The notes under the pieces were generated by a model, which made no database searches, was not told where the DNA came from, and worked only from the letters and a program-made list of their open reading frames with translations. A stretch of 64,000 nt of DNA from a virus, in the IMG/VR virus record IMGVR_UViG_3300020421_000007, positions 1-64,000 of that record. One strand, 5' to 3'. This document shows positions 1-64,000 of the stretch, piece by piece. Position 1 is the first letter of the stretch. Each line of letters opens with the position of its first letter. Position numbers and translations under genes: made by a program.

Positions 1-171
1 ACATTGGATGGTAATCATCAGAGAATTCTTATGTATCACCCACTGTTATCTGATGGCAATGTTGAATCAAACCGTGGTGCTTATGAGTATGTTGAATGGG
101 ATGAACTAGATGATGATACATTGGATGAGGCAGATAGATGTCACAAACTGTTGTTGAGTGAGGTTAACTAA
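1..171 (+). CDS. 3' end of a small acidic hypothetical early protein (partial)
   Basis: Frame 1 is open from the window start to TAA at 169-171 (...EYVEWDELDDDTLDEADRCHKLLLSEVN*). Confidence 0.7.
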   Translation, partial: TLDGNHQRILMYHPLLSDGNVESNRGAYEYVEWDELDDDTLDEADRCHKLLLSEVN

Positions 172-188
172 CTGGTCAGCCGCCCCAA

Positions 189-242
189 CCAGTTGGCAAG
201 GTGGCACACAAAATAGGCACAGCACCCCAGATCGTGTATTGT
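189..242 (+). promoter_or_regulatory. Early promoter: inverted-repeat element plus -10 box
   Basis: CCAGTTGGCAAGGTGGCACA at 189-208; TATTGT at 237-242; same architecture repeated 6 times. Confidence 0.75.
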
Positions 243-248
243 GTACAC

Positions 249-431
249 ATGAACAAAACACTCCTCTCCAATCCACAAACCCTGCAGGACCTGCAGGACT
301 TTATGTTCGATACCATGATGCCCGCTGATCTGTGTGTCGATTGGTTCTGTGATCGCTTCAACGTGTCTGCCACTGATGAGGTGATAGATTACGTGGTCGA
401 GGCGCACTTCGGCATGTTCGCTGACCAGTGA
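249..431 (+). CDS. Small hypothetical early protein
   Basis: ATG 249 lies just after the -10 box (likely leaderless): MNKTLLSNPQ...FADQ. Confidence 0.75.
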   Translation: MNKTLLSNPQTLQDLQDFMFDTMMPADLCVDWFCDRFNVSATDEVIDYVVEAHFGMFADQ

Positions 432-479
432 GCAAACTGGCACAGCATCGGTTGATCTGTGCCCCATCTCCTGTATTGT
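425..479 (+). promoter_or_regulatory. Early promoter: inverted-repeat element plus -10 box
   Basis: CCAGTGAGCAAACTGGCACA at 425-444; TATTGT at 474-479. Confidence 0.75.
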
Positions 480-501
480 TAACTCAAGTTCAAAAAACAC
501 C

Positions 502-738
502 ATGACCGAAAACATCATCGACAGAGACAAACTGCAAGATGCACTCATTGAGTCCATCATCGATGGTATGGATCACAAGTCAATGTATGCATACGTTTAT
601 GATAGTTTGGATGGCAACTTTGACAACTATTCAATGAAAGAACTCATCACAGAAACAGAAGAGTATTACCCTGAATTGTTGACTGATGCCGCTGTTCATA
701 AGGTAACATACAGCGACACGCCACAGGATGCCAGTTGA
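502..738 (+). CDS. Small acidic hypothetical early protein
   Basis: 78-aa ORF downstream of a promoter module. Confidence 0.8.
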   Translation: MTENIIDRDKLQDALIESIIDGMDHKSMYAYVYDSLDGNFDNYSMKELITETEEYYPELLTDAAVHKVTYSDTPQDAS

Positions 739-786
739 GGTAGTGGCACAAAGGGGGTTTACTTCCCCCCTCATCCATTCTATTGT
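729..786 (+). promoter_or_regulatory. Early promoter: inverted repeat, -35 TTTACT, -10 TATTGT
   Basis: TGCCAGTTGAGGTAGTGGCACA at 729-750; TTTACT 758-763; 17-bp spacer; TATTGT 781-786. Confidence 0.8.
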
Positions 787-815
787 TCATTCAAGTCAAA
801 CAACCAACGACTCTC

Positions 816-1157
816 ATGCGTAAGATCGAACAGCAAATGTGTGCCGCTATCCAGGCAGACAAGAACTGGTCATCAGGCAACACACAAGTTGTTACAAACG
901 ATGGTGTGTCTACAGTGTATCTCCACGGCAACAAGATCGCCATGGTTGATGACACCTCGCTGACAATCTTCGATGGTGGATGGCAGTCAGTCACCACCAA
1001 ATCACGACTCAATGCATTGTGCTCTGAGTTCTGCATTGCTGGTGAGGGTATATTCCAGAAAGACTTTCTGTGGTATGTTCGCAAGTTCACTGGTGCAATC
1101 AATGGCAAGAATGTGTACATGACTGAGGATTTCTGTTCTGGTTATGTGTTCGCCTAA
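816..1157 (+). CDS. Cyanophage early hypothetical protein
   Basis: MRKIEQQM...VYLHGNKIA...FDGGWQSVTTKSRLNAL; start placed at ATG 816, downstream of the promoter. Confidence 0.8.
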   Translation: MRKIEQQMCAAIQADKNWSSGNTQVVTNDGVSTVYLHGNKIAMVDDTSLTIFDGGWQSVTTKSRLNALCSEFCIAGEGIFQKDFLWYVRKFTGAINGKNVYMTEDFCSGYVFA

Positions 1158-1263
1158 GGGCGACACTTTTCACACTAAGTAACACAAACTGGGCGGCCAC
1201 CGCCTAGTTCACCCATACTAGCACCCATGTCTCACTATTCCATGCCTTACCTGCCCACCACTA

Positions 1264-1321
1264 GGACAGAGGCGAGACTGTCCACATACATAGGCATCGC
1301 CCGCATCTTGGGCTCTATAAT
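1264..1321 (+). promoter_or_regulatory. Early promoter: inverted-repeat element plus -10 TATAAT
   Basis: GGACAGAGGCGAGACTGTCCAC at 1264-1285; TATAAT at 1316-1321. Confidence 0.75.
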
Positions 1322-1345
1322 CAAATCAATCAAAGGCAATTGATC

Positions 1346-1582
1346 ATGTTCGCAGTCCAACCCGCCAACTGGTATCGTTTCGATGAGCATGGCGCAGACT
1401 ATGCCATCAGCATTTCCCACGCCTATCGCATCTGTTCAGCATGGCAGGAGAGCGGAGACGCTGAGGGGGAAGATATGATGATTTGGCGTCTCACCTCTGG
1501 TCATCCTATCAAATGGGTTCGGGTCTACAAGGATGAGAGCGTGGACACTGTGACAGAGCAGGAACTGGCACTGCTTGCCTAG
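1346..1582 (+). CDS. Small hypothetical early protein
   Basis: MFAVQPANW... ORF following a promoter module. Confidence 0.75.
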   Translation: MFAVQPANWYRFDEHGADYAISISHAYRICSAWQESGDAEGEDMMIWRLTSGHPIKWVRVYKDESVDTVTEQELALLA

Positions 1583-1607
1583 ATAACCAGTTCCGACCCT
1601 GTAGACT
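1550..1607 (+). promoter_or_regulatory. Early promoter: inverted-repeat element plus -10 TAGACT
   Basis: GTGACAGAGCAGGAACTGGCAC at 1550-1571; TAGACT at 1602-1607, same spacing as the other copies. Confidence 0.65.
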
Positions 1608-1613
1608 AACAGC

Positions 1614-1814
1614 ATGGAAAACAAAACAACCAAACTCGAAACCTCTGCTGATGGCATCTTCATGCACAGCAAGAACCCATCACCAGTCATGCAAGCAGCG
1701 ATGGACAGCATCCGCCGTCAGATGATCGCTGAGACAGCATACCGTCAGCGTGTGCGTCAGGGACTAGAGCCAGCAGGACAGTGGGGGAACTGGTCCATCA
1801 GTGATCGCCACTGA
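1614..1814 (+). CDS. Small hypothetical early protein
   Basis: 66-aa ORF with ATG 6 nt after the -10 box. Confidence 0.7.
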   Translation: MENKTTKLETSADGIFMHSKNPSPVMQAAMDSIRRQMIAETAYRQRVRQGLEPAGQWGNWSISDRH

Positions 1815-1833
1815 TCACCCCATCGTCTACAAT
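1776..1833 (+). promoter_or_regulatory. Early promoter: inverted-repeat element plus -10 TACAAT
   Basis: GGACAGTGGGGGAACTGGTCC at 1776-1796; TACAAT at 1828-1833. Confidence 0.65.
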
Positions 1834-1858
1834 ACACACAAGCAAACAAACAAACCAC

Positions 1859-2128
1859 ATGACCGCTTCCACCATGACTGCCGACACCACATACAACGGT
1901 TGGGCAAACTATGAGACCTGGAATGCATCCCTCTGGATTCAGAACGACCGCTTCCTGTACAACACTGCCCAAGCATGTGTGACGTACTGTGAGGCAGGCG
2001 ACACGCCATACGCTTGCTTCGTTCGCTGCATGGATAACTGCGCTCGCACCATGACAGGTGATGACGTGGCATGGACAGATCCTGCCATCGACGCAGACGA
2101 GATGAACGAGATGATGGCAGACCTCTGA
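1859..2128 (+). CDS. Conserved phage hypothetical protein (YNGWxNYETW family)
   Basis: Motif TYNGWANYETWNASLWIQND...LYN, recognised from phage early proteins. Confidence 0.85.
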   Translation: MTASTMTADTTYNGWANYETWNASLWIQNDRFLYNTAQACVTYCEAGDTPYACFVRCMDNCARTMTGDDVAWTDPAIDADEMNEMMADL

Positions 2129-2150
2129 GTCTACCACAGCAGAGGGGCAG

Positions 2151-2175
2151 GGGGGCAGTGATATGCCCCTTTTTT
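2151..2175 (+). terminator. Rho-independent terminator closing the early region
   Basis: GGGGCA-gtgata-TGCCCC followed by a T6 run. Confidence 0.8.
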
Positions 2176-2248
2176 ATGTGGTCGCGAAGCGCCAAGCGGT
2201 TTGGGACTCCTACCCCTTCCCTAACCTACAAAAGTATCCAGACGAGAG

Positions 2249-2255
2249 ATAAATA
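2249..2255 (+). promoter_or_regulatory. T4-type late promoter (ATAAATA)
   Basis: Match to the gp55-type late promoter core upstream of the structural block. Confidence 0.6.
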
Positions 2256-2311
2256 TTTTTGAAATGGTTTTTTTGAAACCTTGAAAAGGAAAAAAATTTC
2301 CCAGCAAAAAA

Positions 2312-2569
2312 ATGACTGAAAAACCCGAGTACAAAAACTTTGACGACATTGTTAACAACTTCGATGCGTTCTGTGACGAGTTTGAGTCGCGAGCATCTGA
2401 AGCATTCATGAGAGGAGATCAAAACGATGGAAGAGTTACACAAGCAGCAGCAGAGTCTGGAGCAGGCACTCCTGAAGCTGTCCGAGAGGTTGACGAGCCT
2501 GGACCAACGGATTTCGCAGCTGGAGCGACCACAATTGATGTATCGTCGTCCAGCGGAGAAGAACTATGA
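2312..2569 (+). CDS. Acidic hypothetical protein (overlaps the next ORF)
   Basis: 85-aa ORF after the late promoter; 143-nt overlap with 2427..2654. Confidence 0.55.
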   Translation: MTEKPEYKNFDDIVNNFDAFCDEFESRASEAFMRGDQNDGRVTQAAAESGAGTPEAVREVDEPGPTDFAAGATTIDVSSSSGEEL

Positions 2570-2654
2570 AAGTCTCTCAGACACATTAGATTATCTTCAC
2601 AATAATGTGGAAGGAATTAAGGAAGATCTTTTAAAGGTAGCGAGAGCGGTATAG
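2427..2654 (+). CDS. Coiled-coil hypothetical protein
   Basis: AGGAG RBS upstream; heptad pattern (LEQALLKLSERLTSLDQRISQLE); abuts the next gene. Confidence 0.75.
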   Translation: MEELHKQQQSLEQALLKLSERLTSLDQRISQLERPQLMYRRPAEKNYESLSDTLDYLHNNVEGIKEDLLKVARAV

Positions 2655-2655
2655 G

Positions 2656-3588
2656 ATGGCAACGCTATTAGATGATAGGTTAACTGTAGGTATCTGGCCA
2701 TTACCAGGGACTGCGAAACGTGCCGACCTGTTATCGGGTGTTGTCACGCCAGGGGTTGGTAGTTTCGAGTTAAGACCTCTAGCGTATGAGAATATGGCAG
2801 AGGCAGTGGAGAATGGCGACGTATCTTCTGTGGATGATTATATCTCACCATATCAGGTATTCTCGTTAACAGTCACAGCAATCCCCACACTGCCCGATGA
2901 GATCATCTTAAACGTATCGTTCGACCCAATACCTCCTGTACCTGCTTTCACACCCTTCAAGGCGATTATAGAGGAACCTAACCCAGTTACATTAGTTAGT
3001 AGGACTGGTGCAGAAAAACCACAAGAGATTTTACCCAGTCCTAATTGGAATCCACCCCTGGTCAATGAAGAGTTCATTCAGACTTTAGGAGGGGTGACGA
3101 CTGCCACGATTGGGGGATACTATACTGAGAAGGCATTTTATGATCGTGAATGGGTTCTGAAGTTTCCTGATGTGATCGCAAGGATCAGCGGCGCAGGCGT
3201 GAGATATTTGAAGTATGAAAAGATCCCTCAGGGCGTACCATTCGATCCGTTGTTATTTGATACCGCACCGATTGCTCCGAGTAGTATTACGCCTGCTACG
3301 TGGTATTCACTCACCAAAGCGGATGCCGAGATCTTAGATGCGCCTGAGATGCAGAGGTTTCTTACAAGATCATCTGGTATTGTATCGTATAAGGCATCAG
3401 AGATCAGGAAGTTGCGCTTCTTCTATATTATTACAATCACTTCAAAGTTACCAGGGACGTTGATTCCGATAAAGACCACTATTCCCGCGTTTATGACGGT
3501 ACAGAACAATAGTAGTTGGGCACAGAAGAGATTACTCTATGCCCTAAATACGCCGAAAGCGCCGAGACCATTATTACTTGGAGTATAA
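2656..3588 (+). CDS. Proline-rich hypothetical protein, probably baseplate/virion-associated
   Basis: 310-aa ORF translationally coupled to the PAAR gene (TAATG). Confidence 0.75.
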   Translation: MATLLDDRLTVGIWPLPGTAKRADLLSGVVTPGVGSFELRPLAYENMAEAVENGDVSSVDDYISPYQVFSLTVTAIPTLPDEIILNVSFDPIPPVPAFTPFKAIIEEPNPVTLVSRTGAEKPQEILPSPNWNPPLVNEEFIQTLGGVTTATIGGYYTEKAFYDREWVLKFPDVIARISGAGVRYLKYEKIPQGVPFDPLLFDTAPIAPSSITPATWYSLTKADAEILDAPEMQRFLTRSSGIVSYKASEIRKLRFFYIITITSKLPGTLIPIKTTIPAFMTVQNNSSWAQKRLLYALNTPKAPRPLLLGV

Positions 3589-3956
3589 TGTTAAGTACAA
3601 CACCCGCGTTATCAATGGTTTTAGACATGACTACAGGTCATGGTCCATGGTCTCCTGTTGGATTTCTACCACCCTCCCCTACTCCTCCTAGTGGTGCGAG
3701 TTTGAATGTTATCATTAATGGTCGTAATGTACATAAGGTAGGTGATACAACATTACCACACTTTGCGATACTTCCTGTACCACCTGATCTACACTCTGAT
3801 ACAATCTCCACAGGGTCTCCAACAGTCATGGTTAATGGTACTCCTATGGCAGTGATCGGAAGTTTGTTAGGATCGCCTGTGGGACCTGCTGGTATCGTTT
3901 CAGGATTTGGAGCATTAACTGTAGTGGTTGACAGCAGACCCCTAGAGAAGGTATAA
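3588..3956 (+). CDS. PAAR-repeat spike-tip protein (T4 gp5.4-like)
   Basis: TTGHG...NVIINGRNVHKVGD...PH...H...STGSPTVMVNGTPMAVIGS; late promoter CTAAATA at 3544-3550. Confidence 0.8.
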   Translation: MLSTTPALSMVLDMTTGHGPWSPVGFLPPSPTPPSGASLNVIINGRNVHKVGDTTLPHFAILPVPPDLHSDTISTGSPTVMVNGTPMAVIGSLLGSPVGPAGIVSGFGALTVVVDSRPLEKV

Positions 3957-3957
3957 T
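3928..3957 (+). promoter_or_regulatory. Consensus sigma70-type promoter
   Basis: TTGACA (3928-3933), 18-bp spacer, TATAAT (3952-3957). Confidence 0.75.
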
Positions 3958-3980
3958 ACAAGAGTCAATCGAACAAAATT

Positions 3981-4127
3981 ATGGCACGAAGCAAAGTTGG
4001 TCTTAGTGGCGGTCTCATGATCGAGTCGAAACCAAAAAAGACTCGTCAGGGATCAGGACAGCACACGAAGTACGCTGCTACATCACGTAACAACAAGAAA
4101 AAGCGTTATCGTGGACAGGGACGATGA
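3981..4127 (+). CDS. Small basic hypothetical protein (48 aa, below ORF-track cutoff)
   Basis: MARSKVGLSGG...KKTRQGSGQHTKYAATSRNNKKKRYRGQGR*; ATGA-coupled to the next gene. Confidence 0.8.
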   Translation: MARSKVGLSGGLMIESKPKKTRQGSGQHTKYAATSRNNKKKRYRGQGR

Positions 4128-4813
4128 ATTTAATTTGCAATCTTCCCGCTGAGAAAGTCTGGGTACGTAAAGAATACTTACGAGATCATCAAGATGGTCA
4201 TGGGGAGTTTGTTGAGGGCGTTTGGGTATCTGCTAAAAGCATACCTGGACGCGCTTTTTATTTTGAGACATACTTACCCACGTATGGAGCAATGTACGAC
4301 AAACTTCCCATTAGTGCGTTTGTACGATCCCCTGAAACCCCAGTCATAGACATGGATTTGGCGAATCTACAATTCTGGAATTGCATGGACTATGGAGTCA
4401 TGGCAATCAACAAAGGATTCATTGCTCAAATGGAAGTGGAGATCTTTACTCGTGACCATGGGTTACAGAAAGGAAAATACTTGTTTACATTGGATAACTA
4501 TCATGCGAACCCTGATGTGATAGATAATAATGTGAGCGAAACTCCTCAGGAGCATAAATCGCACAATTGTATTGCGTTGAACAATGGTCAATACGCTTTG
4601 TATCCTAATAATAGGATGCGACTGTATGACCTCTCCTTGACTCCAGAACAACCTACATTCCCTGACTTTAAAGTATCTACCATAGAATACGAAGTCGAGG
4701 GTGGAACCGATTGGGGACGCCTTGGAGACACTGATAATTATTTTTGGGAAACAAATGCTGAACGAAAACAACGGACGGAGACCACAGATGGACAAACGAG
4801 TGGACAAGAGTGA
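4124..4813 (+). CDS. Conserved marine T4-like phage hypothetical protein
   Basis: 229 aa; motifs VRKEYL, GAMYDKLPISAF, GKYLFTLD, EHKSHN, PNNR. Confidence 0.85.
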   Translation: MNLICNLPAEKVWVRKEYLRDHQDGHGEFVEGVWVSAKSIPGRAFYFETYLPTYGAMYDKLPISAFVRSPETPVIDMDLANLQFWNCMDYGVMAINKGFIAQMEVEIFTRDHGLQKGKYLFTLDNYHANPDVIDNNVSETPQEHKSHNCIALNNGQYALYPNNRMRLYDLSLTPEQPTFPDFKVSTIEYEVEGGTDWGRLGDTDNYFWETNAERKQRTETTDGQTSGQE

Positions 4814-4958
4814 AGAGTTCAAAGAATCGGGAATGACCCTAATTACCGAAACTGATAGCGAACGTCATCTTAAGAGAGCACGTAAGATGCGAGATGTCAA
4901 AGAGGGTGAAATCTTTGACAATCAAGTAGAATGGGCAGACGGATTCTGTGGTAAGTGA
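4788..4958 (+). CDS. Small hypothetical protein
   Basis: GGAG RBS then ATG 4788: MDKRVDKSEEF... Confidence 0.6.
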   Translation: MDKRVDKSEEFKESGMTLITETDSERHLKRARKMRDVKEGEIFDNQVEWADGFCGK

Positions 4959-4964
4959 TAAATA
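4958..4964 (+). promoter_or_regulatory. T4-type late promoter
   Basis: ATAAATA upstream of gp25. Confidence 0.7.
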
Positions 4965-4988
4965 GTAACAGCCTATTGCTGTGTCTAA

Positions 4989-5381
4989 ATGCCTACCTTT
5001 GAGACATTCAAAGATTTGAGTGTTACATTTAAGAAGCATCCTGTTACTGATGATTTGGTAACAGTAAAAGACAAGGCAGCTATCGTTCAGGCGATTACTG
5101 CCTTGCTTCTTACTAAGAAGGGAGAGAGACCATTTCAACCTCAATTGGGATGTGGTCTTCAAAATGTATTATTTGAACCATTAGATTATGGTAGTGCCAG
5201 TATTATCAAATCAGAAATTAGAGACGTTCTAGAACGTTACGAACCAAGAATTACTGTAGATAGTATTTTGTGCAACCCAGATGATATGAATAACGGTTAT
5301 GAAGTTGAATTGGCATATACTATTGTCGGTAGAAATGACGAACCAGTAATTGTAGAATTCTTCTTAGAGCGTACACGATAA
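4989..5381 (+). CDS. gp25: Baseplate wedge subunit gp25
   Basis: T..GERPF.P..G...LFEP...YEPRI motif; position before gp6. Confidence 0.93.
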   Translation: MPTFETFKDLSVTFKKHPVTDDLVTVKDKAAIVQAITALLLTKKGERPFQPQLGCGLQNVLFEPLDYGSASIIKSEIRDVLERYEPRITVDSILCNPDDMNNGYEVELAYTIVGRNDEPVIVEFFLERTR

Positions 5382-7177
5382 TGCCTTATACTCAGGTTGC
5401 CAATTTAGACTTTGAAGATATCAAAGTTGCTCTTAAAGATTATTTGAGAGCACAGTCAGATTTTACTGACTATGATTTTGATGGCAGTGCTTTATCGACT
5501 TTGCTCGACACACTTGCCTACAATACCTATTATACAGCGTTTAACGCTAACATGGTAGTCAATGAACTATTCATTGATTCTGCCACCCTCAGGGACAACG
5601 TAGTAGCGATTGCGAAGCAGTTAGGATACAGACCTAGAAGCATTACCTCTCCAACTGCTATTATTTCCTTTCAAGTTACTTATGGAACTCCAACTACAGA
5701 TACTGAGTTAGTTCTTAAAAAAGGAACAGGATTTATCACCTCATATGATAACAACATTTATCAATATGTTACATTAGATGATGTAACAGGACAGGTAGTA
5801 AACGATGTCGCGACATTTAATAATGTCGTTGTTAGAGAAGGCACACTACTTGTAAACACATTTACAGTTAATACATCATTATCGAATCAAAGATTTATTC
5901 TTGATAATGAAAAGATTGACACAGAAACTATTAAAGTAAAGGTTTTCCCAACAGGAGGATCTTTAAACGAACCATACCTAGTTGCTGATAACATTCTAGA
6001 TGTTGATGCAACCTCAAAAGTTTTCTTCCTTGATGAAACAGAAGACAATCGTTATGAATTAATTTTTGGAGATGGTGTTTTAGGAAAGAAACTAGACAAT
6101 GGCGCAAGGATTGAAGTATCGTATGTTACAACAACTGGTCCAGAATCAAATAGTGTAAAGACATTTGTATTCTCTGGTGTTGTCGAAAATCCTTTTGGTG
6201 TTTCTCCAAATTCATTTACAACAAACATAACATCCGTAGAACCAGCACAGGGTGGAGAAGAAGAAGAGTCTACAGCAAAAATTAAGTTTAACGCACCCAA
6301 GACTTATGGCACACAAGATCGTGCTGTAACTGCTCAGGATTATGCTGCTATTGTTCGTAAAGTATATCCATCTACTAGCGACATTATAATTTTTGGTGGT
6401 GAAGATCAAGAACCACCCGAGTACGGAAAAGTTTTTATTGTAATCAAAGCAGAGAATGCCGCTTTCTTGACATCTTTAACTAAACAACAAATTATTGATG
6501 ATTTAAAGAAGTACATGGTTGCTTCTGTTAGACCAGTAATTGTAGATCCTTCCATTCTATATGTTGAGTTGGATTCAAAGATCTTCTACAATGGATCTGT
6601 AACGGATGAGAGTCCAGGACAAATTAGAGATAGAGTAATTGGTTCTGTACAAAATTATCTCGACAATTCTGATATCGAGAAGTTTAACGGCAAGTTTAGA
6701 TTTAGTAAAATGGTTGGTGTTATTGATGATACGGATAGATCAATTAACTCTAATTTGACTGAAGTAACAATGAGAAAGGATTTTTATCCTAGTCTCAATT
6801 CTACCTTCTATTATGAAGTATGTTTCCAAAACGAATTTGATAAAGATTGTGACGGACCTACCTTGTCATCAACTGGGTTTAGGGTAACTGAATATCCTAC
6901 ATTTGATGTTTATCTAGAAGATAGGGATGGCAAAATTGTCCTATATAGAATAGATAGCGTAACAGGCGAAAAGGTTGTTCTAGACAGTAATGTTGGCGAC
7001 ATTGATTATGTAAAAGGTGAACTAAAAATGTATGCCCTTACTATTATTAAGGGTACATTTATTGACAATCGCATTTCTGTTAGAGTTAAACCCCTTTCCA
7101 ATGATATCAAGGCACTCCGCGAGGTTTATCTTGACGTTGATGTTGCGAATTCCTCGTTCACTGCATACAAAGAGTAA
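5381..7177 (+). CDS. gp6: Baseplate wedge subunit gp6
   Basis: LDFEDIK...DYDFDGS...LAYNTYY...ELFIDSATLR, FGDG..G, RAVTAQDY motifs. Confidence 0.95.
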   Translation: MPYTQVANLDFEDIKVALKDYLRAQSDFTDYDFDGSALSTLLDTLAYNTYYTAFNANMVVNELFIDSATLRDNVVAIAKQLGYRPRSITSPTAIISFQVTYGTPTTDTELVLKKGTGFITSYDNNIYQYVTLDDVTGQVVNDVATFNNVVVREGTLLVNTFTVNTSLSNQRFILDNEKIDTETIKVKVFPTGGSLNEPYLVADNILDVDATSKVFFLDETEDNRYELIFGDGVLGKKLDNGARIEVSYVTTTGPESNSVKTFVFSGVVENPFGVSPNSFTTNITSVEPAQGGEEEESTAKIKFNAPKTYGTQDRAVTAQDYAAIVRKVYPSTSDIIIFGGEDQEPPEYGKVFIVIKAENAAFLTSLTKQQIIDDLKKYMVASVRPVIVDPSILYVELDSKIFYNGSVTDESPGQIRDRVIGSVQNYLDNSDIEKFNGKFRFSKMVGVIDDTDRSINSNLTEVTMRKDFYPSLNSTFYYEVCFQNEFDKDCDGPTLSSTGFRVTEYPTFDVYLEDRDGKIVLYRIDSVTGEKVVLDSNVGDIDYVKGELKMYALTIIKGTFIDNRISVRVKPLSNDIKALREVYLDVDVANSSFTAYKE

Positions 7178-7181
7178 GTAA

Positions 7182-10100
7182 ATGCCTGCTGTAAAGACTA
7201 AGAGAATCTCTACTCTAATCGAGTCACAGCTTCCTGAATTCATTTCTACTGAGTATGAACTTTTTTCAAAGTTTGTACAAAAGTATTATGAAGGACAGGA
7301 GGTACAGGGTGGTCCTCTGGATGTTCTAAGTAACATTCAAAAGTATGCTGATATCGATTATTACGAGAAGTCGCTTCTAAAGCAAAGTGACTCCTTAGTC
7401 TCAAACATTAGCGATAGTGATACCACTATCAATTTAGTAAATGCAGAATCATTTCCAGAGAAAAATGGTTATGTAAGAATTAACGATGAGATTATTTTTT
7501 ACGAGAGTCGTACAGGCACCCAGTTACAGAACTGCTCTAGAGGAGTAAGTGGAAATACTAAACTAGGTGATCTTTATAGTTCTTCTAATTTTACTAGTAC
7601 ATCTGCTTCTTCACACTTTGCTGGGACAGAAGTATTCAATATTAGTAACTTATTTCTGTATGCGTTTGTAAAAAACTTTGAAAATCAATATCTTGGTTCA
7701 TTTCCAGAAAAATATTTAAAGGGCGAAGTAGATAAGAGAACTCTGATTAAGAATATTCAGAAATTCTATAAAGCAAAAGGAACTGATAGTTCCATTAAAT
7801 TCATTTTCAACACCATTGTTGCTACTGATGTAGAGAACAAACCAGAAGTATATCATCCCAGAGAATTTACATACAAATCATCTGAATCCGATTGGATTAA
7901 TGTATATGCTTTAAAGGTAAAGATAGTATCAGGTGATCCAAAAGATTTAATTGGCAAACAAATTGTTCAAACACCATCTGAAGAGTATGGGTATGCTTCT
8001 GCTACTGTAGATAATGTTATTGCTCAAGGAACGATTGATAATGAAGTAATTTGGAATATTGTTGTTGCTCCTGAAACTATCAATGGTATTTTCGGAATCT
8101 CCACAAAAGCAAAATTAGAAAAAGCATTTACATCCACTCTTGGTGTTGGTGATAGAATTAACGTTTCATCTACTATTGGTTGGGATTCCACAGGAGAAAT
8201 CTTAATTGGTGAAGAAGTAATTAAATTTGATGACAAGACAGTAACTCAGTTTATTGTCAGTGAAAGAAATTCTTCAGCATCACATAGTCTTGGAGATTTT
8301 GTATACAAACCTGTTACCATAGAAGGGTCTGGTGTAAAATTACTTACATTGGGAATTGTGTATGATGCTCTACCAGATGATACACAACCATACTCTTTCA
8401 CAGGTGACGCTGTACAGGTATCTAATCCTGGTTTTCAGTCTGCGGACCCAAGAATTGTATTGACTGGTACAAATCAACTCAGATGGATTAAAGACACTGG
8501 AACTTCTGTTACATCTAGTACAAACACCAATGTAGAACAATCTTTGGATGGTGTTTCTAATAATGTCTCTGCTATCTTTGCAGATGATCAATACTACTAT
8601 ATCACATCTTCTAGTTATCCATCATATAACATTTTTGATGGTCCTGTTATTACACAGTCTGTACAGGATCAAAAAATTCTTAGGATTCTTAGAAAAACAC
8701 CAACTGTAACTACTGAAGTTTACGAGACTTCTAAAAGAGATGTTGGAATTTTATTAAATGGTGTACCTATCTATGGATATAAAGATCAAGATAGTATTCG
8801 TTTTGGAAAGTTAGATACAATTCGTGTAGATGATAGAGGTCGTGGATATGTAAATCCTCCATTTGTTATTGTTGATGGTCTTCCTGGAAGAGCAAGAGCA
8901 CAAATGGTTGGTCAAGTTGTTGATAGCATTATCATTGACACTACTATTACGTTTCCTGTAACACCTACTGTAGAAATTACTTCAGGAAGAGATGCTGTTG
9001 CTAAAGCAATTGTTACTGGTGGGGAAGTAACTAGTATTGTTGTAGAAAATCCTGGCAAATTCTATTCTTCTCCACCTATTGTAAGAATTACTGATAAACT
9101 TGGAAAAGGTAGATTTGCTGAATATACTGCAGTAATTGATACAGATGGATCTATTACTAGTTTTGAAAAAATAGCAGGCGGTACGCTATACACCCAACAA
9201 AATATTATGGTAGATATTATTCCTGTGGGAGCAGGTGCTGCTGTAACACCTTTCCTTAAAGAATGGAATAAAAATCGTTTTTCTAAACTATCCACAGTAA
9301 TTGATAAACAATTCGGATATGTTTTTGAAAACATAAACAATGTTTTGGAATATGGTTATGGTCAAATTGCTAATCCAAAAGCACTCAGAGTTCAATTAAA
9401 TGATAACTTAAACTCTGCTGATACAGAACCAGCTGTTAAAACCCATTCTCCTATTCTTGGATTTGCTTATGATGGCAATCCAATCTATGGTCCATTTAGT
9501 TACGAAAATCCACTAGATGTAAGTTCATCAATTGTAAGGATGACTTCTAGTTATTCATTAGTTGGAAATAGACAAGATGGTCCGCCTACAACAAAATATC
9601 CTCTTGGGTCATTCGTAAATGATTACGTTTATACTCATAAAAGTGGTTCTCTAGATGAAAACAATGGACGATTCTGTATTACCCCAGATTTCCCAGAAGG
9701 AACTTATGCTTATTTCATTACTATTGATAGCAATCAAGTACCGCAATTCCCATATGTTGTAGGAAAAAATTATTATTCTCTACCAGTAGATAGTAATTAC
9801 AATTCTAATATTAATCAAAACGATATTCCAAAAAATGCTAAGAGATTTTTCTCTGCGGGTATGCTTGGAAATGGTGATGGTTTAGTTGCTACTATTTCAG
9901 AAGTTAAATCTGGTACAGTAGATAAAATTGCTGTTGATGGTTCTTCCAATAACTTCTCAGTTAATTGCCAATTATATTTTGATAATCAAGGAACTCAAGG
10001 AAAGGATGCTTCTGCTTTGGTTTCTTCGGTTACGGGAAAACCCGTTAACTACTTACAAAGTAAAGAAGATAAAGTTGTAAAACTAACCACAATTCAAAAT

Positions 10101-13100
10101 GCTTTCTTGTTTGTAGATGATACATTAAGACAACCATCATCTGCTGCATCTGGTACTATTGTAGGTACAGTTCAAAATGATAACGTCATTGTCTTAAAAG
10201 ATGTTGTAGGAACGTTCGATAATACTGGAACTTTCTCTGCTGATATCAAAACTTTTATTCTTACTATTGATCAAGATAGTTCTTATACCAAAGGAGCTAC
10301 TCTAAGTTTAACTGATGGTGTAAATCCACCAATCGCTACTGCTGAAATTTTAGAAGGGACTAGTAGACAGAACACTGTTACTATTAAAGTATTAACAGGA
10401 ACATGGATTATTGACGATGATTATTACATTCAATCGGATAACCTATTCAACACATCGGGATCTAAAATTATAACCTTAGTTTCTCTAAGTGACAACTTAG
10501 AACCATTTGAAGTAAATCAAAGTGTTGCTTTAATAGAAACTACTGAAAATCATGGTTTGGCAATTGGAGATACTGTTGACATTAGTATTTTCCCAGATGA
10601 TGTTACTAAAACTAAAAATTATTACCTACGAAAGAGATTATATCAACAGGTAACTTTCAAGGCACCATCAAACACATCCACAATTAATTTTGATGGTATT
10701 GGTAGATTTACCATTCTAAATGGTGGAGCAGATTATACTGAAGATGTTTATACTGATGTTCCATTAACTGGTGGTACAGGATCTGGTGCTAAAGCAACTA
10801 TATCTGTGTCTAGTATTGGTGTTGTCAATAACATTGTATTGACAGATCCAGGAACTGGATATAGAAGAGGTGATTACTTAGGTGTAGATGATGATCAACT
10901 ACAAAGATCTGGTGCTTCTTTAAGTTCTTCTAGACTAGCACTATACATCGATCATTCAGGTATTTCTTTTGACGCATCAGAGATTAAAGTTAAAACTGCA
11001 AAGGGATTTGCTGAAGGAGACCTAGTATCGATTGGTTCAGAAATTGTAGAAATTACTGCTATCAATGATACTGTTCTTACTGTTACCAGGGGAAAAGAAG
11101 GAACAGTTGCTGTGGATCATTACAATGGCGGATCACTGTCATTGTATAAACCAAAATACAATTTTTCAAATAATTTTAAAATTACCAATACTAATGGTAG
11201 TGGATATATTCAATCATATGATTTAGACACCCAAACTGCTGTAATTGTATTTGATTACAGTATTGGTAAGCGAGAGTCAGAACCATTAACTTTAAGTTCT
11301 GTTTTCTTTGATGAAAGTAGTCAAGAGAGATTAGTATCAGTAGTTTCTGCTGGAAACATCGATTTTAAATTTGAATTTTCTGAAGATAACAGTACATTTA
11401 CCCCCAATCCAAATATTGAAATTCAAGAGTTTTACAAATATACTTTTGATACTTCACACTCTTCATTAACTGGAACATATTTTGATATGAGTCCTAGTAA
11501 GAGTTTTAATCTTTTAACTTTAGAAAAAGTTGCGACAACTATTTTACCAGGAAACTCTGGTGCATCAACTTCAGTTAAATTTGGATTTGGTCCTAGATTA
11601 ACACAAAATCTTTATGACAATAAAGAAGGAACAAATTTCTCTAATTTCTATTACTTTGATAAAAATGGCATTGTAAATTCAGAGGGTGCTTTCTTTGAAA
11701 TTATTACAGATCCACTACAAGGAACAAAAACACTCAATTATGTAACTCCAAATAGATTTGTATACAATATTACCAAAACACCACTATGGGATGGTTCTGG
11801 TTCTATCTCATATACTACCAGTGGACAGTTTGCTGTTGGAGAGATCAACGATATTAATATCACAAATTTAGGACAGAATTACAAAAAAGTTCCTCTTGTC
11901 ATTGGTTGTGATCCTTCGGAACCATTTAGAGGAAGTGCTACAGTTCTATTTGATACAGCAACAAACATTATTACTGGTATTGATATCGATAACATTGGAT
12001 CTAATTATGTAAATCCAAAAGTTGTTATTGTAGACGGTGATGGAACTGGAGCACAGTTTACAGCAACTCAGCGTAATGGTGAGTTATTTTCTATAATTGT
12101 AGATAATCCTGGGTTTGGATATACCTACGCTCCACAAATAAAAATTATTGAATCTGCTGTTAGTTTGTATTCAGAGAGTAACAGTATTGGCATTCCCCAA
12201 AGTGTTAGGATTATCAATAATGGTGCTGGATATCACTTAGATAAAACAGTAGCATCTGATGTTACTTCAAAGTATACACTAGCATTAAAATCTTTCTCTG
12301 GACAATATCAAAAAGGTGAATTACTAACACAATCAATTAATGGCGTAGAAGTTTCGAGAGCAGTAGTATCAGAATACAGAAATGGTTCTAATTTACTCAA
12401 GATCGAAAAAGTAACTGGTATTATTAGAGAAAATGTTGCTATTATTGGTTATATTTCTGGTGCTTCTGGTGTAGTTAAAAAAGCGTATATTACTACATTC
12501 AATACTACAACGGCATCAACGTATGACAATCTTGGATTCTACACTTCCGACAAAGGAAGACTTGGTGTATCCAATCAAAAACTTACTGACAGTTTCTTCT
12601 ATCAAGATTATTCATATGTTGTAAAGTCCAAGACATCTATTGAGCAGTGGAGAGACCTTATCAAGTCTACCACACACCCTGCTGGATTTAAATTATTTGG
12701 ACAAGTTGATGTTGAAACAAGTGCTAATTCTGAGATGCCATCTGTTATTAAAAAAGCAGATAGTTTCTCAATTATTCAACTCTGGAATCCAGAGAAAAAC
12801 AAAATTACGGTAGAGAGCACTAAACAAGTAACAACTCAAACTATCCAGTCTATTGAAAACACCAGAATACGCGATGGTCAAGGATCTGCTGCTACATCAG
12901 AGTTTAATTTCAATGAGACTCGTGCATTTGAATTTACACTCTCTGCTCCTTTTGATGGATATTTTGATACTGATGGTAGGTTACAAGGTACAACTGTTTT
13001 CCAAGTATTGGATAACACAGGATCTCCTTTCACTCCTATTAGTGCCGAAAGTTTAATTGTTACTCTTGATGGTATCTTACAGGAACCTGGGGTAGCATAT

Positions 13101-16100
13101 ACAGTAAGTGGTGATACTATTGTTTTTAGCGCACCTCCATTAGGTTCAGGAACAAAATTAACTGGAAATAGTCTTACTGATGTATCTCCATATAATGGAA
13201 CAAAATTTGTTGGCAGACATTTCTACTTCAAAGATAATCAGTATAACACTCGATACATTAAGAAACTTAGAAATATTTTCCAGAGAGGTGGCACATGGAT
13301 AGATGCTGCTAATCAGATTGATAGGAATAGACAGTTTATTATTGAAGAATCTATTGGATATGGAAAACAGTATTACAGTTCTTTAGATTGGAGCACAAAA
13401 CTAGATGATTATACACTGGATATTGGTTATATTCTTGATGCTTATCAACATGATTTGAGATTTGGTGGAAATAGTAAAGTTATTGATTATGCTAACATTT
13501 TTGCTAATGGTTCTAAGTATATTACCGACAACAAAACAGAGTCTCTGTCTATTTTCAGATATGCTACAAATTTAGCAAACCTAGCAATTATTAATTGGGA
13601 TTATGTAGAGCAATCAGTTGTTTTCTTCCAAGGTTCTACTGAAGTTAGAGTAGCTGATACCGATAGGATTGCTATTGGCATGACTATCAGTGCTGGAAAA
13701 GCATTTAGTCCAAATACTATTGTTGTTTCTATTGATAGTAAAACAAAATTAACACTTTCAAAACCAGCTTTAGCAAATGCTGGTGGTGGTGGCGGTGCAT
13801 CAGCAGGAGTTACATATTTGAATGGAACTACCAGTGGCAATGAAGTTTTACCATCTAGTACAGGTGCCGTATTGCCAGGAAATCAATATTCTGTAAATCC
13901 AGGAGATACAGTACAAGTTCCTACATCATTCGCTTCTACTGACAGTGCTACATTCTACTTTAGTGGAATCAATAATGGAACTTACTACGATGCTTCAAAT
14001 CTAATTAACAACAATAAAGCATATTTACAAGAAGAAGTAAGTGAATTTGTATATGCTAACTATGCTCTACCATCATCGGATAAAGCAAAGTGTGCTAGAG
14101 ATATTGGAATTCTAGTTGATAATGTTGTCTACCATTTGAGATTTGGTGGAAATGCTAAATTAGTTGAATTCGCTCAATTGTATTATACCAATCGTGGATA
14201 TCCTTATGGAGAAGAATTAACTTATCTAAATGGATTGGAAATTACAGCAGCAAATGCAGCATGGGATAGATTAAAGGATCTCATGGTTCTCGCAATGCGA
14301 AATACTTTGGGAACGGGAACTTATACTAACATAAATCCATATACTGATAATACAGTTTTTACTGATACTGATTTCCCAGTTTGCGCTGAAGTTGAGTCAT
14401 CTATCGACACAATGATCAGCATTGTTAAAGATATTATTGCTAAAGGAACTGGTGTAGTAGAAGTTGTAAATATCAATCCAAACAAATCTGGTTATTGGTC
14501 TGCTACTCTTACATATTCAAATTACAACATTTTACCAGATCCATTAATCCCAGACTCAGAATGTGCAGATGTAATTTCGTCTGTAAATTCTCTATACAAT
14601 AATCTGGATGATATTTTAAATGAGTTGGAAGTTGCTAGGGCACTACCAGATTACATTGATGGTGAGACTAAAGAATTTGAATTATATTGGCAAGATGGTT
14701 CTTCAGTTGTTACAGAACCTGATGAAAATTTCTTACTATCATTAAACGCTGTACTACAAGAAACTAAGTACAATGCTTCATATCCAGGTGATGACTCATA
14801 TTACATTGACAGAACTGTAGTTCCCAACAAATTAGTATTTGATGTTGCTCCTATCTGGGATCAATATGCTGGAGCAAGAACTCTAGGAGAACCAACTGCA
14901 GTTGAAAAAGTTGTAGGTACTGGTGTTGGTAATTACAAGAGAATGACTCTTGATAAGAATTTAATTAACAATGTTAGAACTGGTCCTTTCTTAATTTTAG
15001 ATTTAGAAGATTTAACTGTTGCCAATATTGAAGAACCTGCTTATTTCTTAGTATTCATCGATGGAGTGCTTCAGAAAAGTGGTGAATCATACACTGTGTC
15101 TGGTCCAAACATTTTCTTTAACTTCCCAATTACAGAACAAATGAATGTTGACATGAGATACCTATATGGTAGAAATGTCGGACAAATTTTAAATCTGTAT
15201 GATTTCAATGTAGATAACTACTATGCTAATGGTACAGTTTCTCTACAAACTACATTTGGTATCCCTGAGTTCTTGAGTAGGAACTGGATGGGTATTAGAA
15301 GAGGAGATAGAATTCAAGCATATCAATATGGAAATTCCACCACATACAATGTAATTGGTGAAGTTTATGATATCTCTAGTAATGGAAACACATTAAATTT
15401 CCGTATATTTGGAAACAAGTGTGAGATAATTCAAGGTAGAGATGTTTACTTTGCTGTTGTTGGAAGATATGAAAGTGTGTATACTATTGTTGGATTAGAT
15501 TCCTCTGGGTCTAGTATAACATACGAAACTGATGCTGACAACAGAATTCTCGTAAGAGGAAGTGAAACATGGCGCGGTACACTTTTAAGAAAGACATACA
15601 AAAATCCTTTTATAAACTTATCAAATAATACTTTAATTAAGGTTGATGGAGAAGATAGTTTTAGACGAGTAAAAGAACTTCCATCAGATTTAGTTGCTAA
15701 AGAACAAAGACCACAAGAACAGTTATCAAATAATTTCTTTGGTCAAGTTGAAGTTGAAGCATACAATGGTGTTACTAGAGGTGAAGGTCTTTCTATTGTT
15801 GCTACCATTGAAAATGGTTCTGTTGTAAAACTTGATTGGAACAAACGTAGTTATGATCCTATTACACAACCAACTGCATATCAATACTATACCCCACCTG
15901 TAATTAACTTCATTCCAGAAAATGGAGAAGGTGGTGGTGCTAGAGCAGCAGTTATTGTTAGTAAGGGACAAGTAATCAGTGTTGAATTAATTTCTGGTGG
16001 TTCTGGTTATACCAAAGCACCAAAAGTAGTTGTTGCTAGAAGATATAAGATATTCAAAGAAACTGATATTGGTGTTTCTTTAATTAATGCTTCAATTAAT

Positions 16101-17498
16101 ATTAAAGAAAGTGTAGGAGTAACTGTAGTATCAGAAATTTCTGTTCTTGGTAATCAAATTGAAGGTATCAATACATTTACTTCAGTTCTATTTGATAGTC
16201 CAGTTGATTCTGATAGAGATATCATCTCAATAGTTCAAACAGGAGAACTTAATGTAGTTGATGGAAATTCAACTATGCCAGTTGGCACTGATCAACCAGA
16301 CGGTGCTCAAATTGTTTATATTGAACCAGAACCTGTTGAGATTGAGGGTGAAGGTGGAGCATTACGGATCCAGGATAATCAAACGATTCTTTCGGTCAAG
16401 ATTAATAGTATTCTTACTACAAATTCTATTTCTACAGTAAGTAGAGAGATAACATCTGGTATCAACCCAGATGTTATTCAGAACACTGCTCTATCTAATA
16501 TTAACTACTACCAGGTTGGTGCATTCTTGGATGCTCCTTTGGATGCTGGTGATACTATCATTTACGTTGGAAATACAGACAAATTTAGTACAAATGGTTA
16601 CTTATTAATCGGTACAGAAATTGTCAGGTATCTACGTAAGATCAATGATCGTTTCTTAAGCGTACAAAGAGGACAAAAGAATACCACAGATCAGAATTGG
16701 AATGCTGGAACGTTCCTGAGACAGATTCCAGATCCAGTATCTATCGCATACGCTGGTGTTGCGGTTGTTGAATCTGAGTCTCAACTTGTTACTGTAAAAG
16801 GTGGTGCTGCTGTTGGCATAACCCAGAGAGAAACTGAATATCAAATTGAAGTTCAGGATCTATCCCCAAGAAAAGATAAGTTAGAATTCCTTAGAATTCC
16901 ACCTCCAAGTGGAGTAATTGATGGTTATCAAGAAAGTGTACTTATTAACGATCCAGTTCAAACTAGATTGAATGGTCTTGTAGATCTACTTGATGATTAT
17001 GGTGTTGTACAACGTGATGGAACTATTATCTACGCCAGAAACCAGGTATTCCAGAATAGCGTATTCTATATTGGAGATTATACCACAACAAATGCTGGTC
17101 ACACCATTAGTCACTTTGATGGTATATTTGATGATGGTGCTTGTAATGTTTCAGCAATGACTCTTGCCGAATTGGAGACATATTTCCCCGCGTTAGGCAT
17201 TCGTGATTTTGAACTAAGAAAAGATTCTACTTTCACACTTGCTGGAGACAAACTTACATTAACTCCACCATCTATACAGAATCCAGTTTCTATATCTGCT
17301 GGTTCTCAATCAATTTCTGTTGGGACAGTAAACGTACAAAAAACTACTTTCTTCCCATCAGAAGGTCATTTATTTACAAGTGATGGAACTTTAATTAAAT
17401 ACACCAGTAAAACATCTACTTCATTTGAAGGATGTACTGTTGTTAGTGGACCAGCAAACATCACACTAAATGCTGAAATTGTACCGTTTATAAAGTAA
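7182..17498 (+). CDS. gp7: Giant baseplate wedge initiator gp7 (3438 aa) with YHYH, GxGY beta-repeat and phycobiliprotein-like insertions
   Basis: Lies between gp6 and gp8; QLPEF, FYKAKGT..S..F.F and QDYSYVVKS...HPAGFKLFG motifs. Confidence 0.88.
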   Translation: MPAVKTKRISTLIESQLPEFISTEYELFSKFVQKYYEGQEVQGGPLDVLSNIQKYADIDYYEKSLLKQSDSLVSNISDSDTTINLVNAESFPEKNGYVRINDEIIFYESRTGTQLQNCSRGVSGNTKLGDLYSSSNFTSTSASSHFAGTEVFNISNLFLYAFVKNFENQYLGSFPEKYLKGEVDKRTLIKNIQKFYKAKGTDSSIKFIFNTIVATDVENKPEVYHPREFTYKSSESDWINVYALKVKIVSGDPKDLIGKQIVQTPSEEYGYASATVDNVIAQGTIDNEVIWNIVVAPETINGIFGISTKAKLEKAFTSTLGVGDRINVSSTIGWDSTGEILIGEEVIKFDDKTVTQFIVSERNSSASHSLGDFVYKPVTIEGSGVKLLTLGIVYDALPDDTQPYSFTGDAVQVSNPGFQSADPRIVLTGTNQLRWIKDTGTSVTSSTNTNVEQSLDGVSNNVSAIFADDQYYYITSSSYPSYNIFDGPVITQSVQDQKILRILRKTPTVTTEVYETSKRDVGILLNGVPIYGYKDQDSIRFGKLDTIRVDDRGRGYVNPPFVIVDGLPGRARAQMVGQVVDSIIIDTTITFPVTPTVEITSGRDAVAKAIVTGGEVTSIVVENPGKFYSSPPIVRITDKLGKGRFAEYTAVIDTDGSITSFEKIAGGTLYTQQNIMVDIIPVGAGAAVTPFLKEWNKNRFSKLSTVIDKQFGYVFENINNVLEYGYGQIANPKALRVQLNDNLNSADTEPAVKTHSPILGFAYDGNPIYGPFSYENPLDVSSSIVRMTSSYSLVGNRQDGPPTTKYPLGSFVNDYVYTHKSGSLDENNGRFCITPDFPEGTYAYFITIDSNQVPQFPYVVGKNYYSLPVDSNYNSNINQNDIPKNAKRFFSAGMLGNGDGLVATISEVKSGTVDKIAVDGSSNNFSVNCQLYFDNQGTQGKDASALVSSVTGKPVNYLQSKEDKVVKLTTIQNAFLFVDDTLRQPSSAASGTIVGTVQNDNVIVLKDVVGTFDNTGTFSADIKTFILTIDQDSSYTKGATLSLTDGVNPPIATAEILEGTSRQNTVTIKVLTGTWIIDDDYYIQSDNLFNTSGSKIITLVSLSDNLEPFEVNQSVALIETTENHGLAIGDTVDISIFPDDVTKTKNYYLRKRLYQQVTFKAPSNTSTINFDGIGRFTILNGGADYTEDVYTDVPLTGGTGSGAKATISVSSIGVVNNIVLTDPGTGYRRGDYLGVDDDQLQRSGASLSSSRLALYIDHSGISFDASEIKVKTAKGFAEGDLVSIGSEIVEITAINDTVLTVTRGKEGTVAVDHYNGGSLSLYKPKYNFSNNFKITNTNGSGYIQSYDLDTQTAVIVFDYSIGKRESEPLTLSSVFFDESSQERLVSVVSAGNIDFKFEFSEDNSTFTPNPNIEIQEFYKYTFDTSHSSLTGTYFDMSPSKSFNLLTLEKVATTILPGNSGASTSVKFGFGPRLTQNLYDNKEGTNFSNFYYFDKNGIVNSEGAFFEIITDPLQGTKTLNYVTPNRFVYNITKTPLWDGSGSISYTTSGQFAVGEINDINITNLGQNYKKVPLVIGCDPSEPFRGSATVLFDTATNIITGIDIDNIGSNYVNPKVVIVDGDGTGAQFTATQRNGELFSIIVDNPGFGYTYAPQIKIIESAVSLYSESNSIGIPQSVRIINNGAGYHLDKTVASDVTSKYTLALKSFSGQYQKGELLTQSINGVEVSRAVVSEYRNGSNLLKIEKVTGIIRENVAIIGYISGASGVVKKAYITTFNTTTASTYDNLGFYTSDKGRLGVSNQKLTDSFFYQDYSYVVKSKTSIEQWRDLIKSTTHPAGFKLFGQVDVETSANSEMPSVIKKADSFSIIQLWNPEKNKITVESTKQVTTQTIQSIENTRIRDGQGSAATSEFNFNETRAFEFTLSAPFDGYFDTDGRLQGTTVFQVLDNTGSPFTPISAESLIVTLDGILQEPGVAYTVSGDTIVFSAPPLGSGTKLTGNSLTDVSPYNGTKFVGRHFYFKDNQYNTRYIKKLRNIFQRGGTWIDAANQIDRNRQFIIEESIGYGKQYYSSLDWSTKLDDYTLDIGYILDAYQHDLRFGGNSKVIDYANIFANGSKYITDNKTESLSIFRYATNLANLAIINWDYVEQSVVFFQGSTEVRVADTDRIAIGMTISAGKAFSPNTIVVSIDSKTKLTLSKPALANAGGGGGASAGVTYLNGTTSGNEVLPSSTGAVLPGNQYSVNPGDTVQVPTSFASTDSATFYFSGINNGTYYDASNLINNNKAYLQEEVSEFVYANYALPSSDKAKCARDIGILVDNVVYHLRFGGNAKLVEFAQLYYTNRGYPYGEELTYLNGLEITAANAAWDRLKDLMVLAMRNTLGTGTYTNINPYTDNTVFTDTDFPVCAEVESSIDTMISIVKDIIAKGTGVVEVVNINPNKSGYWSATLTYSNYNILPDPLIPDSECADVISSVNSLYNNLDDILNELEVARALPDYIDGETKEFELYWQDGSSVVTEPDENFLLSLNAVLQETKYNASYPGDDSYYIDRTVVPNKLVFDVAPIWDQYAGARTLGEPTAVEKVVGTGVGNYKRMTLDKNLINNVRTGPFLILDLEDLTVANIEEPAYFLVFIDGVLQKSGESYTVSGPNIFFNFPITEQMNVDMRYLYGRNVGQILNLYDFNVDNYYANGTVSLQTTFGIPEFLSRNWMGIRRGDRIQAYQYGNSTTYNVIGEVYDISSNGNTLNFRIFGNKCEIIQGRDVYFAVVGRYESVYTIVGLDSSGSSITYETDADNRILVRGSETWRGTLLRKTYKNPFINLSNNTLIKVDGEDSFRRVKELPSDLVAKEQRPQEQLSNNFFGQVEVEAYNGVTRGEGLSIVATIENGSVVKLDWNKRSYDPITQPTAYQYYTPPVINFIPENGEGGGARAAVIVSKGQVISVELISGGSGYTKAPKVVVARRYKIFKETDIGVSLINASINIKESVGVTVVSEISVLGNQIEGINTFTSVLFDSPVDSDRDIISIVQTGELNVVDGNSTMPVGTDQPDGAQIVYIEPEPVEIEGEGGALRIQDNQTILSVKINSILTTNSISTVSREITSGINPDVIQNTALSNINYYQVGAFLDAPLDAGDTIIYVGNTDKFSTNGYLLIGTEIVRYLRKINDRFLSVQRGQKNTTDQNWNAGTFLRQIPDPVSIAYAGVAVVESESQLVTVKGGAAVGITQRETEYQIEVQDLSPRKDKLEFLRIPPPSGVIDGYQESVLINDPVQTRLNGLVDLLDDYGVVQRDGTIIYARNQVFQNSVFYIGDYTTTNAGHTISHFDGIFDDGACNVSAMTLAELETYFPALGIRDFELRKDSTFTLAGDKLTLTPPSIQNPVSISAGSQSISVGTVNVQKTTFFPSEGHLFTSDGTLIKYTSKTSTSFEGCTVVSGPANITLNAEIVPFIK

Positions 17499-17522
17499 TA
17501 AATATCGGTATAAATATAAATA
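17498..17522 (+). promoter_or_regulatory. Cluster of three late promoter cores upstream of gp8
   Basis: ATAAATA 17498-17504, TATAAATA 17509-17516, overlapping TATAAATA 17515-17522. Confidence 0.75.
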
Positions 17523-17559
17523 ACTCAGGCACAAATCACAACGTCGGATAAAGAAACCC

Positions 17560-19371
17560 ATGGCTGCTATTATTTCTGATAAGTTTCGTATTTTTAACGC
17601 GAAACAATTCCTAGAATCCTTGACGGAAGGTCCAAGCGAAACAAGTGCTGAGCGCACTAGAATGTACTTCTTTGTTGGGCGTCCCCAACCTTGGAAAGCA
17701 TATCTAGAAGTGTATTCAAATTCTTCTACTAATTTTACTGTAGGTAACGAGGTTTACGTTGGTACTTACGGTTCCACAACATTCCGTGCCACAGTTGCCG
17801 AAGTTTATGATAGTGCCCTTCTCCTAACCGACGTTTTTGGTAGCAACGGAACAAACTCCACTCCAACTCTAGGACAAGATCTAAAAGAAACTGCCAACGC
17901 TGGATCTTCCGACACAGCAGCAACTGCTAAGGTAGGTGTCTACCGCTACGCTACTGAGGATGTTCCACCTCTACCTCTTGATAACCAAAGAGAAAAGATT
18001 AATGTATATGATGAATTGATCGCTGCTAAGCGTATTACTGATTCTTTTGCTAGAACAGTTATTCGCCGTTATAACTGGGATCTAGTTGCGAATCCTAAGT
18101 TTGACATGTGGAAACCTGATTACTCTGCTACCCCTGCTGGTGGTGGTCAGGTTGGCAAATCAACTGCAACAGGTCAGTCTGCTATTGCTGATGCTAAGTT
18201 CTATGTAATGAACTCTGATTATGAAGTATTCAAGTGCCTTTATAATGGGGAGAATATTGCTAACCCATCTGGTCAAAACGCAACTGAAGAACCAAAAACT
18301 TCTGGTGGTAACTATGCTTCTTCCACTGGTCTCTACACAGAGACTTCTGGTGCTGGATACATCTGGAAGTATATGTACACCATGCCAACTGATGATGTCC
18401 TAAGATTCCTATCTTCGGATTTCATGCCAATTGTTCTTCCCTCCAACAACTCTCGTACTGCTGTTACTGGATCTGCTGTTGCTGGTGCGATTGATGTCGC
18501 TCTAATTGAAGATGGTGGTTCTAATTTACCTGCATCGCAAACTCTGTACACTGGCATTAAAGGTGACGGAACTAATGGTGTTATTATGTTTGCTACTAAT
18601 GGTTCTGGAACTATTACATCAGCATCTGTACAAAACCGTGGATCGGGTTATACATATGCCAACGTTCTTCTTGGTAACGGCAACCTCTTCTCTGACGCTA
18701 GTTTAAGTACAGCAGTTACTACTCCTGCTAACGGAATTGGTTCTATCGAAGTTGTGATGCCACCTCAAGGTGGTCATGGTTCGGATCATGAAGTAGAACT
18801 TAATGGTAAGCGTGTGATGACTAACATCCGCTTAACTTATGCTGAAGGTTCTGGTGATTTCCCAGTTGACAATGACTTCCGTCGTATTGGAATCATTAAA
18901 GATCCATACAACTGGGGTACAACAACATTTGCAACTGATGACACTCGTTCTGGTTTAAGAGCAGTTAAGATTACTGGTGCTACAGCAGATTTCATTCCTG
19001 ATGAAACCATCAGTCAGACTGTAACTGACGGTACTGCAAAAGGAACTGTTGTTTCATGGACTCTTGATAGTGGTTCAACAACTGCTGGAGTTCTTAAGTA
19101 CATCCAGACTAATGATGCTCACACTGATCAAGGTGTTGTAAGAGCATTTGAAAGCAATGGATCAAACGCAATTAGTGGTGTTGGTTCTGCTGCTTCTGGT
19201 AATGTAGATACTACCTATTCTCAGTCTCTACTCGGTTCAACTTTCTCTTCTGGTCTTGCTACTCCAGAAATTGAAAACAACTCTGGTGATATCATCTATC
19301 AGGAAAATCGTCGTCTCATCACCCGTGCTCCTGACCAAATTGAAGATATCAAATTAGTTATCGAATTCTAA
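17560..19371 (+). CDS. gp8: Baseplate wedge subunit gp8
   Basis: MAAIISDKFRIFNA, YFFVGRP.PW, VFKCL, GYIWKYMY, RQI/RIG..DP, NSGDIIY.ENR motifs. Confidence 0.93.
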   Translation: MAAIISDKFRIFNAKQFLESLTEGPSETSAERTRMYFFVGRPQPWKAYLEVYSNSSTNFTVGNEVYVGTYGSTTFRATVAEVYDSALLLTDVFGSNGTNSTPTLGQDLKETANAGSSDTAATAKVGVYRYATEDVPPLPLDNQREKINVYDELIAAKRITDSFARTVIRRYNWDLVANPKFDMWKPDYSATPAGGGQVGKSTATGQSAIADAKFYVMNSDYEVFKCLYNGENIANPSGQNATEEPKTSGGNYASSTGLYTETSGAGYIWKYMYTMPTDDVLRFLSSDFMPIVLPSNNSRTAVTGSAVAGAIDVALIEDGGSNLPASQTLYTGIKGDGTNGVIMFATNGSGTITSASVQNRGSGYTYANVLLGNGNLFSDASLSTAVTTPANGIGSIEVVMPPQGGHGSDHEVELNGKRVMTNIRLTYAEGSGDFPVDNDFRRIGIIKDPYNWGTTTFATDDTRSGLRAVKITGATADFIPDETISQTVTDGTAKGTVVSWTLDSGSTTAGVLKYIQTNDAHTDQGVVRAFESNGSNAISGVGSAASGNVDTTYSQSLLGSTFSSGLATPEIENNSGDIIYQENRRLITRAPDQIEDIKLVIEF

Positions 19372-19390
19372 TAAAAATAGATTAATTAAG

Positions 19391-19418
19391 TCCCCCGAGA
19401 GATCGGGGGATTTTTTTT
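19391..19418 (+). terminator. Rho-independent terminator
   Basis: TCCCCCGA-gaga-TCGGGGGA followed by T8. Confidence 0.9.
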
Positions 19419-19423
19419 ATCTC

Positions 19424-19431
19424 TATAAATA
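19424..19431 (+). promoter_or_regulatory. T4-type late promoter
   Basis: TATAAATA directly after the terminator. Confidence 0.8.
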
Positions 19432-19467
19432 CTAAGGACAAAGAATGCTAGTATTTGGCGGAAAACG

Positions 19468-22400
19468 ATGCCACAAAAGACTAACTTAAATGTAAATCCT
19501 TACTACGAGGACTTTGACGCGAATAAGAATTTTTATAAGATTCTATTCCGTCCTGGGTACTCTATTCAAGGTAGAGAACTAACACAGATCCAATCGATTC
19601 TACAGAATCAAGTTGAATCTTTTGGTAAGTATGCTTTCAAACAGGGAGACTTAGTTGTTCCTGGGGAAGTGGGTCTTAACACAAAGTTAGATTACGTTAA
19701 GTTATCCTCAGTATCTGAAGTTGCTGTTTCAGAGGGAGATGATATCGTATATAAAAAGTATGATATCAGTCAATTAATTGGTCTAGAAATCAGAGGTTTA
19801 AGTTCTGGTGTTGTTGCTACTGTTTTAGAAACAAAACTAGCGACAGAATCTACTGCCGATACGGTATACGTAAACTACCTTAGCAGTGGTGATTCTAACT
19901 TAGATACAACTTTCCGTCAAGGTGAGACACTAGAAGTAGTTGATGGTGTCAACACTCCACTTTTAGTTGTTGGAACTGACGGTAGTGTTCTTCCAACTAG
20001 TATCGAAGTTAAAAATCCAGATACAGGAGAAGTTACGTCTCTAGAAAGTCCTGCCATGGGATATGCTTCTGCTGTAAAAGTGGAAGAAGGTATTTACTTT
20101 GTTAATGGATACTTTGTTCGTAACGATAAACAACTATTAGTAATTGATGATTACTATGATAATCCATCAGCAAAAGTTGGATTTACTATTAAAGAAGACA
20201 TTGTAACTCCAGAAGAGGATGCTTCTTTATATGATAACTCAATTGGATCTTCAAACTATTCTGCTCCTGGAGCACATAGACTAAAAATTAGTTTAACTAT
20301 TAAAAAATTTGAATTGTCAGAAACAACTGACAAAAATTTCATTCAACTTATCACAGTATATAAAGGTGCTGTTCAAAAGAAAGTATCTCCTACAAACTAT
20401 AGTCTAATTGAGCAGACTCTTGCTAGAAGAACTTTTGATGAGAGTGGAGATTATATTGTAAATGATTTTTCTGTAGATATTAGAGAATATGCACAGAAAG
20501 ATAAAAATGGTGGATTCTATAAAGTTGACGAATTCGGATCATTTAATGGTTTAACAGAGTCTGAAGCAAGTAGAAAAATGCTTGCTGGTATTGGACCAGG
20601 TAAAGCATATATCAGAGGATATGAGATTGTCAACAAAGAGACAAAGTATCTAGAAATTAACAAAGCGAGAGAGTCGCTTTCAAGCGATAATGTTACTCTA
20701 AAAACAAAAGGTCTTCCAACTTTTAATATTACTAACACATATGGTAGTGTTCCTTTGAATAAGGAAGGTGGAGATTTAACCGCTTATCCATATGTTAACT
20801 TATTCGCAACTTATAATGATGGTTCTATAGGTCTTAGTGGCACAGAGTTATCAACTGACCACAGACAAACTTTAGATAAAAGAGGAACTACATTAACTAG
20901 TAATGATGGTATTAAAACCATTACAATCGATGTAACAAATACCACTACAACTTTAGCGTCAATTTCAGACGGTAATTTTTCAAATTTATCAGAACTTTAT
21001 TTTATCAAAACTAGAGATGATGCTGGTAATGCTCTCACAACAGGCAAACTCAAGTCTCTATCTTATGCTAAAGTAAACAAACCTCTGCTAAACGCCAATG
21101 ATCAGGTTCTATTTTTAGAACTTACAGTTGTTGGAGATAAAGATGATATTGATCTACTTCTCCTTGAGTATGATCCAGGAGACACCAACTATCAAAGAAA
21201 TATTTTCTTATCTGAAGCAGATGCTGCTACAGATTCAAATGAGTTGGGATTTATTATTGATTATAGTGAAACTATTACTCCATTAATTGGTAGAGCAAAA
21301 CCAAGTAATTTTTTCCTAAAGCAAAGAGGTCTTGGTTTTAATTCTGATTCTGATATTGTTATATCTAAAGGTAGACTAGCAGGTGGTGGAGACACATATA
21401 ATGCTATTTTTGGATTGTCATATTTTGATCCACAATTTTTCACCAAATTACTTCTAGAAGTAACTCCTACCAATAATAGTTTCGGTATTGGTAAGTATGT
21501 TACTGGTTTAACTAGTGGTGCTTATGGTGTTGTTGAAGGTGCGCCTTCTGGTGTATATTCCATTGGAAAAATTTTATTTGTAAAAACCCTATCAGGAAAA
21601 TTTGTTTCTGGAGAGTCTATCAGAGACGAAGATGGCGTAACAAATAGAATTGCTAAAGATAATACTATTTCACATTTTATTGTAGCAAATAGAGGACTTG
21701 GATATGCTGATAATTCGACTCTCGTAATTAATGGTGTTGAATATGATGCTGCAGCAGCAGAAGCTATTCGTTTAACAAATGGTTCTTTCTATGCTGTACA
21801 AATTAACAACAAATCTGCGCTTTCTACAGAGTATGCACAACCACCATCAGTAAGTATTAAACAACCAGATGGTGCCGCTAACCCAAGTATTACTGCTGTT
21901 ATTTTACCAGTATTGGTTAGGAATGCTGTAACTACATACAACCCCCAGAATGTAAAATCTTTATCTGCTCAGTATGGTTCTGGAAATGCTAATATCTTTA
22001 CTGCTGATTTGGTAACAGATGATCAAGCATTTGCAGAAATTAAATCTGTAACTAGTTTTACTTTCTTTGGATCCAAGGGATATAATTTCATTGAATCTAC
22101 TAGTTTTAGTGCTGACGCAAGTCTTCTATTACAACAGGGTGATGTCATTCAATTCTCAGATGAAGACAACACACTTGTTCGTGCTGTTGTACAACTTGCT
22201 ACTGTCAGACAAGGATCTTCTAAGTCACGAGTATATCTAGATACTGTTCTTCCTGGAAACGTTACTAATACTAGTATTGTTAGATTGCGTCCTAGAGTTG
22301 ATAATTCTAGTCAAGGAACTCTTCTGTTCCCCACGGGAAGTAGTCAGATTAAAAAAGTAGCTGATACACCAGAAGAAACTAAAATTAAGTATTTCTTCCG

Positions 22401-25400
22401 TAGAGATTTTGTAACTACAGCATCCACATCAGGTGGTACAATTACATTTGCTGCTCAGTTACCATTTGGAACACAAAGATTTTCCACATTTAATGAAGAA
22501 AATTATATCATTACAGTTTTAGATCCTGGCGATGCTTCCAACATTACTAAAGGTGATATTATTTACATTGATAAAGATAACGTAGTAATTTCATCGTCAA
22601 CTGATACTGCCAGTGGATTGACTTCTGGCAGTATTAGTTTGAACTTACCATCAACATACTTTGGTATTATTCCAACAAACGGAACGTTCCCCAAACTAAA
22701 ACTATCAGCAACACTAGAAGTTCTAAATGCTAAACCTAGATTAAAAACATCTATTGAAAATAAAAGGATTGTTGTTACTTCGTCTGGAGATCGTGTAATT
22801 CCATTTAGAGGAACAGATTATGATAGCGATGTAGTAGAAACTATTTCATATTCTGATGCGTATAGACTAAGATACGTATATGAAGGAAGTGCTACTCAAC
22901 CACCATCTGTAGATACTTCAGGTAATTTAATTTCTGGTATAGATGTAACTGATAGATTTACATTTGATAATGGACAAAGAGATACTGTATATGACGTTTC
23001 TAGGATTGTATTGAAACCAGGAAAAGAACAAACCTCTGGACAACTTGTAATTGCTTTTGATTACTTTGAACAATCTCAAGGAGATTTCTGTACCATCGAT
23101 AGTTACATACATGAAGCTGGAGTAACAGAAGACTTAATTCCATCATTTAACTCTGCTGTACATGGCATTCTAAATCTAAAAAATGTATTAGACTTTAGAC
23201 CTAAAGTAGATTCTGCTACTACAATTTCTGGATTCCAAAACGAATCTTCATTAGCAAATAGTATTGGTAGTTTTGCTGGTGCTGGATCAGTTATTGCTGC
23301 TACTCCAGCGCCAGATACCAATCTAGAGTATACACTGTCATTTAGTCAAGTACAATATCTTGATAGAATAGATGGCGTTTTCTTAAATAAAAATGGAAAC
23401 TTTATTGTTAAAGAAGGAAACTCTTCACTAAATCCAACAAAACCAGATCCAATTGATGATGCTATTCCTCTATTCTATGCTTACATTCCTGCTTATACAC
23501 AAACAAGTAAAGATGTAAGAATTACCTCTGTTGACAATCGTCGTTATACGATGCGTGATATTGGTAAGTTAGAAAAACGCATTGAAAGACTTGAATATTA
23601 TACCACTCTTAGTATTCTAGAGCAACAAGCTCTTAATATGCAAGTTAAAGATGAAATTGGTCTTGATAGATTTAAGTCTGGTTTCTTAGTTGATAACTTT
23701 GAAGCACATAGATCTGGAAGTCTCGTATCTTTAGATTATCAGTGTGCTATCGATTCCCAACAATCTGTAATGCGTCCACAGTCTAAAGAAGATTCACTTT
23801 TCCTCAAAGAGGTTAATAAAAGAGAAGATCAGAGATTTGTTTCTGGATACAAAAAATCTGGTGATATTGTCACCCTTCCATACACCAGTTTAAATCTTTT
23901 AGGAAATAATTTTGCTTCTAAAACACTAAATCCAAATCCATTTGTAGTTCTTCAGTATGTTGGCGATGCTGCGTTATCACCAAGTATTGATCAATGGTAT
24001 GATCAATCCACGGAACCATTAGTTGTAGATACCAATACTGATCTCTACAAGATCTTTATTGCTAAGCAAGATGTTAGAGAAAGTTTCTCAAGTTTATTCA
24101 ATTCATTTATTACTAATTGGGTTGGTTCGTCTCCATCATTTACATCTATTAATTCACTAGGACAAGTAAATTCTTTAGATGTTCAATCTTCAGTAAGCAA
24201 TGCTTCTACTGCATCTTCATCTAATATTAGTCCACAAAATAATGATGTTGCTAAAGGTGTTCAATCTTCTACAATAAGAGGCAACGTAGTATCCAATGGT
24301 GTACAATTCTTCGCTAGAAGTCAACCAGTCAAATTTGTAGTTAGAAGGTTAAAACCAAATACTAGAATTTCTGTTTTCTTAGAAGGAAGAGATATTAGTC
24401 GTTGGGTTAATCCAGATCTTAGATTTACTGGAATTGCTGGAAATTCTTTGTCGGCATTTAATGGAACTGTTACCACAGATGATGACGGCAATGCTAGTGG
24501 TCTTATTCTCCTACCAGCAGGATTTGCTCCTAGACAAAATGCTACTTGGGGTGGAGATGTAGATACTGTTGATTATGACACAGATTCAGAAGAAGTAAGA
24601 GTAACTACAGGAATAAAAACCTTTAGATTTACATCTAGTTCTAATGATGCTGACAAACTAACAGTAGATACTTATGCTGAAGTCAAGTATTATGCTGTTG
24701 GTATTTTACCAGAAAATCCAGTAAGTATTATTTCCACAAAACCATCATTCTTTAAAGCAAATGAGGGTGTACAGTTTGTGGATAGTAATACTGATAACCC
24801 AGTAAGACCAAATCCACTTGCTCAAACATTTAAAATTGAAAATTATGATGGTGGAGTATTTACTACTGGTATTGATCTATACTTCAGTTCTAAGAGTAGT
24901 AAAGTTCCCGTCAAAATTTACTTAACTAATGTTGAATCAGATAAACCTGGTAAGAATATTATTCCTGGAACAGAGAAAGTTATATCACCACTATCATACA
25001 TTAAGTTCTTTACTAACGCAAACGTATATGTTACTAGGGGAGAAAAAGTAACTGGAACAACATCTGCTGCTAGTGGTCCCATTGAGAAAATCATCGACAA
25101 AAATGGTGTTGATTTAGTTCCATCTTCATCTGGAAGATTCTTATTAACAAACGAGCAGGTTTACACTATGGTTCTTAGTAACCATAATGGTCGTTCTTTC
25201 AATCAAAATGAAACATTATCAATTCCATCAGTAACTCTCAGAAATAATACTGAAGGAGAATCTGGTATTGTAACTATTGCTAAAGATAGTGGTAAAGTTT
25301 CAGAAATTAGAATTACTAATCCTGGACAAAATTATAATAATGCTATTTTAACTATAGAAAGTCCACAACTTCCTGGTGGTTCTGTTGCTACCGCTAGCGT

Positions 25401-27582
25401 AGAAGTTTCGGATGGTAAGATTTATAATACTGAAATTAGTCTAAATGGATTTGGATACACAGAACCACCTTCTGTGGTCATCAAAGGCATCGGTAACGGT
25501 GCTGGAGGATGTGTAATTGAGACAGAGATAGAGATTGATAGTCCAGCAGTTAGAATGGGTGTAGCGGTCGATCAGGAGGGTCTTACAGATTCTACTGTTC
25601 CTACTCACTTTGAATTCGATCATCCTGTATATTTACAGAATGACACCGAATATGCTATGGCAATTGAGACAGATTCCACAGATTATGAACTGTGGGTATC
25701 AAGACTTGGAGAAGTTGACGTTGCAACAAGCACCGTAATTACAACACAACCATCACTAGGATCTGTTTATAGATCGCAAAATGTAGACAACTGGACCGAA
25801 GATATTTTTGAAGATGTCAAGTTCTCTTTATACAGAGCAGAATTTGATATCAGTAAGACTGCTGAACTTTTATTGACTAATGAGTCTCTTGGATACGAAC
25901 TTCTTCCCAAGAACCCATTTACCACTAATGCTACCGCAAATACTAATGCAACATCTAGACTGTTCAGAAATAATAATAATATTGTTCAAGTATCTCATAG
26001 AGATAATGGATTTGAAACTTCTGGTCTATCATATGTTTTCTATAAAGGAGCATTAGAAACAGGTGGTGTTACGGCAGATGTCCTCAACAACACTCTTTTC
26101 CAAATTACGAATAGTGGCATTGATACTTACAATATTACGTCATCTATCGCTGCTTCTGGAAATGTTGACGGTGGTGGTGAAAAAATCTATGCTACCTACA
26201 ATAGGAAGTATGAAACTTTATATCCACAGATTCAATATTTGTCCTTCACTGGCACTAAATTAGAGTCAATGGTCAAAACAACTAATGTTGTTCCTGTAGA
26301 TTCCACCACGATAAACTATACTTCATATTCACAAAGTGACTATGAAAAAACTTTCTTGAATGAACCACATTTCTTTACCAATCAAAAATTTATTGCTTCT
26401 GATATTAATGAAACTCTAAACAATGTTACATCATTAACTTATAAGTTATCACTGTCGTCTACGGTTTCATATTTGTCTCCTGTAATTGATCTTTCCACAG
26501 CAAGTGTTAAAACTGTTTCTAATAGAATTGAATCTGCTTCTGGTCAAGAGAACAGATATGGAAGAAGAGATCAAATTATTAAGTTCTTCCCAATCTATAA
26601 GTTTAACATTGGAAATACTAGTGGAACACAAATTCAAGACAATCAAGCAATTGAAGGGTATACTTCAAAAGCAGTTGGTACTATCGCTAAAGTAGAAGGT
26701 TCGACAGTATTTGTTAGGTTAAAAACTACTCAATTCTTTAAGAGAGGAGAAAGACTTACATTAGGAAATCAACCAACATTAGTTGAAACAGAAAATGGAG
26801 TAATTGTACCAGCTGCTAAAGTTGACACAAACCCAATTGAAACTTTAATTGATATTCCAGATGCTGCAACTATGACTGCTAGAAATCCATCAACGATTTT
26901 AGAATCTTATGATAATATTATTACTGGAAGCGCAGTAATTTGGGATGATAAAACTCAACAACTAGAGGTTAGAAATGATACTCAACCAATTCTAGATGAT
27001 TTTACTAGTAGGATTATTGACAATTTCGTATTCAATAGAAACTCAGTTGTCAACGATCAACTTGCTGATATCTTTAGAGTAGGAGATATCCTTAAGTATC
27101 CAAATCAACCAGATGATGAAGCAAGTTTCTTAGAAATTAAATCAATTGATTACGCAAATGGAATTACATATGTTTCTGATAACACATCCAAAAATAGTTC
27201 TTCTGTAGCAAAATACGTTACTAAAGAAGTTGCTATTAGCAATCCAGGAACATCAATTAATCTTCAGTTGACTGTAAATGCAAAAGACATTAATGATGTC
27301 CAAGTTCTTTACAAATTTAAGAGATCTTCCAGTCAAGAAAATTTTGATGATATCAACTGGATTTACTTTAATGAAAATGGTCAACCAGATTCATTAGAGA
27401 TTGCTACTCCAGAAAATACCATTTCTTCTGTACTAGAAAAACAATCCTCTTATCAAGATATCAGATATAGTGTATCTGATTTACCTGAGTTTTCATCTTT
27501 TGCTATTAAGATTGTCATGAAGGGAGTTGATCCTGCATTTGTTCCTAAGGTTCAAGATATTCGTGCTGTTGCTTCTTTCTGA
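19468..27582 (+). CDS. VrlC-like/DUF4815-family large virion structural protein (2704 aa)
   Basis: PYYEDFD..KNFYKILFRPG..QGRELTQ.QSILQ, APGAHRLK, LARRTFDESGDY, RYTMRDIGKLEKRI, RFKSGF.VDNF motifs. Confidence 0.88.
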   Translation: MPQKTNLNVNPYYEDFDANKNFYKILFRPGYSIQGRELTQIQSILQNQVESFGKYAFKQGDLVVPGEVGLNTKLDYVKLSSVSEVAVSEGDDIVYKKYDISQLIGLEIRGLSSGVVATVLETKLATESTADTVYVNYLSSGDSNLDTTFRQGETLEVVDGVNTPLLVVGTDGSVLPTSIEVKNPDTGEVTSLESPAMGYASAVKVEEGIYFVNGYFVRNDKQLLVIDDYYDNPSAKVGFTIKEDIVTPEEDASLYDNSIGSSNYSAPGAHRLKISLTIKKFELSETTDKNFIQLITVYKGAVQKKVSPTNYSLIEQTLARRTFDESGDYIVNDFSVDIREYAQKDKNGGFYKVDEFGSFNGLTESEASRKMLAGIGPGKAYIRGYEIVNKETKYLEINKARESLSSDNVTLKTKGLPTFNITNTYGSVPLNKEGGDLTAYPYVNLFATYNDGSIGLSGTELSTDHRQTLDKRGTTLTSNDGIKTITIDVTNTTTTLASISDGNFSNLSELYFIKTRDDAGNALTTGKLKSLSYAKVNKPLLNANDQVLFLELTVVGDKDDIDLLLLEYDPGDTNYQRNIFLSEADAATDSNELGFIIDYSETITPLIGRAKPSNFFLKQRGLGFNSDSDIVISKGRLAGGGDTYNAIFGLSYFDPQFFTKLLLEVTPTNNSFGIGKYVTGLTSGAYGVVEGAPSGVYSIGKILFVKTLSGKFVSGESIRDEDGVTNRIAKDNTISHFIVANRGLGYADNSTLVINGVEYDAAAAEAIRLTNGSFYAVQINNKSALSTEYAQPPSVSIKQPDGAANPSITAVILPVLVRNAVTTYNPQNVKSLSAQYGSGNANIFTADLVTDDQAFAEIKSVTSFTFFGSKGYNFIESTSFSADASLLLQQGDVIQFSDEDNTLVRAVVQLATVRQGSSKSRVYLDTVLPGNVTNTSIVRLRPRVDNSSQGTLLFPTGSSQIKKVADTPEETKIKYFFRRDFVTTASTSGGTITFAAQLPFGTQRFSTFNEENYIITVLDPGDASNITKGDIIYIDKDNVVISSSTDTASGLTSGSISLNLPSTYFGIIPTNGTFPKLKLSATLEVLNAKPRLKTSIENKRIVVTSSGDRVIPFRGTDYDSDVVETISYSDAYRLRYVYEGSATQPPSVDTSGNLISGIDVTDRFTFDNGQRDTVYDVSRIVLKPGKEQTSGQLVIAFDYFEQSQGDFCTIDSYIHEAGVTEDLIPSFNSAVHGILNLKNVLDFRPKVDSATTISGFQNESSLANSIGSFAGAGSVIAATPAPDTNLEYTLSFSQVQYLDRIDGVFLNKNGNFIVKEGNSSLNPTKPDPIDDAIPLFYAYIPAYTQTSKDVRITSVDNRRYTMRDIGKLEKRIERLEYYTTLSILEQQALNMQVKDEIGLDRFKSGFLVDNFEAHRSGSLVSLDYQCAIDSQQSVMRPQSKEDSLFLKEVNKREDQRFVSGYKKSGDIVTLPYTSLNLLGNNFASKTLNPNPFVVLQYVGDAALSPSIDQWYDQSTEPLVVDTNTDLYKIFIAKQDVRESFSSLFNSFITNWVGSSPSFTSINSLGQVNSLDVQSSVSNASTASSSNISPQNNDVAKGVQSSTIRGNVVSNGVQFFARSQPVKFVVRRLKPNTRISVFLEGRDISRWVNPDLRFTGIAGNSLSAFNGTVTTDDDGNASGLILLPAGFAPRQNATWGGDVDTVDYDTDSEEVRVTTGIKTFRFTSSSNDADKLTVDTYAEVKYYAVGILPENPVSIISTKPSFFKANEGVQFVDSNTDNPVRPNPLAQTFKIENYDGGVFTTGIDLYFSSKSSKVPVKIYLTNVESDKPGKNIIPGTEKVISPLSYIKFFTNANVYVTRGEKVTGTTSAASGPIEKIIDKNGVDLVPSSSGRFLLTNEQVYTMVLSNHNGRSFNQNETLSIPSVTLRNNTEGESGIVTIAKDSGKVSEIRITNPGQNYNNAILTIESPQLPGGSVATASVEVSDGKIYNTEISLNGFGYTEPPSVVIKGIGNGAGGCVIETEIEIDSPAVRMGVAVDQEGLTDSTVPTHFEFDHPVYLQNDTEYAMAIETDSTDYELWVSRLGEVDVATSTVITTQPSLGSVYRSQNVDNWTEDIFEDVKFSLYRAEFDISKTAELLLTNESLGYELLPKNPFTTNATANTNATSRLFRNNNNIVQVSHRDNGFETSGLSYVFYKGALETGGVTADVLNNTLFQITNSGIDTYNITSSIAASGNVDGGGEKIYATYNRKYETLYPQIQYLSFTGTKLESMVKTTNVVPVDSTTINYTSYSQSDYEKTFLNEPHFFTNQKFIASDINETLNNVTSLTYKLSLSSTVSYLSPVIDLSTASVKTVSNRIESASGQENRYGRRDQIIKFFPIYKFNIGNTSGTQIQDNQAIEGYTSKAVGTIAKVEGSTVFVRLKTTQFFKRGERLTLGNQPTLVETENGVIVPAAKVDTNPIETLIDIPDAATMTARNPSTILESYDNIITGSAVIWDDKTQQLEVRNDTQPILDDFTSRIIDNFVFNRNSVVNDQLADIFRVGDILKYPNQPDDEASFLEIKSIDYANGITYVSDNTSKNSSSVAKYVTKEVAISNPGTSINLQLTVNAKDINDVQVLYKFKRSSSQENFDDINWIYFNENGQPDSLEIATPENTISSVLEKQSSYQDIRYSVSDLPEFSSFAIKIVMKGVDPAFVPKVQDIRAVASF

Positions 27583-27788
27583 TGAGTTTTATAAAAGTAA
27601 AAGGTCATGATGGTCTTGTAAGAGACTCTGGCACGGGAGCTATCATTAACAATGATGCTTCCGCGTTAGAAGCACGAAGAAAATCTAAAAATCTTAGTGC
27701 TGCCATAGAAGACATAAATAACTTGAAGGAAGAAATATCTGAAATTAAACAGCTCCTTAAAGAGATAGTACGAAATGGCAGTTCTTAG
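27582..27788 (+). CDS. Small conserved hypothetical protein with coiled-coil C-terminus
   Basis: KVKGHDGLVRD..TGAIIN motif; coupled to both neighbours. Confidence 0.8.
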   Translation: MSFIKVKGHDGLVRDSGTGAIINNDASALEARRKSKNLSAAIEDINNLKEEISEIKQLLKEIVRNGSS

Positions 27789-30700
27789 ATTCGTTGCTAA
27801 AACAGACACCTTTGAAAGACAAAGGCAAGTTATCAACACGATAGGTCAAGATATATTTGATTTATCCGTTGCTACTGGGGAAGGTGCTTTCAGCCTTTCT
27901 GATGGTACTGTTGATCAACCATCTCTGTTTTTTACAAACGCAGCTGATGTAGGTATATACAGAACGGGAGTTGGAAAACAACTGTTTATTGGAGCAGAAG
28001 GAAACTCGATTGCTTCTTTTGAAAAGGATTCTCTTACATTATTACAAAAAATTCAAAATTTATCAACTCCAATTAATACAGTCACAATTGGTAGTGGTGG
28101 TTCTGGATATAATGTTGGAGCATATCCGAAAGCAAGAATTACTGGTGGTAACGGAGCTGGAGCACAAGCATCAGTAATCGTTAGCATGGAAGGAACATTC
28201 CAATCTGGCGGTGGATATGAGGGAGGAACATATACTCAAGTTCCTCTACAAGGTGGTAATGGTTCTGGAGCAGAAGCAACTCTAGAAATCGCCACTATGG
28301 GTGGTAATATTACAGCAGCTGGATCTAATGGAACTGCCAACACATATAATAATGTTTCACTAACAAACGTATCTAGTAGTGGTTCTGGCGCGGTTGCTGC
28401 CGAAATTACAGTAGCTCAAATTGGTCCAGATGTTGGTGTTATTGGTGTTTTCTTTGAACAAGGATTTAATACTGGAGCATTTGGTAATGGATACAAAACA
28501 GGAGATGTATTAAGTGTTAATCCAGCAGATATTGGTGGTGTTACTGGATTTGAATTTACTCTAACTGGTGGTGGAGAAGTAACTAGTGTAGAAATTACTG
28601 ATGGTGGCGATGGTAATTATCAAGCAGGAGATACATTATTCATTTTACCATCAGACGTACAAAGTAATGGTGGACCTCCTGTTAATAGTCCATCTGGATT
28701 CTCATTTAATGTTACTGGGGTAGGAATTATTACTGATGTTACCATCACTGATGGTGGTGATAACTATAAAGTTGGTGATTCTATTGATGTTCCATCCAGT
28801 GAATTAGTAAACACAGTTACATATCTTGTAAAAATTCTAGATTCACAATTAGTAGAATTTACAGGAACTTTACCATCAACAGGGTTTAATGTTGGTGATA
28901 CTTTAACATACAACGGTGTATCTAAAGAGATTGTAAAAAGATTTTTAAATGGAAGCAATCAAGTTGAAGCAGTAACTGTAAAAGATATTAATTTAAATTT
29001 TTCTGCTGGATTACAAGCAGATGATGGTAATGGAAATCAAGCAGAAGTTAGTGAACTGACAGCAGCATTAAACTATTATTTTAGTTTTGATGGCGGTACA
29101 ACATATACTAACATTCCAGATTTCACATTTCAAAAAAATGTAAGATATAATTTTGATCAAACTGATGCATCAAATATTGGTCACCCACTCAGATTCAGTG
29201 AAAACCGAGATGGATTTCATGGTAAAGTTCAACTAAACCCAACCATATATGGAGAGACTTATAATGGAATAGAAGTTGATTATTCATACCTAACTAATGT
29301 TGTATCAATTGTTCCAAAATCAACAACTCCAACAACATTATATTATTTCTGTGGCGAAGGAACATCAGAGGGTGCTGCTCATAAAGATGAAGGTGGTTTT
29401 GATAATAGAGAAGGAACAATCACTGTTTCTGGAGAAGCAGCATTAGTTGGTTCTGGATTAAGTATTACAGTTTCTGATGTTACTCAGACTAGCACATTTT
29501 CTGTATTAAAAGATGGCACAACTACATTAGGAAATACCACTGCAACTAGATTTGTAAATACGGGAACTACAGATTTACAAGGCAATATTACAGCTGGTGG
29601 AACTTTTAACCTAGGTCCAGATTTATTTACTATTGCTGCTAATGGCGATACAGTAATTGAAGGAACTCTTACAGCAAATAGTGATCTGTTCTTTACATCA
29701 GATGCTACCTTTGGTGGGGTACTCTATGTTGACGCTACCAATAATAAAATTTCTATCAATAGAGATCCATCAGTAACTCCTTTAGTCGAAGATTTTGAAG
29801 TAGATGGATCAGTTTCAATTGATGGTAATGTAAAACTTGCTTCCGATTCAGGAGCATATGTCTCAATTGGTGGCGCGATTGGAACTCAAGCACTAGACGT
29901 TAGTGGAAGTGCTATCGTTTCTGGAAAATACATCGCACCAACAACTGGAGTAGTATCATCTCCTGTTTACACATTTGAGGGTTATGAAAGAATTGGATTA
30001 TCTGCTAATTCTACAAACAAATCTATTTCTGTAACTGGACAATCTGGAGAACTAGTTAGATTTGAACCAATACAGTCTTCCTCGTTTAGAGACTTTGTAA
30101 CTTATAAGAGAGAAATTACTGCTACAACAATTTCATCTCCTGGAGCAGAATATACACCAGGATCATACAGTGGTGTTGCTAGTTCTGGTGGTACTGGTGA
30201 TGGATTAGATGCTGATATTACTATCGCGTTTTCAGTTCCAATAGGAAAAATTGCCACACTCGGAACTATTACCACATCTGTAGATCCATTAAGGTTAGTA
30301 GGTACTTATAATAAAGTAACATATACAACGAATGGTTCTGGTATCGATGCTAAATTTAATGTTGTAATTGATGGTACAGGTGCTGTATCTAGTGTTTCTG
30401 TAGTAACTGGAGAACTTACAAATTTCACAAGTTCCGTTAATACTATTGCCGCAGATTCACTGACCTCATATTCTGGAGTTTCTGGAACTTCTTCTGGTTC
30501 AGGATCTGGAGCAACGTTTAATGTTTCTAGAAATATTTCTGGAGCAGCAACAGTTACATTGGTTAATAGTGGTCAAAATTATGTTGTCAATGAAACAATT
30601 ACTATTCTCGGATCTAGTATTGGTGGTATTGATGTTACTAATGATCTCACAATTACAATAACTGCGGTTAGTTCTGGGGGAGGTTTAGGATATGCTATTA

Positions 30701-32442
30701 ATGATGTTATCACTGTTTCTGGTACAGTATTTGGTGATGGAACAACTACTCCAGCAGATGTTACTTTCCAAGTATCAAATTTAGTTGGAATTTTAGGTGC
30801 TGGTTATACAGATAATGAATATGTAAATGTTCCACTATCCACAGATGGTAGTGGTGTTGGTGCTACAGCTAATATTACAATTACTGGAGGTGCAGTTTCT
30901 GCTATTGCTATATCATCAGAAGGATCTGGTGGATATGTTCCAGGTGATGAAATTACGTTTGATCATAATAATTTAATCGATCCAACTACAGGCACTGTAA
31001 GTTCAGCACCATCTCTAGCGGCACAATTTTTTGTTGGGTCATTGGGAACAATTCAAGTTGTAGATATTGTTGATAATGGATTTGGTTATGTTAATGGTGA
31101 TGTATTAACATTCCCACTGTTACCAGGAACTCCCACAAGTACGTTTGAACTTACTATTGGAACAGTAACAGAAACTGAGGTAATTAAATTAGAAACTAAC
31201 ACTGGTTTAATTACTTCAGAGTCATTAAAAACTAAGTCTATTAATATAAACGATAAAATTTCTATCGTTGATTCTACCATTTCAAATCAAGCATCAGAAG
31301 ATGTTACTATTTCTCCTGGTGGTCCTACAAAACTCTTAAGAGTAACTGGAACTGGTGGTGTTAAAGTTCCCGTTGGAACATCTACCAATAGACCTTCTGC
31401 TTCTACTTTAGGTATTATCAGATACAATAGTTCCACTCAACAATATGAGGGATCTAACGGAAGTGATTTTATTTCGCTTGGTGGTGTAAGAGATGTTGAT
31501 GGCAATACTTATATTCTAGCAGAAAAAACTGTAGGTGCTAATGATAATATTTTATATTTCTATAATGATGCGGTAAACACTAGTAGATTTAACAAAACTG
31601 ATATTGAATTAGTTACCAACAACACTATTAAATCTGTTGCTACAGATGGTAAAACATTATGGAAAGATGGTATCTCTGTTGTTCTTAATGAGCAAGTATA
31701 TGCTGGTGAATACATTTATGAAGTAACTGTTGCTGGAACTACTGGAAGTAATCCTCCTACTCACACAACTGGTGCTCTAGATGATGGCAATGGAGTAGAA
31801 TTTACTTTTGTTGGTTCTGTTTATCAACCATTAACATTCAAAGCATCAAATATTACATTTGACGCTACACTAACTCTAGGAGCATTAGAATCATATTCTT
31901 ATAATAGTGTATCTTCGGTATTAGAAACAGGTCTTAACAACATAGAATTTGCTTTTGGTAAAGTTGGTGGTGCTCCAAATACATCATTTACGTTATCTGA
32001 TGACGGTTCATTAAAAGCAAATAGATCTTTTGATACATCAAATGCTGTATCTAATTTAAAAATTTTAGATTATACAGCAAAATTCTTGGAGTTGGACGAT
32101 GTTGTTATTTCTACAAGTGATCTTACTCTAACAAGAGGAGCAACAGAATCTGCTAATTTTGTTGTTTACGACCCAACAGTTTCAAAATCTGCAAAAGTAA
32201 CTGTAACTGCTGAGAACACAACAACTAATGATATTCATACCACAGAAATTCAACTGTTAGCAAAAGGATCTGATATCTTTATTTCTGAGTATGCTTCTCT
32301 AAATACTGGTCAAGAACAGTTTACTTATACTGTTTCGTTTGATCCTTCTGGAGAAGTACAAATTTCATACACCATGGATCAAACTTTAACAGTAGGTGAT
32401 GTAGTTGTTATCACATCAAGTTCCACATCTATTAAGAAATAA
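27775..32442 (+). CDS. Tail fibre/virion structural protein (1555 aa) with Gly-rich repeats and a cupredoxin-like insert
   Basis: N-terminal TDTFE.QR; GxGY repeats; VPVGT...RP...G.IRYNS...YEG fibre motif; late promoter ATAAATA at 27714-27720. Confidence 0.8.
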   Translation: MAVLRFVAKTDTFERQRQVINTIGQDIFDLSVATGEGAFSLSDGTVDQPSLFFTNAADVGIYRTGVGKQLFIGAEGNSIASFEKDSLTLLQKIQNLSTPINTVTIGSGGSGYNVGAYPKARITGGNGAGAQASVIVSMEGTFQSGGGYEGGTYTQVPLQGGNGSGAEATLEIATMGGNITAAGSNGTANTYNNVSLTNVSSSGSGAVAAEITVAQIGPDVGVIGVFFEQGFNTGAFGNGYKTGDVLSVNPADIGGVTGFEFTLTGGGEVTSVEITDGGDGNYQAGDTLFILPSDVQSNGGPPVNSPSGFSFNVTGVGIITDVTITDGGDNYKVGDSIDVPSSELVNTVTYLVKILDSQLVEFTGTLPSTGFNVGDTLTYNGVSKEIVKRFLNGSNQVEAVTVKDINLNFSAGLQADDGNGNQAEVSELTAALNYYFSFDGGTTYTNIPDFTFQKNVRYNFDQTDASNIGHPLRFSENRDGFHGKVQLNPTIYGETYNGIEVDYSYLTNVVSIVPKSTTPTTLYYFCGEGTSEGAAHKDEGGFDNREGTITVSGEAALVGSGLSITVSDVTQTSTFSVLKDGTTTLGNTTATRFVNTGTTDLQGNITAGGTFNLGPDLFTIAANGDTVIEGTLTANSDLFFTSDATFGGVLYVDATNNKISINRDPSVTPLVEDFEVDGSVSIDGNVKLASDSGAYVSIGGAIGTQALDVSGSAIVSGKYIAPTTGVVSSPVYTFEGYERIGLSANSTNKSISVTGQSGELVRFEPIQSSSFRDFVTYKREITATTISSPGAEYTPGSYSGVASSGGTGDGLDADITIAFSVPIGKIATLGTITTSVDPLRLVGTYNKVTYTTNGSGIDAKFNVVIDGTGAVSSVSVVTGELTNFTSSVNTIAADSLTSYSGVSGTSSGSGSGATFNVSRNISGAATVTLVNSGQNYVVNETITILGSSIGGIDVTNDLTITITAVSSGGGLGYAINDVITVSGTVFGDGTTTPADVTFQVSNLVGILGAGYTDNEYVNVPLSTDGSGVGATANITITGGAVSAIAISSEGSGGYVPGDEITFDHNNLIDPTTGTVSSAPSLAAQFFVGSLGTIQVVDIVDNGFGYVNGDVLTFPLLPGTPTSTFELTIGTVTETEVIKLETNTGLITSESLKTKSININDKISIVDSTISNQASEDVTISPGGPTKLLRVTGTGGVKVPVGTSTNRPSASTLGIIRYNSSTQQYEGSNGSDFISLGGVRDVDGNTYILAEKTVGANDNILYFYNDAVNTSRFNKTDIELVTNNTIKSVATDGKTLWKDGISVVLNEQVYAGEYIYEVTVAGTTGSNPPTHTTGALDDGNGVEFTFVGSVYQPLTFKASNITFDATLTLGALESYSYNSVSSVLETGLNNIEFAFGKVGGAPNTSFTLSDDGSLKANRSFDTSNAVSNLKILDYTAKFLELDDVVISTSDLTLTRGATESANFVVYDPTVSKSAKVTVTAENTTTNDIHTTEIQLLAKGSDIFISEYASLNTGQEQFTYTVSFDPSGEVQISYTMDQTLTVGDVVVITSSSTSIKK

Positions 32443-32444
32443 CA

Positions 32445-32954
32445 ATGGCAATAGAAAATAAAACCTTTAATTCTGAGTATGGATTTGGAATTAACGAAAC
32501 AACTGTTCTAGACGATAGTAGAAATATTCTGAACATCAATACGATGACTATTCAGAATGAACATTTTACTAACGCAACTAAACATTCTTTTATTACTAGT
32601 GGTCTTAATAATACAATTTTAACAACTGACGGAGTTTCTGTATCAACTTTATATGATAACACAATTAATTTTATCACAACAAAAGTTATTGGTGTAAATG
32701 CTCTTGGTACAGGTCACTACGCGGTAAAATTTGAAACAAATGCAACTGTGGATGGTAATGGTAATGTTTTAATTTTAGGAGAATTAAAAACTACTATAAA
32801 AGATGCTATTCCAGCTGGGCAAAATTGGTCTGTATCTTCATATGGTTCTGGTGGTCCCAGAGAGTATAGTTATTCCACAAATAGAGGCGGTACAACAGAT
32901 ACTATTAAGTGGGTAGCATATACAGAGGTTGTTAGTATTGATTGGTCTGCTTGA
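32445..32954 (+). CDS. Virion structural protein (fibre-associated)
   Basis: 169-aa ORF between two fibre genes. Confidence 0.7.
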   Translation: MAIENKTFNSEYGFGINETTVLDDSRNILNINTMTIQNEHFTNATKHSFITSGLNNTILTTDGVSVSTLYDNTINFITTKVIGVNALGTGHYAVKFETNATVDGNGNVLILGELKTTIKDAIPAGQNWSVSSYGSGGPREYSYSTNRGGTTDTIKWVAYTEVVSIDWSA

Positions 32955-32993
32955 TAAATAAAGGAGTAAGAAGCATCTGCCAGATAGAGCAAA

Positions 32994-35900
32994 ATGAGCT
33001 TAGATTTTAATGTAGATAAACAGATTTTATCTGGAACCGAACCTAAGATCTTAGGTTCCGAGAACTTTATTGTTAGATCTGGAAGTGGATCTGATGAGAA
33101 AGAAGTTTTCCGAACGCTTTTAGATCCATCAACTAAATTACCTAGACTTGGTATTAACAGGACTGGTAACAAAGTTGAGTCTATCACAGTAAATGAGAAC
33201 CAAGGTGGTACTGGATATACTGTCGTTCCCAACGTTGAGTTATCATATCCAGATCCGAATAATCTTGCTTTTGGTACTAGAGCTCTTGCTTCTGCATTAA
33301 TTAACAACGGTCAGGTTGTTGCTATTGTTGTTGATAATCAAGGAGCAGGATATACATCAGCACCAACCGTAACTATCACAGGTGGTGGTGGATCGGGTGC
33401 TGCTGCTACTGCTGTTCTAGACACTGTTGATTTTGAACTTGACATCAATGGTGCTATCAGAACATCTACTTCTATCATTTCTGATACGGCAAAAATTCTA
33501 AACCTGGATATTGATAATTTCATTACTCCAGATGCAAACTTTAGAGCACCAAATTTAAAAACTTGGGCAAATAATAGTGGTACTCCTTGGGCAGCAAATA
33601 TTGTTTTACAAAAAGGAGATTATTATTATAACGGAGGAAATATCTATGAAGTATTAGAAACAGGTCTTTCTGGTACTGTAGGTCCAGTTCACATAGACGG
33701 AATCGAACCCAATGGAGATGCTTCATTAAAGCATATTGGTTTTAGAGTCATTAATCCAGATCTTCCTTTATATAATGATACTGGAGATTCTGGAATTTTC
33801 CCTAGATCTATTACTCCAAAGTTAGGAGACAAATCAGATAAAATTGCTACTACAGAATACGTCCTCAACCTAGCAACGAATGACGTTGGTGGTCGTGTCT
33901 ATGTTTCACAATCTATTGGTAGTGATAACAATGATGGTAGATCTGCTGCTGCTCCTGTAAGAACAATTAAGAGAGCATGTCAGGTTGCTTCTGAAAGTGT
34001 TGGAGTTAAAGAAACAGTTATTATTGCTGGTGGTGATTATGTAGAAGATAATCCAATTTCTATTCCACCAGATTGTTCGATTGTTGGTGATAACCTTCGC
34101 TTGGTTATTGTTCGTCCTGCTAATCCTGGCAAACACATCTTTAAATTTGGCGATAAAAACTACGTTATTGGTGTAACATTCAGGGATCAAATTAACTCTG
34201 CTGGTGATGCTGTAGCAACTTGGGACTTTGCTATGGTCTTCGACGACAAGCAAAGAGTTTATTTTGATAGAAATGCTGGTGGTGATTTTGGAAGAAGTTT
34301 TCCTATTGGTCACCAGATATTTGGTCCAGAAAAAATTAGAGTTACTTTCCAAACTAACACAGGAACAAATCAATTATTAGTTGGAGAAACTGTACGAGGT
34401 GTTAACACTGGTGCTGTTGGTACAGTAACATCAGTAACTTTTGATGAGACAGACGCCAATGAACCAGATGCTTTTGTAAATGGTTCTATAGAAATTGATA
34501 TTGTCAGTGGTTCGTTTAACCTTGGAGAAACTTTTGAATATGAAATTGGTGCTGCTCCAAACATAACCACATTTGAATTTGTTGCTGTAGGACTTAAATC
34601 TATTCGAGCAGAGGGTGAAGTTGTATCCACTGGAATGGATCTAACAAATACCTTATCAATTGCTAGAATTGATACTACACTACAAGGTACAGCAGAAGTT
34701 TCTCAAAATGGTTTTGGATCTGAAACAGAAGGAAATGCCGAAGATCTTGGTGGTATTGTTATCTACACAAATGAATTACTTGGAAGAGATAATATACACG
34801 ATTTCCAAAACGGTGATGAGGTTATCATTAGTGGTCTTCCATCTTCAAACCCAGATCTTTCTTTCTTAAATGGAAAACAAAGAATTTATAAGGTCTTAGA
34901 AGATGCTGATGGTCGTTCTAGAAGATTTGTAATTCCAAAGAAAACTACATATTCAAATGCTAATTACGTACCAGTATCAGCATCTGTCTCCCACTATGCC
35001 GATTACGTTACCCTTACACTTCTAAACTCCCCAAATAAATTTGAGAGAGCAAACTATGTTGCGAGAAGATATCAAGATGCTTGTAACTTAATTAGAAATA
35101 ACGCAGATTTTATTGCGGCAGAAGTAGTAGGTCAAGTCAATAAAGAATTTGCAAAAGAGTATTTTGAAGTATCTGCTGTAAATACTAATGCTAATACTTT
35201 CCAAGTATATACAACTCCAAACAATTTTGTACATACTTACGTAAGTGGAGGAACTGTTTCTTATGGAGGTCAAACTTTTACGGTAACAGATCTAGATTAC
35301 AGTAATATTAGTGGCATCGGTACTATTACATTAAATAGTTCTCCAAACTTTACAGATGGTCAAACTGTAAAAATTGAAGGAATTATAGTTTCTTGTACAG
35401 TTAATGGAGTAACATCACAGAAAGAATATCCAAGTTTTAATATTCCAATTGGTGATTATAAGTGTACTAGAGACCTTAAGATTATTATCCATTCCCTGTT
35501 AATGGATTTGGAATACGGAAGTAATGATAATGTTATTGAAGCAGCAAAGAGATATATTGTTGGAAATCAAATTGACTTTGTTGATAAAGAAATTATTCAA
35601 ACAGTAAGAGCAATTGAATACACAAGACAATTGTGTATCCTTGCCATGAGAAATTGGAGAGTAGGAACAGGACTTGTAACAGAACCCATTTATGTTCCTA
35701 AGTATGCAACAGGTGTAGCAAGATATTTTGATGATACTGTAATTACAACTACTGCTGGTGTAAATGCGGATGGATCAGCATCTGATGGAACAGCATGTGC
35801 TGATGTTAAATCAGCAATTGATACATTAGCATACTTATTTGTTGATGTTCTTGCTAACAATGCTTCGGGAACATTATTAGATGCTGCATATTTGATCGCA

Positions 35901-38900
35901 AGAAACAGAGATCTTATTGTTGATCAAGCGTTAATAGATGCTCAAATTACATATCCTTCATTATCTTTAGGAGTTCTAGGAGAATATAAGTGTAGAAGAG
36001 ATAGTAACATAATTTTAACCAATGTAATTCGAGATTTAGTTCTAGGTGGTAATGCTGGAATTGTTACTGCCGCTGAATCTTATTATACTGGTACAGAACT
36101 TACAGGTCTTCCAGCAAATGAAGTTGCTGCTACAATCTATGCCTTTGGTAAAGTTAAAGATTACGCTATTGACGCAATGCGTAATTGGACTGATGGAACA
36201 GCTGCTTCAGCTCCTGTGCTTGCCACAGCAACTAATGCTACTTACAACTCAAATACAGGAGATGTAACTGTTACCATTGCTGATCCAGCAACAGCATTGA
36301 CTACCAGTGACAGAGTTGCCTTTAAAGAAGGTGCTATGACTTGGACATGTTCATCGAATGGTGGTGGAGATCTGGCAAGTCCTACATTCCAAGATAGAAA
36401 TAACGGAAGAAGTCTTGAAATTATTTCTGTAAGTTCTTCCAGTGGATCTACAACATTTACTTTTAACGTTGGTGATGCTGGTTCTGTACAGGGTGTTGCT
36501 CACACATTTGTTAGTGGATTGGCAAATGGTGTTGTTCTTATCTATGAACCACTTGCTGCTAATTCATCTTCTATTCCAAGATATGATGATTGGAATATTC
36601 TTCCAGATCCAAGTGATCCTAATTGTGCTACTGTTGCTTCTGCTATCACAACATCTTTTGAACTGTTGGAAGATATTTTAGATGGAACTACTGCTCCTGG
36701 AGGAACAGTAAAAACATTTGGAACTCTATATGATACCACAAATATTATTAATTACGCATCAACAACGTTATATGATGCGAACAATGATAGAATTACTCCA
36801 ACTGCTGTATATGATGATCTCCCAATTATTGAGGCATCTCCATACACTCAAAACTCCTCAATCATTTCTTTCTTAGGTGGTGGCGGATCTCTAGTTGATG
36901 GTTCTAAAGTTAAGAGTCCAAACTGTCCTTTCCCTGGTTTGGAACCAGATGGAAGCGCATCGTTCCCCAATCAAGGTAAGTCGATGGTTGCTTCGGCATT
37001 CACGATTGTTTCATTTGGTGGCACTGGATACAAAGTTGTAGAAGATGGATATACACAACTTGTATCTGTTTTTGTTATTTTCTGTGAAGATGGTATTCTT
37101 TGTGAAACTGGTGGTTATGCGTCAGTTACTAACTCAGCAACTAACTTTGGTACATTTGCTTTAAGAGCAACTGGATTTAGAAAAGATCCATACACCTTTG
37201 ACGTTGGTCAAATTGTTGGTGTAAGTTCTTCTACTGGAACAAATAGAACTCAATTTAGAGTAAGTGGTCTTGGCAGAGAACCATTAGAGCATTACATTGT
37301 CAAAATTGACGGATATAAAAATCACAATCCAGATATTGAATTTTTCGTTGAAACTGTAGAACAAGTAACAGTTGGTCCTCCTTTTGAAGCATTACTAACA
37401 TTAGAAAGTGGTTCTGGTGGAGCAGCTGAATTTGAAGATGTAAATAACCCTGGAGTAATTGTAAGTAATTCTTTAGCAGAATTTAGTGGAGTTACTCTAA
37501 GATTACATAGACCATCTATTGTTAACTCTTCTTCCCACACCTGGGAATTTGCTGGTTCTGGTACTAACTACAATGCTCTACCTGAGAACGGTGGTACTAA
37601 GATTGAAGCAAACGAGCAAGTACCACAGAACTATGGTCGTGTTTACTGTTCTGGTACTGACGAACTTGGTGACTTCAAGGTTGGTACGTTCGCTAAGATT
37701 GAGAACAGAACTGGTGCTATTACCTTCACAGGTACTGTTACGATCTCGGAAGTTGAATTCTTGAAACTGAAAGGTGGCGACGTTGTTGTTACTGGTTTCG
37801 ATGCATCCAACACACTTGGTGGCGCTAACTCTACCGACTCTAAACTACCTACACAGAAGGCAGTTAAGGATTACATTACTAACAACCTTGGTCCTTATCT
37901 CAACAAACCATATTCCACAAACGCTGTTCCTAGAGCACTAGTCGAACTTACAGATTCTGGTAAAATTTCTATTGACCAGATTCCAGCACTCAGACCTTTT
38001 AGTGTCTTCACTGTTGCCGATCAAGCAGAAAGATTAGCACTAGAAGGAGCACTTGCTGGTGACATTGCTATTCAGCAAGACAACAATGTCTCGTTCATTC
38101 TAAACAATGACCTGAGTAGTTTGTTTGTTGGTTTCCCAATCGACTCCAATTTAGTATTCAACACAGGAGATATCTACACTGGTTCTAATACGGGTGGTAG
38201 AATCCAAGCAACTGAATATAGACAGGGTGTTGTATATCAATTAAATATTACTGATGCTGGTTCTGGATACACATCAGCACCAACCGTTACAATTAACCAT
38301 GCTGGCAATGCTCCATCCGTGGAAGCAAAAGCAGTAGCAACCATCGCAAATGGTCAAGTTGTTACACTAACTTTAATTACGTTTAACAGTTACATTGGTG
38401 GTCTTGGTTATGACGCTCAACCAACAGTAAATATCGCTGCTCCTGGTGGTGGTGGAACAACTGCGGTTGCCAGTGCTCTAATTGAAAGTAGAGTATACGG
38501 TGATATTGTTAACAACATTAAGATTGACGATACTGATAGTATTGATGATAGCGATTCTCCCGCAAATACTGTTTCTATTAATAGAGTAGTTAACACATCA
38601 TCGAACATTGCTAGCAACTGGGTATCTCTATCTGCCACTCAAATTTCTGCTACAGATATTACATCTGGTATTATTTCTACTTCCAGACTAGCATTAAATT
38701 CATCTGCAGCAAACTCTTTCACCTTCTTAAGAGGAGATCAAGCATATGCTCCTGCTGTTCAGTCATTTAAAGCAGCAGAAACAAGATACTTTGCTATCTT
38801 GTCTAGTCAAGCAAACAATGGTTCATCACAATTAGTCTTCCCGACTAATGCTGATGTACTAAAAGGACATGAAGTAAAAGCAACTGTAAATGGTATTCAA

Positions 38901-41633
38901 GTAAATACTACAATTTCTGTAGTTGTAACTGCTGCTGGATTTACTACTATCACACTGAATAATCCAGTCAATCAAAACATTCCTGCAGGAACTGTTATTG
39001 AATTTGAGAGAAGTGCTTCTCCACTTACACTAGAATCTAGTTTCACGCAAGGTAATTTTGTAGACGATATTGTTATTGTTAATGGTGGATCTGGATACAC
39101 AAATAGTCAATACTTTGATGTTTCCATCGATGGTGGAACTGGAACAGGTTTAAAAGCAAATATTATTGTTGCTAATGGAGAAGTAACAGAACTTACTGTT
39201 ACTGATGGTGGTAGTGGATATAGTGCTGACTTTAGTGTTACTCCACTTCCAGCACAAATTGGCGCTGGATCTGGTTTAGTTCTTGCTGCTAAGTTAAGCA
39301 CTCAGAACAAACAATACGCAAATGTTTCTATTGATGTTAACAGAGTAACAGATGCTACTATTTCGTCTGATTTGTTTGGAACAGTTGGTGTTGCTAGATT
39401 CTTAAAATCGCAGTTTGAAATTGGTGAAGTTGGAAACGGATCTGTAAAACTTAAAACTGGTTCCGATTCTGGACTAGACGCTGACCTTCTTGATGGTGCC
39501 CAAGGTGTTTTCTATACAAATGCTAGCAACCTTTCAGCGGGTACTGTTCCTATTGAAAGAATGTCTGGTACTTATAATATCAGTATTTCTGGTCAATCTG
39601 GTAACACTCTACGTTTAATTTCATCTACTAACAACCCAACATCTAGTCCAGATCCTGATACTTTCTCTACAGGTATTGTTGCCAACACTCTAAACAATAC
39701 TGCTACATCACTATCTGATGGTGGATCTAGAGCACTTATCATGACTCTGAGGAACTTTGGTTCCAGTACGGATGCTACTGGTGGTGGCGCTAGACAATTA
39801 GGATTTACAGATAATGATAATATGTGGATCCGTGGTTCTGGATCTACATTAACATCATGGGGTACTTGGTATAAGATCTGGAGTTCTGGTAACGATGGTG
39901 TTGGTTCTGGATTAGATGCTGATAGACTTGATAACAAACAAGGATCTTGGTATCAGAATGCATTAAACATTAACACAGGAACTTTATCTGATAATAGATT
40001 ACCAATTTATCAAACTCATAAGTATTTTGAAAATCAGTTAAGCATTAGAGCTGCCGCTGGAAATCCAAGATATAGAATTTATGTTGAGGGACAACTACTA
40101 ACCACTTCACCATTCCTTGCTGGTCAGCAAGTTAATTTATATGATTCAAATGCTCAAGGAACTGGTACTATTTTAATTAGTGCTATTCCCACAAATGTAG
40201 ATAGTAATGATGCCACTAATAATTATTCTATCATCGAAGGTGTACTTCAAACTGGTACATTTACTGGAGCAATTGCCATTGGTACTACAGCAGTTTCTGT
40301 TCCCTTCCAAGACTTCAGTCTAGATGATGCTGGAACATTTGAAGTTAACAAACTTTATAGTGCTTCAGGTACTGGTATTCTTGCTCTTGGTAGGGTTGAT
40401 GGTGTTGCTGCGACAAGTCCAGCAATTCACTTTAGATCTAGTCTAACTCCTGCTACTGGTGGATATAACGTTGCTCTTACTGCTACTGGTGGAGGAACTA
40501 CACTAGGATCAGGAACTCTTAACGCTACAGTTGCTAACGCTGATGGTTTCACCATTAATAATAACGTTATCTGGAATGCTGGTAACATTACATTTGCTTC
40601 TAATAACGTTGTTAATACCGCAGTTAAACGTGACGCTTCTGGCAACTTTGCCGCTGGAACAATCACTGCAAATATAACTGGTGCTTCTTCACTGAACGTT
40701 TTGAAATCAGGCGATACCATGACTGGTAACCTGCAGTGGTCTCAAACTGATCGTGGTCTTGTTTGGGGATTCAATACTGATGGTGCTTCAATTAAGTTCT
40801 ATAATACTGGTAATGCTGATACCAATTCAAGATTAGAATTTAACGTTAATGATGATGCCAATGAGTTCTTCCGTTGGACTGGAACTGTGGGTGGAACTGC
40901 CAGAGAATTCATGAAGTTGGTTCCAGCATCTACTGATTACAATGGCAGATTATCTATCCGTGGTATTACTACAATTGAAGCAAATCATACAGGAAGTGAT
41001 CCATATGCTCAGTTAGTTGTTAAGGGTAGAGGAACTGGTGCTTCTTCATATACTGGCATTGTTCTAGATAATCCCGCAAGTCTACAATCTCATATTAGAT
41101 TTGCTGATAATGGAAGTTTGAAGTGTCAACTTAGATGGCACAATGGAACAACTCAAGATAACAAACTTAAAATTTATTCATGGATCACTAGTAGCGATTT
41201 TGTTACCTTTGATGCTGCTCAAGGAAACATGGGTGTGGGTACAACTTCACCAAGTTCTAATTATAAATTACAAGTTGCTGGAGCATTTGCTGCCACCAGC
41301 AAGTCGTTCTGTATTGAGCACCCAACTAAAGAGAACCACAACCTCGTCTACGGATCTCTGGAGGGTCCTGAGCACGGTGTATACGTTCGTGGTAAGGCAA
41401 GTAAGGTTATTGAACTTCCAGACTACTGGACCGCTCTTGTAGACGAGAACAGCATTACAGTTCAACTAACACCAATTGGTAACCATAGAGCATGGGTTGA
41501 GAAGATCGAAAACAATAAGATCTTCATCAATGGTGGAGAGTCGTTCTACTTCGTTCAGGCAACACGTAAGGATATTCTACCACTAGAGGTAGAAGTTGAA
41601 CTACCTACTGAGGAAAACGAAAATGGCAATTAG
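32994..41633 (+). CDS. Long tail fibre/spike (2879 aa): beta-helix with phycobiliprotein-like insertions, GLDAD repeats and a cyanophage fibre C-terminal domain
   Basis: Late promoter ATAAATA 32954-32960; YVS..GSD.NDG.S..P.RTI cap; SGLDADLLDG/GLDADRLD; C-terminal KSF.IEHPT...GSLEGPEHGVY.RG...LPDYW. Confidence 0.88.
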   Translation: MSLDFNVDKQILSGTEPKILGSENFIVRSGSGSDEKEVFRTLLDPSTKLPRLGINRTGNKVESITVNENQGGTGYTVVPNVELSYPDPNNLAFGTRALASALINNGQVVAIVVDNQGAGYTSAPTVTITGGGGSGAAATAVLDTVDFELDINGAIRTSTSIISDTAKILNLDIDNFITPDANFRAPNLKTWANNSGTPWAANIVLQKGDYYYNGGNIYEVLETGLSGTVGPVHIDGIEPNGDASLKHIGFRVINPDLPLYNDTGDSGIFPRSITPKLGDKSDKIATTEYVLNLATNDVGGRVYVSQSIGSDNNDGRSAAAPVRTIKRACQVASESVGVKETVIIAGGDYVEDNPISIPPDCSIVGDNLRLVIVRPANPGKHIFKFGDKNYVIGVTFRDQINSAGDAVATWDFAMVFDDKQRVYFDRNAGGDFGRSFPIGHQIFGPEKIRVTFQTNTGTNQLLVGETVRGVNTGAVGTVTSVTFDETDANEPDAFVNGSIEIDIVSGSFNLGETFEYEIGAAPNITTFEFVAVGLKSIRAEGEVVSTGMDLTNTLSIARIDTTLQGTAEVSQNGFGSETEGNAEDLGGIVIYTNELLGRDNIHDFQNGDEVIISGLPSSNPDLSFLNGKQRIYKVLEDADGRSRRFVIPKKTTYSNANYVPVSASVSHYADYVTLTLLNSPNKFERANYVARRYQDACNLIRNNADFIAAEVVGQVNKEFAKEYFEVSAVNTNANTFQVYTTPNNFVHTYVSGGTVSYGGQTFTVTDLDYSNISGIGTITLNSSPNFTDGQTVKIEGIIVSCTVNGVTSQKEYPSFNIPIGDYKCTRDLKIIIHSLLMDLEYGSNDNVIEAAKRYIVGNQIDFVDKEIIQTVRAIEYTRQLCILAMRNWRVGTGLVTEPIYVPKYATGVARYFDDTVITTTAGVNADGSASDGTACADVKSAIDTLAYLFVDVLANNASGTLLDAAYLIARNRDLIVDQALIDAQITYPSLSLGVLGEYKCRRDSNIILTNVIRDLVLGGNAGIVTAAESYYTGTELTGLPANEVAATIYAFGKVKDYAIDAMRNWTDGTAASAPVLATATNATYNSNTGDVTVTIADPATALTTSDRVAFKEGAMTWTCSSNGGGDLASPTFQDRNNGRSLEIISVSSSSGSTTFTFNVGDAGSVQGVAHTFVSGLANGVVLIYEPLAANSSSIPRYDDWNILPDPSDPNCATVASAITTSFELLEDILDGTTAPGGTVKTFGTLYDTTNIINYASTTLYDANNDRITPTAVYDDLPIIEASPYTQNSSIISFLGGGGSLVDGSKVKSPNCPFPGLEPDGSASFPNQGKSMVASAFTIVSFGGTGYKVVEDGYTQLVSVFVIFCEDGILCETGGYASVTNSATNFGTFALRATGFRKDPYTFDVGQIVGVSSSTGTNRTQFRVSGLGREPLEHYIVKIDGYKNHNPDIEFFVETVEQVTVGPPFEALLTLESGSGGAAEFEDVNNPGVIVSNSLAEFSGVTLRLHRPSIVNSSSHTWEFAGSGTNYNALPENGGTKIEANEQVPQNYGRVYCSGTDELGDFKVGTFAKIENRTGAITFTGTVTISEVEFLKLKGGDVVVTGFDASNTLGGANSTDSKLPTQKAVKDYITNNLGPYLNKPYSTNAVPRALVELTDSGKISIDQIPALRPFSVFTVADQAERLALEGALAGDIAIQQDNNVSFILNNDLSSLFVGFPIDSNLVFNTGDIYTGSNTGGRIQATEYRQGVVYQLNITDAGSGYTSAPTVTINHAGNAPSVEAKAVATIANGQVVTLTLITFNSYIGGLGYDAQPTVNIAAPGGGGTTAVASALIESRVYGDIVNNIKIDDTDSIDDSDSPANTVSINRVVNTSSNIASNWVSLSATQISATDITSGIISTSRLALNSSAANSFTFLRGDQAYAPAVQSFKAAETRYFAILSSQANNGSSQLVFPTNADVLKGHEVKATVNGIQVNTTISVVVTAAGFTTITLNNPVNQNIPAGTVIEFERSASPLTLESSFTQGNFVDDIVIVNGGSGYTNSQYFDVSIDGGTGTGLKANIIVANGEVTELTVTDGGSGYSADFSVTPLPAQIGAGSGLVLAAKLSTQNKQYANVSIDVNRVTDATISSDLFGTVGVARFLKSQFEIGEVGNGSVKLKTGSDSGLDADLLDGAQGVFYTNASNLSAGTVPIERMSGTYNISISGQSGNTLRLISSTNNPTSSPDPDTFSTGIVANTLNNTATSLSDGGSRALIMTLRNFGSSTDATGGGARQLGFTDNDNMWIRGSGSTLTSWGTWYKIWSSGNDGVGSGLDADRLDNKQGSWYQNALNINTGTLSDNRLPIYQTHKYFENQLSIRAAAGNPRYRIYVEGQLLTTSPFLAGQQVNLYDSNAQGTGTILISAIPTNVDSNDATNNYSIIEGVLQTGTFTGAIAIGTTAVSVPFQDFSLDDAGTFEVNKLYSASGTGILALGRVDGVAATSPAIHFRSSLTPATGGYNVALTATGGGTTLGSGTLNATVANADGFTINNNVIWNAGNITFASNNVVNTAVKRDASGNFAAGTITANITGASSLNVLKSGDTMTGNLQWSQTDRGLVWGFNTDGASIKFYNTGNADTNSRLEFNVNDDANEFFRWTGTVGGTAREFMKLVPASTDYNGRLSIRGITTIEANHTGSDPYAQLVVKGRGTGASSYTGIVLDNPASLQSHIRFADNGSLKCQLRWHNGTTQDNKLKIYSWITSSDFVTFDAAQGNMGVGTTSPSSNYKLQVAGAFAATSKSFCIEHPTKENHNLVYGSLEGPEHGVYVRGKASKVIELPDYWTALVDENSITVQLTPIGNHRAWVEKIENNKIFINGGESFYFVQATRKDILPLEVEVELPTEENENGN

Positions 41634-42279
41634 ATATGGAAAAGGATCTAGAAGAATTACTTCTGGAGATATCCTAGCATACTACACCAACAATATGAAT
41701 AATGTTTCTTCTGGAGATGTTGGTGGTGGTTATGAATTTTATGGAACAAATACTCAAGGTGGTTGTGGTAATGTTAATGGTGATGCTGGTGTTTTAATTG
41801 TTCTTAAGGATGACATCTCTTGGAATAGAGTTACATGCCAATTTGAATTTGATGGCACTGCTTCTTGCTGGACTTTTTTAGGCGCAGGTTCTAGCACCAA
41901 TTCAACACAAGATGCTGCTGGTTATGGTTATGGAGCAAATGGTCCCAGTGTTCCAACAGAAATGTCTAATAGCAACAATTATAATGCTGGTGGTCATGGA
42001 AACATTTATGAATATAACGAAAATTTAGGAGATAGAATTTTTAATGATGTTAATGCTTTTAGTGATAGTGGTAACTTCATTAGAAAAGCAAGTGCCTGTG
42101 ACAACGAAAATACTAATATGTTCCATGGTAGTTTTAATGATGCTGGATACAAATCATTTTGGACTACAAGAAGAAGAGTTGAAAATGGATATCCAGGTGG
42201 AGTTTGGCATGGAAGATCCTGTGCTAGCACAGGAAGATATATAAGGATAAAGAATATTTTTGTTTGGTACGAGGGATAA
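41623..42279 (+). CDS. Hypothetical virion/fibre-tip protein (Gly/Asn/Cys-rich)
   Basis: GAGG RBS, ATG 41623 (MAIRYG...), directly after the fibre gene. Confidence 0.75.
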   Translation: MAIRYGKGSRRITSGDILAYYTNNMNNVSSGDVGGGYEFYGTNTQGGCGNVNGDAGVLIVLKDDISWNRVTCQFEFDGTASCWTFLGAGSSTNSTQDAAGYGYGANGPSVPTEMSNSNNYNAGGHGNIYEYNENLGDRIFNDVNAFSDSGNFIRKASACDNENTNMFHGSFNDAGYKSFWTTRRRVENGYPGGVWHGRSCASTGRYIRIKNIFVWYEG

Positions 42280-42282
42280 CCA

Positions 42283-43050
42283 ATGGCAACATTTACAGGA
42301 CCACATGGAGTACAAAGAGGATTAATATTTTGTGTAGATGCAGGTAATCCTAAGTCTTACAAATCTGGAGATGCTGAGTGGAAAAATATTGCTCCTACAA
42401 CTTTTGGAAATATGAAACCTGTCTCTGGATTTAATTCACAGTGTCAGTGGAATTCAAATGGATATTTTGATATCAATAGTTATGCTGATAATCCACAACC
42501 AAATGCTATTGCTAGTTCCACAAACGATGCCCACATTTATCATACGGTTCCATCTGAATTTAGATTGGATGGCAGTAGTCAAGATAAAAGTTATGAAGCT
42601 TGGTTTAGAATAACAAATTTATCATATACTAATGGTTCTATTTTTAGGACTATGACTGGTACTGGTTGTAGCTATGCTTGTAATGGAGGTATAGAATATA
42701 ATAATGGAGTTGTAGAATTTACCCATTATGATAATAATGCTTATCATTTAACTAATGGTGGGTATGTTGCTACTCCAGGTGTTTGGATTCATGCTGTAGG
42801 AAGTTATACTTCTGGAGAAAATCCAAATAAAAAATTATATATTAATGGTGAATTAAATGCTTCTATGAATACATCAGCATTTGATTATGCTTCTGGTGGA
42901 GTGTATATTGAAATTGGTTTTAATAGAAAAGCAAATGCCCCAAGAACATTTGATGGTGACATTGCTATTGTCAGTATGTACAACGTTGGTCTTACGGCAG
43001 CAGAGGTTAAACAAAACTTTGATGCCAATAGAGCAAGATTTGGAATATAA
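42283..43050 (+). CDS. LamG/concanavalin A-like lectin domain protein
   Basis: GLI..DAGN..SY, YEAWF, W.HAVG.Y...KLYING, F.GDIA.V.MYN..LT..EV.QNF motifs. Confidence 0.85.
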   Translation: MATFTGPHGVQRGLIFCVDAGNPKSYKSGDAEWKNIAPTTFGNMKPVSGFNSQCQWNSNGYFDINSYADNPQPNAIASSTNDAHIYHTVPSEFRLDGSSQDKSYEAWFRITNLSYTNGSIFRTMTGTGCSYACNGGIEYNNGVVEFTHYDNNAYHLTNGGYVATPGVWIHAVGSYTSGENPNKKLYINGELNASMNTSAFDYASGGVYIEIGFNRKANAPRTFDGDIAIVSMYNVGLTAAEVKQNFDANRARFGI

Positions 43051-43053
43051 ATA
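43046..43053 (+). promoter_or_regulatory. T4-type late promoter
   Basis: TATAAATA upstream of 43076. Confidence 0.75.
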
Positions 43054-43075
43054 CTCAATAAAGGTCTAACTCAAG

Positions 43076-45076
43076 ATGGCGAATTCTGATAAGGACATCC
43101 TTATAACGCCCAATAGAGGCACAGCGAATATACCAGAAATTAGTTTTGTCGGACAAGATAATGCACCGATTAAACTTCGCGTACTTGATGACAACACGTT
43201 ATCCTTTGAAGGAAACTCGGGACAACTATTTTCTATTGATGATAATTTAACTACTGGAACAATATTTGCTGTTTCCGATATTAGTGGCGTACCATCAATT
43301 CAAGTTGATGCTAATGGAAGAATCGACATTGCCAGATATGGTGGATCATTAAATATCGGCAATAATAATAACACCACAGACAGAGCACTATGTGTTACTG
43401 GTGAGATAGCACTAACAACTATAAATTCAACACCAGCTGGTTTATGTTTCTGGGAAAGTGGAGATAATACTGGTACAGCACCAGCACAGATTTATTGGGA
43501 TGGACCTGGATATGCTGATAACAACAACTATCTTTCTCTCAGAACAAATAGTGCGGACAGATTAACAGTAACATATGCTGGTGCTGTTGGATTGGGCACC
43601 AACGCACCAAATAAAAAATTCCATCTTTATGGTGGTCATGGTGATACTTCCATGAGATTGACACTGCCATCAGGAAACAATGGTGCAGGAACTGGTGATA
43701 TTCATATGCAACTATGGGTATCAGAACCAGGAAGGACCTGGGATGGTGGTGGCATTGGTATGAATGTTACCAATTATTATACAACGTCATATCCATCATC
43801 TGCTAATGATCAATCAAATAATTATTTCCCACAACTGAATAGTGCCATCGGTCAAGCATATTTGAGATTTTTCCCTAATGGAGGAAGAATCGAATTCTCT
43901 ACGATGGACAATGATGGTACATCATATAGAGAACAAATCCATATGCTTAAAGGTGGCATTGGTATCAATACCACCACAGATGTCGGAAGCACTTACAAAT
44001 TAGTTGTTGGTGGTGATATTAATTTTACTGGTGAATTATATCAAAATGGAACAATTTTTGAAACTCTACCTCCACAAAGCGCAGCTACAATTGGCGCAGC
44101 ATTAAGATCTGATGGCACCAATGCTTTCTGGGATATTGGTGATCCATGGGGTGGTAACGGTACTGATGATCTTCCACACGCAGTAGAAGACAGATATAGA
44201 GTTGGATTCCAAATTAGCAGAGGATATGCTATGGCGGGATATAAGAACAGCACATCTTATAAGAATGTATGTTCTCTCGACATGGCAAATAATACCATCA
44301 CAAATCATGGAGACATTTTAACAAATGGTCAAGGTTATTGTGCGGGAGCACAAAACTTAAGCATGTACGCATACGTTATGATTGCGGTCAATGGTGTTGG
44401 TGGTACTGGATCTACTGTATCTAAGATCAATATGAATACATCATCAAACGCAAATACAACATCTATTAATAATAATAGATCTGCTACAAGTTTGATGAGG
44501 AGAGACTTTAAGTATGCGTATGTTTATGGTGGAGGAGACAGTAGACCAGATAGATTTAATTTAACTAATGACACTTCTGCTTTATCTCCAAATGGTAACC
44601 CAGCAGGTGGTGAAAATAATCCAGCAGGTGGTTTTGGTGCTACCTATGGATGGACTAGAAGAAATGGAGCATACTTATTCAGTTGGGCTGCTGAAACTTA
44701 TACTGCTTGGCCAAGTTCGCCTGGAACCGATGGATCGAATAAAACCTTAAATGCCAGACATGGATTTAATTATTGGAATACTGCTGGTGGATATAGAACT
44801 TCATCAAACCTTTCTAAGAGAAGCGCCCTTACAGGATCTGAGGCAACTCAGGTTGGTAAATTTGAATGTGGAGAAGAAACTTTCTTTACTGGTATGAACC
44901 GTGGATACATGTGTGGTATGTATGATGGTGCTCAAAAGAACACAGGAGCAGTTCTAAATTATTCTGCTGAAACATTTACTGCTGATAGTAATATAGATAG
45001 ACAAGGACCACCTGGATCTGCTTCTGGAGCTGGTGCTGAGTTTGGTACAGTTCTAACAGGTTACGACGGAGTATAA
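43076..45076 (+). CDS. Fibre-like protein with C-terminal Kelch-like beta-propeller
   Basis: N-terminal MANSDKDILITPN; G.GT.AP and V.GDINFTG.LYQNG fibre motifs; repeats GYAMAGY, AYVYGG, GYMCGMY. Confidence 0.75.
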   Translation: MANSDKDILITPNRGTANIPEISFVGQDNAPIKLRVLDDNTLSFEGNSGQLFSIDDNLTTGTIFAVSDISGVPSIQVDANGRIDIARYGGSLNIGNNNNTTDRALCVTGEIALTTINSTPAGLCFWESGDNTGTAPAQIYWDGPGYADNNNYLSLRTNSADRLTVTYAGAVGLGTNAPNKKFHLYGGHGDTSMRLTLPSGNNGAGTGDIHMQLWVSEPGRTWDGGGIGMNVTNYYTTSYPSSANDQSNNYFPQLNSAIGQAYLRFFPNGGRIEFSTMDNDGTSYREQIHMLKGGIGINTTTDVGSTYKLVVGGDINFTGELYQNGTIFETLPPQSAATIGAALRSDGTNAFWDIGDPWGGNGTDDLPHAVEDRYRVGFQISRGYAMAGYKNSTSYKNVCSLDMANNTITNHGDILTNGQGYCAGAQNLSMYAYVMIAVNGVGGTGSTVSKINMNTSSNANTTSINNNRSATSLMRRDFKYAYVYGGGDSRPDRFNLTNDTSALSPNGNPAGGENNPAGGFGATYGWTRRNGAYLFSWAAETYTAWPSSPGTDGSNKTLNARHGFNYWNTAGGYRTSSNLSKRSALTGSEATQVGKFECGEETFFTGMNRGYMCGMYDGAQKNTGAVLNYSAETFTADSNIDRQGPPGSASGAGAEFGTVLTGYDGV

Positions 45077-45078
45077 AA

Positions 45079-45831
45079 ATGAGAAGTTATTATCTTACAA
45101 ATTCCAGAGCAGTATCTAAACTGTTTTCTTTTAAAACGCATGGAGAAATCCTTAATTGGAGATTCTTTTCTATTGATTATCTCGACAAAGATAATTTAAA
45201 GGAACTAGCTCCACGATGTATTGAAGTGGAAAAGGATGTTGCTATATTTGGCATTAAATCTTGGGGAGAAACTAGAGATGAAATTTCTGTATATAACACA
45301 GAATGTGAAGTAGATAATGAATTTGAAGAGTTTGATGTTGTAGCAGCAAATCCTAAAGATACTCAAGGAAAAATTAAAATTCCTATGAGTGATAAAAGAA
45401 AGGGTGTTGTTAGAAAAGCAATGAAATTAATTGCTAAAGTTATTATTGAAGATGAATATGATGTTAAATATCGTAGTTACTTGGCAAAAACTTCCGCCTT
45501 AGAAAGAGACACATGGAAATATCAGGTAGAAGATACTGATTTTAGAAACTCTCTTGCTGATATTAAAGGACGCGAAAGAGAAGAATTTGGAAACATTGTT
45601 TTTAGTAGTGGAAACTCCCATGAGGACTATATAAAAACATTATACATAGAGTGTCAGTCATTAAAACAAAAATTTTATGATGCTGTGACTATTGAAGATC
45701 TAAGTGTTTTATATGAAGATCATTTCAATCTTCCCATGCAGTCCCATCTTGCTATTAAGTTGGGTAGAGAAATTGTTAATGCTGATAAACCAAACGAAAG
45801 ACTAGATGTTGGAGTTGGTTTAAATTTTTAA
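45079..45831 (+). CDS. Hypothetical protein, possible fibre assembly chaperone
   Basis: ERDTW..Q...LA..KG pattern resembles tail-fibre assembly proteins; directly follows the fibre gene. Confidence 0.55.
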   Translation: MRSYYLTNSRAVSKLFSFKTHGEILNWRFFSIDYLDKDNLKELAPRCIEVEKDVAIFGIKSWGETRDEISVYNTECEVDNEFEEFDVVAANPKDTQGKIKIPMSDKRKGVVRKAMKLIAKVIIEDEYDVKYRSYLAKTSALERDTWKYQVEDTDFRNSLADIKGREREEFGNIVFSSGNSHEDYIKTLYIECQSLKQKFYDAVTIEDLSVLYEDHFNLPMQSHLAIKLGREIVNADKPNERLDVGVGLNF

Positions 45832-45849
45832 ATTAATTTTTGAATCGCC

Positions 45850-46650
45850 ATGGCAATTGATGCAAATGAATTAGATATTGATACTATTGTAGATATCGCT
45901 AAAAAATGGGCAAGTGGTATGTCACCTCAGCAGTGTGACATGTATGTAATTCATTCTCAAGTTACAAAAGACAGGCAGGTTAAACAATGTCTGATGGAAA
46001 TTGAGAATAGAAATCACAATTTACAAAAACTTGATATTGAAAAGAGGAAGCACGAAGTAAATCTTAGAAAGGTTACTGCTTTATATGAGGCAGAAGAAGA
46101 TCCTGATGAAAAGGAACTTTTTCAAATTGAACTCGATAGTATGGCTTTAGATTTTGATGTGTTTAAACGCAGAAAAATTACACAAGAAAAAGAAATTCAA
46201 AGTTTCTTTCAGTGGTTGCTTGATGAAGGGTATACTGCTGAAGAATTAGAAAAAAGATTGGAGTATGATCCCGAAGAAGAAAGAAAGTATTGGATTTCTA
46301 GAATGGGTAAACAAGCAGCTCTTGATGTTGTATTCCAAGGAAGAATTGGAACAGGCAATTTAGATTCAATTGCCATGATGAAAGAGACAGATCAGCAAGC
46401 AATTTTAGAAATTGCTATGCAATATTCTGCATTGTATAATGTAAGTATGAAAAAAATTCAAGAGAGACTTCTTCCATACATTCAACAAATGGAAGAAAGT
46501 TCCACTGGAGCATTACCAACATTCCATGGCATCGATGATAATCTTGAAATTGGTTTATTGAGTGAATTAAAAACTATTAAAGGTGAATTGAATGCCGCCA
46601 AACCATCCACACCAAGTCTTCAGCTTACCTATAAACCCAAAGCTTCCTGA
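45850..46650 (+). CDS. Coiled-coil hypothetical protein
   Basis: 266 aa; central heptads; EERKYW..RM.KQAA.D...G.I..GNL motif. Confidence 0.8.
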   Translation: MAIDANELDIDTIVDIAKKWASGMSPQQCDMYVIHSQVTKDRQVKQCLMEIENRNHNLQKLDIEKRKHEVNLRKVTALYEAEEDPDEKELFQIELDSMALDFDVFKRRKITQEKEIQSFFQWLLDEGYTAEELEKRLEYDPEEERKYWISRMGKQAALDVVFQGRIGTGNLDSIAMMKETDQQAILEIAMQYSALYNVSMKKIQERLLPYIQQMEESSTGALPTFHGIDDNLEIGLLSELKTIKGELNAAKPSTPSLQLTYKPKAS

Positions 46651-48295
46651 AGAATTTGTAGAAAATATTTTTATTCCCTTTCTAATTGAGTATAGGGAAT
46701 ATATTTTTGATTTATATTTTACCTGTAGAATGCCTCCTTTTACACAGGACGCTATGGGAGATCTTTTTGGTAATCCAAAAGATACAACTTTTAGTGCCTT
46801 GTATATTTCAAACAAGACAGGTATTCCTTTGTCTGCTACATTTAATAATATCTACATTAGACCAGATCAAGAAACTTTAGATTTGTTTATTAAAAATTTT
46901 AAGTATGTTTATGATAAGGGTGTGAGAATTGCTACTATTCCACACACCTCTTGGTTGATGACTGGACAAATTCAAAAAGCATTTCCAGATCTTTTTATTA
47001 AAAATACTATTTTGCGAGAAGTTACAAGACCAAATGAAATTGTATCTCTAGCAAAAGCAGGTTTTCACTATATCAATTTAGATAGAGATTTGATGCGTGA
47101 TAGAGATCAACTTGTAGCAATTAAAGAAGCAAAAGACTACTGTGAATCTATTGGCAAACCAGTAAAGATTTCTTTGCTTGCCAATGAAAATTGCTGGGGT
47201 GGGTGTCCCATTATGCCAGAACATTATCATTATAACAACACCAGAAGTGGAGACAATCCAGAATATTTTGCTGATGCTATTAGTAGAATCTCATGTTCTT
47301 CTTGGGACATTCACGATTCTTCATCTCCCCTAAAAGCAGCAATTCTACCTCCATGGAAAGAAGACTGGGAGGAATTTATTGATTTGGGTATTGATGTTTT
47401 TAAAATGCATGGTAGGGAGTCTGCCACAAGACTCAAAGAAAGCATGGACATCATTGAGAACTGGGCAGATGAAAAAGAATATTTGTTTCCAAATTTTGAT
47501 GAGTTTATTCATGACATCCACATCGAAAATAAACCTATCAATATATGGAGAGAAAAAATTAAATCATGTAAATTTGATTGTTGGAAATGTAATTACTGCG
47601 AATCTGTAATTGAATCTAGAAAGAAAAAATATCACAGAGACAATCATAAGTATGTCTATCATGTTTTAGATTCTTTAGATAAATCAGGAAGATACGAATC
47701 TAAATTTGATGCTGAGTCTTACGATATCGAAGGATTAACTTCTGATAGAGTTAGGCATTTTTTAAATAACCTTTGCTCTATAGAAGAAGCAAAGTATTTG
47801 GAGGTGGGTTCATATGCTGGCAGCACTTTTTTTGCTGCTACTATGAACAATGATATTCCATCATTTGCTGTCGATAATTATATTTGTAATGTATCTCCAG
47901 CAAGATTAGATGTTAAATGGAATGGATACTCTGCTCCAAAAAAGAAGTTCTTAAACAACAGAAAAAAATATAAGTCGGGAAAACTTATCGATAAACATAT
48001 TCAAGATGTTAACTTGTTTGATCTAAAAAACACTAAAGTTAATGTTGTATTTTATGACGGAAGTCATGAATATAAAGATCAACAGAAAGCATTAGAAACA
48101 GTTTTACCACTAGTTGAAGATACATTTATTTTAGTTATCGATGACGCAAATTTCAAAGATGTGGTAGAATCTGCTAAGCAGTTTATATCTGATAATAAAT
48201 TGACCTCTTTATATGAAAACCAACTTCTCACTACTAAGTATGAAGATTCTACCAGTTGGTGGAACGGTTTGTTTGTGGCGGTTTTAAAAAAATGA
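46592..48295 (+). CDS. Peptidase-U32-like Fe-S protein fused to a class I SAM methyltransferase
   Basis: LLANENCWGGCP...SC...FKMHGR (U32 Cys cluster; KxxGR), CKFDCWKCNYC, then LEVGSYAGS...FYDGSH...LVIDD (Methyltransf_24-like). Confidence 0.75.
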   Translation: MPPNHPHQVFSLPINPKLPEEFVENIFIPFLIEYREYIFDLYFTCRMPPFTQDAMGDLFGNPKDTTFSALYISNKTGIPLSATFNNIYIRPDQETLDLFIKNFKYVYDKGVRIATIPHTSWLMTGQIQKAFPDLFIKNTILREVTRPNEIVSLAKAGFHYINLDRDLMRDRDQLVAIKEAKDYCESIGKPVKISLLANENCWGGCPIMPEHYHYNNTRSGDNPEYFADAISRISCSSWDIHDSSSPLKAAILPPWKEDWEEFIDLGIDVFKMHGRESATRLKESMDIIENWADEKEYLFPNFDEFIHDIHIENKPINIWREKIKSCKFDCWKCNYCESVIESRKKKYHRDNHKYVYHVLDSLDKSGRYESKFDAESYDIEGLTSDRVRHFLNNLCSIEEAKYLEVGSYAGSTFFAATMNNDIPSFAVDNYICNVSPARLDVKWNGYSAPKKKFLNNRKKYKSGKLIDKHIQDVNLFDLKNTKVNVVFYDGSHEYKDQQKALETVLPLVEDTFILVIDDANFKDVVESAKQFISDNKLTSLYENQLLTTKYEDSTSWWNGLFVAVLKK

Positions 48296-48942
48296 AACTA
48301 TACGATCTTTTTCCTAATCCAATTTTTGGAATAGAATATCCGCATCATAAAAAATTGAAAGAAATAATTTTCAATGTGATGGAAGAAAACAAAGATAACT
48401 TTGAGGTCAATGGACAGTCTTCTAATCTACAACATCTTAATAACAAATTAAGTGAATCTATTTTACACGAAGAACCATTTGAAAGTTTTAGAGAATGGGT
48501 AGAAGAGTCATGTTCGGATTATGTAAGTGATTGTCTTGGATATAATTTGCCAGACAAAATGATGGTTACTGACAGTTGGTTAAATAAATGTGACAAGGGT
48601 GGATCTCAACATCCACACTATCATTCAAATGCATACATTTCTGGAACTTATTATGTAAACTTTGAAGAAGGTCATTCTCCTCTTATGTTTAATAAAAGAT
48701 CAGCATTACTTTTTCCAAATCATCCGACGATTGTTCTGGCAGAAAATGATGATTTTATCACTAAGTATAATACTGACTCTGCTGTATATCCAGAAGAGGG
48801 AGAACTATATTTGTGGCAGTCTCAAATGACACATAGTGTGCCTGAGAATGGAAAAGATAATCGTGTAAGTCTTTCTATGAATTTTATGCCAAATGTTGTA
48901 AGTAATACAAGATATGGTTTTAGAGTGGAGTATGCGAAGTGA
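48292..48942 (+). CDS. Putative 2OG-Fe(II) oxygenase (TIGR02466-like)
   Basis: LFP.PI, SW.N...GG.QHPHYH, SG.YY, W.S...H.V...R.SLS.N. Confidence 0.85.
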   Translation: MKLYDLFPNPIFGIEYPHHKKLKEIIFNVMEENKDNFEVNGQSSNLQHLNNKLSESILHEEPFESFREWVEESCSDYVSDCLGYNLPDKMMVTDSWLNKCDKGGSQHPHYHSNAYISGTYYVNFEEGHSPLMFNKRSALLFPNHPTIVLAENDDFITKYNTDSAVYPEEGELYLWQSQMTHSVPENGKDNRVSLSMNFMPNVVSNTRYGFRVEYAK

Positions 48943-49724
48943 TTGACTACAATGATATCGTAGAGAGATTCCCAGAAAATAAATGGGATATTGGATTGCT
49001 TAAGGGGACAGAATACAAAAAAGTTTTGAACTCACCTGTAAAAGCAGCGTGTCATTTTAAAGGTGAGATGTTGACCAATCGTTTACAAGCACCTTACCAA
49101 TCAGATAACACTTTAGTCTTCGCTAGATTATCAGAACATGCTGCCGATTATTCTCTCTATGAAGAAGCGGCAAGTTATCTTTCAGATTACATTGAACAAG
49201 GAAAATGTGTTCAAGTATATGTAAATTTTAAAGAAGCGGCAATACAATCTGGACTTGGTGTTAGAGCTAAAAACTCTTTGATATACAATAAAAAATTTGG
49301 ATTTCAATGTAAGTTATGTGCATTTACATTTTTAGATGATCTAGCAAATGCCCCAGAACCACAAATAAACAAAGGACAATTAGATCTTTGTGAAGGGTGT
49401 GATGACTGTATCAAACACTGTCCAGCAAATGCTATCCATGAAGATTTTATTGATGGTAATGCTTGCGATACTTTTGTTGGAGTTGGAAATAGTTCAGATC
49501 AAATGTCAATCAAATGGTTTTGGTATGAGTTAGTTAAACCAAATATTCCTAAAGAAGTTGTTGAGTCTTGGAATACCTTGGAAGATTTTAAAAATATTGT
49601 TTGGGATAATGGGTATGAGATGACTCCAAATGGATTAATGAAAGATGGAGAAGTAATTCCTATGCCACTCTGTAGAATGTGTCAACAACAACCAAGATGT
49701 AGTAAAATACCTGTATTATTATGA
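48939..49724 (+). CDS. QueG/reductive dehalogenase-like 4Fe-4S protein
   Basis: KEAA..SGLG...KNSL....FG, CEGCDDCIKHCP..AI...C, C..CQ motifs. Confidence 0.7.
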   Translation: MIDYNDIVERFPENKWDIGLLKGTEYKKVLNSPVKAACHFKGEMLTNRLQAPYQSDNTLVFARLSEHAADYSLYEEAASYLSDYIEQGKCVQVYVNFKEAAIQSGLGVRAKNSLIYNKKFGFQCKLCAFTFLDDLANAPEPQINKGQLDLCEGCDDCIKHCPANAIHEDFIDGNACDTFVGVGNSSDQMSIKWFWYELVKPNIPKEVVESWNTLEDFKNIVWDNGYEMTPNGLMKDGEVIPMPLCRMCQQQPRCSKIPVLL

Positions 49725-50341
49725 TGTTAAATATTGGACCATGGCACGTCAATCCATGTTTTTCTTTACCAGTTACATCAGCTGACATAGATTCTAATGT
49801 AAGTTTTCTTCTAAAAACTATGTCTAGAAAAATGGAATGGATTGAGGACAATCCAGATACAGGAATTAATGGATTTTATTCTAAAAATAGAAACGTATTA
49901 GATTCTGATTTGTCAATGAAAGAAGGATTAACTTCTATCTGTAAAGATTATATCGTAAATGCTTTATCATATAACACAGATATTAAAATCACAACTTCTT
50001 GGTTTACAAAAACTTTAAAAGGTGGGCAGTGTGTGGAACATGCTCACTGCAACTCTTGGTTTAGTGCAGTTGTATATTTTGGGGACTATGATGAAAAATC
50101 AGCACCACTAGTATTTTCAGTTGATCCTCCACAAATATTAGTACCAACATCTATGCCAAATTTTTTAAACTCATACAACTTGACAATTGAGTCAGAAAAG
50201 AATAAAATAATTATATTTCCCAGTCGTTTAAGGCACAAAGTTATTACACACAATTCAAATACTCCTAGGTATTCTCTTTCTTTTAACATTATGCCTGTTG
50301 GAACAGTTGGGGAAGGAGACTCCAGTTACACATATAAATAA
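49721..50341 (+). CDS. Putative 2OG-Fe(II) oxygenase (TIGR02466-like)
   Basis: SWF...GG...EHAH.NSWFS.V.Y, IFPS.L.H.V...R.SLSFN. Confidence 0.85.
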   Translation: MMLNIGPWHVNPCFSLPVTSADIDSNVSFLLKTMSRKMEWIEDNPDTGINGFYSKNRNVLDSDLSMKEGLTSICKDYIVNALSYNTDIKITTSWFTKTLKGGQCVEHAHCNSWFSAVVYFGDYDEKSAPLVFSVDPPQILVPTSMPNFLNSYNLTIESEKNKIIIFPSRLRHKVITHNSNTPRYSLSFNIMPVGTVGEGDSSYTYK

Positions 50342-50366
50342 TCACACACATCATTCTTTATTAAAA

Positions 50367-50564
50367 ATGGACACTGACGCCCTTAAGAAAAATTTTGTCG
50401 AACAACTAGAACAAGCAGATAAGCAAATTGCTGAGTTGGAAACAAACCTTGTAAAAGCTAGAGAGTACAAACTAAAATTACAGGGGGGTTTGGAAACTTT
50501 GGAACTCCTCAATCCATCGGAAGAAGAATCAGCAGAAACAGCGCCTACTGAAGTAGCAGAATAA
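50367..50564 (+). CDS. Small coiled-coil hypothetical protein
   Basis: Late promoter TATAAATA 50333-50340; MDTDALKKNF...KLQGGLETLELL. Confidence 0.8.
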   Translation: MDTDALKKNFVEQLEQADKQIAELETNLVKAREYKLKLQGGLETLELLNPSEEESAETAPTEVAE

Positions 50565-50571
50565 CTATCAG

Positions 50572-50607
50572 ATCCCTTCTTCCTAAATAGGTAAGAAGGG
50601 ATTTTTT
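50572..50607 (+). terminator. Terminator hairpin with a late promoter (CTAAATA) in its loop
   Basis: ATCCCTTCTT-CCTAAATAGGT-AAGAAGGGAT then a T run. Confidence 0.75.
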
Positions 50608-50614
50608 GTGTGTA

Positions 50615-51415
50615 ATGGCATCTCCAAGTTCTAGATCTGAACTCATCACTTATTGTAAGAGGCAACTTGGTGAACCTGTTCTCCAAGTAAACATTGATGA
50701 TGAGCAAGTAAACAATGTAATTGATGATACGTATCAATTCTTTCAGGAGAACTGTTACAATGGTATGGAGAGGTGTTACCTAAGACACGAAATTAACGCT
50801 GATGATAAAACAAGATTTGATGGTAAAGTAACTACGACTGAAGGAACAACAAATTGGGAAGAGTCAACAAACTTTATTCCAATTCCAGATCACGTTGTAG
50901 GTATTACCAAAGTATATGGTTTAGTTAGTAATTCAATTCGCTCTAATCTCTTCGGTGTTGAGTATCAACTATATCTAAATGATCTGTATGCGTTTGGATC
51001 ACTTGATATTCTCAATTATTATATGCATAAACAATATCTAGAAACTCTAGACATGGTTATGAACAATGGTTCATTCCAACAGTTTAGATTTACACAACGC
51101 CGTGATCGTTTGTATCTTGATATCAATAAAGCATTTCTTAAAGAAGATACATTCTTAGTAATTGAAGCACATCGTTTACTCGATCCCACAGATGCTACAG
51201 AGATGAACAATGATATGTTTGTCAAAAAGTATGCTACTGCTCTTATGAAGAGACAGTGGGGTCAGAACTTGATCAAGTATAATAATGTTCAATTACCTGG
51301 CGGTGTTACCCTTAACGGTAGAGAGATCTACACAGACGCACTAGCAGAAATTGAGAAAATCGAAAGCGAAGTTCTCAGTAAGTATGCTGTTCCACCAATG
51401 GATATGATCGGATAA
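50615..51415 (+). CDS. gp13: Neck protein gp13
   Basis: R.LG.PV..VN...Q, W/FVK.YATAL.K.QWG.NL.KY...QLPGGVT.NG motifs. Confidence 0.95.
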   Translation: MASPSSRSELITYCKRQLGEPVLQVNIDDEQVNNVIDDTYQFFQENCYNGMERCYLRHEINADDKTRFDGKVTTTEGTTNWEESTNFIPIPDHVVGITKVYGLVSNSIRSNLFGVEYQLYLNDLYAFGSLDILNYYMHKQYLETLDMVMNNGSFQQFRFTQRRDRLYLDINKAFLKEDTFLVIEAHRLLDPTDATEMNNDMFVKKYATALMKRQWGQNLIKYNNVQLPGGVTLNGREIYTDALAEIEKIESEVLSKYAVPPMDMIG

Positions 51416-51416
51416 A

Positions 51417-52538
51417 ATGCCTACCAGTCCCTACTTTCCAACTTACTACGCAGGTCACAGTGGCGAACAAGGTCTTGTTCAGGATCTTGTGGATGAACAA
51501 ATTAAACTGTTTGGTACAGACATATACTATATCCCTAGAGTAGTTTTACAAGACAACACTCTAGATGAAGTTAGATACTCAAAATATCAGGAGCAGTTTC
51601 AAATTGAGATGTTGCTTCAGAACGTCATGGGTTTTGGTGACAATGCTGAGTTCATCTCTAAATTTGGTTTAAGAATTACAGACGAGATTATCTTTCGTGT
51701 GTCTACAAGACGATGGACAGAAGAGGTAGCAGAGCATAATCCCAACCTAACAGTAGATAGCAGACCTAATGAGGGAGATCTATTGTATTTCCCATTAACA
51801 CAAGACATCTACGAAATCAAATTTGTTGGCAAGGAAGAACCATTCTTCCAGTTTGGTAAGATTCAATTCTATGCTATCACTGCTGAAATCTATGAGGTTG
51901 GTAGTGATAATTTTGACACTGGAGTGGCAGAAATTGATGATGTAGAGCAACTCTTCGATACTTCTATTAAACTCTTTATGGATCCTGGTGGTACAGGAGA
52001 CTTCACTGTAGGTGAGGAGGTAGTTGGTGATGAATTTCTTGCAAAAGCTACAGCAACTATTACTGGTGACGCTGTAACTGCTATAACTATTAATGATGGT
52101 GGTTCACATTATAAAGTTGCTACACCACCATCAGTAACTATTACAGGAGACGGAAGTGGTGCTACTGCGACTGCTACAGTCAGTTCTACTGGTATTGTTA
52201 ATGGTATTACTATCACAAGTGGTGGGAGCGGTTATAGTTCTGCGCCTACTGTTGTCATTGACTACTCCCCCAAAGACAATAGAGCAGAAGTCAAGTCCTG
52301 GGATAGCACAACCAGAGCTCTTGAAGTCTACAACAGAACAGGAACCTTTACTACTGCTGAAGTAATTACTGGTCTAACCTCTGGTGCCAAGTGGAGTCCT
52401 GAGACATTCGACACTCTAAATAATACAAATAGCAACTACGATCAAAACAGACAGATCGAAGATAGTGCGGATAATATTATTGATTGGACGGAAGGAAATC
52501 CGTTTGGTGAATATGGTAATCAGACAGGTAGCTTCTAA
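51417..52538 (+). CDS. gp14: Neck protein gp14 (with a GxGY-repeat insertion)
   Basis: L..E.I...G.D.YY.PR, SKFG....DE, RP.EGDL.YFP...EI.FV..EPF.Q.G motifs. Confidence 0.93.
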   Translation: MPTSPYFPTYYAGHSGEQGLVQDLVDEQIKLFGTDIYYIPRVVLQDNTLDEVRYSKYQEQFQIEMLLQNVMGFGDNAEFISKFGLRITDEIIFRVSTRRWTEEVAEHNPNLTVDSRPNEGDLLYFPLTQDIYEIKFVGKEEPFFQFGKIQFYAITAEIYEVGSDNFDTGVAEIDDVEQLFDTSIKLFMDPGGTGDFTVGEEVVGDEFLAKATATITGDAVTAITINDGGSHYKVATPPSVTITGDGSGATATATVSSTGIVNGITITSGGSGYSSAPTVVIDYSPKDNRAEVKSWDSTTRALEVYNRTGTFTTAEVITGLTSGAKWSPETFDTLNNTNSNYDQNRQIEDSADNIIDWTEGNPFGEYGNQTGSF

Positions 52539-53338
52539 TGTTAGGATCACATTTTTACAATTCAATTGTTCGTAAGAACATTATTGCGTTTGGCACGCTC
52601 TTCAATAACATTAATATGAAGAGTACAGATCCTACTACAGGAGATGTACTTGAGGAAATTAAAGTTCCTTTAGCATATGGACCTAAGCAAAAGTTTCTTG
52701 TTAGGTTAGAAGAAAACGCATCATCTAGTAAGGTAGCTATTACACTACCACGTCTCTACTTTGAGATGACAGGAATTGAATATGATTCTACCCGTAAGAC
52801 ATCACCTATTCAAAAATACAAAACTGTCATCGATGGTAATGGTGATGAGGTCAGAGTTCAATATGTTCCTGTTCCCTACAATTTAAGTTTTGAACTGGGA
52901 GTTATTGCTAAGTCTCAAGACGATGCATTACAAATTGTAGAGCAAATTTTACCATATTTTCAACCTTCATTTTCCGTGACTCTTAATATGATTCCAGATA
53001 TGAATGAGAAAAAGGATGTTGCTATTGTACTTAACGGTATTAGTAGTGAAGATGAATGGGATGATAGTTTTCTGAACCGTAGATATATTACATATACCTT
53101 AAACTTTACAATGAAGTCTTACCTCTACGGTCCTTACAATACTGCTGATGTTATCAAGAAAGCAATTATTCATGAAACGCTTGGAGACCTTTCAGTCAAC
53201 CGCAGAACTATTACTAGAACATATACACCTAAAGCAAAAACAGATATCAATACAGATGGTGTCATCGATGTAAATGATGATGCCCTAGTTGATGCTGGTG
53301 ATGACTTTGGATTTAATGAAGGAATTCAATTCTTATGA
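52538..53338 (+). CDS. gp15: Tail sheath stabilizer/terminator gp15
   Basis: HFYN...RK....FG.LF, KVP.AYGPK.KF, LPR..FE, QIVEQILPYFQP motifs. Confidence 0.95.
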   Translation: MLGSHFYNSIVRKNIIAFGTLFNNINMKSTDPTTGDVLEEIKVPLAYGPKQKFLVRLEENASSSKVAITLPRLYFEMTGIEYDSTRKTSPIQKYKTVIDGNGDEVRVQYVPVPYNLSFELGVIAKSQDDALQIVEQILPYFQPSFSVTLNMIPDMNEKKDVAIVLNGISSEDEWDDSFLNRRYITYTLNFTMKSYLYGPYNTADVIKKAIIHETLGDLSVNRRTITRTYTPKAKTDINTDGVIDVNDDALVDAGDDFGFNEGIQFL

Positions 53339-53748
53339 GTAACCTAGAAGAGAACATGGAGGAGATCCTCAACATTAGTGCTGAACCTATTGAGGAATCC
53401 AAACCATCTAAACCAGTTCCACCTAAGGTGGATGAGGAAGATCGTGAGAAAGATTATCGATATACCAGGGGTGAGTTATACTCGCTCATAGACAAGGGTC
53501 AGGAGGCGGTTAACGGTGCCTTAGAGGTCGCTCAGGAGTCAGGGCACCCAAGAGCGTATGAAGTTGCTGTAGCGGCAATGAAGCACGTCGCAGACATGAC
53601 TGAGAAACTCCAAGATCTACACAAGAAAATGAAGGATCTTGACGAAGAAAAGAAAGGTCCGTCTAAGGTAACTAACAATGCTATGTTTGTAGGATCTACA
53701 GCAGAACTACAGAAGATGCTCAAGGAGATGGGCGGGGGTAAACGCTAA
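53335..53748 (+). CDS. gp16: Terminase small subunit gp16
   Basis: DY...R..L...A.ESGHPRAYEV...FVGST.EL motifs. Confidence 0.92.
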   Translation: MSNLEENMEEILNISAEPIEESKPSKPVPPKVDEEDREKDYRYTRGELYSLIDKGQEAVNGALEVAQESGHPRAYEVAVAAMKHVADMTEKLQDLHKKMKDLDEEKKGPSKVTNNAMFVGSTAELQKMLKEMGGGKR

Positions 53749-53776
53749 ATAGATTCGTAAACCCTCGTCGGTTATC

Positions 53777-54199
53777 ATGAGAGATTATAAAGAACTAAAA
53801 GAACTCTGTGAAGCAAAGCGCGGTCTCTACGCAAATATCCACGCTAAACGAAAAAGAGGAGAAGCTCCTGCGCGTCCTGGTAGTAAGGACTACCCCGCGA
53901 AGGATGCTTTCAAAAAGGCGGCGAGGACTGCCAAAGAAAGTTTTGAACTCGAAGAAGCAGCCTGGACAAAAAAAGCAGGCAAAAATAAAGAAGGAGGTCT
54001 CAATGAAAAGGGACGGAAATCTTACGAAAGAGAAAATCCTGGATCTGACCTTAAAGCACCAAGCAAGAAGGTTGGAAATCCCCGTCGCGCATCGTTCTGC
54101 GCTAGAATGAAGGGCATGAAGAAAAAGTTGACCTCCAAAAAAACCGCTAACGACAAAGATAGTCGTATCAATAAGTCTCTACGTGCGTGGAATTGCTGA
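53777..54199 (+). CDS. Basic late protein, candidate internal head protein
   Basis: Late promoter CTAAATA 53745-53751; GLYANIHAKR and GGLN.KGR...RR.SFCARM.G...SRINK.LR.WNC blocks. Confidence 0.75.
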   Translation: MRDYKELKELCEAKRGLYANIHAKRKRGEAPARPGSKDYPAKDAFKKAARTAKESFELEEAAWTKKAGKNKEGGLNEKGRKSYERENPGSDLKAPSKKVGNPRRASFCARMKGMKKKLTSKKTANDKDSRINKSLRAWNC

Positions 54200-54260
54200 C
54201 ATAACATGTAAAAACATTGTTAAGTTAGCGTAAAATTACTTAGTGAATCTATAATTAGTT

Positions 54261-54425
54261 ATGAGTTCTGATATAAAAATGCGTTTGAATGACAACGATC
54301 TCACACGTCTTATTACCGCTTGTAAACTCTACCAAGAGCGTACAGGATCTGAGTGGATGTGGGAACAATATGATGATTTGATTAATAAACTCAGAGCTTA
54401 TAAAGAAAATTATTCCACGGACTGA
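54261..54425 (+). CDS. Small hypothetical protein (54 aa; alternative start 54279)
   Basis: TATAAT at 54250-54255; MSSDIKMRLNDND...YQERTGSEWMWEQY...; TGATG-coupled to petE. Confidence 0.7.
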   Translation: MSSDIKMRLNDNDLTRLITACKLYQERTGSEWMWEQYDDLINKLRAYKENYSTD

Positions 54426-54748
54426 TGAAATTTCTATTTGCGTTCTTAGCAACGCTATTTCTTGCTGCCCCCGCATGGGCAGTCGATGTAACGATGGGTT
54501 CAAATGGCAATCTAGTATTTGAACCAAACGACATTACAATTTCAGCAGGAGATACTGTTCATTTTGTGAACGGTATGCTACCTCCACATAACATTATTGT
54601 TGAAGGTCGTGCTGACCTCAGCAGAGAATCATTGATGTTTAATCCTGGTGAATCACAAGACATTAAGTTTGCTGATGCTGGAGACTACGATTTCTTCTGT
54701 GGTCCTCACCAAGGTGCTGGAATGGTTGGTACAATTCATGTAGAGTAA
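54425..54748 (+). CDS. petE: Plastocyanin
   Basis: Signal peptide (A-W-A); GDTV.F.N...PHN and C.PH.GAGM.G type-1 copper ligands. Confidence 0.95.
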   Translation: MKFLFAFLATLFLAAPAWAVDVTMGSNGNLVFEPNDITISAGDTVHFVNGMLPPHNIIVEGRADLSRESLMFNPGESQDIKFADAGDYDFFCGPHQGAGMVGTIHVE

Positions 54749-55251
54749 TGAAAAAATTCAACAGTTTAGTTTTAGATTTCACTGTTGCAATACTAGACTA
54801 CCTCTATAGAGGTAGACATTTCCAACGTTTCTGGGTGCTTGAGGAGATTGCTCGGGCACCTTATTTTGCATTTTTAAGCGTATTGCATTTTCGTGAAAGC
54901 ATGGGACTTCGTGGTCCTGAGCATTTATATCTAATGAAAACACACTTCGAGCAGTCAGTCAATGAGACAGAACATCTGGAGTACATGGAATCTAGGGGCG
55001 GCAATGCTTATTGGGTGGATCGCTTTGTCGCCAGACACCTCGTACTTATCTACTATTGGAGCAACGTGGTTTATTACTGGGTGGCTCCTCGCCTTGCTTA
55101 CCATTTGTCCTATGAAGTAGAAATCCACGCGGCAGAAACATATGCCAAATATCTAACTTATGAAGATTGGAATGATAAAAAAATTTGGGAGATTATGAAT
55201 GACGAGATCCAACACTTCCAAGAATTACAGGAAGCAATGGAGATGATCTAA
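54748..55251 (+). CDS. ptox: Plastoquinol terminal oxidase
   Basis: RFWVLEEIARAPY, NETEHL, EVEIHA, DEIQH diiron-carboxylate motifs. Confidence 0.93.
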   Translation: MKKFNSLVLDFTVAILDYLYRGRHFQRFWVLEEIARAPYFAFLSVLHFRESMGLRGPEHLYLMKTHFEQSVNETEHLEYMESRGGNAYWVDRFVARHLVLIYYWSNVVYYWVAPRLAYHLSYEVEIHAAETYAKYLTYEDWNDKKIWEIMNDEIQHFQELQEAMEMI

Positions 55252-55547
55252 TGTACAAAAACTACCCACCCGAGATGGAACCGCCCCATCTAACAACAAA
55301 AGAAGAAGTTCAGGAGATGCTTGACGATATGGCACATCGAATGACAGAAATTAAACCACCACATTATACTACTGAAGAGCAAGTACAGGAGATGATTGAC
55401 GATGCCATACGAAAACATAATCGCAATGCTGGAATTATCTCTATGTGTGTTGGGTGGGTTGTTCTCGCACTTTTTGCTGAGGGTCTGCTTCGACTTATTG
55501 GAGTAGTACCACCACTTTTTGATTGGCTAAATTTAAGTATACAATAA
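55251..55547 (+). CDS. Small membrane protein with a duplicated N-terminal motif
   Basis: PPHxTTxExVQEMxDD occurs twice, followed by one hydrophobic helix. Confidence 0.75.
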   Translation: MYKNYPPEMEPPHLTTKEEVQEMLDDMAHRMTEIKPPHYTTEEQVQEMIDDAIRKHNRNAGIISMCVGWVVLALFAEGLLRLIGVVPPLFDWLNLSIQ

Positions 55548-55553
55548 AAAACA

Positions 55554-56591
55554 ATGAAAATAGGAATGATCGGACTAGGTAGGATGGGCGAGGGAATGTC
55601 TCGTCGTCTTATCGCAGCGGGACATGAGGTGCATGGATACCGCAACAACTATAAGAAAGCAGAAGAGCAATTTGAAGCGGGTTATATCAGTGGATGTACA
55701 ACTTCTATTGAAAATCTTGTCCAAGTAATTCACCACAATAAAACAACAGGTGAAACTCCTGGTGTCTTTATGATGGTTGTACCAGCAGAAACAGTGGAGG
55801 ATACCCTTAATGAGCTATTACAGTTTTGTGTGGAGGGAGATATTATTATTGATCATGGCAATAGCAACTTTAAAGATTCTCGCAAGAGAGCAGAAAGGTT
55901 GGCTAAACTTGGCATCGCATATCTTGACTGTGGTACTAGTGGTGGTGTTTACGGTTTGGAGCGTGGATACTGTCTTATGGTTGGTGGCGGAAGCAGCGCA
56001 GTCGATGTCTGCCGTCCTGCATTCGACGCCCTCTCCCCTGGTATTGCCGCTGCCCCACGCACAGGCAACGATGATTACATAATGTATCCAGAAGAATATG
56101 GGTGGATCTATGCTGGTCCTCCTGGAGCAGGTCACTTCGTAAAGATGGTTCACAACGGTATTGAATATGGGATCATGCAAGCATACGCAGAAGGATTTAA
56201 TATCCTGCATGAAGCTAATGCTGGGGCAAAATATGTTGCTGAAGGGGATGCTGAGGTTGCCCCTATGGATTGTCCAGAAGATTATTGCTACGACATTGAC
56301 GTTGCTAAAGTTGCTGAGTGTTGGCGTCGTGGGTCTGTTGTTGGGTCTTGGTTGCTCGATCTTACCGCTGATGTACTACGAGGCGATAGAGAGCTTAGCA
56401 AGTTCGATGGGGGAGTATCAGACAGTGGTGAGGGTCGTTGGACTGTTCACGCTGCTGTGGATCTTGGTGTACCCTCTCCTGTTATCTCTAGTGCGTTATG
56501 GTCAAGATTTGAATCGAGAAGACTTGGAAAATTTGCTAACAAAGTCCTAAATGGTATGAGAGCAATGTTTGGAGGACACGACGTAAGATGA
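55554..56591 (+). CDS. gnd: 6-phosphogluconate dehydrogenase (short type)
   Basis: GLGRMG, D.GNS, D.GTSGG, GHFVKMVHNGIEYG, SDSGEGRW, MR..FGGH. Confidence 0.96.
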   Translation: MKIGMIGLGRMGEGMSRRLIAAGHEVHGYRNNYKKAEEQFEAGYISGCTTSIENLVQVIHHNKTTGETPGVFMMVVPAETVEDTLNELLQFCVEGDIIIDHGNSNFKDSRKRAERLAKLGIAYLDCGTSGGVYGLERGYCLMVGGGSSAVDVCRPAFDALSPGIAAAPRTGNDDYIMYPEEYGWIYAGPPGAGHFVKMVHNGIEYGIMQAYAEGFNILHEANAGAKYVAEGDAEVAPMDCPEDYCYDIDVAKVAECWRRGSVVGSWLLDLTADVLRGDRELSKFDGGVSDSGEGRWTVHAAVDLGVPSPVISSALWSRFESRRLGKFANKVLNGMRAMFGGHDVR

Positions 56592-56719
56592 CTTTTGGAC
56601 ATGTCTTACTTTGGACAGCAATACCCTTTGTTCTATCCACGATATACTTCGGGATGCGAAAAGGTGAAAATGTATACTACGAATCAGATAATTATGACGG
56701 AAACGGAACAGCTCACTAG
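56588..56719 (+). CDS. ndhP: NDH-1L small subunit NdhP (43 aa, missed by the ORF track)
   Basis: MTFGHVLLWTAIPFVLSTIYFGMRKGENVYYESDNYDGNGTAH*: one TM helix plus the NdhP-type C-terminus Y.SD.Y.GNG.AH; ATGA-coupled to gnd. Confidence 0.85.
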   Translation: MTFGHVLLWTAIPFVLSTIYFGMRKGENVYYESDNYDGNGTAH

Positions 56720-58037
56720 ACGTATAGTAATCTTCGGTGCGACTGGAGATCTATGTAAAAAGAAACTTATCCCAGCACTATACAAACTTTGGAAGAAAGA
56801 TCTTCTTCCAAGTGGACTCTTAATTGTTGGTGCTTCTCGCAGAGAACTTCCAAGAGAAGTTTGGTTGAGAGATCTTGGTGATTATCCAGAAGGATTTACT
56901 CACTGGTTAGATTTTGTTTCTGTAGATCTTGATTGTAAGGAGAGTTTAAACAAACTACACGATAAGAGTAAAGACACAACTTATTTTCTATCAGTCCCAC
57001 CAGAGAGGTATGAAAATGCAATCACCAATCTCAAAGAAGCTGGGTTCTTGGATGACCCAGATCACTCCAGAGTGGTTATCGAGAAACCCTTTGGGTACGA
57101 TTATAAATCTGCTGATCATTTACAGTCAGTGGTGGAGCGACATCTACGCGAAAAACAAGTCTATCGCATTGACCATTATCTCGGCAAAGATACTGTTAAT
57201 AACATCCTTGCCACCCGCTTTAGCAATATTATATTGGAACCACTTTGGAACAGGAATTACATAGAAGAGGTTCAGATCTTTGCTACCGAAACTATCGGGT
57301 GTGAGGGTCGTGCTCAATACTATGACACTGCTGGTCAGGTCCGTGACATGCTACAGAATCACATCCTACAAGTCCTAGCACTTATTGCTATGGAAGCACC
57401 TTGTCGAATGTCAGCAACTGAAATCAGAAGAGAGAAGACAAAAGTTCTAGCAGCAACTAGAATGTCAAAGAACGTAATCTTGGGGCAATATGAATCTTAC
57501 CGTACTGAAGAGGGTGTTGGTCCTGGGAGTGACACTCCTACCTATTTTGCTGGTTCTCTATTCGTCGATAACTGGCGTTGGGAGGGTGTACCTTTTAACG
57601 TAATGACTGGTAAGAAGACTCCTTATCAATGTGTGGAAGTTGTCATTAAATTAAAAGCACCTCCACTAAAATTATATGAAGACGAAATAAATGATCGTAT
57701 TTGTATGCGTCTACAACCCAATCCTCATCTTGATATTAGAATGGATATCAAAAGTCCTGGATTAAATGATGACTTAGAACGTGCCACACTTTCCCATGAC
57801 TACCCACAAGAACGAGCAATTGATGGATATGAGAAACTCCTTTATGATGCTATCACTAATGATCAGTCGCACTTTGTACATGCAGAAGAAGTCATGGAGT
57901 CGTGGAGGATTGTAGACGATCTCCTATGTACTGGTCCGTCTTGTACTGTACGTACAATGCCATATTTGTATCATGAAGGTACATGGGGACCATCACATAA
58001 AACACAATTTATCACAGATTGGGATTATCCAGCATGA
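56694..58037 (+). CDS. zwf: Glucose-6-phosphate dehydrogenase
   Basis: IFGATGDL, EKPFG, RIDHYLGK, RDMLQNH, RW.GVPF motifs; start reassigned to ATG 56694. Confidence 0.95.
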   Translation: MTETEQLTRRIVIFGATGDLCKKKLIPALYKLWKKDLLPSGLLIVGASRRELPREVWLRDLGDYPEGFTHWLDFVSVDLDCKESLNKLHDKSKDTTYFLSVPPERYENAITNLKEAGFLDDPDHSRVVIEKPFGYDYKSADHLQSVVERHLREKQVYRIDHYLGKDTVNNILATRFSNIILEPLWNRNYIEEVQIFATETIGCEGRAQYYDTAGQVRDMLQNHILQVLALIAMEAPCRMSATEIRREKTKVLAATRMSKNVILGQYESYRTEEGVGPGSDTPTYFAGSLFVDNWRWEGVPFNVMTGKKTPYQCVEVVIKLKAPPLKLYEDEINDRICMRLQPNPHLDIRMDIKSPGLNDDLERATLSHDYPQERAIDGYEKLLYDAITNDQSHFVHAEEVMESWRIVDDLLCTGPSCTVRTMPYLYHEGTWGPSHKTQFITDWDYPA

Positions 58038-58192
58038 GTCTAAACAGAAGGCATGGTCCACTAACTAGCGAGGAAGTGGAAGAACACAGGGAACTACGAA
58101 AAAAGTTATACGAACGTATTCGACAACTTCGTATGACTGAGTATATTGACGATGACGAAGAACCTGATGTATACATTGCGGAAGGAATATGA
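58034..58192 (+). CDS. Small hypothetical protein (52 aa)
   Basis: ATGA-coupled chain; MSLNRRHGPL...YIAEGI*. Confidence 0.6.
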   Translation: MSLNRRHGPLTSEEVEEHRELRKKLYERIRQLRMTEYIDDDEEPDVYIAEGI

Positions 58193-58350
58193 TCCTAGAA
58201 TTTGCTAGGTTTTGTGGAAGAACATTAAACAATCCATGGGCATGTGGTTTTATGGCATGGACTTTGGTGTTTGTTCCTATCTTAGGTATGTGGGCAGTTC
58301 ATAAATATGGATGGGAACACTGGGAACCTTTTACGAGGAAACACAAATGA
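58189..58350 (+). CDS. Small Trp-rich membrane protein (53 aa)
   Basis: MILEFARF...WTLVFVPILGMWAVHKYGWEHWEPF...; ATGA-coupled at both ends. Confidence 0.7.
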   Translation: MILEFARFCGRTLNNPWACGFMAWTLVFVPILGMWAVHKYGWEHWEPFTRKHK

Positions 58351-58556
58351 ATCCAGTAATTTTAATCGGTTGTTTCACACCACTGGTTTTAATTTTTATT
58401 GTAATGAAACTTGCTGTTTGGGTATCTGCTGTAAATTCTGAAACCGATTATGTCAGACGAGAACCTCTACGAAAACGAGGACCCTACGTGGAAAATCCAT
58501 ATGAGGATGTTGACGCAGAGGAAGAGGAGTATGGAGATCGCACAGATTATAGATGA
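58347..58556 (+). CDS. Small single-TM hypothetical protein
   Basis: GAGG RBS, ATG 58347 (MNPVILIG...). Confidence 0.7.
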   Translation: MNPVILIGCFTPLVLIFIVMKLAVWVSAVNSETDYVRREPLRKRGPYVENPYEDVDAEEEEYGDRTDYR

Positions 58557-58680
58557 TGCTCTCTATGAATATTATGTGGTAGAACGTGGTCAGGAAGTTC
58601 CTAATTGGAGATACATAAAAGACCAAGATTGGTGGATTGAATATTTAAAACAATTAGGAATTAACCCTAGAAACCCATGA
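58531..58680 (+). CDS. Small hypothetical protein
   Basis: GAGGAG RBS, ATG 58531 (MEIAQIIDDAL...). Confidence 0.65.
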   Translation: MEIAQIIDDALYEYYVVERGQEVPNWRYIKDQDWWIEYLKQLGINPRNP

Positions 58681-58883
58681 ATTTATTATTGCGTCCGTTA
58701 GAAAATAATAACGACCCTGTTTGGAGTGTGATCATTAGTATCATGCTGCTCCTAGCAGGGGTTTTTTATGTCGTCTACTATATACTTGGTATTGACGAGA
58801 GAGAATCCCATGGGAGCAATGACACCACCCAGTCGGAAGAGCTGCTACAACTTCAGAGTGACAGAGATCAACAGAGTCCTTGA
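58677..58883 (+). CDS. Small single-TM hypothetical protein
   Basis: Hydrophobic segment VWSVIISIMLLLAGVFYVVYYILGI; ATGA coupling. Confidence 0.65.
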   Translation: MNLLLRPLENNNDPVWSVIISIMLLLAGVFYVVYYILGIDERESHGSNDTTQSEELLQLQSDRDQQSP

Positions 58884-59268
58884 TGGAGATACGATTGATG
58901 TTACAATTGATCTTGGATTTGACCTCTACAAAAAAGAACGTGTTCGTATCGCTGGTGTTGACACTCCTGAGAAACGCACGAGAGACTTGGAAGAAAAGGC
59001 ACTTGGACTAGATGCTACCAACTGGATGAAAGAGAAACTAGAGGGAGCGATTGCAGGTGATGACGAACTCTCTATTAGAACTGAGTTGGTTGGTGGTATG
59101 GGTAAGTACGGTCGCCTTCTTGGTTGGTTATATATTGGAGACGCAGAAGTATCATTGAACGAGCAGATGATTACCGAAGGGTATGCTTGGGGATATGATG
59201 GTGGCACTAAACAAAAAGACTTTGAAGAACTTCGTGAAATTAGAAGAAAACATGGTACTCTTGTTTAA
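58810..59268 (+). CDS. Thermonuclease/SNase-family endonuclease
   Basis: V.DGDTID...RVR.AGVDTPE...KYGR.LG...N..MI..GYA motifs. Confidence 0.88.
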   Translation: MGAMTPPSRKSCYNFRVTEINRVLDGDTIDVTIDLGFDLYKKERVRIAGVDTPEKRTRDLEEKALGLDATNWMKEKLEGAIAGDDELSIRTELVGGMGKYGRLLGWLYIGDAEVSLNEQMITEGYAWGYDGGTKQKDFEELREIRRKHGTLV

Positions 59269-59274
59269 CAATCC

Positions 59275-59493
59275 ATGATGGATATACCACACGAAGATGA
59301 ATATGATTTTATCATGTACATCAAAATTGATGAAATACGTATGTTATATGATCACATATGTTATTCAATAAAAATGTGGCCTGGATCTCCCGCAAGACCA
59401 GTAGAAGAACAAGAGTATCTCATACAGCTTAAAAATAGGTTGTTTGCTATGATTGCTGATTACTCTTTTTCCCAACTTGACATAGATAATTAA
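59275..59493 (+). CDS. Hypothetical protein
   Basis: 72-aa ORF; WPG.PARP.EEQE motif. Confidence 0.75.
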   Translation: MMDIPHEDEYDFIMYIKIDEIRMLYDHICYSIKMWPGSPARPVEEQEYLIQLKNRLFAMIADYSFSQLDIDN

Positions 59494-59561
59494 TTCGTAT
59501 ACAATTGTTACATTATTTTTTCCTACATACGGTATAATGTGATTACCACGTATACAAATTC

Positions 59562-59855
59562 ATGGCTAACGAATTTTCCGATTTTAGTTTGAGTCGAGTG
59601 GAGTGTGAGAAATGTGGAGCAACTTGGATTAACGGACAGCATGTTTGGAGAGGAACAGGTGGATCATCTGATTCTTCTGAATTAGATCTTGCTGGTCTTG
59701 TTTGTAATAAGTACGGAGACTCTCAGTGTATCAACCCCAAGAAAGGTCAAGATGGTGGACAAACTTGGGAATATCGTGCTGGATATATTGACGGCATGAT
59801 CAAAGGTAAGAAAGATGCCATCAATGAAATGAATGATAGATTTGGAGATCTCTAA
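59562..59855 (+). CDS. Cys-containing hypothetical protein
   Basis: CEKCGATWING...DLAGLVCN....CINP. Confidence 0.8.
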   Translation: MANEFSDFSLSRVECEKCGATWINGQHVWRGTGGSSDSSELDLAGLVCNKYGDSQCINPKKGQDGGQTWEYRAGYIDGMIKGKKDAINEMNDRFGDL

Positions 59856-59882
59856 ATACTAGTGGTGAACTAGAATTTTGTT

Positions 59883-61532
59883 GTGTCTTCTAACGATATA
59901 TATTTGGGTAACCCGAACCTAAAGAAAGCGGGCACCCCAATACAGTTTTCAAAAAAACAAATTGACGAGTGGATCAAATGTAAAAATGATCCAATTTATT
60001 TTGCTATGAACTATATCAAAATCATCTCGCTAGATGAGGGTCTAGTTCCCTTTAGCATGTATGATTTTCAAAAAGAAATTCTAAACGACTTCCACAATAA
60101 TAGGTTTAACATTGCAAAACTTCCTAGACAGACTGGCAAATCGACCACTGTTGTTGCTTACCTGCTTTATTACGCTATCTTCTACGACAGTGTTAACATT
60201 GGTATTCTGGCTAACAAGGCATCTACCGCAAGGGAGTTACTCGGTCGTCTTCAACTAGCATATGAGAACTTGCCAAAATGGATGCAACATGGTATCCTTG
60301 TATGGAACAAAGGTAATGTTGAGTTAGAAAATGGCAGTAAGATATTGGCAGCTTCTACATCTGCAAGTGCTGTCCGAGGCATGTCGTTCAATATTCTCTT
60401 CCTCGACGAATTCGCCTTCGTTCCAAACCATGTTGCGGAGCAATTCTTTGCCTCTGTTTATCCTACTATTACTTCTGGTAAATCAACGAAGGTAATTATC
60501 ATCTCTACGCCTAACGGCATGAATCACTTCTACAAGATGTGGGAGGATGCTAGAAGAGGTAAGAATGATTATGTTACAAATGAGGTACATTGGTCTCAAG
60601 TACCTGGCAGAGATGCTAAATGGAAAGAGGAGACTATTAAGAACACGTCACCACGACAGTTCGCACAAGAATTTGAATGCGATTTCCTTGGTTCTGCTGA
60701 CACTTTGATTAGTCCAGCAAAACTACAAACTATACCATTTCACGATCCTATTAAGAGCAATGCTGGACTTGACATCTATGAGAGAGTTGAAAAGGATCAC
60801 GAATATATCATTACTGTTGATGTTGCCAGAGGAATTGGTGGCGACTATTCTGCTTTCCTCGTGTTTGATATCACCACTGTCCCGTATAAGATCGTTGCAA
60901 AGTACAGAAATAATGAGATTAAACCTGTACTGTTTCCCTCGGTAATCTTTCAGGTCTGTAAAGAATACAACAACCCATACGTACTAGTTGAGGTAAACGA
61001 CATTGGCGATTCTATTGCTGCTACTCTTAATTACGATCTTGAATATCCTAACGTACTTATGTGTGCGATGCGTGGTAGAGCTGGTCAAGTCGTGGGGCAA
61101 GGATTCTCAGGAACAAAAACCCAACTAGGTGTGAAGATGAGTGTAACCGTTAAGAAGATCGGTTGCTCCAATCTTAAAGCTATTATTGAAGAAGACAAAC
61201 TATTATTCAATGACTTTCAGATCTTCCAAGAGCTAACTACATTTGTACAGAAGAAACAAGCGTGGGAAGCAGACGAGGGATATCATGATGACCTCGTTAT
61301 GTGTATGGTATTGTTTGCGTGGTTAGTCATGCAAGAATACTTTAAGGAGATGACAGACCAGGACATTAGAAGGAGAATTTACGATGAGCAAAGAAATCAA
61401 ATTGAACAAGATATGGCTCCTTTTGGCTTTGTTGATGATGGTATGGGCGACGACACCTTTGTGGACGCAGATGGTAATCTGTGGGAGTATGGAGACAAGC
61501 AAGAAGAAGTCGGATACATGTGGAACTACTAA
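59883..61532 (+). CDS. gp17: Terminase large subunit gp17
   Basis: YLGNPNLK, PRQTGKST Walker A, LFLDEFAF Walker B, STPNG.NHF, HDDLVM; late promoter CTAAATA 59852-59858. Confidence 0.97.
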   Translation: MSSNDIYLGNPNLKKAGTPIQFSKKQIDEWIKCKNDPIYFAMNYIKIISLDEGLVPFSMYDFQKEILNDFHNNRFNIAKLPRQTGKSTTVVAYLLYYAIFYDSVNIGILANKASTARELLGRLQLAYENLPKWMQHGILVWNKGNVELENGSKILAASTSASAVRGMSFNILFLDEFAFVPNHVAEQFFASVYPTITSGKSTKVIIISTPNGMNHFYKMWEDARRGKNDYVTNEVHWSQVPGRDAKWKEETIKNTSPRQFAQEFECDFLGSADTLISPAKLQTIPFHDPIKSNAGLDIYERVEKDHEYIITVDVARGIGGDYSAFLVFDITTVPYKIVAKYRNNEIKPVLFPSVIFQVCKEYNNPYVLVEVNDIGDSIAATLNYDLEYPNVLMCAMRGRAGQVVGQGFSGTKTQLGVKMSVTVKKIGCSNLKAIIEEDKLLFNDFQIFQELTTFVQKKQAWEADEGYHDDLVMCMVLFAWLVMQEYFKEMTDQDIRRRIYDEQRNQIEQDMAPFGFVDDGMGDDTFVDADGNLWEYGDKQEEVGYMWNY

Positions 61533-61762
61533 TGGATATTGGGGATCAATTTTCTTTAGAACACTTACTTTTTAGGGAGAGGGTTTGTAGAACTTGTGGT
61601 CAAAAGAAAGATCTTATATCAGAATTTTATCTAACAAGAAAAAATAAAAAAGGACATCCATCAGCGTATGCTTATGAATGTAAAGACTGTACCGTCAAAA
61701 GAGTTATGGATACTAGAAAGAAAAGAGATCCATTTGTTGATTGGGGTTATCCAGACTGGTAG
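61532..61762 (+). CDS. Small CxxC...CxxC zinc-finger protein
   Basis: CRTC...EFY...ECKDC; TAATG-coupled to gp17. Confidence 0.7.
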   Translation: MDIGDQFSLEHLLFRERVCRTCGQKKDLISEFYLTRKNKKGHPSAYAYECKDCTVKRVMDTRKKRDPFVDWGYPDW

Positions 61763-61840
61763 TTCATGCATAGTTTCCCCGTTTGAAACATATAAAAATC
61801 TAAATACCTTTAGATAAATTTGATATCTAGAGGTAAAAAC

Positions 61841-63745
61841 ATGGCAAGTCAAGTCTCGCCTGGTGTTGTTATTAGAGAACGTGATTTTTCCAATGCTGTT
61901 GTCGTAGGAGCTACCGCTATTCGTGGCGCTTTCTCTTCTTCTTTCCGCAAAGGACCCGTAGGCAAAATTGTAAACATCGGTTCTGAAAGAGAACTCATCG
62001 ACACGTTCGGTACACCATCCGAGGCTAACGCTGGTGATTGGTTGGTTGCTTCCGAATTCCTCCGTTACGGCGGACAGTTGGGTGTAGTTCGTGCTGCTAC
62101 TGGTGTTTTAAACGCAACAGCATCTGGTTCAGGTGTTTTAATTGGAAGCAAAGAGTCATTCGATTCTGGTGTAACTTCCGAGAAGTTCGCTGCTAGAGAT
62201 GCTGGTGCTGACGGCAACAACCTTAGTGTTGTTATCGTAGACCGTGGTGCTGATTTTGTAATCAGCAAAACTGGTCACGGTTTAGCAGTTGGTGGCACAT
62301 ATACTGATGACGCTTCTGTAACACACGAAGTTGTTAAAGTAACTGACGCAAACACCTTTGAAATTATTCAAGGTTCTGCTACACCTACTCCCGCTTCTGG
62401 CGACACCGCTACTGCTTGGGATTACAATTCACAAGCAATCGCTTCAACTGGTTTAACTTACAAAGCAATCGCTCCCCGCCCTGGCACTAGTGCTTATGCT
62501 TCCGAGCGTTTCCTTTCCTATGACGAAGTACACGTTGCTGTAATTGACACCGCAACAAATACAATCGTCGAGAGAATGACATATCTCTCTAAACTTTCCG
62601 ATGCTAAAACACCTGAAGGTGCTTCGGCATATTGGAAAGATTATGTCAATGAGTATTCAGGTTTCATTTATGCTGGTGTTGGTCTCAGTTCTGCTGAAGT
62701 AACAACTACTGGTGAAGATCCTGGTGCTACAGCAGCATCTTATGGTGCTACTTCTGGTTCACCATTAGAACTCGCAAGAATTCTACCTACCGCAGGTGGT
62801 GCTCTATCGGGTGGTACTGATGACTATGCATATACTGCTGGTGAAATTCAAGCAGGATATGATCTATTCTTAGACACTGAAGAAACCACCGTAGATTTCG
62901 TTCTCATGGGTGGTGACGCTGCTAACGAAAACGATACTATTGCTAAAGCACAAGCAGTTGCTGCTATTGCTAATAGCAGAAAAGATTGTGTTGCTTTCAT
63001 CTCCCCCTGGTCTGGAGCACAAGTCGCAACCTCTGGTGGCGCTGCTCTAACTCCAGCGCAACAACTAGCAAACACTATGTCCTTCTTTAACAATATTGGA
63101 TCTTCTTCCTATGTTGTTTTAGACAGTGGTATTAAGTACACCTATGATCGCTTTAACGATAAGTATCGTTATGTTGGTTGTAACGGTGACGTTGCTGGTC
63201 TTTGTGTTTCAACTTCTTCTACTCTCGATGACTGGTTCTCACCCGCTGGTTTAAATCGTGGTGGTCTACAGAATGTTGTAAAATTAGCGTTCAATCCTAA
63301 CAAGGCACAACGCGATGATCTCTATACAAATAGAATCAACCCAATCGTTTCTATGCCTGGCAGTGGTCCTGTTCTCTTTGGAGACAAGACAGGTCTTTCT
63401 TCGCCTAGCGCATTTGACAGAATTAACGTTCGCCGTCTCTTCCTTAATGTTGAGAAGAGAGCAAGAGGACTTGCTGAGGGCGTACTCTTTGAGCAAAATG
63501 ACAGCGTAACTCGTGGAGGTTTTGCTGCTTCTATGTCCTCTTACCTCTCTGAGGTTCAGGCACGTAGAGGTGTTGTTGACTTCCTAGTTGTTTGTGATGA
63601 TACTAACAACACTCCTGAAGTTATCGACAGGAATGAGTTTGTTGCTGAACTGTACCTCAAGCCCACACGCTCCATCAACTTCGTAACAGTTACTGTTACT
63701 GCTACTAGATCTGGCGTTTCGTTCACTGAAGTCATCGGTAGATGA
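61841..63745 (+). CDS. gp18: Tail sheath protein gp18
   Basis: SPGV..RE.D, W.SPAG..RG, GDKT...FDRINVRRLF, KP.RSINF; late promoter CTAAATA 61800-61806. Confidence 0.97.
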   Translation: MASQVSPGVVIRERDFSNAVVVGATAIRGAFSSSFRKGPVGKIVNIGSERELIDTFGTPSEANAGDWLVASEFLRYGGQLGVVRAATGVLNATASGSGVLIGSKESFDSGVTSEKFAARDAGADGNNLSVVIVDRGADFVISKTGHGLAVGGTYTDDASVTHEVVKVTDANTFEIIQGSATPTPASGDTATAWDYNSQAIASTGLTYKAIAPRPGTSAYASERFLSYDEVHVAVIDTATNTIVERMTYLSKLSDAKTPEGASAYWKDYVNEYSGFIYAGVGLSSAEVTTTGEDPGATAASYGATSGSPLELARILPTAGGALSGGTDDYAYTAGEIQAGYDLFLDTEETTVDFVLMGGDAANENDTIAKAQAVAAIANSRKDCVAFISPWSGAQVATSGGAALTPAQQLANTMSFFNNIGSSSYVVLDSGIKYTYDRFNDKYRYVGCNGDVAGLCVSTSSTLDDWFSPAGLNRGGLQNVVKLAFNPNKAQRDDLYTNRINPIVSMPGSGPVLFGDKTGLSSPSAFDRINVRRLFLNVEKRARGLAEGVLFEQNDSVTRGGFAASMSSYLSEVQARRGVVDFLVVCDDTNNTPEVIDRNEFVAELYLKPTRSINFVTVTVTATRSGVSFTEVIGR

Positions 63746-63783
63746 TAATTAGTTATAGAGAAAAAATTACGAGGTAAACAACA

Positions 63784-64000
63784 ATGGCACTGTCAAACGT
63801 TTCAAATTTCTTACAGACTATCGGACAGGGCGTCAAGCCCAATATGTTCCTGGTAGATGTTCAATTCCCAGATGCTCTAGCAAAGCAGGGTGAGGATCTA
63901 AATCTTACAAATATTCTTTGTAAGTCTGCTGCACTCCCAGGTTCTAACTTGGGTGTCATCGAAGTTCCTTTCCGTGGTAGAACTGTCAAGATCGCTGGTG
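63784..64000 (+). CDS. gp19: Tail tube protein gp19 (partial, runs off the window)
   Basis: GAGG RBS; G.KPN.F.V...LCKSAALPGS..G.IEVPFRGR.VKIAG. Confidence 0.92.
   Translation, partial: MALSNVSNFLQTIGQGVKPNMFLVDVQFPDALAKQGEDLNLTNILCKSAALPGSNLGVIEVPFRGRTVKIAG

Follow-up and report, generated by a model that had tools for sequence, protein, structure and literature searches.

Phycobiliproteins (PBPs) use an N-terminal X-Y helix pair to pair up into the alpha-beta monomer, and the loop before their Cys helix lines the chromophore. In the core-membrane linker ApcE, bilin binding is autocatalytic and takes place at another cysteine. To our knowledge, the substrate of the T-type lyase CpeT that is encoded by phages is not clear so far, and cyanophage particles have not been reported to be coloured or fluorescent. 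In a literature search, we found no paper describing a PBP-type domain in the giant baseplate or fibre proteins of cyanophages. With regard to light and infection, passages of PMC6628666 and bioRxiv 10.1101/167650 describe cyanophages P-HM1 and P-HM2 as not adsorbing in the dark, S-PM2 as needing light for adsorption but not photosynthesis, and P-SSM2 and P-SSP7 as adsorbing in the dark; dark adsorption of P-SSM2 is also given as poorer in PMC6628666.

The window analyzed here, a stretch of 64,000 nucleotides (positions 1 to 64,000 of IMG/VR record IMGVR_UViG_3300020421_000007), comes from a marine T4-like virus of cyanobacteria, and the module-bearing protein (Table 1) is of the giant tail or baseplate type. 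Judged by its sequence, this 2879-aa protein belongs to the giant cyanophage tail-fibre/baseplate proteins of PHROG 5342 ('tail fiber protein'), as it gives a full-length family profile match (E 0, 3976 bits) with its best stretch at residues 732-2764 on profile positions 1154-3115. The flanks on each side of the modules match the same PHROG (1e-219 and 0), and two further tail-fibre PHROGs match both flanks, i.e., phrog_17885 (positions 46-171 and 672-738) and phrog_9851 (positions 311-405 and 970-1078). No Pfam family matched the whole protein at E<=0.1 or the C flank at E<=10, and neither flank matched PDB sequences at E<=1; the N flank showed a weak match to DUF1565 (PF07602; E 1.9e-4, 21.3 bits versus a cut-off of 20.3), which we take to be a member of the beta-helix clan, over flank residues 58-117 (approximately 308-367 of the protein) and profile positions 2-60 only. 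The positional orthologue by synteny, S-MbCM7_083, is named 'neck protein gp14' in GenBank, and module-bearing genes in relatives carry names such as 'gp7 baseplate wedge initiator', 'VrlC', and 'tail fiber'; these genes lie among late structural proteins, with baseplate gp6, gp8, and gp7 on one side and neck genes on the other.

Table 1. Coordinates of the module-bearing proteins and their features in the window
Feature	Position	Strand	Basis or remark
Giant virion protein, tail-fibre/baseplate type	32994..41633	+	2879-aa ORF; PHROG 5342; synteny with KF156338
Module A, PBP-fold unit	35070..35852	+	residues 693-953; AlphaFold pLDDT 81.9; unit HMM
Beta-rich insert of module A	35148..35453	+	between H1 and Cys helix; strands at model residues 31-120
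K-C-T-R-D motif, module A	35460..35474	+	Cys824 ~ bilin Cys84; Arg, Asp ~ Arg86, Asp87
Cys935, module A, first turn of last helix	35796..35798	+	beta-155-like; invariant column C243 in alignment A1
Module B, PBP-fold unit	35853..36689	+	residues 954-1232; AlphaFold model
K-C-R-R-D motif, module B	35988..36002	+	Cys1000; aligned on phycocyanin Cys-x-Arg-Asp
Beta-rich insert of module B	36180..36617	+	between H4 and last helix; strands at model residues 383-491
Cys1211, module B, start of last helix	36624..36626	+	beta-155-like position; hhalign
Related unit 1, VrlC-like 3438-aa protein (ORF 7182-17498)	13290..13760	+	HMM 1.4e-21; alignment A2
Related unit 2, same VrlC-like protein	13977..14450	+	HMM 2.1e-35; AlphaFold pLDDT 89.4

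An initial annotation, made from the sequence, had described two tandem PBP-like domains inserted into a putative pectin-lyase-like beta-helix of this protein, which would resume at approximately 36840. Both helical modules are borne out in the ORF: copies A and B align by BLASTP (60.1 bits, E 3e-15, 31 of 89 residues identical), with their C-terminal Cys helices as a second piece (E 0.048), and the unit HMM matches module A at 1e-37. The motifs and the four cysteines that had been quoted are all in place, with Cys824 at 35463-35465 (YKCTRD), Cys1000 at 35991-35993 (YKCRRD), Cys935 within ACADV, and Cys1211 within NCATV; an AMRNW motif occurs twice in the protein. By model residues, the helices are H1 2-26, Cys helix 129-149, H3 153-160, H4 172-193, and last helix 242-261 in module A, and H1 267-294, Cys helix 302-325, H3 329-336, H4 349-370, and last helix 517-538 in module B. 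The insert of module A occupies the equivalent of the PBP B-E loop, is lacking in relative L021, and is longer in L012 and L013 (alignment A1), in which the Cys-x-Arg-Asp columns are invariant; the insert of module B occupies the equivalent of the G-H loop and is lacking in L010, L017, L019, and L021. The earlier description was correct in counting two domains here and undersold them, as the module is a repeat unit with variable beta-rich inserts: other giant cyanophage proteins, the largest of 7903 aa, hold arrays of up to 34 matched stretches, and inserts and unit length vary freely across the family, to the point that L021 has no insert at all. The unit HMM also finds the module in ORF 7182-17498, in agreement with the earlier proposals of four copies and of one module shared by two virion proteins of the window. 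Related unit 1 is degenerate and lacks both cysteines; related unit 2, hereafter the clean unit, is free of inserts and retains the two cysteines (KCARD), and the same ORF holds a spare last helix.

The modules are almost certainly true PBP homologues, as had been suggested, and sequence and fold both speak for this. A profile built from 26 units and searched against PDB sequences gave 90 matches at E<=10, 13 of them at E<1e-3, with C-phycocyanin alpha as the best (2.7e-5); PBP chains made up 57 of the best 60, the other three being one 'bacterial fluorescent protein' and two matches to a glucanase. In this search, KCxRDIGY of the unit profile overlies Cys84-x-Arg86-Asp87 of phycocyanin. Alignment of the unit profile with Acaryochloris cpcA/cpcB by hhalign (Prob 95.8%, E 7.8e-9, 125 columns) makes the two cysteines of the module coincide with bilin cysteines beta-84 and beta-155, with the module A column of Cys935 on the Cys of 'QGDCS' in phycocyanin beta; the C-x-R-D pattern is retained in both copies (KCTRD and KCRRD), as had been noted. 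In Pfam, PF00502 was the commonest match of single units (5/26, best E 0.0082), its gathering score was reached by none of the 26, window segments did not match it even at E<=10, and copy B alone matched no Pfam family, while one database fragment (P0163) bears a precomputed PF00502 label. The C-terminal half of the unit showed no sequence-detectable PBP likeness (one spurious match, E 0.64), and therefore the equivalence of the second cysteine rests on hhalign and the fold. Compared with PBPs, the units have 6-8 fewer residues in the loop that precedes the Cys helix. Several residues that are invariant in phycocyanin alpha and beta are lost (e.g., the Arg and Tyr of 'LRY..Y') and phage-family-specific Asp56, Asn62, and Tyr72 (profile numbering) are 83-99% conserved, so the pocket may serve another end.

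Two AlphaFold models were examined, one of the 540-aa A+B segment and one of the clean unit, and against PBP beta chains they gave Z 14-16 and rmsd 2.0-2.9 A over 131-160 residues. For the 540-aa model, the best 50 VIA entries were all PBP-fold chains (Z 14.0-16.2); module B superimposed on 1f99_B by VIA-align with Z 14.3, rmsd 2.0 A, and 131 aligned residues (model 266-538 on chain 34-172), and Cys1211 (model 519) would fall on chain residue 153, counted back from the pair 538/172. For the clean unit, phycoerythrin beta 5aqd_M came first among 48,161 chains searched independently of Foldseek (Z 15.0, rmsd 2.5 A, 142 aligned), and PBP-family chains made up 8 of the best 10; with Foldseek, no match reached E<=1e-3 and all 38 matches listed were PBP-fold chains. 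Lack of likeness to globins had been named as grounds for rejecting the idea; the globin-like helical core (helices A/B, E, F, G, and H) is present in both models. The N-terminal X-Y hairpin is absent, as unit alignments begin at chain residue 31-35. In some VIA alignments, chain residues 3-33 are covered by the final two helices of module A, the unit itself being without the hairpin.

Conservation was assessed across 150 giant proteins, which together contributed 1,619 units. Among aligned units, the first Cys was kept in 1466/1514, the Arg of Cys-x-Arg-Asp in 1425/1513, and the Asp in 1500/1514, i.e., these residues are 94-99% kept. The HMM alignment of 1,170 units stops short of the last helix. 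The second, beta-155-like Cys was found in 221 of the 317 units with that column aligned; it was absent from 91 of the 296 units that have this column aligned and carry the first Cys. Restriction to cyanophages, which had been raised as a question, holds as far as tested: tblastn of the module segment against 50,697 phage records matched 387, all cyanophage (by name, Synechococcus 319, Cyanophage 57, Prochlorococcus 10, and Marine 1), and the profile found no module in T4, KVP40, Pelagibacter HTVC008M, freshwater S-CRM01, or Ma-LMM01 (0/5).

The association with pebS, pcyA, ho1, and cpeT that had been raised was found in part. In an author-picked set of 29 complete, mutually related genomes, cpeT was present in 15 of 17 with modules (absent from S-ShM2 and P-SSM7, which had no CpeT match) and in none of 12 without, with Fisher p values, which ignore phylogeny, of 1.8e-6 for all 29 and 1.8e-5 for the 26 cyanophages. 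S-PM2, S-MbCM7, Syn1, and S-RSM4 have cpeT and the modules on one strand, with cpeT located upstream of the first module at a distance of 1.3-4.1 kb. By contrast, neither pebS/pcyA-type bilin reductases (5/15 vs 2/4) nor haem oxygenase (2/15 vs 2/4) were associated with modules; P-HM1 and P-HM2 have haem oxygenase, bilin reductase, CpeT, and modules. With regard to adsorption, the profile found 6, 6, and 11 matches in P-HM1, P-HM2, and S-PM2, respectively, and none in P-SSM2 or P-SSP7, so that, going by these adsorption reports, modules are present in the light-requiring adsorbers and absent from the two dark adsorbers, among five phages of which two are one species.

We propose that the modules are diverged beta-type, globin-like PBP domains that most probably derive from a gene of a cyanobacterial host and were multiplied as a repeat in the giant baseplate and fibre proteins that marine T4-like cyanophages make. 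The X-Y helix pair is lost from each unit, whereas the globin core is kept, with the Cys-x-Arg-Asp bilin-attachment triad on the helix-E equivalent, a second beta-155-like Cys in A and B, and loops that accommodate large beta-sandwich inserts. As the virion is put together amid the plentiful bilins of the host cytoplasm, the Cys84-like cysteine would acquire a thioether-linked bilin; units that have a Cys155-like cysteine would receive one there as well, attached by the T-type lyase CpeT that the phage itself encodes. The resulting tail would carry an array of chromophores, for which the most attractive use would be as a photoreceptor by which light gates adsorption. We consider the bilin-binding reading as a whole to be evenly poised, and infer bilin attachment to the modules with about an even chance; light-gated adsorption via the modules is speculative and rather unlikely, and it is unlikely, too, that particles carry CpeT-attached covalent bilins on module arrays as the photoreceptor for light-dependent adsorption. 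If this were true, the arrays would be the long-sought photoreceptor behind light-dependent cyanophage adsorption and the first organ for light sensing in a virus particle; because the bilin-site residues are kept in true PBP relatives, pigment and light sensing of the particle become testable.

A doubtful but real contender is that the PBP fold was reused for structure alone, as a stable helical spacer or oligomerisation unit of long appendages that carries no chromophore and keeps the triad for folding or for contacts between units. Long arrays in very large proteins are typical of fibrous phage proteins, and the freely varying inserts and unit length, the loss of the X-Y helices, the shortened loop before the Cys helix, the retention of related unit 1 despite loss of both cysteines, and the missing link with bilin synthesis genes all fit such reuse. 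However, the 94-99% conservation across the 1,514 units falls precisely on the three residues with which PBPs contact the bilin, and a free cysteine is seldom kept for packing alone; in addition, the family tracks cpeT, often adjoining it, and was not found outside cyanophages by tblastn of phage records or by profile.

That the modules bind another ligand or act as decoys, e.g., as an intracellular sink or regulator of bilin or lyase, as a sensor-globin-like ligand binder, or as a PBP mimic that engages host linker or degradation proteins, seems highly unlikely. Sensor globins and stressosome sensor domains are the next-best folds after PBPs (Z 10-12), phage-family-specific residues are conserved near the motif, and the co-occurrence with cpeT would fit intracellular interplay too; on the other hand, the modules reside in late structural proteins that match tail-fibre PHROGs, between gp6/gp8/gp7 and neck genes, and tens of copies in a virion protein would make an odd intracellular regulator. 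Chance or convergence, with an unrelated helical bundle sharing C-x-R-D with PBPs, is extremely improbable: helical models often reach middling Z scores against unrelated bundles, Foldseek returned nothing at E<=1e-3, and the C-terminal half gives no sequence signal, but three independent measures agree (profile-sequence, profile-profile, and a fold match ranked first of 48,161), as do all 38 Foldseek matches listed for the clean unit.

Among known systems, PBP beta subunits (CpcB, CpeB, and cryptophyte beta; PF00502) share with the phage units the globin-like core from helix A/B to H (2.0-2.9 A), Cys-x-Arg-Asp on the helix-E equivalent, a further Cys immediately ahead of the last helix, a 'YP' that follows the first helix, and a 'GG' where the Cys helix ends. 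They differ in that the phage units lack the X-Y hairpin, have a shorter loop before the Cys helix and large beta inserts in loops, fall below the Pfam threshold, and carry bilin by prediction; moreover, beta subunits are free proteins of 17-20 kDa, whereas the phage units occur as 2 to approximately 30 in tandem in virion proteins of 2000-7900 aa. ApcE likewise has a PBP-fold domain, with a loop insertion, within a large multidomain scaffold (fold match Z 12.5-13.3, rmsd 2.5-2.8 A; 4xxi_A, 7sc7_BD, 7eyd_19, and 9wg7_N2), but it is cellular and has a single such domain, while in the phage units the canonical site of the Cys84 type is retained. Sensor globins and the N-domains of stressosome RsbR (3pmc_B, 4uiq_A, 4zva_A, and 3zta_A), in which the domain serves signal input, share the superfold but rank below PBPs, lack C-x-R-D, and showed no sequence likeness to the units. 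Finally, the closest relatives of the whole 2879-aa protein are the giant baseplate/fibre proteins of T4-like cyanophages (PHROG 5342, 701, and 4527), of which it is a member.

Three concordant kinds of evidence, namely profile-sequence comparison, profile-profile comparison and comparison of predicted folds, show that the helical repeat unit of the 2879-aa protein is a phycobiliprotein homologue, and thus bear out the likeness proposed in the initial annotation. When a profile built from 26 units was compared with all PDB sequences, 57 of the 60 matches listed were phycobiliprotein chains (13 below 1e-3), with C-phycocyanin alpha as the best match (2.7e-5). The first helix, a "YP" pair and KCxRDIGY..GG align on residues 37-103, which places the phage Cys-x-Arg-Asp on Cys84-x-Arg86-Asp87; the C-terminal half of the unit gave no sequence signal in the profile search against the PDB and one spurious match. 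The phycobilisome protein family PF00502 was the commonest Pfam match of single units (5 of 26, best 0.0082), with none of the 26 reaching the Pfam cut-off for this family. Alignment by hhalign with cpcB and cpcA of Acaryochloris plasmid pREB3 spanned the whole unit (Prob 95.8, E 7.8e-9, 125 columns) and paired each phage cysteine with one of the two beta-subunit bilin cysteines.

With regard to fold, the AlphaFold model of a 540-aa segment (pLDDT 81.9, pTM 0.84) was given a second look with VIA-align, and the top 50 matches were all phycobiliprotein-fold chains (Z 14.0-16.2; for example, 1f99_B with Z 14.3, rmsd 2.0 A and 131 aligned residues, model 266-538 on chain 34-172). The insert-free second unit of the 3438-aa VrlC-like protein was modelled with a pLDDT of 89.4; in a comparison with 48,161 chains made without Foldseek, phycoerythrin beta ranked first (Z 15.0, rmsd 2.5 A, 142 aligned) and phycobiliprotein-family chains made up 8 of the top 10, followed by sensor globins at Z 10-12. 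In Foldseek, neither of these two models reached E<=1e-3, although all 38 matches listed for the insert-free unit were phycobiliprotein-fold chains. ESM Atlas gave no usable match. A homologue search at near lengths with the unit alignment found no free-standing phage protein of phycobiliprotein size (29 fragments) and no true phycobiliprotein among the 8000 candidates scored.

The unit consists of five helices in a run, about 135-165 residues long. All motifs and cysteines quoted in the initial annotation lie where it had placed them in the 2879-aa protein, in which copies A and B are 35% identical over 89 residues (E 3e-15), and its claim that the module recurs in a second virion protein holds, as the 3438-aa protein carries two more units (Table). 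In an alignment of the window with 17 of 30 IMG/VR relatives (L022, which contains stop codons, and near-duplicates were left out), each K-C-x-R-D motif and each later cysteine is the same throughout. The beta-rich pieces are inserts of varying length, much longer in relatives L006, L011 and L013 and missing from L021, in which both units fit within 325 aa; a three-copy complex prediction for this L021 tandem pair scored 0.00, which speaks neither for nor against a trimer. Relative L027 carries a long array with 10 KCxRD motifs and 13 HMM matches. The inserts of the window and of L006, L011 and L013 have the motif TY..TG..T.T ... F.C ... G ... P ... TF..NVG in common, and this motif itself occurs many times over in relatives. 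Foldseek matches of the 540-aa model to CopC and Sap S-layer domains (prob 0.85-0.99) suggest that the inserts may be Ig-like sandwiches, which might bind the host surface.

Features in the window, in gene order, and in related phages
Record	Feature	Position	Remarks
Window	gp6	5381-7177	Pfam Gp6-like
Window	3438-aa VrlC-like protein	7182-17498	
Window	unit 1 of 3438-aa protein	13290-13760	both cysteines gone, LDDYTLD replaces KCxRD; fold signature retained
Window	unit 2 of 3438-aa protein	13977-14450	insert-free
Window	spare last-helix-like piece after unit 2	~14454-14630	
Window	gp8-sized ORF		
Window	2704-aa gp7-sized ORF		
Window	1555-aa ORF		
Window	169-aa ORF		
Window	2879-aa ORF	32994-41633	+ strand
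Window	copy A	35070-35852	
Window	insert	35148-35453	
Window	copy B	35853-36689	
Window	insert	36180-36617	
Window	neck protein gp14		
Window	gp15		
Window	PTOX (Pfam AOX), gnd, zwf	54748-58037	host-like metabolic cluster
Window	staphylococcal-nuclease-like ORF	58768-59268	
S-MbCM7 (KF156338)	orthologue of 2879-aa protein	17661-26795	annotated "neck protein gp14"
S-MbCM7 (L150)	238-aa ORF	19472-20188	between cpeT and giant gene
S-MbCM7	further ORF	20175-20792	between 238-aa ORF and giant gene
S-PM2 (L151)	238-aa ORF	155628-156344	directly upstream of giant gene
P-SSM4 (NC_006884)	148-aa ORF	16642-17064	over Pfam CpeT cut-off, two stretches

The window comes from a marine T4-like cyanomyovirus and forms its late structural block. 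The gene order is the same as in Synechococcus phage S-MbCM7; the "neck protein gp14" label of the positional orthologue in that phage is probably an annotation error, since a separate 374-aa gp14 lies downstream. The 2879-aa protein as a whole matched no Pfam family, nor did the module segments, and the protein matched PHROG 5342 (tail fiber protein) with E 0; megablast of the module segment against phages gave no match. The beta-helix context that the initial annotation had given the modules is weakly supported: the N-terminal flank matches DUF1565 (E 1.9e-4), and the two flanks have their tail-fibre PHROGs in common. A phmmer search found no PDB match for either flank. Comparison of the window zwf with genome contigs placed no cyanobacterial genome among the best 80 matches; two MAG contigs labelled Methanobacteriota archaeon and Rhodopirellula sp. 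(L032 and L033) carry a zwf with 77-78% identity to the phage copy and are probably cyanophage DNA binned into MAGs.

A profile search through all of 1.84 billion representatives identified 1,485 proteins at E<=1e-3, including 526 at E<=1e-30. The 150 proteins among the matches listed are up to 7903 aa long and have up to 34 matched stretches each. The module appears confined to cyanophages as far as tested: when 50,697 phage records were searched by tblastn with the segment, 387 matched, each of them named Synechococcus, Cyanophage, Prochlorococcus or Marine, and the profile was positive in 15 genomes of one set of 19, in 2 of another set of 5 and in none of T4, KVP40, Pelagibacter phage HTVC008M, freshwater S-CRM01 and Ma-LMM01. 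P0022, a giant protein built of the short type of unit, matched 232 phage records, mostly cyanophages; the one non-cyanophage among the matches listed, a Methylophilales phage, aligned with residues 30-93 of the query, which lie outside its best repeat stretch. HTVC008M (NC_020484) belongs to Kyanoviridae by record taxonomy, yet has neither the module nor cpeT, as would be expected if the trait went with phototrophic hosts and not with the virus family.

Conservation was counted over 1,619 units from the 150 giant proteins among the matches listed. The Cys84-like column holds Cys in 1466 of 1514 aligned units, and the Arg and Asp of the bilin triad are retained in 1425 of 1513 and 1500 of 1514, respectively; the second Cys column is aligned in only 317 units, with Cys in 221. 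Both cysteines are present in 205 units, the first only in 91 and the second only in 2, which identifies the Cys84-type site as the core of the family and argues against an obligatory disulfide between the two. Homology also speaks against a disulfide, as in the phycobiliprotein fold the two bilin-cysteine sites lie on opposite sides.

Co-occurrence with bilin genes was scored in 29 complete, hand-picked genomes. Module and CpeT, the T-type bilin lyase, occurred together in 15, the module alone in 2 (S-ShM2 and P-SSM7), CpeT alone in none and neither in 12 (Fisher p 1.8e-6, or 1.8e-5 for the 26 cyanophages, both ignoring relatedness); phages with neither, which include P-SSM2/P-SSM5, S-SM2, S-SSM7, S-SRM01, S-PRM1 and S-CRM01, span several genera according to their records. 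Of the co-occurrences that the initial annotation proposed to check, the one with cpeT was recovered; those with pebS/pcyA-type reductases and ho1 were not, as neither bilin reductase (7 of 19 genomes) nor haem oxygenase (4 of 19) was associated with the module. All three genes are absent from the record holding the window, an 83-kb fragment of estimated 43% completeness in which absence is uninformative. In S-PM2, S-MbCM7, Syn1 and S-RSM4, the first module follows cpeT on the same strand at a distance of 1.3-4.1 kb. Three small ORFs separate cpeT from the giant gene in S-MbCM7, and one listed ORF plus an unassigned gap of ~0.7 kb does so in S-PM2; the intervening 238-aa ORF has equal length in both. 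The CpeT-matching ORF of P-SSM4 contrasts with a 2010 review that reports cpeT as absent from this phage (PMC2984593).

As a single explanation, covalent attachment of a bilin fits best, and we give it about an even chance of being correct; it is favored by near-total retention of the triad, by confinement to viruses whose particles are built in bilin-rich cells and by the link to cpeT. The main rival, that only the fold was reused for structural purposes, would leave the modules without pigment, and we regard it as rather doubtful. T-type lyases act at the Cys-153/155 site of beta subunits (PMC10452541), and this is the same position as the second cysteine of the modules. The modules, with their beta-155-like cysteine, their co-occurrence with cpeT and their frequent location next to it, are a candidate phage-encoded CpeT substrate, which makes it testable now why most T4-like cyanophages have this gene. 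Viral CpeT reportedly binds phycoerythrobilin, without a clear host substrate (Gasper et al. 2017).

The boldest reading, that the modules act as photoreceptors in adsorption, we judge improbable. As given in the available text of PMC6628666 and its preprint (10.1101/167650), neither P-HM2 nor P-HM1 adsorbs in the dark, adsorption of S-PM2 depends on light without needing photosynthesis, and P-SSM2 and P-SSP7 adsorb in the dark, P-SSM2 less than in the light; the authors propose light-sensitive receptors or tail fibres, naming no molecule there (PMC6628666). The module profile matched 6 times in P-HM2, 6 times in P-HM1 and 11 times in S-PM2, and had no match in P-SSM2 or P-SSP7. With five phages, two of them of one species, this link is no more than a lead. 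How adsorption of S-PM2, P-HM1 and P-HM2 can require light yet not host photosynthesis now becomes testable.

In the literature searched, no cyanophage structural protein was described as having a phycobiliprotein-type domain. Four results count against the homology reading: the absence of a Foldseek match at E<=1e-3, the lack of sequence signal in the C-terminal half, the missing X-Y hairpin of N-terminal helices, and a loop preceding the Cys helix that is shorter than in phycobiliproteins. Even without pigment, the unit clearly exemplifies the capture of a light-harvesting protein from the host and its conversion into a virion building block.
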